NCBI GenBank assembly: GCA_030167865.1
Contig: JALAGF010001194.1
Coordinates: 1 to 45,730, forward strand
Length of the DNA: 45,730 nt
DNA from: Craspedostauros australis
Taxonomy: Eukaryota
Reading direction: 5' to 3'
Below, in pieces: positions 1 through 45,730 of the stretch (positions are counted from its first letter, which is position 1; each line of letters starts with the position of its first letter). The position numbers and the translations under genes are program-made. The notes beneath the pieces were generated by a model. That model was given only the letters and a program-made list of their open reading frames with translations. It did no database searches and had not been told where the DNA came from.

Positions 1-3000
1 CACCGACGAATGACGTCATTGGCATTCCCTGGTTTCTTTGGTTTCGCGCCATCTGTCAGCACAATTTGGGCATCTGCTCCAACAACGACAGCATGGCCTG
101 CACCATGGTGCTGCTGCTCTTCAGTTGATCCAGTCTCTCCATCCACCAAGATGCACGAGCATATGCGTTCACGCGCGCCAAAAAAAACACGCAGAAACTT
201 ACAGAGAATGCTCTGCCTTGCGTTACTTCACAGGAATGTTGCGCGGGTCGTCAAGGACCTCAGCGGGACGGTTGATCGATCTTGCGATCGTCGGTTGGTG
301 ATGGTGGGTGGAGTTGTTGCGTTGCATCTGCTCTCTTGCTTTGATTGTGTGTCCTCTCAGTTTGGTGTCACTGTCAATGTCGATGTCAGTGGGTATGTGT
401 ATGTGTGTATGTGTGTGAGAGTAAGGGTGTGGGTGCTTTGATGGGGCTGCCTCCTGCAAACCAGACACACAGCCTGGTTTGCGCTTGACAACCTCTCTCC
501 TCGTCGCCTACGCGACGTCTCGTTCATTTTTCTTCTTTCCGCAGTTGCTCGTTCGGCAATCGCATAACTTCCACACCCACAACCACCAACAGAATTGCAC
601 ACACGTGAAGATTCACCAACCAACAACAGCAAACAACAACAGCAAACAGCAACAGGAGACAGCGATAGCAGTAACAACAAGGACCCCTTCGATCCGCACT
701 CACACACTCGACATCAACAACGACAACCACACACAACGGTGACAACCTCCTTCCGTTGATCTCAAAGGTGGAAGAAACTTGCGAGGCAACCAGACAAGCC
801 GACAACACAACACGAAAAACCGCGCAAGAAACAGGGGAACGAACGAGAACGGATACCTCTCCAAACACGAGAGTTCAGAGGGCAATGTTCTGGACCAATG
901 AGAACTGTCGATTCCTTCGTGTGACGAGCTGGCATGAAGGTTCGACGGACGTGTTCTCATGAATGACGATAGTTGACATCGCTCTCTGCGGTGTCTGCGT
1001 GTTTTCGTCTGTGTGCGTTCCTGTTTTTTGTTCTTTCCGTGGAATGTTGATGCGCACAGACATGCTCTGCCAAGATTCCGTCTCATCCTAAGTGAGAACG
1101 TCTCACAACTTCTGACAACCACACAAACAAACAACATCCACCAATCAGATCGAAGACACGTCAAAAAATGAGACAGCGGTGATCAGCTATTTATGGTCAC
1201 AACGGAAGGGAACGTTAAATGGATCTCATTTCAATCGTGTGTAAAGTCATCAGATGTGGTCCACTTGGTCAGTATCGATATTGCATGTTCCACGTGGAAG
1301 CTGTGTCGGCCGCACTTGCGATCACATTTTCTCGCCAACTGCAGCCGAGGGCACAGACACACACAAAGCCACAGACAATGCGATGGGCTGCTGCGCCACG
1401 CATCCGCGAACTTTGTTCCAAAACAGAACAAATGCATCAACGCCGAGATGTCAAAGAATTTTTTGCGATGCTGCCGGCGGCAGTCGGATCTTGGGAACCG
1501 AGCGCAGCAACTCGCTTGGGGGTTATCGTGTTGGTGTTGGCGATCACAACGCTGGTGACGTTGTTGTCCGTGCTGTCTGCGTGTTTGGGTTGCGTGTCAC
1601 CGTTGTCTCCACAATGCGTTTCCCTCTCTGTGTTGCCTGCCTTCGAATCCATTCCTTTTGGCTCCAATCCGCGCCTGTTGTGCGTGTCTGGTGTGGTGAT
1701 GTCTCGTGATGTGTTGCGTTGTGTGGTTGGCTGTTGACATGGGTGTTTCGTTGGCGAATTGATCGGCACATCAGTTGGCTGTGTGGCTGCCGTGTGCATC
1801 CAGATGACAACCACCATCACAAATTGTGAAGCCGACACATCAAGATGTCAGCTTGTGGAGGGAACGGGGCAGTGCAAAGTGATCAGCAACAGAGAGACGG
1901 AAGAGAGAGAGAGAGAAGAAGAAGAAAGACGTGAAGAAATCAGAACAGACATCCAATTGCCGACATGTTCTGATATCTCGTGTTTGTACATTAATATGTA
2001 TGGTACCATGCTCCGTCATCTACTGTACTCGCAGCATGATCATGTGAGATTTGAAGTATTGTCGTGTGAAGAGTAGAGCGATAGCCACGCCCATCGAACG
2101 CAGTATGCCGATCATTGGAGTGTCAGACATCTCTCCAACATCAACGCAGCGTGTGGCACACCAATAGAGGACTCGCAACACCGTCTCTCCAAGCCAAGCC
2201 AAGCCAAGCGAACAGCCTCAATGACATCACATCACGTGGCATGACGGTTTGCGCCAACACAGGGATGAATAGTCCGCTGTTCCCGGCGTGTGGATGGTAA
2301 TGGCACTCCACCGGGCAACTTCGCGGCGCTTTCGATCTTTCTGCTCCGTTGTCTCTCCCTGCTCGCACGCGTACGGGAGACGAGTGTCGAAGCGTGGGAC
2401 CGAAGAACCAACCCCTTCTGTCTGGCCGAGCCCGGCGCTTTTGTGCGCAGCTTTTCATCCATACCGTGTTCCGCTTGGAGCCCTGCTTTCTCTTGATCTG
2501 CCACCACCTCTCTCCATAGATATCCGTCATACTCACAAGTACGAACACTGCCGTGACCATAATTACCTCTCGCGAAAGGCAAAGCAAGATAGTCTCTCCG
2601 GAGAAAGCGAGAGAGAGGGAGGGAGATAAGGAACCGAGTCGACGCGTCCGTGTCATTGTACAAGTTGCATCATAATCCCTCCATGTACAAGCCCGGATGA
2701 TGTCCTTTGCTCCTTCGTCTCGTCCGTCCACATCAAAGCTGGTCTTCGATTTACGCACTCGTCTTGTGTGGAAGCAGAGAAGACGACCCAGCGCGGCGCG
2801 ACAGCCGCGCATGGATACCTGTACGTATACAATGCTGCAACCGTGAAGATCGTGTGTTCGTAAGCAACCCCAGCAACGTCAGAATGAGACCGTGCCCGAG
2901 CACCCTCCCTTGTCTTGTTTTATGCTTCATGAGCTGTGAGTCATCAACACATTCATCTACTGTTCTCCAATCGATGGTACAAAGCATCATCCATTTGTCG

Positions 3001-4804
3001 TCGGATTCCAAGACCTCTGGCGCGAAAACAAAGCGTCGAGATTGTCCATGAAGAACCAGGTGAGCGCCGCTTGGAAAGGTGGCGTTGTCTCATGTTAGCG
3101 CGGTTTTCTCATCGACCTCGTATTGGCGACGAAAGACAGCGCAACACCACGGCTTCGACGGTTCAGCACAACAAGTGTGAACCTCCGTAGACGACTTGGG
3201 TAAATATGCGGTGTTGGCATGCCTACCGTGCTACTCTATACGATATGACGATCACATGTACGAGTAGGATATATGGGTTTGGACGTATCTACTCGTATGT
3301 TGACGCGTGTGAGACTACTCGCCGCTCCAATCGTAACATGCCATCCGCTCTCAAGCGTCGGCGCGAGAGCAGGCACTCTCGACGGAACCTGCATTAGTCG
3401 TTTCGTGTGCCAATCCAAGACCGATGCGTGGACAACACTGTGGGTTCCACGTTCAGCAGGGCTCGGAAGAGGTGGTGTCGGGTTGGGACATGCAACCTGC
3501 AAGATCATCTTTGCGGTTGTTGTGTGGTGTTGTGCTGATGCAAGCGCGCGCAGGTTTGTCGATTCGTTCTAAAATCCGTCCATCCGCTCATCATCCAATC
3601 AATCCTCTGTCCGTGTGTTGGCGCTTCGGCTCTCCGTGTTTGTCGATCCAAAATGTCGACGGTCTTCTTCGCAACCACAAAAGACAAAATGACCTGTTGT
3701 GAATGTGCACGGTAATTTCATATTGACAAACTCGTCCGCTCCCAATGTGCAGTACCTGAGTGTCCATAGTAGGCATGTGCAAGTGATGGCGCTTCGCATT
3801 ATCAGGGCTCAGCTCTAATCGTGTCGTGTGCACACACTGAAGTCGACATGCGAATACACTCTAACCATGATAGAGCGCGCTTGTATTCCACCCTCCGAAC
3901 GCCTCTTTCTCATTTGTTGTTGACGGTGACATGATCGAAACCGAACTTGCGAAAGGTCTTCACGAACAGCTTATCGGTCTTGGTTTGCGCTCCCTCGTGG
4001 TTATTTGTTGGATATGTCGTGCATTTCGCAAAACGGAGAGGAACTGAGGCCACACAATTTGCTCCAAACAATGAGCAATCACCGCCTCCGATCACAAGAG
4101 CGAGAATGCACACAATCGTGCGCCGTCTCGCTCTGTTGGTTTCAGCATGTAGTTCCCATCTCTCTGGTGAGGGGATGCCCACCACTCACCCACACCGATC
4201 CACGCTCAGCGACACCCATTCGCTGACCACACCAGCAAACACCGTCAACCAGACGCAGCGAATGGCAAAGCGAAAATGCATAGCAAGCGACACAGACGTC
4301 AAGACATGCCAGTAATGTCTGACGAAGCGCACCGTTCGAGCAACACCAACTCCTCGTACCTCCGACGAACGGCTCCAAAGCGGAACGAGTGAACCATTTT
4401 CGATGGCAGTGCTTGGCAGCATAGTTGTTCTCGCAGGTCAGAGTGTCCAAAAGTCCGCCGCGCCTAACACGAACAACACCCGCTTTGTCGACGCAGCAAC
4501 GCGTCCACTCCATTCCGACTGACTCTCCCATCACTATCTCCCCCATAAAAAAGCAAAGGACCATCTCGCATGCAAACAACACAATTCATCCGTTTCTCGC
4601 TTCATCTACGCGTTCATACAAGCAGACATTCGCACCGTACATTCGAAGCCTGATCAGCTAGCTGCGAGCGCTTCACGACGCCATACCAAGCCATATCATA
4701 TCAAGCCGCGCCACACCATCCCAGCTCATCCACCAAAATACTCATAATCGCAGAAGACCGACCATCCAAACGTCTCCCGATCATCACACTTTCTCCATTC
4801 CACC

Positions 4805-5521
4805 ATGAGCAGTCATCGATGCCCAGCCGAATTCCTGTGCGCTCTCACAGGATTCATCATGACGGACCCCGTCATGACCTCCCAAGGCATTCACTTCGAG
4901 CGAGCTGCGATCCTCACATGGCTCGGCGCCATCAACGCTCCTGCCGCCTCCGAGCATGGCGCATGCAACGCGAAACAAGGCAACCAAGACAACAAGGCAA
5001 GTCGGTGGGCAGGCCGTTTGTGCCCGATCACTTTGTTGCCGCTCCTCGAGAATGACCTGCGGCGGGACGAAGGTCTCAGACAGCAGATCGAGATGTGGCA
5101 TCGCACCCAAGCATCGACGAACAATGCCACGTCCGATGACAGTCTCGATTCAAGACATCAGCAGCAGCGACAGCGACAGCAACAACAGCAAACCCATCAG
5201 GCAATGTTGCTCAAGCCGATGGCTGCTGGCAGATCGCCATCGGACACTTCATCCATCGTGGATTCCAACCAAGCCACTGCCAAGCTCCGACAAGTTCAGG
5301 ACAGGATGTCGATGATCGAGCAGGACTCCTTGGAGTATCTGCCACCAACCAACCCAAACGACAGAGGCCATCCTGGCATGCTCAACATGCACACGATCTC
5401 GCTGCTTGAAAGCCGAGGCTTTTTGGACGGTTCATCGGACTACAGGATTTCATCGCTACAGACTCTGCACATCCTCGATGATGTGGCTGCAATTTTGGAT
5501 CAACCTCTGATCCTCGATTGA
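4805..5521 (+). CDS. U-box domain protein (putative E3 ubiquitin ligase), 238 aa
   Basis: N-terminal U-box signature P-x-EFLCALTGFIMTDPV...G-x-x-FERAAILTWL...CPIT...L...LRQQIEMW. caccATG start context after a C/A-rich leader; poly-Q tract downstream of the domain. Confidence 0.85.
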   Translation: MSSHRCPAEFLCALTGFIMTDPVMTSQGIHFERAAILTWLGAINAPAASEHGACNAKQGNQDNKASRWAGRLCPITLLPLLENDLRRDEGLRQQIEMWHRTQASTNNATSDDSLDSRHQQQRQRQQQQQTHQAMLLKPMAAGRSPSDTSSIVDSNQATAKLRQVQDRMSMIEQDSLEYLPPTNPNDRGHPGMLNMHTISLLESRGFLDGSSDYRISSLQTLHILDDVAAILDQPLILD

Positions 5522-5945
5522 TGAAGTCGCGTCACGCTTCCGCAGTTCGGTTCGAGGGCATCCAACCGCTCATCCATTTATCTACTCTAGTCGTTCTATT
5601 CTATATTTATCGGAAGTATGGCAGCATGTTAGTACTCGTAACATGGTGGTGTATATCTGCGCAACACGATTGCAACTTCTGCTGCAATGGCGGGCTCGTG
5701 ATGTCTCTCCGACTCCTCCATCCAATTCCGTGAGAACCATAATTGGGGTAGCTCGTAGGAGATACTCTTGCATGGAGCGAGAGGCTACAAGATTGTATTA
5801 TACGAGCAATGCCACGGTATCTTAACTAAAACTCATAACCACAGCCGACCACACGTTGACCTTACGCACGAACAACCAATAAAGCATCACCATGCGAGTA
5901 GAATTAGCCGCCTACTCCCTCTTTGTCTTCGTAGTCGTGACTCTG

Positions 5946-8330
5946 TTACGGGCCATCCGGTTCCGTTGCGTCTGGTATTCCCGTCACGGGCGTATCAATG
6001 CCAAAGTAGCGTGCCGCGAGCTGCAACGCCAGGAAACGCGAATAGTGCCGGCTCTGTGCCAGATTACCACCTTGGAACCAAAGGCCATCCACATTGGTCG
6101 GCTTCCACATGTTCCGCAACTCGCCCTGCCACGGCCCGGGGTCCTTGTGAGGCCGTCTGCCCCAGCCTAGCCCCCACGTGCGTCCGACAGATTTGGCGAC
6201 ATCGTTGCCGCAGATCTCTGCCACCCACTGATCCAGCGTGTCGTAGCCAGTGGCGAAGACGATGACGTCCGCAGGGATTGACTTCGTTTCATGTTCGCGT
6301 TCACTGTTGCTGCTGCTGTTGCTGCCGCTGCTGCTGCTGTTGCTGTCGCTGGTACCACCATCTTCTTCACCTACCGCATCGGCAGAATCGACGGCAACGA
6401 CAACTTCTTCCTCGCCGATGGAATGGACCGTGCCATGGACGATCTGGATTTCACCATCCGTGACGAGCTCGGCGGCGCCCATGTTGATGTAAAAGCCACC
6501 CCCTTCGGTCGCGCTCTTGGCGAACAGACCCGTCCCATCAGGACCGAAGTCTAGCCTGTATCCAGCCGCGATCAGTCCATCGTGCAGTTCCTTGTCCAGC
6601 TCCCTCATTTGATTCGTGACGGCCGTCCATCGTGTGAGGAGCTGCTTGAACGGCACGGTGGTGGCAACCAGATCGGCATCTTCGTGATCCAAGGGCGGGT
6701 GCTCGTTGTACAGCGGTCCCAATCCGTGCTTCAACACGGCGTCGGTAGACACGATCAGCGACGGCGATCGCTGTATCATCGTCACGGATTCGGCACCCTG
6801 CTCCCACACATCCTGGCAGATATCCAACGCGGAGTTGTTAGCGCCCACGACAACGACCCGCTTGCCCTTGAAGCGCTTGCCACCAACGTACTTGGACGAA
6901 TGCAGCATGGTTCCGCGGAAGGTATCGGCCCCTGGGAAGCTGGGCGTGCGTGGATGCGACGAATTGCCCGTTGCAAAGACTACGTGTCGCGCTCGCAACG
7001 TGCTGCGGACGCTGCCTGGCAAGGGACGGTTGTCCTCGTCGACTGGGCGAGTTTCGATCGCGATTTCCCATACGGGAGCTGCGTCATCGCCAGCTGCGCC
7101 GTTGGTGCCATCATCAGTACCTGGGACTTGGGTCGCCGACACCACCTTCGTGTTTGTTCGCACGTTGATGTCCATGGTCTTGGCGTACTGCTCCATCCAA
7201 TCGGCGATCTTATCTCTGGGGCAAAAGATGGGCCACGAGGGTGGAAATGGCATGTACGGCATGTGATTGTACCACACCGGGTCATGAAGATGCAGGCTGG
7301 GGTATCGCCGACGCCATGCGGCGCCTGGCTTGTCAGCCGCCTCCAAGACCGCGTAGTCAACACCCAGCAGCTCCAAGCGAGCGCCGAGCCCCAGCCCGCC
7401 CTGACCGCCACCAATGACGACCACGAAATGGTCCAGACCGTCGTTGTTCTTGAGATCGTTCTGAACAGCGACGCCATCTGAAGCGCTTGTTGATGTTGCG
7501 GAACTTTTCGCCGACACCTTGCCATTGCGCCGCCGATCCGGCCAATAAACTCGATCCGGCATGGGACCATGGATCGCACCGCGGATCCTGTGATCGCGAA
7601 CTCGAAACGGATGATCGTTGAGATCCATCAGCACGGTCAGCAATCGCTGGGCCTTCCATCCATCGTTGTTGGCATTGCCCGTCAACGGCTTTTCGAGACG
7701 AACAAAGGCCTTGCCCGTGCCAACGCTCGTCGTCAGATCGCACCACACGTCGATGGATGCAATTGCAAGTCCGTTCTTGGCGTTCGACGTGCCTTGTGCT
7801 CGCGCTACTGCCGTTGCTGCTGGCGCTGTTGCTGTTATTGTATCGACTGCGTACTTCGGTGGTAAAGGCGACGCAGCGGCTTCCAACATGAAATCCGCCG
7901 GCATGGACGGGGATGTCATCAGCTGCGAGATCGATGCCTTGCCTTCCATCGTGACGATATTCCACGAGCAAGCCACCATGTCTCTCCAGAAGGGAGTTTC
8001 GTGCGAGATGAACAGGTCGTCCACCATCTCGCTTATTTCATCGCTGTCGCCCACATTTCCTTTCCTTTTCGCCTTGACTTTGGCCGTCGCAGCTGTGAAT
8101 CGATTGATCCAATCGTCCACAACCTCGTTCACCGCTTCGGATGAGATTTGTGCGGATGCCGATTCCGCTGCTGCTGTGCTGCTGGAGGCAAGTGATGTCC
8201 TGTGATGCGTCGCTGCGCTGCTGACATGTGATGATGGCGCAAACGCTTTGCATCGCTGTTGCAGCACAAGTAGACACAGCACAGCGAGCAGCGTCTGCAG
8301 CCACATCCTGTCTCCGCACTTCCTCCTCAT
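5946..8330 (-). CDS. Flavin-containing monooxygenase (class B, type II FMO-like with N-terminal extension), predicted plastid-targeted
   Basis: FAD motif VIGGGQGG, then WRRRYPSLHLH, FMO fingerprint FRGTMLHSSKY, second nucleotide motif VVGANNSA and ATGY. C-terminal DPGPWQGELRNMWKPT...GGNLAQSRHYS; N-extension motif FWRDMVACSWNIVTMEG. Signal peptide ends CKA|FAP. First ATG at 8330, alternative ATG at 8306. Intronless. Confidence 0.9.
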   Translation of the reverse strand: MRRKCGDRMWLQTLLAVLCLLVLQQRCKAFAPSSHVSSAATHHRTSLASSSTAAAESASAQISSEAVNEVVDDWINRFTAATAKVKAKRKGNVGDSDEISEMVDDLFISHETPFWRDMVACSWNIVTMEGKASISQLMTSPSMPADFMLEAAASPLPPKYAVDTITATAPAATAVARAQGTSNAKNGLAIASIDVWCDLTTSVGTGKAFVRLEKPLTGNANNDGWKAQRLLTVLMDLNDHPFRVRDHRIRGAIHGPMPDRVYWPDRRRNGKVSAKSSATSTSASDGVAVQNDLKNNDGLDHFVVVIGGGQGGLGLGARLELLGVDYAVLEAADKPGAAWRRRYPSLHLHDPVWYNHMPYMPFPPSWPIFCPRDKIADWMEQYAKTMDINVRTNTKVVSATQVPGTDDGTNGAAGDDAAPVWEIAIETRPVDEDNRPLPGSVRSTLRARHVVFATGNSSHPRTPSFPGADTFRGTMLHSSKYVGGKRFKGKRVVVVGANNSALDICQDVWEQGAESVTMIQRSPSLIVSTDAVLKHGLGPLYNEHPPLDHEDADLVATTVPFKQLLTRWTAVTNQMRELDKELHDGLIAAGYRLDFGPDGTGLFAKSATEGGGFYINMGAAELVTDGEIQIVHGTVHSIGEEEVVVAVDSADAVGEEDGGTSDSNSSSSGSNSSSNSEREHETKSIPADVIVFATGYDTLDQWVAEICGNDVAKSVGRTWGLGWGRRPHKDPGPWQGELRNMWKPTNVDGLWFQGGNLAQSRHYSRFLALQLAARYFGIDTPVTGIPDATEPDGP

Positions 8331-9029
8331 CACCGCAGCAGATCAGCGTCGCGTCGCGTCACGGTAGCTTCAATGCAGGTGCTGGCAGCAGCATGGAAGG
8401 TGGTCGGAGGCAGGATTGTGCGGAGCCTTGGTATTGGTATTGGTGCAAGCCCAGACACCACCTTCTGCTTTGGTGTTTTGTGGTGTTTGGATCTTGTCAT
8501 GGGGGTTCGGAACCAATCACCACAACGTGTCCAGATACCTTGGAATGATGTAAATCAGTCCTGTTTCCAAGATGTTGGTCACGATTCTGTAGTCTATCTT
8601 TAATGGAAGTCTATGTCGAAACGTCTTTCGCTCTGTGTCCGTTGTTTGGTTCTGGACGTTGCAACGGACGATTGTTCAAGTCTACGCTACGTGCATCACT
8701 CTAGAGAGTCCACAGTCCAGCAGAGTAGGGTGATGGGTATGAACAAGTATGAGCCCGCTATTATCTCATGTACGTACTCTACCACTAATGCATCGTATGA
8801 AGTTGTGTCTTGATTTCCTGTGCTTCTCTTCATCCGCCCAACACACGCTCATGGATGTGCGTGTGTTGATCCTGTTGTTGATGCTGGTGCCACGAGAGTT
8901 GCAGATCCTGTAGCCCAACAGCAAATGAAATGAAATGAAAATGGATAGGGTGATGATCTGCGCATCTACCAAAATGGGGCGACCACGAGCGTCGCTGCAT
9001 GCAAGAGCAAGTCACGCAGTTTGAAGTAT

Positions 9030-11561
9030 TCATCGTGCGCTCATGGCGATCGATTTGTTCTTGTGGGCGTTGTACTGATGCGACTTCACGCCCAGTGCGA
9101 CGCCCTTCTGGCCAAAGTCGTACTCCATCCGGATGGGCGACACGACGCGGCAGTCGGGGCACAGGATGTACTTGGCATCATCGAGCGACATCAGCTCGAG
9201 GTTGCAGGCGAAGCAGCTGGTGGGCATCACGTTGCCTGTTGTCATCGCCCTGTACATTTCGTCGGCGGGTCGGAGCGGTTCCATCACGCCGGGTGCCACT
9301 TCGATGGAAGGGATGGGCGCCAACGCTGTCGCCGTTGTTGTCGTTGTTGCCGACGTCGTCGCAGTTGCACTCGCTGTTCGCTGTGGCTGGATGGACCTCG
9401 ATGGCGGTGTCAGCGATCGCGTTGCGCTTGGGCGCGGGCTGACCGTTCGTTGCCGTTGCTGTATCGCAACTATGCTAGGCATGCGGCGGTCATGGACGTT
9501 GCAGCTGTTGGAGCGTCTCCTTCTCTGCGGCATCGGCGATGTAGGGGCGCTTGTGGTTGGCCCCGAAATCAAGTCGTCCTGAATGCTGGGCGTGCGACAA
9601 GCGCCCACTGTCGTTCGCGGTCTGGATCGCGGTGAGATGATTCGTTCCGTCGCTCTCATCGTGGCTGTTCTGGTGCCAGCGACGTCGCTGCCGGAGTTGA
9701 CACTGTCGGCCACGGAGCCGTCCGTGTTCGAACTTTCGTCGCGCGCATTGCCTGTGACATGGGTTTGTTGGCGATTGGCAATCTGCATGCTCCTGCGCAC
9801 GGATGCAGGTGGCAGGATCCGCTCGGTGATAACGCGGCCCGTGTCTTCTGATCCAAAGCTCGACGGGGAATGTACCAGTCGGCGCTTTTGGGAAAGGGAT
9901 GGCGTTTGCCGGGCAATGAGTGGACGGTAGACGCTGGGGGCCTCAATACCGGCATACAACGAATGGCGGCGTGGTGCGGTGAGGTTTTCGACTTCCACAG
10001 TCTCGTGATGTTGCGGGGCAGTGTGCATTTGATGCAGATTCGGAGCCACTGACGGAAGTGGGGATCGTGGCGGCAGTGACATGGTCGGTTTGGACTTGTT
10101 GCTGGTTGGAGTGGACGGTTCCGAACCCGTGGGAGAGGGCATCGGTTTCCCTGAAGATCGCTGTTGATTCGAGGCTGGCCGTCCCTGTGAATGCGCCTGC
10201 GAATGTGACGATGATGCTGACGCAGACGTTGCTGAAAGCGCTTCTGCTGGGCTTGAATGATCCACAAGATATTCGTCTTCGGCCACCAGTGTTCTATCAG
10301 TCTCGTCAGTATATCCGGCATCCGGACCATCGTAATCATCCGCATCGTGCGCAAACACGGACTCCTCGCAGATGCGATCAGATCCGGAGGACGTTTCTGA
10401 GTCGCGATGCGCAACGCGCCCGCCTCTGCCAGGATACTCCTGCTGCCGCTGCTGTTGCGGACGAGAGCGATGGAATTGCACCGGTTGCTCGTTGCCACTA
10501 TCCGTGTGTTGTTTGAACGGAGCGCGCGTTGTTGTGGTGTGAGCATTGCGCATGCTGTTAACGTCATGGCGCTTGATTGGGGAGATGGGCACTAACTCGG
10601 AGTGATTGGACATGGAGACGTGCCTCTCTTTGAGCGCCGCATCTTCATGCAGCAGGCTCGTTGAGAAGAAGGGGCGCGACATGGCCTCAAAGAGCGAGAG
10701 CTGCGCTTCCGTCGCATCGAACTGGTCACTCTGGTTGTGATGCTGCTGCTGCGAGTGATGGTTGTGGTTGTCCTGTTGTTGTTCCTCCTCATCATCATCT
10801 TCACGAACGGGCAGCACCCTGCTATGGTGGCTCGTGGCGATATCGACGGCGTACCTTTGTGGTTGCCCTCCGGTTCTGAGAGCGCCGCTGCGCGTTGAGC
10901 TCGTCCTGTAAGATCGACGGCTGCCGTTGCCCTCTTCGTTCACATTGCGACGGCCGCCATGGGTGGATTCCCACCCGATGGAACCGAACAGAGCGACTGT
11001 GTTGATGCTCTGCGTACCGATGCTGTGATTCGACACCTGGCGTCGGAAAGCAGGCCGCTCGGTGGCGTACATGGGAGGGAAGTTCACGGGATCTTCAACC
11101 TCCATGGCACGCTCCATGAAGGTTCTGTTTTCGGTTGAGAAGATGATGGGAGTTGTGATCTCGCTCACGTCTCCCAGACTGGTGCCGCTGTAGCATCGCC
11201 GCATGGTCGTCTGCTCTGCCTCATCGTCGTTGGTGCTGTACTGCTCTTCGTACTGAATCATTGTGGGGACGAAGTTGATATCATCGACGGATCTGCTGTG
11301 GTTCCTGCTTTTCTGACGTCGTCGGTGAAGCTGTGATCGCTTCTTGGAATGCTGCTGCTTCTGCTGCGATTGCGGCTGCTGCTGCTGCGACTGCTGCTTG
11401 TTCCGATTGCCGTTTGGAAAGGCGCCCAGGATCATGTTGCGAAAGCGAGCCTTCGTTGTACCGCCGCCGTTCTTCTTCATCTTTGGTGACCGTTGTGGCT
11501 GCGATTGAGGCTGTTGCCGAAGTTGTGGGGATGGCAATGATGTGGGTTGGGAATGCATCAT
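9030..11561 (-). CDS. 843-aa mostly disordered protein with C-terminal CxxC...CPxC zinc-ribbon domain
   Basis: Long uninterrupted ORF rich in Q/S/P/R. C-terminal globular segment IEVAPGVMEPLRPADE...CFAC-x14-CPDC...GVALGV. C/A-rich leader upstream on the minus strand. Confidence 0.8.
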   Translation of the reverse strand: MMHSQPTSLPSPQLRQQPQSQPQRSPKMKKNGGGTTKARFRNMILGAFPNGNRNKQQSQQQQPQSQQKQQHSKKRSQLHRRRQKSRNHSRSVDDINFVPTMIQYEEQYSTNDDEAEQTTMRRCYSGTSLGDVSEITTPIIFSTENRTFMERAMEVEDPVNFPPMYATERPAFRRQVSNHSIGTQSINTVALFGSIGWESTHGGRRNVNEEGNGSRRSYRTSSTRSGALRTGGQPQRYAVDIATSHHSRVLPVREDDDEEEQQQDNHNHHSQQQHHNQSDQFDATEAQLSLFEAMSRPFFSTSLLHEDAALKERHVSMSNHSELVPISPIKRHDVNSMRNAHTTTTRAPFKQHTDSGNEQPVQFHRSRPQQQRQQEYPGRGGRVAHRDSETSSGSDRICEESVFAHDADDYDGPDAGYTDETDRTLVAEDEYLVDHSSPAEALSATSASASSSHSQAHSQGRPASNQQRSSGKPMPSPTGSEPSTPTSNKSKPTMSLPPRSPLPSVAPNLHQMHTAPQHHETVEVENLTAPRRHSLYAGIEAPSVYRPLIARQTPSLSQKRRLVHSPSSFGSEDTGRVITERILPPASVRRSMQIANRQQTHVTGNARDESSNTDGSVADSVNSGSDVAGTRTATMRATERIISPRSRPRTTVGACRTPSIQDDLISGPTTSAPTSPMPQRRRRSNSCNVHDRRMPSIVAIQQRQRTVSPRPSATRSLTPPSRSIQPQRTASATATTSATTTTTATALAPIPSIEVAPGVMEPLRPADEMYRAMTTGNVMPTSCFACNLELMSLDDAKYILCPDCRVVSPIRMEYDFGQKGVALGVKSHQYNAHKNKSIAMSAR

Positions 11562-14144
11562 GATTCTTTGAATGACTGGGAGGCAGGGCTGTTGAGGAGC
11601 TGCGAGGTTCGTTGAAGTCTCTCTTTTGGGGCAGAGTATGGGACGATTATAATAATCGTGCTCTTGTGCGTATCTGTGGAACTACCCGTTGCACGAGTGG
11701 GGGTATCCGATACTTGGATTGAAGATGCGAGTGAAGTGCTCGGCTGGTGTGGTAAAGAACAAAGAGAAGCGGAATAGGATAGCAGTGAAGACGCTGACGA
11801 CGATGAGGACAGCGTCACCAGTCTATTTGTAATTGTGTGGGCACCTGTTGATGAGTGGGTGGGGCTGTGGAGTTGGAACGGAAGTAGTTTTATGTTGCTT
11901 CAACCCGCCACTGATGTTACTGTTGTCGCTGTTGCTGCTGTTGCTGCTGTTGTTGCTGTTGTTGCTTCTGGTGGTATTAGGAGTTGCTGGTTCTGATGCT
12001 TGCGGGACCGTGCTGGCTGGTCTGCTTCCATGTGATGTGTGAGTTGGAGACTTGACCTCCTTTGGCTGTCCGAAGAGAGGTACTACAGTCTCACTGTTCT
12101 GCTCGTACTTGACACGAGTATTCCAATGCTGGTACTGTGGCTCGTTTGTGAACGCCTCGGAGTGAGCCGAGAAGGAGATTTGGGTGAGAAAGCGATTTTG
12201 TTCTGCCCCTGTTGAGCTTTTATGTGTTCTCCCAGACAACGGAACTCCCAACAAGGAGTCTCTCTTTGCATTGTTCACATGACGTGTGGGCGTCTTTGGG
12301 TTGTGATGTTGTCCCTTTTCCGCGCATCACACGCAGCGTTTCTGCTCCCCCTTGATGTTGGGGGATGTGAATTCAGCGATTTCCGAGCGCACGGCTTGTT
12401 GCGGTTTTGGACGAGTTTGTGTGGGAGAGAGTCGCACTCGTGGTTGGGCCCGATTGTCGTAAGTTGTGGGTGGTGCTGGACAGGTTGGGTCTTGACACAC
12501 ACGGTATTCTGATCACGCTTGAAGCCTTGTAGCAAAGCTACGTATGCCCTCGACATAAGCAACCCAAGACCAAACCTTTTTCCACCGTGATTAAATGAAC
12601 GCAACTTATTAACGAGAGACATTACTCAGTGTTCGTCAATTCGGTCATTCCCCCGTGTTGTTGGTCGATCTCCTGTACTATTTATCTCACAAAATACTCG
12701 CACATCCATACGTGCGGACAACAGGGAGATTTCTCCACTTGTTCTGTTGGTTGGAGTTCCACCTCCCGCAACAGCAACAGCACACCAACGCAGACGCAAG
12801 GGAACAGCAATGCGAACATGGGCAGCGGTGTGGGATGGAAAGATAAAACCACGCCGCGAGGATCACCCGCACTTTTTGTCCGACGTATCTTCGCCCTTCG
12901 GGGCGTTTGGAGGTGGCGATTACTGGGAGCACCATGACAGGAACAACAAGAACAACAACAACGGCATCACCAACTTCCGCAGCGACACTCCGGTGGTGAG
13001 AACGTCAAGGATTTCACCAGCCGCAACAACAATACCCGTGGCAATAATGCTCTGGATTGCGGCAGGTGTGTGACGATGATGGCGACGATGATGATTTTGC
13101 GTCATGGCAACGGTCTGGATCAACCATGTTTCACGTCATTGTGGAAGTTAATTTCTTGTGTGGTGCTCTGTCTGTTCCTTGAAACGGTTTTGGAGCGTGA
13201 AACGATGGAATTGAATTACGTGTTTCTCCAAAGGTTTGGTTTTCGCTCTCCTCACACATGATACTGGAGGGAACGGCAAGAAAAGAAGCAGAAACGGAAG
13301 AGGAAGTGGAAGTGTATGTGGAAGTGTGTGTGGATGCGGGGGCAGAGGTAGAGGCACAAGGAGAATTGATGATGGTCGGAACTCACAGAACGAAGGCACA
13401 TGGGATTTGACGATCCTCGCACCCCTTCGGCGCACGCTTTGTGCAAGCAGAAACCAACGACTTTCGCCCACGTTGATGTTGCCAAAGCCGACTTTGTTGC
13501 CTCAGTGCACGACACACCAGCGACGGACGGAGTTGCCGACTCTACTTGCATCGATTCGCCTTGACCGTGGGAATGGAGACGGGGATGATGCTGCCGTCAG
13601 CAGCTTGCTACTAATAGATAGGTACAGATGTTCGCACATATTCGCACATGTTCGCACTTGTTTGTTTGTGTGGCGCCATCGCGTACCATCCAGCCGCGAT
13701 GCACCAGAGAGCGCGATTGCCTTGTCTCCTGGTTTGGTGAGAGAACGTGGCGCCTCGATGCGAAGCCCGAAACGCGGTCGGACAACCCATGCCCGTGGCT
13801 ATCGTTCCAACAAGGCAACAATCACCAACACAACCAACAATTGACACAGATGCGCGATCAACACAGGCGCTGTTTGTGCCGTCGTCTCTCTTTTGTTCCC
13901 AAGGACATCCATCTGCCTTGGTTAGTTCTGACTCGCACACCATGCCAACTCCGACTGCGGGTCGTGGGTAGGAGTATTTTGTGAGCATCGCGCAGCACAT
14001 CGTGGTGGCGCCCTCTGCATTTACTTCGGCGATAGTGCTCTGTCGAGAGAGACACCGTCGCCATTACCACGCAGCTGATAGTACGTCAATGTTCGTGCCA
14101 CCTCCCTCGACTCGCGCCATAGTAGTAGTGATGTAGGAGTCGTG

Positions 14145-14171
14145 CGTTGTACGTTGTACGTTGTACGTTGT
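14145..14171. repeat. (CGTTGTA) heptamer repeat, about 4 copies
   Basis: Read directly. Confidence 0.85.
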
Positions 14172-15221
14172 GATTTCTCCCATCCGCGCGCCGGAGGATG
14201 AAACAGCCCTCATCCTTGGGACTACTCACTCTGTGGGCCATAGCAAGGATCCTAAGAGCAGAAGGGCGCCATGACAAGGTGGCGGCGGCCTTTCCAACCT
14301 GCGAGTATCGCCGAAGAGTCCTTTCTTCTCACTGCCCCACTCACATCTTGCGACCGCAGCATCTGAATCGCCACAAATCCAACGCAGATGACAAGGGACG
14401 AGAAGAGAAATTCACACTGGCAACTCCGTTGTTGTTGGCGAACGAATACAGAAGAGAACCCTGGCCTTTCACTCATTCTGCACAATGGTATCCGTCGAAC
14501 TTTCTTCATTCGTGTTGCATCACATTGAGCGTGTGGAGGTTGGAGTTGCTCATGCAAACGTTTGTCCAGATTCCTCCATGGATCCATGATCCTCTCGTGC
14601 TTTCTGCCAGATGGAGGAGTTGGATTCACTATCGTGTCTGTCTGTCTGAATGTTCCGTCAGTCTGATGCTTCTGTCTCTGTCTGTATTCAGCAAGACGAA
14701 GTCACGCTTTGGCTAAGCAGACATTCACACTTGTCCGTTTGCGTGTCTGTTTCAATCGAATCTCTCCGATTCCAATTCGTCCGTCCGGAGGTCTGTCTCC
14801 AAACATGCATCCAACACGAAGTGGACGAGATCAGCAGATGCCACACAACGAGCTGAAGATGTGGACAAGGAGTGGAGGGGCGCCTTTGGAGCACTGAGCA
14901 ATAGGTCGTATAATAACAATCCTTGGACGATTACAAACAGTAGGACGTCACATCGCATCACCACACTGGAGCGACGATGGCGTGAAGCAAGAAAATGGAA
15001 GCAACGGAGGCGATGGAGTTGTGTTGAATGAATGATTTGAAAAATCTAACTGTTCAGTTTCTATTGTGTTTGTTGTTTGGTGACTGCTTCGGCTTTGTTT
15101 GGTTGCGTTGTATTTCATTTGGCTTGGTTTGATGGAGATTGCTTGGTGGGCGAAACTTCAATCCAAGCCAAGAATTGTTTTCTCGGGTTGCGATTGTGAA
15201 TTGCGATGAAAGGGTGGGGCC

Positions 15222-15731
15222 TTACAAGAAGAGCTGACGCGCAATGCGCTTGTGCGACGCCGCTGGAGATGGACGCATCTTGAGGGAGATGGATCTGGGC
15301 AGGCCGAACATGTGATCGTCATATGTTGGTGTGCTTGCCATTGTGGATCCTCCTGGTGCCAGCATGCTCACGGAGTCATCAATGTCGACATCCTCCAGAT
15401 CGGGAACCATCAGCTTCTGGTGCGAATCCAGCACCGAGGAGAGGAAGCTGACGCATTCGCATCCACCCTGCTGCTTCCAAAGGCGCATGCGCTTCTTTGG
15501 GTTGGGTGGGGAGTGGAAGAGCTGGCGGACGGGAGGCAAAGTTGCATCCACTTCTGGCGACATTGGTGGCATGTCTGATGATGCTGTTGTTGCGATTGTG
15601 GAATACGGAGACGACGGTGGTGATGACAGGGAGATAGATGATACTCTTCGCATGATGGGAGTGATGGTTGAGGAGGTGTTGCAGCTCTGGGTGCTGAAGT
15701 TCATGTTCATCATTGCGTTGGTGGTGTTCAT
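15222..15731 (-). CDS. Hypothetical Ser/Pro-rich 169-aa protein with NLS-like PKKRMR
   Basis: aaaATG start after a CAA-rich leader, protein-like composition with several SP/TP sites, followed by a low-complexity 3' region. No recognised domain. Confidence 0.65.
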   Translation of the reverse strand: MNTTNAMMNMNFSTQSCNTSSTITPIMRRVSSISLSSPPSSPYSTIATTASSDMPPMSPEVDATLPPVRQLFHSPPNPKKRMRLWKQQGGCECVSFLSSVLDSHQKLMVPDLEDVDIDDSVSMLAPGGSTMASTPTYDDHMFGLPRSISLKMRPSPAASHKRIARQLFL

Positions 15732-17810
15732 TTTGATGTTGTCGTTGCTGCTTTTGATTTTCGACGTTGTTTATGTGAGGAAGACTTGTGTTTGTTTTGG
15801 TCTGCTTGGTTGAGAAATGAGAACGATGATGATCTGAAATGAGAGAGAGAGGAAGGATGGAGGAGCTGCGCGTGGGCAAGTGTGTTGGTTGCGTATCGGC
15901 TTGGTGTGTGGTGGGATGTTGTGACCATCACGAGAGTCCTCGGCCAGGATGGTCAGCCGCCACCGTGTGCAACCAAAGTTGCAGCCGATGAAGGCGCAAC
16001 CCATGGATGCACGCAACCACCAAAACGCGAACTTGATGCCATCGCCCCAGCCAATGCACGACAGACAACGAGGCTTGACACAAGACTGGCGAGTGTCCTC
16101 TCTCCGAGCCTCTTCGTCGCCCTTTCGGTTTCTTTGCTCTCCATTCGCTTCCTCCAAGCAATCAAAAGTTCGTTCCTCCTCCGATGTTCCTCGTCCGCAC
16201 TGGCGCACGTTGCAGCTGCTGTTGGCGTTGCTGTTGCTGTTGTGATCATTTTGCTCGTTGCTGTTCGTCGCCAGAACTTCGTGCCGTTCGTCACATGTCT
16301 TCTTGTCCACGTTTCGGAATTCAAAACGGATGATCGACTCCGTGCAGTCAATGGATGACTGATTCGATCAAACTGGCAGCATCTGACGTGTCATTCAACC
16401 ATCGATCTATTCGACCAACGAGTTGATCACTCAGCGCGGTGTCCGTCCGTTGAAATTCCGCAGGCGAAACTGTTCTTGCATGTTGCTCTCGTTGTTCCCG
16501 GATTCATCTTCCAATGCCGGGATTAATATGCGTATCTCGTGAGATGATTGGCCAGTGTCAAATACGGTTCTTACGTTGAAAAGACTGTTTGCGTTAAGTG
16601 ATATCGTGCGTAGAGCCATGCTGACTTGGGTGGACTGAGTTTACTTGGGCAGATCAATCCGTTAGATAACCGTCAATTGCATCGAAACGTATCACATTCA
16701 CGGCGCGTCGTCTCACATAACGCAAACAGAAATTTCCGTACCACATGGAGCGCATGAACTTTTCTGTACGTGGACTGACGAAAAATGCATAATAGTAAAA
16801 CGCACGATAACACATGTCACATCACAGCATCTCCCCTTGTTTGCTCTCTTTCTCACTGCGGATGATGGCACTGCTGTTCAATGAGAAAATTTTGGATACG
16901 CTGTCATGCTTGACCGTATTCGCATCATCAACAGGAGCACCGAAAGCACCAAAGAAAAAGGGTCGCCAGAAGGTGTTGCTCAGTGTTATTCCCGTGAGAA
17001 TGCTGTGAGTATGGTGAAGTTGATGGCGCACCTCCTGCGGAAACCCGACCCTGGACACAGACTCAACGGAAAGTCAACATCATGGACACCCCCAGCACTA
17101 ACGGATGGCGAGTGGAAGCAACCTCGAGCGTTTGTGGCATCTCCTCTCTCCAAAACATCTGGACAACACAGGCGGGAACGAAACAGCAAGCCCCACTCTC
17201 CCATTATCATCATCCGCATCCGTATCGTCGGTGTCATCGGTATCGTTGTTGTTGTTGTTCTCGCTATCATCCATCGTTGCCAACCACATTGTCTGTGCCA
17301 TCCATTCTCAGCAACAGCGAACAGTAGCGTGAACAGCAACGTTAACAAGAACATCACCCGAGTATCGTACTTCGCTCTCCTTCACGATTTGTGTCGATCG
17401 CTTCAGCGACATCGTTGCGCGGACAAGCACCAATCCATCCATTGCTACGCGAGGACTCTTCCCCCTCCACCAAAGTTAGGACATCATCCATCGGCATCCA
17501 ACCAACAAACCAACAAGCAAAGAACCACAACAACGGCAGCAACTACGGCAGCAATAACGACAGTGACGAGCCAGAAGCAACGGCCACAACTATCATTCTC
17601 ACCACGAACGACGACATTTCTTCGGCGACCATTACATTGACACCCACAGCCACAGTCACATTCTCATTCAGTTCCCAACTCCCACCAAGCAACTGATCCG
17701 CGCAAGACGGCTCTGTTGGAAGACTCCCACAAGACCAAACGATTGCATAAAAACTCCAGTCAAACCGCGCTGCGCTCGATAGCACAGTACGCGTATCCGC
17801 ATTGACTGCG

Positions 17811-18788
17811 ATGAAGCGTGTCATTGCGCCGGAAAGTGATCCGTTCGACGCGAGCGGCGAAGACGATTACAGCTCCTACCTGCTGCAGCAGCTGTCCGCC
17901 GAAGAGTCCGTATTCGGCACCATCGCCGGCAGCAAGCACAAAGGCATTGCGCCGCCCATCGACGACGACAAGTTGGATGACAATCAACGAACCGTCGAAC
18001 AACAACAGCAACCGAACGAGCAGAAAGAGGAACAGCCCGAGGCGGACGGCGACGCATCCTTGCGACAACAGGACAGCGACGCATCGTTGGTGGCGCTGAG
18101 CAGCAAGAGGCACGCCAGACGGAGGAGGCGGGCACGCAGAGGCAGAAGGGCCCGCAGCGGCGACAAGACCGGAAAGACCGTGACGTTGGTGAAGCTGGTG
18201 CCGGAGAGCGAGACAGCCGAAGAGGAGAAACCGGTCGCGGAGCAAGTGCAGCGGCGCGACGATCTGGAGGATACCAAAGTCGTCGATCTCAATCGCCATC
18301 CGAAGACCGGGTACGTGAAGCTGAAGGAGCCGGCCGCCGCCGACATCGCCATCAATATTGGACACGAAGAAGAAGAGGAGAAGCCGCAGAAGGTCGACGA
18401 GCCCGCACGCAACAGCAGGAAGGCGCGCGACGACACGACGCAGGTCACCGAAGAGAAGACCATGGACGAGGATTTCAGCGTGTCGACGATGCGGACGTAC
18501 GGCACGTATGGGACCTACGGAACCTTGCGCACCGCCGGACTGGATGAGGACCAGACCGTGCTGCTGGAGGAGATGATGAAGGAAAAGAAACGGAGGAACA
18601 AGGGCGCCGGCGTGCTGGCGAGGGCCTCATCGTGCGTGCAGGATCTCAAGGAGGAGATCACGGGGACGTACCAGGATACCGTGGCGAGCATGTCGCAAGT
18701 GTGCTGCGCCTTCACGCTGACGGATAAGGATCTGCGCGTGGTGTCGGGGCACATCCGTCGTTCGCGACGCGAATTCTCGAAAGTGTGA
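17811..18788 (+). CDS. Hypothetical acidic/basic disordered protein with conserved C-terminal helical domain shared with the neighbouring gene
   Basis: ATG at 17811 (the ORF track starts at TTG 17802) and strong GC3 bias. C-terminal EEITGTYQDTVASMSQVCCAFTLTDKDLRVV aligns without gaps to the C-terminus of the 19567-21063 product. Confidence 0.8.
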   Translation: MKRVIAPESDPFDASGEDDYSSYLLQQLSAEESVFGTIAGSKHKGIAPPIDDDKLDDNQRTVEQQQQPNEQKEEQPEADGDASLRQQDSDASLVALSSKRHARRRRRARRGRRARSGDKTGKTVTLVKLVPESETAEEEKPVAEQVQRRDDLEDTKVVDLNRHPKTGYVKLKEPAAADIAINIGHEEEEEKPQKVDEPARNSRKARDDTTQVTEEKTMDEDFSVSTMRTYGTYGTYGTLRTAGLDEDQTVLLEEMMKEKKRRNKGAGVLARASSCVQDLKEEITGTYQDTVASMSQVCCAFTLTDKDLRVVSGHIRRSRREFSKV

Positions 18789-19566
18789 GACAACGAGCGA
18801 TGGGCTCTTGAGAGAAGCAACGAGATGAGAAAGGGAAAAGCAAGCGATATGATGTGATATGATACGATATGGCATGGTATTGTATTGCACATATGTGCAT
18901 CCTGGTACCCATGGAGAAAGGCCATGGAGGAGCAAGAGAAAGGAGTGAGCTTTCGCGTACGCATAGGAGGTGCTACAGCATGTTGTGATAATAATGAATG
19001 TGGATGATCGACATGAGGCAATAGAAACAGTAAAAGCAAAGATGGTTGGAAGACAACGAACAGGGAATTATATTATACAAGAGTGCTCCACTCTAATATC
19101 CCAGCTGGTTGGAACGTGAATTGTTGTCGCCACACGATTGGCGAGTGCTTGGTTGTCTCATTATTTGCAGTGCTCTATGGTACTGTCCGTCACTACGTAC
19201 ACGCTCAATGTTGTGGTGGTTCAAGTAGAGCGCGACAGCACGGGCAACGGTGATGTGGAACTAATGTATTAGGTATGTATGCCATGCTTCCTTTTCACAT
19301 GGAATGTTCATACGGTACTATTATTATACATACTTTCATTCATAGTATAGATCGTTCTCGTGCTGTTGTATTTTTCTCTGCGTCTGTCTGTCTATCTGTA
19401 GCACTATCATTATATAATACCACACATGTAAGTACTTGGCTATCGTTGCGCATGCAGGACGTAATGAATCACAACACATTCCAGTCCAGTCCGTATACCA
19501 ATAGAGTGAAGTGCCCCGCTCAGTGTCCAGCTCAGTGTCCAGCTGAGTACCCTCCTCTAATACGAG

Positions 19567-21063
19567 CTACGCATCGAAATGCGTCTTGGCTCTGTCGATC
19601 TTCTTGGTGACGGCCCGGATGTCGTGGTCCGTGAGGGTGAAGGCGTTGAATACCTGATCCATGCTGACGACGGTATCTTCGAAGGCGCCCGAGACCTCCT
19701 CCCCGATCTTGCGGATGAAGCGGGCCCCCGAGGCGCAGTTGAGGATGGAGCCAGCGCCCGCGGGGTCCTCCTGTTCGTACGCGGCTGTGAGGACGGTGGC
19801 CGTGCCGTCATCGTCGAAGGTCGCCGTGTCGTTGGCCGTGCTGCTGACCGTGCGGTCGTTGTCCGTGTCGGTCTCTTCACCGGAGGGCAGGGTGTCAGGA
19901 GTGTAGGTGGTGGTGCCGGAGCGCTTCTTGGAAGGCTTTTCCTTGGAGGACTTGTCCTTGGATTTTGACTTGATGCCGAGGAATCCCCTATCGTTGCGGC
20001 TCTTGGTGAGGTTCTTGAAGAAGCCCCTGCTCTTGCGCTTGTTCTTTCGTGGCGAGCCCTCGCCCTCGTTGTCCGCCTCCTCGTCCGTCATGCTTTCCGT
20101 GGTCTGGGTGTCCTTTGAGTTGGTGCTGAGCGATGGATCGTGGGGTTTGGTGGCTGGAGATTTTGGAGTGGAGCTGGGCCGGTTTTCCGTCACACGGATG
20201 ATGGGTGAACCGGCCGGAGAGCGGGGCGTGGAAGCAGCCGGAGACACAGTCGAAGAGGCACGGGTGGTTCTGCTGGGCGTGCGATGCGGGTTGGCGTCGA
20301 AGGTGGCGTCGCCGATGCTCTGGAGAGCCATTGTGGCCGAGGCTGTGGCAGCTGTGGTTGCGCTGTGATCAAGGCTGACGTCGTTGGGATTGGTGCTGCC
20401 GCTGGTGGTGCTGGTAGTATGGCTGGTATGGCTCGTGTTGAGAGCCTTTGAGGCTGATTTGTGACGAGATCTCCGCCTGGCAGAGTTGACGGCTTTGGTC
20501 GCTTTGGGTGATCTGGACTTGGACGTTGGCGTTGCGGTGGACGCCCTCGTTGGTGAAGCCGCACCTGAGGACGCAGCAGCCGCAGCAGGCGAAGACTCAG
20601 CAGGTGGAGCCTCCATGGGTGAAGCAGACTTGGGCAGGGGCTGCATGCCATCCAGCTGGCCCCTGTAGGCTCTGCGACGATTGAGCAACCTCTGCTGCCG
20701 CTGAGCATCGTACTGCGCCCGCTGCGGCGGATCTGCCAGCACCCTGACAGCCAGCACGACCGCATCCAGCCTCTGCTCCGTGGTGGTGCGCTGGGCATCG
20801 ACAACATCCTCGCTGGTCTGCGAAGTGTCGTTGCCCAGGTCCGCCAGGATGCCAAAGAGCTCGCTCCTGCGCTCGAAGTACGCCAGCTGGATCTGCTCGG
20901 GCGTTGCCGCCACAGAAACGCGCAGCACGTCGCTGTACAGATCAGCGAAGTCGCCGAACGCGCGGTCGATCAATCCGAGGTCTTGCAAGTCCATTGTCTC
21001 TGCTGTTGTCGTTGCTGCTGCTGCTGATGGCTGGTGCAGTGAGGGTGCTGTCGCTGAAGCCAT
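19567..21063 (-). CDS. J-domain-like protein lacking HPD, with S/T/P-rich linker and conserved C-terminal domain, 498 aa
   Basis: N-terminal J-fold pattern DLYSDVLRVSVAATPEQIQLAY...AVRVLADPPQRAQYD with no HPD. Lys-rich segment, then C-terminal EEVSGAFEDTVVSMDQVFNAFTLTDHDIRAV. Confidence 0.85.
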   Translation of the reverse strand: MASATAPSLHQPSAAAATTTAETMDLQDLGLIDRAFGDFADLYSDVLRVSVAATPEQIQLAYFERRSELFGILADLGNDTSQTSEDVVDAQRTTTEQRLDAVVLAVRVLADPPQRAQYDAQRQQRLLNRRRAYRGQLDGMQPLPKSASPMEAPPAESSPAAAAASSGAASPTRASTATPTSKSRSPKATKAVNSARRRSRHKSASKALNTSHTSHTTSTTSGSTNPNDVSLDHSATTAATASATMALQSIGDATFDANPHRTPSRTTRASSTVSPAASTPRSPAGSPIIRVTENRPSSTPKSPATKPHDPSLSTNSKDTQTTESMTDEEADNEGEGSPRKNKRKSRGFFKNLTKSRNDRGFLGIKSKSKDKSSKEKPSKKRSGTTTYTPDTLPSGEETDTDNDRTVSSTANDTATFDDDGTATVLTAAYEQEDPAGAGSILNCASGARFIRKIGEEVSGAFEDTVVSMDQVFNAFTLTDHDIRAVTKKIDRAKTHFDA

Positions 21064-21201
21064 GCCTGCCCTCCCCCTGATTTGCGAGGTCCTGTCGGTG
21101 TCAAGTTGGCGCCAAGTTGTTGTGAATCTCGGCTCTGTGTGCTTGCGACAACTGCGTTGCTATGGACGTGAGGTGAATCAGGTCCTTCGTTAGAACTCAG
21201 C

Positions 21202-21226
21202 TCAATCCAATCCAATCCAATCCAAT
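21202..21226. repeat. (TCCAA)n pentamer microsatellite upstream of the J-like gene
   Basis: tcaa tccaa tccaa tccaa tccaa t. Confidence 0.85.
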
Positions 21227-23188
21227 TCTGCGATGCGCTTCAATGATGGCAATGATGGAGGTATCGTCCTATTGTGCTCTGTTCAATCTCTGGTCAACTC
21301 TTGGATGTGTTCGTGGATGTGTTCGTTGATTCTTTGTTTGGCTGTGCTCATCGAAAAAGGAGAGCTGCTGAGGTGCTGCTGGTATTATTTGTGCACGTGC
21401 CCATGCGCATTCGCCTCAACAGGAATCGTCTCCACTCTTGCGATTCGACTTGGTGGGTTGCCACGATGGTGATGTTGATGTTGATGCTGATGGATAAGAG
21501 TGTGTTGCTTGTCCTCCGTCTTCCTGTCTCTTGTCGTCTCTTGCGGCTGCTGCTGCCAGTGTATAGTATAGTACCTGTTTGTGGCAGTATCCGTGGCTGT
21601 ACTCCCACTCGTAACTCGTACTATTCGCACGAAGAGTGTCAAACAGTCTGTGTTCTGTTCGTGTCTCTTCTTGTTTTGTGTCGCCTTCCCTGGCGTTGTT
21701 CATCCGCCGCTCTCTCTTTGTCACAGTTTGCCGTTGCTGCCTTGCGATCGTCGTTGCGGGATGCAATTTTGGGTTTTGCTTGGCGGCATCCGCATTGCAC
21801 ATGGAAAACCACCGTCGCAACGGAAATACTTACAATGGCGTCGGTGATGGCCACGACATGTCGTTCTGTAATTAACCCCAATTTATCATTCAGGTGTGAA
21901 TAAACAATAATGATCCCACACTTATGACTCGGACTTGCCTCACATTTTTTTGAATTGCCACAAACCATTTCGCGGGATGGAACAAGATGCGCATGTCCGC
22001 CACCAACCCGCCAATGATGTGTGCTGCCGCCTCCCACAAATCCAACACAGAATGACTCCCTCTCATCTCGTCCCACCCTGCTTCACTTCACTTCATCAGA
22101 TTTCAATTCATTCTGTGGACAAATAAATCCCTCCTCGCTTGCGTGCGTGTGCCTCTCGTCTTGTTTGGTTTGAATACATAGTAGCACAATCTTGAAGCTT
22201 GATTCAATTTACTCTCTCTCTACTCTCTCGATGAATATAGTATTATATTAGACAACAGGACAGAGCTCCGACAACATAGAATACCATAATAGCGTTTCAT
22301 GTGCACACCATCTCCAAATGATTCTTACGAATGGAAATTTAGACGCAAGTTAAATAATTTCATGGTGTTGCCCATCATGGAGGTGCACCTTGTGGAACAT
22401 CGCAAGATTGGTTGCAACAACTTCGTGTGATTGTGAACGGCAAATTTTATATGCAAGCCATCCACACGAATCGTCTCAACGTTGTTGCCACTCATTCATT
22501 TGTTGCACGCAATCCTTTGCGTGTGTCGACGATGCACTCTTGCTTTCCGCGATGATCAAATCGTGAGGTACCATTGCCCATGCATTATGCTATTATACTA
22601 CGGCTATGTGTAGTACCCATCTCTGCTCATGCGGCATGATGTTCTGTGATGTGATGACGTTCATGATCATCTTGAACATGGACTTGGCCACTGGTGGACC
22701 AGAACGCCTTCAGAATCAATAGCAATTGTGGCGACCAGCGACCCCACGAACATGAGCCTGCGTTTTCTACCCAGGAAGGTGGACTGGATGATCCATGTGC
22801 ACGTCACGCCGGCCTGCTCATGTGAAGTGCGCCAAGTGAATTCCCGTTTGACCAAATCGATCAAAAGCTCATCTCGATCGACCACTTCGATTTGATTGCT
22901 CGTTTTGAAATTCAAAATCGAGGAATTCACGAAACGCAAACGGAGACAACACGACGACCTGCATCGAACCGTGCTTCCACCAACAAGACGCCACGATCCA
23001 ATGCAACGCAGTCGGTTGTTTGGCTTCTTGGCCAATCCTCATCCTTGGGTATTCTTGCTCGTGTCGAGTATCGACACTCTTCTGTTCATGAATCTGGACC
23101 TCCACAATCAAGAGAGTGGCATGTTGACGCGCTCTAGTTGCATTATCATCATCAACGTCAACATCGCCGTCTTGCTTCATTCATCGCA

Positions 23189-25246
23189 ATGAGTTCCGCA
23201 TCCGAACCACCCACTCTGCGCTGTCGCTTTTCGTTGGATGCGAGCAACGGCGGTGGTGGCGATGATGATGGTGGTGACAATGCCGCAGACAGCGACAGCC
23301 ACGATGGACATGGACAATCCCCCACGGTGGCATTGCAACAGGAACAGGGAAAGAAGTCGTCCTTCCTCATCAACTGCGCGCAACTATCGAACAGCGAAGA
23401 TGGCGAGCACACTCGTGCAGCACCAGCAGCCTCTTCCAAATTGACACCGCCGATTGAAAGTGGCTGCTTCATTCTGCCCACGCCAGCGCAGCTCAGCATT
23501 GACAATGTCATGCTTCGAAAGGATTCCAACAAGGCCAACGGCAGCAGCAACGGCGGTGGTCACGCATCACCGACGCAAACGCCAATGCAACAGCAGCCCT
23601 TCGTGCTCGGTGGCTTCCAAATTATCAGCAATGCGCGGCAAGTCGAGGTGTACACTACGGATATGTCTGGCAAGGAATCCTACGTCATGACGGCAAAGGG
23701 CATTACCTATTATCCACCTTCTTCTGACACTGACGCCGATACTGGCGATGGTGGTGACACTGACAATCAAGGTGATAGTTCCAGCACAAGACCATTGCTG
23801 AATAAGGCAGTTTGTGTCATACCCGGTGGTCCCAAAGAAGTCAAGGTGCTCAGAATCAAGCTGCTTAGTTTGCGACACGATAATGCGCCACCGTCGCGGC
23901 CATCATTATCGAAGCCCGCTCTTATTCGGTTGGTCAAAGTCACGGCGAGAATCCCAGAACCCAAAACAGCAAAATCGAATGTAACGACATCTGCACGAGT
24001 TGCATCAAGAGCAGCGGCAGCATTCGGGGGCATGTCTCCGTCAATATTCACGCAGGGGCATGGCATGGGTGCGGGTGGTCCTGCGAATGCCATGTCAGCA
24101 TTGCAGACATCACCGACCATGGGCATGCTGCAACAGCAGTTCTTGCTTCAACAACAACAACAACAGCATCAGCAGAGTCATAGTCATGAACATGGCCATC
24201 AGCAACAACAACAACAGCATCAACTGCACTATCAACAGCAGCAGCAGCAATATCAACAGAGAACTTCATCTGCGGCGCTGAATGCAACAAATGGGATAGA
24301 CAAGGAGGATCTAGGCGCCGCCATGACGACCATGTCCATTCTGGCGCGTTCCACAGAGGAGAGAATGGAGAAGACTGTTGCGGAGCAGTTCAACAAGATC
24401 ACGCATGCGCTTGCTCACTCATCTCAGGCTGCCATCCTGTCATCCGCCAAGGCAACCTCCAATGCTTCTGCAGCTGCGATTGCGTCAGCCCTGGAACATC
24501 ACACGGAACGGCTGGAAGGGCTCTATCGGAAAGAGGAGGTCGCTCAGAAAAGTGACGAGACGCTTGAAAACGCATCCCAGCAGCAGCAAGAATATTTGGA
24601 AGCGCTGTTTGTAAGGCTGCAAACGCAGCAAGAGCAGCAGTTGAAATCGTTGTTCGCAGAGCACGTGTCGCCATTGAACAAGCTGATCGTCGAACAGTCG
24701 GAGTTGCTGCGAGCGCAAGCCAAGGAGCTGGAGGCAGAAAAACGACGCATCGCCGACCTCCAAGAAGCCATGGTGCGGTCCATGGAGCAACAAACGAAGC
24801 TGCAATCCAGCGTCCAGAGCATGATGGTGGCAATCGAGGACATGCAGCGCAAAAAGGAGCAGATGATCGACCTGGATGACACGCACATCATCCCAACGCA
24901 ATCGGCGTCCTTGCTGGACGGTGGTCCCGTTCCAAACACCTTCGGCGGTGGTGGCGGTGCGTTTGGATTCAGCAATGGCAACAGAAACACGGACACATCC
25001 ACGACGCAGCTGGCGTGGATCGACGATGATGCGCCGAACCTGCTGAATGACACGACCATCCTGCAGAACCAGACTTGGGCGGACCAAACCATGGCGACGC
25101 TGCCTTCGTTGGCAACCGCGAGATCCCCGTCAGATGGAAACGAAAGCGTCCTGAATCGAACGAAATTGCTGGGGCTGGGTGAAGAAGATGATGGAGACAT
25201 GAACAGAACCATGTTCAGCTTGCGAACCGTACCAGGAGAGAAGTAG
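23189..25246 (+). CDS. PAAT/C10orf88-like N-terminal domain protein with poly-Q and coiled-coil region
   Basis: ATG at 23189. Motifs FQIISNARQVEVY, YVMTAKG and LRIKLLSL resemble the PAAT (C10orf88/DUF4506) conserved blocks as I recall them. Heptad-rich region at about 24350-24860. Confidence 0.6.
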   Translation: MSSASEPPTLRCRFSLDASNGGGGDDDGGDNAADSDSHDGHGQSPTVALQQEQGKKSSFLINCAQLSNSEDGEHTRAAPAASSKLTPPIESGCFILPTPAQLSIDNVMLRKDSNKANGSSNGGGHASPTQTPMQQQPFVLGGFQIISNARQVEVYTTDMSGKESYVMTAKGITYYPPSSDTDADTGDGGDTDNQGDSSSTRPLLNKAVCVIPGGPKEVKVLRIKLLSLRHDNAPPSRPSLSKPALIRLVKVTARIPEPKTAKSNVTTSARVASRAAAAFGGMSPSIFTQGHGMGAGGPANAMSALQTSPTMGMLQQQFLLQQQQQQHQQSHSHEHGHQQQQQQHQLHYQQQQQQYQQRTSSAALNATNGIDKEDLGAAMTTMSILARSTEERMEKTVAEQFNKITHALAHSSQAAILSSAKATSNASAAAIASALEHHTERLEGLYRKEEVAQKSDETLENASQQQQEYLEALFVRLQTQQEQQLKSLFAEHVSPLNKLIVEQSELLRAQAKELEAEKRRIADLQEAMVRSMEQQTKLQSSVQSMMVAIEDMQRKKEQMIDLDDTHIIPTQSASLLDGGPVPNTFGGGGGAFGFSNGNRNTDTSTTQLAWIDDDAPNLLNDTTILQNQTWADQTMATLPSLATARSPSDGNESVLNRTKLLGLGEEDDGDMNRTMFSLRTVPGEK

Positions 25247-25599
25247 GGGACTGTTATCGCAGGCAAGCAAAAGAGATCACGATTTTGAATACGAATCGTC
25301 GTTTTCATTAATCCAGTCACGAACAACGCTTAGTCACGATCACGCGCCCGATTTGGGGTGTTCTCGTTGTCGTAGAAACTGTACCAAATTGTACGCTGAA
25401 GTGGACATGAAGAATGGCGTCATGTTTGCGTGCAAATGAGCAACATCGTGGAAATGGTGTCCACCACGACAAAGCACGTGAAGAATGGAAATTTCCAAAA
25501 CTTGCAACCGACAATCAGAGTTGGCAATTGTGGTGAGGTTGGCACACACAAGAGAGGAAGGAGAGACAGCGAAGCGTCGAGACAATTGGAGATGGCACC

Positions 25600-28500
25600 A
25601 TGGCATCAAGTTTATGGACATCGCTGAGCCGAGTGTGGAGTCCGCGCCGACAGGCGACAGCAGAACGCGAGGAAGAAGTGAGTGCTGGTGACAAGCAGAA
25701 AGAGTCCCTGTTGGCTTGCACGAGCCAGTCCAGCCAGAGCGAGGAGCACGGACATGACGAGCACTCGCAGAAGCACGGCGAAAGTGAGGGTTGCGGTCTC
25801 ACACATCAGTCTGTGGGTTCAGCAGACGAAGAGGGGGATTGCCACCACAGTGATCACAACGACAGCGATAACGACGAAGACCGACGCACAAGCCGCGTGA
25901 GCTGGGCAGATCAGACACAATCGCAGCTGCAAGACCTCACCATGTCTCCGCAAACCCGCAGGCAGCTGAGGGAGATCACATCGCCCCGCAGGTCTCCGAG
26001 ACACGGCAGCAGCAAAGGCAAAGGCAGTCCGCGGTCGCGTTTGAAGGCTGTCAAGCGCAGATCAACAGCAGTAAGGAGGCCAACATCACCAGCCGCACCA
26101 ACTCGATCAGCAGCCCAACGCAGTGGCAACAAGAGCACTGGCAGTACGAAGGGCTCTTCACGGTCGACCGTCGCAGCAGCCAACCAAGGTGGTTGGATTG
26201 GCCGATCCGCAAACAGGGCGTCTCCAACTCCGCCAGCCTCCAAGAACAACGTCAACAGCACTGCTGAGAGCACTGTTGAGAGCACTGCTGATAGCAAACC
26301 CAACCAACGTTTGCAAGCACATCGAAGCTCAAGGCCGCATGGGGATGGCGAGGCTGGTGCTAAGCCTATTGCAGAGACAGGACTTGCATCTGCATCATCC
26401 AACCAGCAGAGCAAAAGCAAGGCCAAGGCAACTGCCGAAGTTTCCAACTCAAAACTTGCATCCAAGAGCGAGAAGGAGGGTGTCCAAGCCAATAGCAACA
26501 CTGATAGCAACACTGACAAGCAAGAGGCCAAGCTCCAGCTCTGGCAAACCATCGACCGCGAGCTGCGTGTCAACATCGGCAACTCCCTGCGCTGCGGCAT
26601 CTGTCTCTCCACCGTCATCAATCCCTACTGCACTCCCTGCGTGCATGTCTACTGCCAGGACTGCCTGTACAGCGCCATCCGCGCCACGTCCAGATGCCCC
26701 GAATGCAAGACCGAAGTCACGAGGCGCTCCTGCCAGCCCATGCCCCACATGGATGGTCTGGCAGCGGCCTACAAGCAAGCGCTCAAGGAGTTCGCCCTCA
26801 CGCCGTCGCAGTACACCCGCTCCTTCACAACCCTCACGCAGGCTGTGGGTGGCGACAGCGATGAGAGCGACAACAGCGATAATGACGACGACGACAATTC
26901 GAATGGAGGCGAAGGCATCCAACCACCTCCTGGGATTGCGGGACGCCCGTCAAAGAAGGCGGATCTGATCGAGGATCTCGAGGAGATGTCACCCTCCCTC
27001 GCGGTCCTGCTGCAAAAGACCCGGAACCTGCAGATGGAGAACCAGGAGATGGGCATCCCCGCAACCAACGCGGAGAGCAACTACACGATCGCCAGCAACA
27101 ACACAACCGCGAACATGGAGACGCAGGAGATGCTGCAGACTGCCGTGGATCGATACGATACCGCCAAGGCTTGGCAATCCGCCTTCGACTCGCAGACGGC
27201 GGAATCGCCGCCCGTTGAACCCATCTTTGTCCAGGAGAATCACAGCGTCGTGCGTGCCAACGGCAAGGCCTTGAAGCATACGCTGGAGGAGGAGGAAGAA
27301 CAGACGCAGCAGAACATCCCTGGGCAGCAGGAAGCGTCCCACGATATCGACTCCACCGATGACAATCCAGCCATGACCTTCGGCTTTGACTACGACGACG
27401 ATTCTGAGAATGACAATGGCAATGAAAATGAAGACAACGAGCATGGCAATGGAAACGATGCCGAAGCTGAACCACCGGTTGTGATGGACAATCGTCCGCC
27501 GGCAACACTGACAACGCCGACAACACCCACCAAGCCTGTATCCATCCTACGAAAGTCTGATTCGCCATCCTCCATGGGCAGCGACAAGAGGCCATCTCCA
27601 ACGTCTGACGATCCACAACACATGGCCGACAGATGTCCTGATATATCGCCCATGGCTGACCTTGGAGAGTCAGCATCTCCTCATACCGGCGATACCGACA
27701 ACGACAACAACAACAACAACATGCAGGGCGGCAAGCTTGCGAAACAGGCAACATCTTCGTCTTCTGCTGGAAACAACAACAACACCACACTTGCCACAGT
27801 AGAATCGACCCCAACATCATCCAAGACATCACCGAGATTCATTTCGCAGCCACCGGGCGTTGCTGCTACGAACACCAGCACGATGCCAATGCAAGGCAAG
27901 CCGCTCATGATCATGACAAGAACCGATGCCGTCACAACCGACATCTCCGCCGTCGATTCGCATGTCGTATCGTCGCCTTCCAAATCCGTTGCGTCTTCCA
28001 TCTCCGCTTCGCCAGGCCATCCCAATCTACGCACATGGGACCAGCATCAACATGCCAACGAAGATGCTGACGATGATCTTGGTCATGATTACAGCGAGAG
28101 CATGGTGTCCGTGCCGTTTGATGACAACGACTCCGATCGCACAGTCCCAATGGAGGGCAGCATCGAGCAACTGCGAATGAGCCTGGACGGAGCCTTTGCG
28201 GATGATGAAGCGAGAGAGCAGCAGGTGGCTGATACCTGCTGTGGCATCAACTCCGCCGATGAATTGACTGCGCCGTACGGGACAGCCACACAGTCGCAAG
28301 AAGAGAAGGAGTCCAGCCAACAGAAGGACAGAGGTGAAACAGCAAAGGCACAAACAAGGGCGCAGGCAGCCGAAGTCAAAGCAAATCAAGAAACAAAATC
28401 ACAACCGGAGCTGACGCTGAAGCTGAAGCACGACCCGCCAAGTATCCATCCCAACATCACAACGACGCGCGGAAGCTCACGCAGTCGTAGTCAAAGTCGC

Positions 28501-31172
28501 ACACGCAGCGCAACGAAAACGGCAACAACAACGGCAACGACTGCATCTTCATCAGTGCCACAGTCATCATCAGGAAAGGCAACAGCACCAGGATCCAATG
28601 CAGGCGAAAGCACCAACGTCGAAGAGAGCGGCATAAGCAAAACCACCCAACAACACAGCAAGAAACAGGGCACAAAAAGCAGGAAAACGTTGTCAAAGGA
28701 GTTGAACTACTTCACGTCGCCGTCAGGTCGCATCAAGATGGCGGTGCTGGAGAAAGATGGCAACACAGAGGAGACCAGGCAATCCACGGAGTCAGAATGC
28801 TCCCTGCCAAGTGCCGATGATGCGATTGACGTCATGAAACCACCATTCGAATCGGACCTTTCGCCAATCCCAACCAAACGCTCGGCCAATGCAAAGGTCT
28901 TTACCAACTCCAGCAATGATCACAGCCACGATGACGACACGGATGGAATGGATCGCAAGATGCCGGCAAGAGACGATGATGAGTCACTTGCCGTCCAAGA
29001 GAGAGAACACGAGACACAAGATGGCGCCTGCATGATTCCTGTTGGAACCATCGTCGAAGTCCAATCTCGTACATGGCCCGGCGTCAACAAGATCGGCGGT
29101 GTTGCACGCATCATCAAGGCCAACAGTGTTACGAGCACCTACGATGTGCGGTACGTGCTGGGAGGAAGGGAACTGGATGTGGATGCTGTGTTCGTCCGCC
29201 CTCACGATGTCGAAGCTGCGGCAAGCATCATACCGGTTGCTCCCCAAGCTGCTCGCACTGCCGCTGCCACACCCACCGTTGCTCGCACGTCCAGAGCTTC
29301 TCGTACGGATGCAAATGTCGCTGCAAATGCAAATGTCACATCCACGTCAACAGGCCAAGGAGCGAGCCAAAGGAACCCATGTCGCCGCTCACGCAGAGCA
29401 CCGCGACCACGCGACTTTCTGGATCCAGAAGGCAACGACAAGAAGAAAAAGAGCAACGCTGCTGCCGGATCGGTCAATCTTCTGTTGTTTTCACCATCCA
29501 ACAAAGACCTTGTGGCGAAGATCAAGTCGCCCGATCCAGACGGCCTGCCGCCGGAGTTGCTGGCGCAGCTCGCCAAGGATGGATTTGATACTGCGGGGCT
29601 TGTGCCCGGGGCGCCATCAAACGTAAACAACGATGGCAGTAGCAGCAACGGCGGTGACGGAAATGGGCCATCCACAGCAAGAGGGCGAAAACGCCGCGCT
29701 ACAACGAAGACAAGCCGTTCCAATTCAAGGTCGGCGAAGAAGCCCAGAGTTCAGAGGGATCCAGAGCCAGAGCCAGAAATCACGGCCGAAGTGGCTGCTG
29801 CTGCTGCTGCTGAAACGTCCCCCGCAAGCACGACCAGGTCATCTGCGCGACGCAAACGTGGCCGCTCAAGCGCAGACACGGTGGCAAGCGCAACTTCATT
29901 TGCTGCAGCCGCTGCCAAGGCAATTGCATCCGTGAAGGCGAACAGTGGGAGGACACCGAAGAACAAGAAGGCAAAGCATGTCACCAAATCGCTGATCTTT
30001 TCCACAGTGCCGAAATTCACTCGCGCCCAGCAACAGAAACTGGCGCAGCGACGGTACCAGCAGTTATTTGAAGAGCACAAGGTGATTCACGTCCTGCAAT
30101 CAAGCCTGAACGATGCTGACATGAAACTGCTTCGATCTCTTGTGACCAAGACGAAGAATTTAAGCGGTAAGTTTGTGCTGTATTGGAATGTGACATGAAT
30201 ACATGTGCGTCGTGTTTGTGGAGAACTGCTGCGCACAGCACTTCCCCGCGACATCGTCCCATCGCCCTGACACCTTTTCCTCTTCTCTATTATACTTGTC
30301 TTTGTCATCGTTCATCTCTTGGAATCCATGGCTTGATCCATTTTCGTTCCGTTGCTGTCTCTCTCCATATTTTTCTTCAAACAGTCCAACTTCGAATCTG
30401 CGAGAACTTTTCGAAGAACATTAGTCCCACCATCTGCGTCATGCCAGTTGCTGAACAAAAGAAGCAACGTCGGCCCCAAAGGAAAGGAAGGAAACAAAAG
30501 AAAAAAGCGGACAACGCCACTAACAGACTGACCGCGAATTCTCGCACCCTCAAGGCGATGCGATCTGCGTTGGATGGGATCCCAATCGTATCACCTGATT
30601 GGATATACCGTCTCAGCAAGGCGGGCAAGGTCTCGGCTCCGGATTCTGAGGAATGTATCCAGACGTTGCCAACTAAAACAGACGGCGTCGAGTCCATGAC
30701 TACATGTGGCATCACGAGCACAGCCGCGAAGCTCCAGTGGGCGAAGGAGCAGCAGGCCGCTGATGAGGACACAAATGCTCAGGAGATCATCGCCCCGCTT
30801 CGCAACTGCAGCGTGTTGCTGATCGCGTCCTTTGCGAAAGAGAAGCGCAGCGATATGCACACCCTCATCACTGAGGCCGGCGGTGACGTTATTAACACTG
30901 CTTCAGCCGCGGTGAGCAAGCTGAACGCACTGTCCGGCGAAGAATCGTCACAGCGAATTGTGCTGCTGTGTGATGATTCGGCATCCACGGTACCATCAGG
31001 CATTGCGAAGGCTGTGGAGCAAGCAACTGCGAAAGGGCATGGGGGCGACATTATGGTCGTGCATTCTGCGTGGGTGTTTGATTGCATTACGTGCAGCGCC
31101 ATGTTGGATGCCAAACTGTTCGCGCCAAAGAGCAAGAAGGGAAAGCATCTCTGGGAGATGTGTCAAAAGTAG
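25600..31172 (+). CDS. RING + Tudor-like + tandem BRCT protein (BRCA1/BARD1-like E3 ligase); 2 exons (25600-30166, 30385-31172), about 1784 aa
   Basis: C3HC4 RING CGIC...PCVHVYCQDC...CPEC at 26593-26706. BRCT1 VLQSSL...RTLKAMRSALDGIPIVSPDWI; BRCT2 PLRNCSVLL...LITEAGG...VVHSAWVFDCI. A phase-1 GT-AG intron joins the two ORFs in frame (G|TC = Val). Confidence 0.85.
30167..30384 (+). other. Spliceosomal intron (218 nt) within the first BRCT repeat
   Basis: Donor GTAAGT at 30167; pyrimidine tract followed by ACAG acceptor ending at 30384; splicing restores the reading frame. Confidence 0.85.
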
Positions 31173-31371
31173 AATGTGACGCAATGAAGCAATCTTGCGT
31201 GGGGGCAAGGCAAGCGCGAGGCGGAGCGCAAGATGGCGCACGGCTGTTAGCGAAAAAATGTAATCTATAGAAATTACGTGAACTGCATGTTGACACGAGG
31301 ACTTTGTCGACGCTGTTGTCTTTGCCTCGTGCCATGTGTCCAGGCAACGGCATCGTTGTGGTGTGTGGACT

Positions 31372-32550
31372 CTAATTGGAACTGTCCGGAACGATCTTGG
31401 GTGTGTCCGGATCCCTGCCATACTCGTTCCAGCTGCCATCGTAAAGCAGCGGTTTGTCGTACCCGCACTCCTCCATGGCGAGAGCGACGTGGCAGACGGA
31501 GACGCAGCTGCCGCAGGTGAGCAGCACCTTGGACTTATCATCTGGCTCTCCAATGCCGGCATCCTTCAGAATTGCACGCAGATCCTCGGCGGGCTTGAGC
31601 TTCAACGAGTTGTCGGACTCGGTTAGCGATGAGTACGGCACGTGCGTGGCGCCGGGCATGTGCCCCTTCGATGCGAACGACGATCCTCGTGTATCGATGA
31701 TGTTCGTCTTTGGTTGCGCGGTATCTTCGTCGCCATTCTGCTCGATCATCTCGACCACCTGCATCATATCTACAAAGCGTTCCTTGGCATCGTTGGCAAC
31801 AGGATACGCGGCTTCGTCCGCCTTGTGGAACAGGTCCTTGGCCCAGACGTCGTAGGATTCCATCGGCGTTGCGTCAACCTCCCCACCGAGCTCGATCCAT
31901 TCATCCAAACTGCCTTGCATCAGACCAACCCGCTGGTTGGGCCCTCCGTACGTTCGGATCAAGTACCACGTTCTCGGTGTAAAATGACAGCCTTGCCGTC
32001 CGTAGACGATGACTTGCTTGTCCTGCGTGACACCCATCGCATCCATAGTCGCGGCGAATAGCGAGGGTGGCGGGAATGTGGAGTACAGATCCTTAGGATT
32101 GAGATCGGGGTAGAGCGCCTTGGACGTGACGATGTCCTCCAGGTCGAGGAAGTGCGATCGCGGGATCCTGGGACCCTCGAGGTATTCCGCACGTCCCTTG
32201 CGACCGCCCTTGTGGAAGTAGGAAGCATCGATGAAGACGACATCATCTTTGTCGCTTCCTTGGAAGGCATCGATGCATTCCTCGACGGTCCACAGGTTCT
32301 TGTTCTTTCCTGCTGCTGCTGTTGCTTGTGAAGATGATGCTGCGAACAGTCTCATTCCCGATTCAGCTGCAGCGACGCCGCTCCTTCTCCATCCATTATG
32401 CATCGCAGCGGTGAACGATCTGGAGCAAAAGGCAGAAACCATGGTCATGCCCATGGTCATGCTCATGCTCGTGGATGTGACCGCGACGGCAACAGTAAAG
32501 GCGAAGAGGATGGTGATAACCCGGCTGCGTGGTCTAGCCGCCAAGATCAT
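31372..32550 (-). CDS. Tandem-rhodanese sulfurtransferase (3-mercaptopyruvate/thiosulfate sulfurtransferase family), probably plastid-targeted
   Basis: IDAS...EYLEGPRIP (rhodanese RIPG-like), R-x-W in domain 1, IIDTR...GHMPGA, catalytic loop TCGSCVS and C-terminal LYDGSWNEY. Hydrophobic signal peptide ending VSA|F. Confidence 0.9.
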   Translation of the reverse strand: MILAARPRSRVITILFAFTVAVAVTSTSMSMTMGMTMVSAFCSRSFTAAMHNGWRRSGVAAAESGMRLFAASSSQATAAAGKNKNLWTVEECIDAFQGSDKDDVVFIDASYFHKGGRKGRAEYLEGPRIPRSHFLDLEDIVTSKALYPDLNPKDLYSTFPPPSLFAATMDAMGVTQDKQVIVYGRQGCHFTPRTWYLIRTYGGPNQRVGLMQGSLDEWIELGGEVDATPMESYDVWAKDLFHKADEAAYPVANDAKERFVDMMQVVEMIEQNGDEDTAQPKTNIIDTRGSSFASKGHMPGATHVPYSSLTESDNSLKLKPAEDLRAILKDAGIGEPDDKSKVLLTCGSCVSVCHVALAMEECGYDKPLLYDGSWNEYGRDPDTPKIVPDSSN

Positions 32551-33029
32551 CTCGTCAACAGATTGGCTCCTCTCTCGTGTGATTTGGAGATGTTATGACA
32601 TCTTGCTTGCGTTGCATGTAGAGCAACATGCCGCGTCAATGTGTGTGTTCGTGTATGGATCTTTCTGTAACTCGGGGTACACAATGACGACAGCAACAAC
32701 CAGCACCCTAAAAAACGTCACAAAGATCCGAACACATCGACAAACACTTCAATTCGCGCATTGCTGCCGTATCCTTGACCGCACCACGGCCAGACAAGCC
32801 AAAGAAACAAGAGAAGAGCGGAGACAGAGCGGATTGAACACATCCGTGACGATGCCCAAAACGCTTCTGTCGGCCACAATCCATCCACTTGCCCGTTCCC
32901 TCAATGAATGGAGGAGTATTGGTGGAAGTGGACTACATGTGGAGTCAAATGTTATCAACCATAGAGTTTAGAGTATGTCATTGCCGAATGATTGCGTGAT
33001 CTATCTTTGAAGATTTCGTCTGATTGCCT

Positions 33030-33830
33030 CTATGCTTCGAACTTCTCCCACTCAGAGTCATCACTTCCATTGCCGTCGCTGGTGTTGTCGTCATCCATCT
33101 TGGTGGCACGATCAACAATATCCTCATCATCTGCTGCTTCTTCTTCTTCGTTCACATCTTCCACTTCGACCTTGGTTGTGTCGGCGTGTGCCGCCAATTG
33201 TGGTTGTCCCTCTTGCTTCTCTCTTGCTGTTTTGGCTTCAGCGACAGCCAAACCATCACCTGTGACTCTGCTCGAAGTACTGCTGGAGGCACCATCGCGG
33301 ACGTGGATGACACGACGACCGCCATCTTCACCCGGATGCTTCTTTGGGAGCGTGATGGTCAACAGCCCATCCGACAGCTCGGCGTCCACCTTCTCCATGT
33401 CCAGTCGCGAATCACGCAGGCGGAATCTCTTCTCAAAGGATGCAGAGTACACACGGTTGTCTCGCTTTCCTTTGATCTCCAGCACCATCGCATCCACATG
33501 GTCATCCGGCTTCAACGAGATGTCGATGTTGTTCAAATGGTATCCAGGAACATCAAGAGTGATGACGAAGTTGCAATGGCTGTCACTGTCATTGCCGCCA
33601 TCAGTGATCTTGATGGATGGGACGTCGATCTTGGATGTGGATGTGTTGTTGCTGTTGCTGGTGGTAGCCCCGGTGGCGGTGGTGGGTGTTTCCTTTGATG
33701 TTGGTGCTTGGCATGGATGACGATGGCGGTGGCGCATGGATGGGGAGGGGCATGGTTGAGCTCCCATCATGCAAGGCGAGCGTTGACGGAGGAAGGGATG
33801 GGGTGGGTGTTGTTGCATCACGAAAATCAT
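33030..33830 (-). CDS. HSP20: Small heat-shock protein (HSP20/alpha-crystallin domain) with long acidic C-terminal tail, 266 aa
   Basis: ACD motifs FVITLDVPGY...IDISL...LEIKGKR...FEKRFRL...VDAELSDGLLTITLPK, followed by an I-x-V-type motif (VIHV). aaccATG start at 33830; the longer ORF-track N-terminus looks like UTR. Confidence 0.9.
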   Translation of the reverse strand: MIFVMQQHPPHPFLRQRSPCMMGAQPCPSPSMRHRHRHPCQAPTSKETPTTATGATTSNSNNTSTSKIDVPSIKITDGGNDSDSHCNFVITLDVPGYHLNNIDISLKPDDHVDAMVLEIKGKRDNRVYSASFEKRFRLRDSRLDMEKVDAELSDGLLTITLPKKHPGEDGGRRVIHVRDGASSSTSSRVTGDGLAVAEAKTAREKQEGQPQLAAHADTTKVEVEDVNEEEEAADDEDIVDRATKMDDDNTSDGNGSDDSEWEKFEA

Positions 33831-34737
33831 GGTTGCTTCCTTTTTCTGTTTCTGTTTCTGCTTGCGTTTGCGATTTGTTGCTTGCTGCTTGTTGTTGTGG
33901 TTGGAATGTGATTGTGAATATTGTTTGAGTTTGGAATTGTGAGAGGAAGGAGGAGCTGGCGATTGCATCTGCACTTTTGCGTTGCTTTGTTGGTGTGTTG
34001 GTGTGTTGGGGCTGGTGTGTGTGTTCCAACAAACAACTCGCATCAGCCGCACAAACAACTCGAAAAGTGAGCGACAGAAATGTGTGAAACATGCGCCTCA
34101 TCTTCTTTTCGCATCGATGGTGATCCAAAGAAGAGAATGGAAGCGTTTCGATGATTGCAACCCTTGACCCAATCGACTACTACTGGTTGTATTCAGTGGA
34201 CTGACTCAGTCCCAACACCTATTCCAAACGTGACTTGATTCGTGTTTTTTGAGGCGATTGGCCATTCCTTGGCTCCCCACATTTCTCACAAAAACCCAAA
34301 CTCGGCACGTCAGAACAATCACACCTCGCGGGAAATGTAATAGGGAGAGTGGAAAGAATAAACGCAAGGTGGTGGCATCGAAGAAGCCACGAATACTGGC
34401 ACGCACACTCTCAGATTACTAGTGCGAACGAGTAATGAGGCATCAATTGCGACGTGGCAGGTGTGATCACCACATTGAAGACGAATCCAACTTCGACAGC
34501 TCGGAGGATGAGAACACACCAGAAAACCCCAACGCGGAGAAGACAAAGACGATACAAAGGCAAAGGCGGTGCTGGTTTCACGCATCATACTCGTGCATAT
34601 GAATATCGTATCGCGATCGTCACACGATCAGGTTGCCAGCTACTTTCTTTCCATAAATCGCATATGATAATCAACTATCAACGATTGACCAACAAATCTA
34701 TCTCACAACAATATCAACTCTGACTTGATCGACGGCC

Positions 34738-36285
34738 ATGGTCTTCCGTCTTGTTCGGCGGCTGCCCATTGGTTTTGCGTCACGAGCATACATCCATCCA
34801 TCAAGTGTCTCCACCATTTCACGTTCACTTGGAGTGAGATACATGGGAGACGACACATTGATCTCGGGTGCCTTTGGCTACGGCATCGCGGTTCCCGTCA
34901 AACACATCAAGGAGGTGAGAGAACCTGGATCGTCCGACCAAGAAACAGAGTACTTGGACAACTTGAAACAAGTTGACGAGGCATGGTTGCTGGAGTCGTT
35001 CTCCGGCTACCACTTTTACAACATCTACAACACCTTCGTGTTCCTCTCCAAGGACAAGATAATGAGAACACCATCCATGTATATGACCTATGAGGAGGCA
35101 TCAGCAGAAGACTGTTATGAACGTTTCAGCGTCCGAGTTGACCAGAAGAATAACGACCCACATCATCAACCATACGATGAGTTGAACACAGAACTCATCG
35201 CTGTCGCACAAAAGCTGCTGCCCAAGACCGAAGGCAAGCTGTGGTATCCCCCTGGTATGTACAGTTTCCTCACCTTCATGGAAGACGATGCGTTCGATGA
35301 ACTCCAACCAGTGAATCCTGTTTCCAAGAAGAGCAAAAGAATGACTCCCGTCTCTTCCGGAGCTGTGAAAGACAGTGACCCCGAGCCATTTCATCCTGAC
35401 TGTCATCATCTCTTCGACATCAAATTGATGATTTTCGATGAGAAGGAGCACAGCCCTGATGGCGACGGTGATGGCAAGAGCGATGCAGAAGAGAGACCAT
35501 TCCACATCATCGAGTCCAGCAGAGCTCTGCTGTCCCAACGTGCCCCAAACTTTGAGAAGTTCATTGCGAAGCATGGAACAACCAACACCATCGTTGGTGG
35601 CGGTGGTGGTAGCGACGGCAGTGGTGGGAATGAAAGTAGCCCTGCGAACATCACAGAGGTGACCATTCGATTGGACGAGCTGCGTGCAAGCGCGTTGAGA
35701 GATGTGCTGTGCTACTACACCACCCGCAACTTCGTTGGTGGACTGCCAACACCCGAAGAAGGCCCCGATCGGTTCCGTGCTGTGCAACAAGTCCGAGAAG
35801 AACTCGGCATTCGCGAACGGCATTCTTGGTGCGATCTGGACGTCAACACTCACGAGGTTTTCCCGAAGCAACCATCTTCCGAGACTGTGACGCTCATCAC
35901 TAGGTCGGGTAAAGTCTATGCTCCCAAGGCCATCCTCGGACTCGTGAACCCAGTCTTGTACGGTATAATGTATTCCAACAAGGATGAAGATGGCAACGGT
36001 GATGGGTCTCCGCAACGTATCAAGTGGCGTTACTACTCATCTGCGGAAGTGCGGTACGTATTGTTGGCATTGATTCTGGGCGACAAGAGAGGTGGAAAGA
36101 TCGAGATTCCCTATGTGCACGTCGAATGGATCGAGATGTTGATGGAAGACTTGGGTGAAAGCAAGAAATCGCTGGCATTGTGGTACGGGTCGCCGTATAG
36201 AGAAAAGGGTGACATGACCTACAGCTTCAGGGAGGAACCCTACAGAGAGGGTGGTTATTCCGACTACGTGGTGGAGTATGGTTGA
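34738..36285 (+). CDS. Protein with two BTB/POZ-like domains and an uncharacterised N-terminal domain, 515 aa
   Basis: BTB1: FDIKLMI...SSRALLSQRAPNFEKFI...IRLDELRASALRDVLCYYTT. BTB2: VTLITRSGKVYAPKAILGLVNPVLYGIM...IKWRYYSSAEVRYVL. Intronless; alternative start at the downstream Met (MGDDT). Confidence 0.7.
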   Translation: MVFRLVRRLPIGFASRAYIHPSSVSTISRSLGVRYMGDDTLISGAFGYGIAVPVKHIKEVREPGSSDQETEYLDNLKQVDEAWLLESFSGYHFYNIYNTFVFLSKDKIMRTPSMYMTYEEASAEDCYERFSVRVDQKNNDPHHQPYDELNTELIAVAQKLLPKTEGKLWYPPGMYSFLTFMEDDAFDELQPVNPVSKKSKRMTPVSSGAVKDSDPEPFHPDCHHLFDIKLMIFDEKEHSPDGDGDGKSDAEERPFHIIESSRALLSQRAPNFEKFIAKHGTTNTIVGGGGGSDGSGGNESSPANITEVTIRLDELRASALRDVLCYYTTRNFVGGLPTPEEGPDRFRAVQQVREELGIRERHSWCDLDVNTHEVFPKQPSSETVTLITRSGKVYAPKAILGLVNPVLYGIMYSNKDEDGNGDGSPQRIKWRYYSSAEVRYVLLALILGDKRGGKIEIPYVHVEWIEMLMEDLGESKKSLALWYGSPYREKGDMTYSFREEPYREGGYSDYVVEYG

Positions 36286-36617
36286 TATTCAGTGAGACGA
36301 GTCAACAGAGACCCTGCTCGGTAACCACACCCACACCCATGCCAGTATCACCATCGATGCAATGATGTCCGAATAGATCGTATCGTTCGGCGCATGGCGC
36401 GCATCCTATCCACAGCAAGTTCGTTTGAACAGGAGTATGGCACTCAAGTGCGAGTATGAGTACATGTTTAATCTACGCATCATAGTTACGGACGTCAACA
36501 TACACTCGTACCCAACAGGAACATGCTTCGAGATGAACGAGAGAGCAGAATGAGGAAGTGTTTAAGGTTTGTTGAGACTGCAGTAGACTACGATGCATGT
36601 ACTCCGCCCTGCCTCAC

Positions 36618-38743
36618 CTACCAACCATCGAACATCCCCTTTCCAACATCCTCTTCCTTGACTTGCTTCGAAGAGCTGCTTCCAGCATCATCATCGTTGC
36701 TGCTGTCTTTGGCAGGTGTCGCGACGGACGATGCGGAGGCTTTCTGAATCATGGGTGGCAGTTCCAAACCCCGTTCCTTCGCCGTCTCGACCGCCATGCG
36801 CGCCCGTTCCTTCTGCTCGTTCTCCATCTGCTCCATCTGCTGCTTGCGATACTCTGCCAGCGTGATGCCGTTGCCATCGCCGCGTCCGTCCATGGCGCCG
36901 ACCGGAACGGCAACCTGGCCATCGTCCTGTTCCGATTGCGGCGCCAGCTGGAGGCAGGTGGGTCCCATGCGTCCCGTGCGGAAGTCCTGCAGGATCTTGC
37001 GCGATGCGTCTTCGGGGTCGCCCTGACAAGTGTTGTCGGCGATCTTGAAGAGCATGTCCTCGCCGGACATGTACCTGAGGTTTCCAGTCCCGTAGTCCTC
37101 TATCTTCTCCAGAGGATCGAAGGAGTATCGTTCTTTAACTTTGTCGCGCCACGCGGGTGCTGTCTGACCTTGCTTGTCCATGATGTAAATCGTTTTGAGC
37201 CATTCGCAAAGGTATGCTGCAACGGCCTGCATGTGTCGAAAGGGATGCATATATGCATACGGGCGAGTGTGGGTGACGGTGTGTGTTGGGGAGTGAAAGG
37301 AATTCGCGGGGTGGAGCGAGATGAGGGTTGATCAGAGTTAGTGCTGGCGACGGTGACAGTGATGGTGACAGCGATGGTGACAGCGATGGTGACATTGTTC
37401 ATTCACCAGGGTGCTCGCGAATAGAAGTGACTCCAAACACTGTCTGAGTGCCCGACGGCAATCCACCGCGCCATTGGGACTCTTACCTGATTGTCGTAAG
37501 CGGCATTTCCGATGCAATTGCATGCAGCCAACAGGACCGCATCCGATTGATCCACCATCTTGGCCGGGATGATCCCCGGACTGTCGAGAAGCTCGAACTC
37601 TTTCTTGAAGGACGTCGCATCCGATTTGGTGGAGCCGGATGCCTTCGAGTACTCGCTGGAGCGCACGCGGATCCATTGCAGGGATCGCGTGACGCCGGGC
37701 GTGTTGGCCGTGCGGGCGCGCTTGCGACCCAGGATGCGGTTGATGAGGGCCGACTTGCCCACGTTGGGATAGCCGATGATGCCGACGCGCAAGGGACGCG
37801 CGTTGAGTCCACGTCGTGCCCTGCGCTCGTTGACATGGTGACCGGCCTTGAAGATGGCGCGGTGCAGGGCGTGGATGCCCTGGCCCTGCTTAGCATCGAC
37901 GAAGAGAACCTGCTCGACGGGCGAGATCTCATTCTTGGCATTGCTGCCCGACTTGTTCTGGCTGACGAACTTGGTTCTGAAGTTTTTGGCCTGCTTGGCC
38001 TGGTTGGAGACCTGCGGGTTGATGGGCGTGTCGTCCCATCTGTGCGCCCCCAGGGTTTCGTAGGCACGCTTCCAGGCGATCTCTGCCGACTTGGGGATGG
38101 AGTCGACGTGCGTGAGGACCACGATACGGGGCAAGCCTGCGCACCATTCTCCCACTCTGGGATGCGTGGTGGCCTTGCAGGCACGGGCATCCCGCACCTC
38201 GAGAATGACATCTACGGCGCGCAGAGTCTCCGAGAGCTGACGCTCAGCCTTGGCGATGTGGCCTGGGTACCATTGGACGGGCGGGCGACGGTAGCCTGAC
38301 TGCAGCAGCTCCTCATCGACTATATCTCGCGGATAGGACCTGTCTGAGATGGAGGAGAAGAGCCGCATGCTGCTGCTGCGATGCGACCGTGCACCGAAGC
38401 TGAGAAGCGATTTGGAGGGAGAGACAGTGGGTGGTGACTGGGGTGCCGCTCGTGGCATCGAGAGATGGAGTGCTCCGAATGCGTCTCCCGTCGTTGCTAT
38501 CGTTGCGGCCATCGTGGCTGTCTGTGTGATCGTCCTCGTGCCGGTTGATGCGGAAGCAGGTGAGAGGAAGGCGGCCATGGTCCTGTGTCTAGCTGCGAAT
38601 CCAGCAGAGACGCCTGCCGCAGAGGCTCTGACGGAGCTGAGTCCCCACATGAAGAATGAGCCGATGAACACCCACGGCAGCAGGTGCTGGATTACGGACG
38701 CTGTGGTATGGCCAGCCGACCCGTGTGATATGGAGCGACGCAT
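36618..38743 (-). CDS. rbgA: RbgA/YlqF circularly permuted ribosome-biogenesis GTPase, probably plastid-targeted; 2 exons (38743-37487, 37226-36618), about 621 aa
   Basis: QWYPGHIAKA, EVRDAR, G1 GYPNVGKS, G2 TPGVT, G3 DSPG, and C-terminal ILQDFRTGRMG on exon 2. In-frame phase-0 intron; N-terminal hydrophobic signal plus S/T/A-rich transit-like peptide. Confidence 0.92.
37227..37486 (-). other. Spliceosomal intron (260 nt) in the RbgA-like gene
   Basis: Minus-strand CAG|GTAAGA donor at 37486 and TGCAG acceptor ending at 37227; joins YDNQ to AVAAYL in frame. Confidence 0.85.
37352..37395. repeat. 12-bp tandem repeat GGTGACAGYGAT, about 3.7 copies, intronic
   Basis: Read directly inside the RbgA intron. 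Confidence 0.85.
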
Positions 38744-38750
38744 GTATTGT

Positions 38751-38780
38751 ATACTATACTATACTATGCTATACTATTAT
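38751..38780. repeat. ATACT pentamer microsatellite immediately upstream of the RbgA start
   Basis: atact atact atact atgct atact attat. Confidence 0.8.
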
Positions 38781-39116
38781 AGTATTGTACTGGCTGGATT
38801 GCGCCGCAGAGTAGTGACACGAGGAGGTACAGAGTTTCTGTGGTTGCTGCGTTTCCGTAGATCGTACTATGCGGCTCTGTGGCTGTCGATCACGGCACTT
38901 TGCTCTGTTGTCGATGTTGATGAGTTATGGCTGATGGGTGATTGATCGCAAGGGTTGATTGAGGTTGATGTGGATGGATGGATAGTCGCACGAGCACGAG
39001 TACAAGTATGGTACAAGTAGAGTGTGCGCAGTGAGAACCTTTGGGAAGAAGGAGTTGATGTGTGGAATGATGTTGAAGAAGGAATGTCCACCATCAACTC
39101 GCGAATCAAACCCCAA

Positions 39117-39143
39117 ACAACAACAACAACAACAACAACAACA
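39117..39143. repeat. (ACA)9 microsatellite
   Basis: Read directly. Confidence 0.9.
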
Positions 39144-40320
39144 GGGGTGGAGCAGAAAAGAGTCAGAAGGAAGCGAATGGATGCGGCGAAGACCGTTGCC
39201 CATCGCCTGATTTTGTGTTGTGTTGGTCTTGTTGATGGCTTTTCTCTGTTCCTTCGCACGATCATCCACGTTTCGTCGAATTCCGTGGTTGGCCAAGGCG
39301 ACATGAGCGTACGCAGTACAGACGAAGTATGGTTTGATTCCATCGATTACTTTGGACTACGATTCACACGACCAATCGAACACAAGAGATGCAACCATTT
39401 TGTCTCTTGGATGGACAAGTGTTGACACTTCGCAGACAGACGCTGGTTCAATCCACAAGGGCGAAAGCCAAAACCGGTCGCTGCGAACGGCGACATGTCC
39501 ATTCCAATCACATGAAACACAAAAGGAAGCTTCAGGAACTGCGTGACACCCAATCCTGTTGGGCTTCGCAACATCACGATGAGGGGTTCGCGTGGAATCG
39601 CGGACGATGGGGCGGGAATGTGATCGCTTCGAAAGCTGCTTGGACCCAGAACAGGTCTCAAGCGAAAATGAAGCAAGAGGAATGGGGAACAGCACGCAAC
39701 CAAGATAGCACAGAGAGAGGAGGCGGCTGAAGGAAGAACAGGAGAGAGCACGTTGGCAGCCGCAGCGACGCTTCCCAACGAAAGAAACGAGACGAACGCA
39801 AACTCCCATCAGCCTCTCTCGCAAACCATTCCCAACAGGGACAACAGCCATCTTCTTCATTCGACCATCTCACAACATCATTCTGCCGTATCTCAGCTGC
39901 ATCCACACCTCGGTCTGAGTCCCTCATCGATAGAAGCAGCGGAGTGGCAGAAACAGCGACGACAACCACAACAACAATCAAAGATACCGATCTCTGTTGA
40001 AGCCGGCTCGGGTTGCTGCTTCACATACCATACCATACGCACGCCCACGCCCTTGTGTCTAAGTAGATTGACGCTTGCATACTCGCACTTTCACACAATA
40101 CGAGTTCCACTCAATAAAATACAGACCTCAAACACAACGAGGACCAGCGGCATAGTCCCAAATCGCGTTCCTCGTTACCGTCACAAGGCAAAGAAGCACA
40201 AGCTTACTGGTACACAAGCGAACACCTGCCCACATCACAGCCCGTCGAAAAAACTGCGGAGAAACAGGAGCGTGCAACAAGACAGTAGATCGTATCCACA
40301 TAGAACACCAGAGAGACACA

Positions 40321-40677
40321 ATGATCGTGGTTGGATTGGTCGTCGCGGTGGTCGTGGGCTACCGAAGGCGGAGGATGCGGCGTGCCGCCAATGGCGAGGA
40401 GCCATGCAGATCCACGAACGGCTACGTCGCCATGAAGATGGACTGCGACGAGTACATTCCAGCGCAGACGCAGGTCCAGCGGGTCGAGATATATGCGGAG
40501 GACTGCGTCACACCGTCATCCTCGGCCATACTGTCGTCCTCCAGTCTCGACACGATTGACGACGACGAGGACGATACGCCGGCAAAGAATATTGCGGCCG
40601 ACCTTCCGGATGAACCATCATTCGCGGATGATTCAATAACGACCACATCGGAGGATCTTGTCTTAGGTTGCGATTGA
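40321..40677 (+). CDS. Small protein with N-terminal hydrophobic anchor, Arg cluster and acidic tail, 118 aa
   Basis: MIVVGLVVAVVVGY-RRRRMRR topology signal; GC3-biased codons; acaATG after a long C/A-rich leader. Confidence 0.55.
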   Translation: MIVVGLVVAVVVGYRRRRMRRAANGEEPCRSTNGYVAMKMDCDEYIPAQTQVQRVEIYAEDCVTPSSSAILSSSSLDTIDDDEDDTPAKNIAADLPDEPSFADDSITTTSEDLVLGCD

Positions 40678-42080
40678 CAAACCTTCGGCTTGCCGCACCA
40701 AGATCACTCGCACGAACTCATGTTCATGTTCATGGAACGGAGATCGAGGAGGCTGCGGCTGCGACTTTCTTCTCGTGTTGCCGCATCCCCAGCGATTATG
40801 GACACTCCATCAACTCGCTCGTCCTCTCTCTCTCTCGGACCTGTTCCGATAATGTAATTTAATGTCCTTTCTGGCCACCAAGAAGACACGGAAGATTGTG
40901 GTGGGGCACCGTCGTCCTGATGTTTTCGGTGGACCTTTTATGCTCGTTGTTGACTTCTTGAGCAACGGATCCGCTGAGCTTGTGGTAGAAGCAAGCAAAC
41001 ATTGGGCATGGTGCTCTTGGGGGGCGATTTCATCGTCGCCGCTGCGTTGACGACTACAGACAAGAGTACCAATAGATCGAAAGTAGCAGCCGCACACAAC
41101 CCAGAACATGGACCGCCAGCAGCCTCCAAAGCCAAATGAGGCTCTGTTCTTTGTCCATCCGCTACTGGCGCGCAATCCTAAGACGCATTCCCGACAAATG
41201 CACCACCAAACACCTGCGCCTCTCCGCATCATGATAGTTGTGGTTCGTGTTGTCACATGTTGGCGCATCGTCTCATTGGACACTTCCACAAAGATATCGG
41301 GTGCTCCACCAATCCCACTTCTCGAAAGTGAAGTAAGACTACTCTATGGGCAGTATACAAGCGCTCCACTTCACTCTCTTCGCCAGTTTTCCACTTGTTT
41401 GCTTGCTTACTTACTTGTTTGCTTACGCAGTCGTACAAGCATGGAGCTATCCCACCACAAGAACACAATACTCCGAGATCAAGAGTGCCATGCCAGACGT
41501 GATACACTGAAAGAAGAGCGGTGCCAATTCATGCTTCCGCGATGTTGCAGTTCGAAGGCATGTGTATGTACTCATTCAAGCCACGTGCCACGGGAGGTAC
41601 GACTATTTGGTTGATCAAGACATTCATTTGTGAGTGTTCTGCGCGGCGTGCCTTCACAAATGTGGGCTTGTAGATGATCGTTTGTGACATTTAGATGTCC
41701 CATTAAGGATATACATATCAATGAACGGCATACAAATCTCCGCGCACCCGCGTGTCATTTGTCGCGCCTGGCGATGAAGGAACCATGCAAATGCACACAA
41801 AATGAAAGACAGCTCAACGCAACCCAATGCGACACGAGATCAACCAGAAGCCATGAAAGGTCTTCGGTCTTGCATGTATGGTACATCCATGTTTGCAAGC
41901 ATCGCGGCACGATTTCCGGAGCTCTTGCCTGCACGCAATCGATCCCGGATGCACCGCTCATGCAAGAGTGTTCGCGCAAGCGATTGCGGTGGAATGTAGC
42001 CCACAATGATCAAGGATCCACGACCATTGACGTCTCTCTGGAGAAGTGAATGGTGGGGCAGCCTGCGTACTCGTACTTCA

Positions 42081-42102
42081 AGAGAGAGAGAGAGAGAGAG
42101 AG
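42081..42102. repeat. (AG)11 microsatellite
   Basis: Read directly. Confidence 0.9.
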
Positions 42103-43267
42103 TACTCGGCTGCGTGATGAATCAAAAGGCCCATGATGAGGTTGTTTTCGCGTTGAGCGGAGAATCATCGAGGGTCAACCAAACATTGCATTGTATTATA
42201 TCTCCGAAGGCAACAACGGCGCCGCTCATCGACACCATCGCCGAGCCAGCGATGGCAACGGCGACGTGAAGTGAAGCGGCAAGCGTACTGGATCTTGTGG
42301 CAAGACTGCATTGAATGACAATGCTTCTCATGAAACCCATCTTGACGAAGATTGGTCATTTGAGATCGAATGTCGAAGGTGTCATGGAACCAAGACGACC
42401 CTCGCGAAGAACCTCTTAATTCGACAAATCATCCTTCGGACTTTTCTGTTGCGACTACAAACCGTTGATACTGGCTCGTACCGCGCTCGTACTCTGTTTT
42501 GTGAGCATGCATGTCGGCAGGAGTGCAGCGGACTTCGCCACTGCTGTTACTCAGCGCGCTGATGTTGTGGATTGGAAGCCACGCATGCAGCCTACTACAA
42601 CTGCCACTCCCGTGTTATCCCACCATGTTCAACTCCAGTCAACTATGCGATACTACACGCTTTGGCGAACGCACTTCGTACTTGGAGCTGGATCGATTAG
42701 GAATACGAGTATATCTAGCGTTAAATTGGCGCCGTTTGGAAGTGTCGCGCGCGTACGACACACTCCTCTGCTCGACTTGGCTCCAGTCATGATGACTGCC
42801 AGTTGCCGCCCTTCGAGCATTGCCAATAGCTCTGGCTGCTGCTTGGCAATCTTCGATTTCAAGGGAGAGGCGTACTCGTCGGTAGCTCCAGCTCCAGCGC
42901 CATGCAGAGCGAGCTGCAGACAAGTCCATGTCACCTTGCTTCGGTGCGCCTCTGCTTGGATTCTTATGGGTATTGCTATTCAATACCATGTGATCATGTA
43001 TTGCCTAGCCTCGCGGCGGTTGCTGGCATCTTGTGGTTACCTTGGCGAGTTCTCTTCTGCGCCCGAAGTGAGAACTACTACGTCCAGTGGACGATCGGTC
43101 CTTCCATTCTCGTCGCAGTGCCACTCAGGTATGGGCATAGCGTTCCCATCGCAACTCCTGAAGATCAGAGGGAGAGAGGAGTTTGTGCGATGTTTCGTCC
43201 TGATCGGCATCTCTTGCCATTCTGGAGTCGGCGTTGTCTTCGTCGTGTCCCGTGCTTCATTCTTCAT

Positions 43268-43693
43268 TCACAGGATGACGCATGTATTGACCTTGCGATC
43301 CATGCCCTCGTCCGACAAGTCAGAAGCATCGCTTGCCATCGATAACGTGTCGATGTCTTGAATGTGGAAGCTGCTCCTCCGAGATGACAGCGACGACGTG
43401 GGTTCAGTTCTTGATGGGCTGCGGCTTCGACGATCCGCCTTCTTGGTATCGATGTCTTTGCACAGCTCTCTGATGGCTGCTTCGAGCATCTGCTTCTGTT
43501 GTCTCATGGCATCCTGGTTGGCCTGAGACCGATTGACGAAGATGCGGATTGCCTCAGCCAGCAGCGCTTGGTGCTGATCTGGATCCGGGTAGCCGACGAT
43601 GCCCAGGTTGGCCCTGGCCTCCATCGACATGCTGCGCGCATCGATGAACCGGATGTCCAATGCCTTCATGAGTGCTGCGTTGATTGATGTCAT
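43268..43693 (-). CDS. Small hypothetical protein ending in a CaaX motif (CVIL), 141 aa
   Basis: caccATG start after a C/A-rich repeat leader; helical N-terminal half, Ser/Arg-rich linker, terminus ...NTCVIL-stop. Confidence 0.7.
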   Translation of the reverse strand: MTSINAALMKALDIRFIDARSMSMEARANLGIVGYPDPDQHQALLAEAIRIFVNRSQANQDAMRQQKQMLEAAIRELCKDIDTKKADRRSRSPSRTEPTSSLSSRRSSFHIQDIDTLSMASDASDLSDEGMDRKVNTCVIL

Positions 43694-43720
43694 GGTGATG
43701 CTGTGTTGATGTGTACGATT

Positions 43721-43810
43721 GTGTGATTTGTGTGACTTGCGTGATTTGTGTGACTTGCGTGATTTGTGTGACTTGTGTGATTTGTGTGCTTTGCTTGAAT
43801 TGTGTGCTTT
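43721..43810. repeat. 9-bp tandem minisatellite (GTGTGATTT/GTGTGACTT, about 10 units with 18-bp higher order)
   Basis: Read directly; alternating ATTT/ACTT units that degenerate at the right end. Confidence 0.9.
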
Positions 43811-45730
43811 GCGATTGTGTTGTGAGAACAGGAGTGCAGAAGCGAGAATAGGAAAGCTGCATGATCAAGTTGTTGGCCTCTCTTGGCTACACTTGGTGTT
43901 GGAGGCGTGCGAGATCAGCTCATGGCAAGTAGCTTCGAATGGAGTGGCCAGACCATCGAGCAGTGCCGATCAACCCAAGCCCCCCTCTTCAAGGAGAACG
44001 ATGGAATCAATGATCTCGGAGTTCGCTTCGTGTCAATCAGCAGCATACAAGACACATCACGAGTTTGGAACCGGCCATGACAACCGAGTGGAAATATCGG
44101 GCCTGCTCATGCACGTGCTGTACCACAGTACATGTTGGGCAACTTCGATCGCCGACCTTGTTTCTCAGCGACTTTCCGGCTCAGATCCGCGAATGGGGCT
44201 GGCCAGAACAAAGTCCAAACACGAACCTGTTCGACCATCGACGTTTTCGTCAGAACAAGGCCACCGTGCACCCCCTCACAGGAAGCGACGTCTCCGAGTG
44301 GACGGATTTGGCGTCTGCCGCGTGCTGGCGACGAGCCCATTTGGCGCTGTCATCCTCGCGGAACAGTTCTTCAGGCGCGTCCACGAACCCATCAGCGCTT
44401 CCATGTGACATGAGCACAGCGGTGGGGCTCAATGGTGTCTGCATTGTTCGAGAAGAGACGTCAAAAGCCGCCCTGGATGATGAGCCGTCGTTTGGGGGAA
44501 GGAGAAAGGACATGGGAGAAAAGCCTGTCTGTGTTTGGAGACGCCAAAGCCGACAACGATCAAAACTCAGCATCTGGACCGAGACATTTTGTGCTCAATA
44601 CTTGCGCTGTGTTGTGATGGATGTGCTTCGGGCGGCGAGTCGAGGTTTGGCGCCTGAGCTTGCGCCATGTCACAGGAGAACTAAAAGCAGGGGGGATAAG
44701 CACGATGATGATTGGGCAAGCCAAAGCGCCGGGATGCGTTTTGGGGTAATGAATTGACGCGCACTTCTGCGTTCCACAGGCATCGAGAGAGAGAGAGAGC
44801 CACGCGACAATTCACAAGAAGAACGTGATGTGTGTACTATGTTGCGATCGATGAGTATGCGTGGTACGGTACCTGCAGGGGTGAATATCTGCGCTTTGCG
44901 TGACACTGGATGTAGTTCGATTGCGGAGAGGCACGCCAACTCTCTTTCTCTCTTGCAACAGGGGGCCTCCTTGTCAGATGGAGCCAGAAGTGACCCCTTC
45001 CTCCTCAATCCGCCTCCAAAGTTACATGCCGTGGCTGTTCTGGCTCGTACTCCTCGTGCGTCATGCAACATGGCACTGGCGTCCGCATGGTCATGCTCTT
45101 CATGGATTTGGATGCAACGCGATCCGTACGAATATGCGTGTGCGTGCGTGCAGCGAAGGTACATAACGTTCATAGACGACATCCCCTTAGCCAAGAGTAT
45201 CGGAGAGGGTCTCTTTGTCGCGCCGTTTCGGTGAGTGCATGGTACCATACATAATAAATTGTATTCCTCCGTTGTGAAATGATTTCCACTTATCTATTTT
45301 ATCATGGGTTCGACACCGTGTCGTGGTGGCCGACTTTGGGAGCTGCGGGAGACCAATTTCCCAGTCGCCTCCCACCCTGGTCTGACGCATCCTTGTTGAC
45401 CTTCGGTACCCATCGCAGTATCATCAATAGTTGATGTACCAATATATGTAGATACCGTTTAAACCGTACCATAAACAGAGGACAGCATCTCCACATTTAG
45501 ACTGCTTGTCTGGCGCCATGCCTCCACGTTTCTGTCACTGAAACACTGTGCAAGAGTTGGTTCGTGTGCTTTCACTTGTTCGAGTGTCTGGAAGGTTAAT
45601 TCTTGGTGTGACGTCACTCTCTGTTCGGTAAGTCCAAATCGTCCTTCAGTTCCACAGACGAAATAGAACACTGTGCAACATGCAAAGAACGACGCAATGA
45701 CAAAATCACGAAACATCGATTTTCTATTTG

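Follow-up and report, generated by a model that had tools for sequence, protein, structure and literature searches.

Do two neighbouring genes that end in the same segment encode partners of a dedicated two-protein module, or do they share that segment for some other reason? The question is raised by genes A and B, which lie adjacent and convergent (tail to tail) in the 45,730-nucleotide stretch of Craspedostauros australis DNA analysed here (the window; Table 1). The original prediction proposed a possible module. Our analysis leads elsewhere: what emerges is a lineage-specific domain family that has no name as yet, and a two-protein module is not demonstrated. For the gene pair itself, the simplest account is a local duplication of some age.

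Table 1 Features of the A/B gene pair, in positions of the window
Feature	Position	Strand	Description	Basis
Gene A (P0001)	17811..18788	+	325 aa single-exon ORF, uninterrupted; J-less family member	ORF list, translation
Arg-rich basic cluster of A	18105..18161	+	residues 99-117, KRHARRRRRARRGRRARSG	pattern scan
B-similar region of A	18531..18776	+	residues 241-322: acidic/Thr-rich lead-in, then hairpin	BLASTP, tblastn
Predicted helical hairpin of A	18546..18782	+		AlphaFold2 with alignment A2
42-aa core, A copy	18651..18776	+	includes the Glu, Asp and Phe that are invariant in the family	
A/B intergenic spacer	18789..19566		stop codon to stop codon, 778 bp, presumed 3' UTRs	
Gene B (P0002)	19567..21063	-	498 aa single-exon ORF, uninterrupted; J-like-plus-hairpin member	ORF list, translation
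C-terminal hairpin of B	19573..19725	-	residues 447-497	AlphaFold2 with 108-sequence alignment A3
42-aa core, B copy	19576..19701	-		
Long linker of B	19726..20649	-	residues 139-446, Ser/Thr/Pro/Ala-rich	pLDDT mostly <50
HPD-less J-like domain of B	20650..20982	-	residues 28-138	AlphaFold2 pLDDT >90

Similarity between the two genes

The two 42-aa peptides on which the original prediction was built were recovered at their coordinates, with 22/42 identities and no gaps, and the similarity extends beyond them. With composition adjustment, BLASTP aligns A and B over 84 aa with 31 identities (37%) and a single 2-residue gap (E=1e-13), and the Smith-Waterman score of 142 compares with 47.7 +/- 7.6 (maximum 73) in 500 shuffles (z=12.4). 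Both proteins are largely low-complexity in composition, and one could suspect that two such sequences match by chance or through composition alone. This suspicion is refuted by the E value, which was reached despite the composition adjustment, by the shuffle test, and by a family whose credible, independent members number at least 147 and have three residues invariant, so that the probability we would assign to it is negligible.

At the nucleotide level, 74/126 bases of the core are identical between A and B, distributed as 25/42, 32/42 and 17/42 over the first, second and third codon positions, which is the pattern expected under protein-level constraint. The similarity is old, and the earlier claim that it is conserved as protein, and is not a recent DNA repeat, holds. 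An inverted-repeat alignment is confined to the coding arms 18650-18724 and 19628-19702 (75 nt, 72% complementary), and an inverted-repeat scan found no mutual similarity between the two halves of the spacer. Within the window, tblastn found no further copy of the domain. The described surroundings of the core are likewise present in both genes: a GAG motif upstream (...NKGAGVLAR... in A, ...DPAGAGSIL... in B), Thr-rich stretches upstream, and a core that ends 3 residues (A) or 2 residues (B) before the stop.

A predicted helical hairpin at both C-termini

AlphaFold2 confidently models the C-terminal segment of both A and B as a two-helix hairpin, a prediction that agrees with the helical, amphipathic character proposed for it earlier. 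In the model of B, the helices span residues 447-475 and 479-497, and the 10-residue block means of pLDDT are 83-93 over residues 451-498. The A hairpin was modelled from a 90-aa segment starting at 18516, in which the predicted helices occupy residues 11-66 and 70-89; mean pLDDT is 85.2 for the segment and 92-97 over its last 50 residues. In the alignment of family members, the hairpin comprises ~50 aa with the consensus [DE]-E-[IV]-x-G-x-x-x-D-T-x-x-S-x-x-Q-V-F-N-A-F-T-L-x-[DE]-x-D-I-x-A-V-x-x-R-I-D-K-A-K-R-Q. Glu9, Asp16 and Phe28 are invariant (184/184 aligned rows), and Gly12, Gln23, Val24, Thr29 and Ile42 are each present in at least 173 of the 184 rows. Both A and B have the three invariant residues together with the Q-V-x-x-A-F-T-L core, in agreement with the family profile, and both carry the hairpin at the extreme C-terminus.

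The domain was proposed to be unnamed, and we find no Pfam match for it at E<=10 and no significant sequence or fold match in the PDB. Gene A as a whole has no match in Pfam, and a Foldseek search of the PDB with the A hairpin model returned one match at E=9.4, that is, no fold match. It is nevertheless conceivable that the segment is a known domain in degenerate form, either an annexin repeat or a duplicated fragment of a J domain (helices III-IV). With a profile of two sequences, the best PDB sequence match was annexin A4 (PDB 2zoc, 9ga6; E=0.072), along a short stretch similar to L-x-x-D-L-K-S-E-L-S-G-x-F-E of annexin, the likeness being a short motif, hydrophobic-x-x-hydrophobic-K-x-E-x-S-G-x-F-E-D. 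This match is non-significant and covers only ~20-30 residues, with none that is significant over the ~70-aa repeat; its E value worsens to 0.19 with a 19-sequence profile, and the matched stretches fail when tested alone. The hairpin models, moreover, have two helices and not the five-helix repeat, and have no Foldseek match in the PDB. We therefore reject the annexin identity. As for the J domain fragment, the hairpin profile does give recurrent secondary matches within the J-like region of 12 proteins, but these are very weak (0.2-5.7 bits), and a direct hhalign comparison of the hairpin with the J-like domain gives a probability of 1.3% in a different register, for which reason an internal duplicate of J-domain helices III-IV was also rejected. 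With the absence of a Pfam match added, a known domain is a very improbable explanation of the segment.

A more general comparison is with helical-hairpin oligomerisation modules, which can pair into four-helix bundles. The predicted hairpins of A and B would resemble such modules in having two amphipathic helices, a/d-type hydrophobic spacing and a tight turn, and they might form four-helix bundles in the same way. They differ from the generic bundles in the strictly conserved polar residues Glu9, Asp16, Gln23 and Asn26, which one would not usually see in a bundle with a structural role alone, and which point to a specific partner.

Gene B carries a J fold without the HPD motif

The original prediction assigned an HPD-less J-like domain to gene B, and this is corroborated by the structural model, by a weak DnaJ match and by the lack of HPD. 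Against the Pfam DnaJ profile (PF00226), B reaches 15.1 bits (E=0.026), the cut-off being 27.8, with a match confined to profile positions 38-63. Of 108 family members in the alignment, 77 have a DnaJ match at E<=0.01, the best of them at 6.1e-8. Foldseek searches with the J-like model of B returned J domains for all top PDB matches (probability 1.00), with target-normalised TM of 0.57-0.72 for the five best. Residues 28-138 have, in the model, the helices I-IV and the II/III hairpin of a J fold, with a helix II that extends over 27 residues. The His-Pro-Asp motif in the helix II/III loop is required for stimulation of the Hsp70 ATPase; it occurs in the first 200 residues of 0/138 J-like members, B included. 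The term J-like is consequently the appropriate one for B, which does not qualify as a bona fide J protein.

The domain is tethered to the hairpin by a linker of which 84% of the residues are disorder-promoting by composition. The description of the partner also stands, A being without a J-like region and having a first 240 residues that are of disorder type in composition; no second J-like region was found within the window. The relationship to the J-domain proteins (Hsp40/DnaJ) is therefore a partial one. Likeness lies in the predicted helical J fold of B and the J-like N-terminus of many family members, and, as in class-C-like J proteins, in the joining of a J-type domain to an unrelated, lineage-specific client or partner domain. 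On the other side, the family lacks HPD, helix II is prolonged in the model of B, B falls under the Pfam cut-off, A has no J-type domain whatsoever, and the hairpin, which matches nothing in Pfam or the PDB, is not among the known accessory domains of J proteins.

The hairpin defines a family

An exhaustive HMMER search of 1.84 billion proteins (50%-identity clusters), using a profile of the A and B segments, gave 153 cluster representatives at E<=1e-3, 44 of them at E<=1e-10. Of these matches 150 were listed, and once 3 repeat-protein artefacts are set aside, 147 are credible. The family that the hairpin defines thus counts no fewer than 147 credible clusters at 50% identity, some of its members having a J-like domain and others not. 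Among the credible matches listed, the last residue of the hairpin lies at most 5 residues from the C-terminus in 102/147 and at most 20 residues from it in 122/147; a J-like N-terminus like that of B is present in 99/147 and absent from the other 48, as in A. Orthologs of gene B align with it at both ends. Of the members without the J-like N-terminus, 27/48 appear full length, and some may be incomplete gene models. Sharing of the domain is accordingly a matter of family membership, and gives no evidence for a dedicated two-protein module; the idea of the domain as a private mark of this pair has to be abandoned.

The only organism names found on family members are Cylindrotheca fusiformis and C. 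closterium, beside MMETSP transcripts, and the labels are 'hypothetical', 'J domain-containing' or 'CbpA'. The family appears to be lineage-restricted, judged by the diatom names that alone are attached to its very few named records. Other routes into the databases yielded little. A word-indexed search with A residues 236-325 (proteins of 178-569 aa) gave 0 matches at E<=1e-3, and the ESM Atlas gave no usable match for B residues 410-498. Queried with P0183, a member of the family encoded on a 490-kb contig of Cylindrotheca closterium, the Atlas returned no leads other than DnaJ-type ones, at scores <=0.78 and TM <=0.28. A search of full-text literature, with subscription journals and figure-embedded sequences outside its scope, returned nothing on the hairpin family.

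Origin of gene A

In a tree of 48 columns, A groups with the family member P0009, a sequence of only 83 aa that is possibly a fragment, with support of 100/97. In the tree of all 184 rows, A lies inside an 82-row clade that also contains B (SH-aLRT 88). The hairpin of A is thus nearest to P0009 and not to B, from which we infer that A and B are old paralogs, probably derived from a local inverted duplication. Placing A and B as sisters is 30.5 log-likelihood units worse but is not formally rejected by the AU test (p-AU 0.082), so that a more recent duplication, after which A diverged fast, is a possible alternative. P0009 has in common with A the states TGTYQDTV and SMSQVC as well as a His and an Arg in helix 2, and these states, together with the support of the grouping, mark a conserved subfamily. 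At four near-invariant residues A departs from the family (Asn26 to Cys, Ala37 to Val, Asp43 to Arg, Ala45 to Ser), and it may therefore not behave like the rest.

One could take these departures as a sign that A is a decaying partial duplicate of a B-type 3' end, a chance open reading frame with no function of its own, the more so as its residues 1-240 are low-complexity and, by phmmer, have no homolog among the 150 family matches listed. Yet the reading frame is intact over 325 codons, third codon positions (17/42) are far more diverged than second ones (32/42), the grouping and shared states with P0009 indicate a conserved subfamily, and similar basic-then-acidic low-complexity sequence stands upstream of the hairpin in other J-less members. 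Decay is, on this evidence, quite improbable.

A family of paralogs or a two-protein module?

The explanation that we favour, holding it as a whole with moderate confidence, is that A and B are old paralogs of a lineage-restricted family whose defining feature is the two-helix hairpin at the C-terminus. A long disordered linker tethers the hairpin to an N-terminal HPD-less J fold in two thirds of the members, as in B, and in a minority, A included, only low-complexity sequence precedes it. Gene A would have arisen from a B-type gene by local inverted duplication, in which either the 3' part alone was kept or the J-like part was subsequently lost, and would since have been maintained as a separate subfamily. 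The hairpin itself could serve as a protein-protein docking or oligomerisation module: each helix has a hydrophobic seam with a/d spacing, about half of which a hairpin on its own would leave exposed, so that pairing with a second hairpin or a conserved partner is to be expected, and the invariant Glu, Asp and Gln at 7-residue spacing may form a polar ridge that is the source of specificity. Lacking HPD, which J proteins need to stimulate the Hsp70 ATPase, the J-like domain would be unable to do so, and it would thus be a scaffold or regulator, like other J-like proteins. That A and B are neighbours is most simply explained as a trace left by the duplication, which does not require a joint function.

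In the alternative that comes closest to the original prediction, the hairpins would join A and B in a dedicated heterocomplex, the J-less A being a decoy or adaptor for the J-like B, and the tail-to-tail linkage would have been selected for co-regulation. The two proteins do share a confidently modelled amphipathic hairpin, their stop codons are 778 bp apart, and forms with and without the J-like domain occur side by side in the family, which would fit a logic of regulator plus effector. A possible precedent, by analogy, is Pam16/Tim16, one of the HPD-less 'J-like' proteins, which forms a heterodimer with Pam18. Opposed to this is the occurrence of the hairpin in at least 147 clusters, which does not single out the pair, while A is unlike B and the family at several near-invariant hairpin positions and local duplication explains the adjacency equally well. 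A complex prediction for B residues 409-498 with the C-terminal 90 aa of A, run without alignments and without controls, gave a score of 0.01 against a mark of 0.34, a result that bears on binding in neither direction. We regard a dedicated heterocomplex as unlikely. One could speculate further that the hairpin is a diatom-specific code for homo- and hetero-oligomerisation, by which J-less proteins of the A type and HPD-less proteins of the B type would form pseudo-co-chaperone scaffolds in the cytoplasm or nucleus that tune the recruitment of Hsp70 or of some other conserved partner, with the A/B pair as a conserved co-regulated unit; we would give this idea a low chance of being right.

Diatom genomes contain many lineage-specific genes without known function. 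One such family is now sharply defined by a ~50-aa hairpin, usually accompanied by a J fold that lacks HPD, and by the J-less paralogs, and the hairpin offers annotators a domain to name and experimenters a handle. If it assembles paralogs or docks a conserved partner, the family would represent a branch of J-protein/Hsp70 regulation that is specific to diatoms.

Predicted localisation

No hydrophobic segment was found in A or B, the maximum 19-residue Kyte-Doolittle mean being 0.69 for A and 0.77 for B. Basic clusters occur in the linker of B (residues 196-204 and 339-347) and in A, where the cluster KRHARRRRRARRGRRARSG looks like a nuclear localisation signal. Given these clusters and the absence of signal peptides and membrane segments, both proteins are probably nucleo-cytoplasmic.

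A conserved C-terminal domain shared by a convergent gene pair

Genes A (P0001) and B (P0002) are convergent, uninterrupted open reading frames whose stop codons lie 778 bp apart (see table), and both end in the same C-terminal segment. The two 42-residue peptides on which the original prediction was built are encoded exactly where it had placed them, with 22 of 42 residues identical and no gaps, and the GAG motif and Thr-rich lead-in ahead of both copies were confirmed together with their ends 2–3 residues from the stop. The similarity spans 84 residues at 37% identity (BLASTP with composition adjustment, E = 1e-13), with a Smith-Waterman score of 12.4 SD over shuffles (n = 500). At the DNA level 74 of the 126 core bases are identical, and since identities at codon positions 1, 2 and 3 amount to 25, 32 and 17 of 42, with third positions thus conserved far less than second, it is the protein on which conservation acts, as had been proposed. 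Sequence searches found no further copies of this domain or of the J-like region of B elsewhere in the window.

What A and B have in common is a genuine C-terminal domain, strongly conserved and without a name. A profile was made from the two segments, as the original prediction had called for, and an HMMER search with it through 1.84 billion cluster representatives matched 153 proteins at E ≤ 1e-3, of which 44 reach E ≤ 1e-10. Three long repeat proteins among the 150 matches listed, P0066 (2754 aa), P0078 (1990 aa, with HAFT[VP] repeats at its C-terminal end) and P0142 (3962 aa), were rejected as artefacts that reach E ≤ 1e-3 only by summing 7–13 sub-threshold stretches, leaving 147 credible matches among those listed; in 102 of these no more than 5 residues separate the end of the domain from the C-terminus, and in 122 no more than 20. 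Pfam, as anticipated, has no model for the segment, giving no match for A at E ≤ 10 and for B only a weak DnaJ match outside it, and the literature searched, as judged from search listings, yielded no published description of the family. In a 184-row alignment the conserved core covers about 50 residues; Glu9, Asp16 and Phe28 are invariant (184/184), and Gly12, Gln23, Val24, Thr29 and Ile42 are kept in at least 173 rows. We read the hydrophobic positions as following a/d-type spacing in both core halves, and Glu9, Asp16 and Gln23, invariant or nearly so and spaced 7 apart, as probably lining one face of helix 1.

The segment is predicted with high confidence to fold as a two-helix hairpin. AlphaFold2 places helices at residues 447–475 and 479–497 of B (108 sequences; 10-residue block means of pLDDT 83–93 over residues 451–498), and at 11–66 and 70–89 of a 90-aa segment of A (19 sequences; pLDDT 92–97 across the last 50 residues). 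Foldseek found no PDB fold match for the hairpin (single hit, E = 9.4), and Atlas searches returned DnaJ leads only. An annexin repeat, suggested at E = 0.072 by a short K-x-E-x-S-G-x-F-E-type motif, was rejected when a better profile worsened the match (0.19), as was homology to J-domain helices III–IV, prompted by recurrent weak profile matches (hhalign probability 1.3%).

A J-like domain in B and a disordered-type N-terminus in A

Residues 28–138 of B are modelled as a helical domain (AlphaFold2, pLDDT > 90). Every top Foldseek PDB match of the B model is a J domain; the best five reach target-normalised TM 0.57–0.72 and probability 1.00, with E-values that are weak because of the 498-residue query length. 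Against Pfam DnaJ, B scores 15.1 bits, under the 27.8 cut-off; 77 of its 108 aligned relatives match at E ≤ 0.01 (best 6.1e-8). The His-Pro-Asp (HPD) tripeptide is an established requirement for stimulation of the Hsp70 ATPase, and its absence from the first 200 residues of all 138 J-like members makes the domain J-like rather than a functional J domain, which bears out the earlier description of B. The corresponding account of A as mostly disordered-type sequence also held: neither its reading frame nor any upstream sequence within the window contains a J-like region, and disorder-promoting residues make up 77% of its first 240 positions, which include an Arg-rich cluster at residues 99–117. 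Neither protein has a hydrophobic segment fit for a signal peptide or membrane anchor (maximum 19-residue Kyte-Doolittle mean 0.69 for A, 0.77 for B).

Among the 147 listed credible matches, a region homologous to the B N-terminus is present in 99 (phmmer E < 1e-3) and absent in 48; 27 of the latter begin with Met and have at least 140 aa, and the other 21, short or lacking an initial Met, may be fragments. A word-indexed database added 39 closer relatives, for which the only labels were 'hypothetical protein', 'curved DNA-binding protein CbpA' or 'J domain-containing protein' and the only source names Cylindrotheca closterium, Cylindrotheca fusiformis and MMETSP transcripts, so that in named records the hairpin family is known solely as unannotated diatom proteins.

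Relationship of the two genes

A tree built from the 48 core columns of 184 rows joins A to P0009, an 83-aa protein from elsewhere (SH-aLRT 97), and groups A with three more J-less proteins, P0032, P0035 and P0065 (support 86), within an 82-row clade that includes B and its orthologs (support 88). A careful 65-row tree supports A with P0009 at 100/97; forcing A and B as sisters costs 30.5 log-likelihood units, which with so few columns falls short of formal rejection (p-AU 0.082). Identity over core positions is 68% for A and P0009, 73% for B and its best relative, and 52% for A and B. The simplest reading of these sequence comparisons places A in a J-less subfamily which branched from B-type genes before the window organism and the source of P0009 split. 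The tail-to-tail layout is most simply a trace of inverted local duplication, of which the constrained coding core alone is still recognisable in DNA, as the sole notable inverted repeat (75 nt, 72% complementary).

The original prediction went further, proposing that A and B form a heterocomplex. This is possible, but we do not favour it, as the hairpin is common to a large family and adjacency is the only thing linking A specifically to B; the conserved unnamed domain and the HPD-less J-like protein of that prediction do stand. The pair is better regarded as old paralogs from a sizeable diatom family than as a demonstrated two-protein module, and the family as a lineage-specific variation on J-like proteins whose terminal domain is undescribed. 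The analysis shows a conserved terminal hairpin, a degenerate J fold in most members, long low-confidence linkers and paralogs without the J-like part. The hairpin probably serves in docking or oligomerisation, since half of the hydrophobic seam would lie exposed if a two-helix hairpin stood by itself, and the conserved polar ridge would confer partner specificity. The J-like domain would be a scaffold or regulator rather than an Hsp70 activator, and both proteins would be soluble and, given their basic clusters, possibly nuclear.

Neighbouring genes and minor sequence features

The neighbouring reading frames are typical eukaryotic genes (U-box, FMO-like, RING, BRCT, rhodanese, HSP20 and GTPase; Pfam). 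The RING and BRCT frames (25600–31172) resemble a single BRCA1/BARD1-like gene interrupted by a short intron or a change of frame.

Positions of the genes, repeats and sequence features in the window
Feature	Position	Strand	Remarks
U-box protein	4805-5521	+	Pfam
Flavin-monooxygenase-like oxidoreductase	5946-8330	-	Pfam
Gene A, 325-aa ORF	17811-18788	+	ORF list, translation
Gene B, 498-aa ORF	19567-21063	-	ORF list, translation
Acidic Thr-rich stretch upstream of hairpin	18477-18560; 19780-19880		Also in relatives P0012, P0008, P0035, P0046, P0030
Cys upstream of invariant Glu	A 18627-18632; B 19741-19746		Sequence alignment
Inverted repeat	18650-18724 vs 19628-19702		Coding core
Short tandem repeat, CAGCTCAGTGTC-type units	19513-19545		Just downstream of gene B stop
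AATCC microsatellite	21200-21226		Upstream of gene B start
1532-aa ORF, C3HC4 RING finger	Starts 25600	+	RING near residues 330-375; Pfam
325-aa ORF with BRCT domains	30195-31172	+	4-base overlap with preceding RING ORF
Rhodanese-domain protein	31372-32550	-	Pfam
HSP20/alpha-crystallin ORF	33030-34043	-	E = 9e-11; ~12 kb from gene B
MMR_HSR1-type GTPase	37403-38743	-	Pfam
Five further large ORFs among those scanned, no Pfam match	9030-11561; 23189-25246; 34738-36285; 42507-43361; 44077-44757		

An N-terminal R-R-H-S-P-E-G-A-T-I motif precedes the J-like domain in a B-type subset (P0016, P0018, P0019, P0021, P0023) and is not present in gene B of the window. In many members the sequence directly upstream of the hairpin is acidic and rich in Thr, and motifs of the D-D-x-T-x-T-[FLY] type recur in it, as in the DDDTRTY repeats of P0012, the TLDETLTLDD of P0035 and the TYGTYGTYGT of gene A. 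This stretch may be under phospho-regulation or contain linear motifs. A Cys about 8–15 residues upstream of the invariant Glu, found in A, B and most of the main clade and in many members set in the context G-x-F-S-C-I-x-G-S-R, could be a candidate lipidation or redox site.
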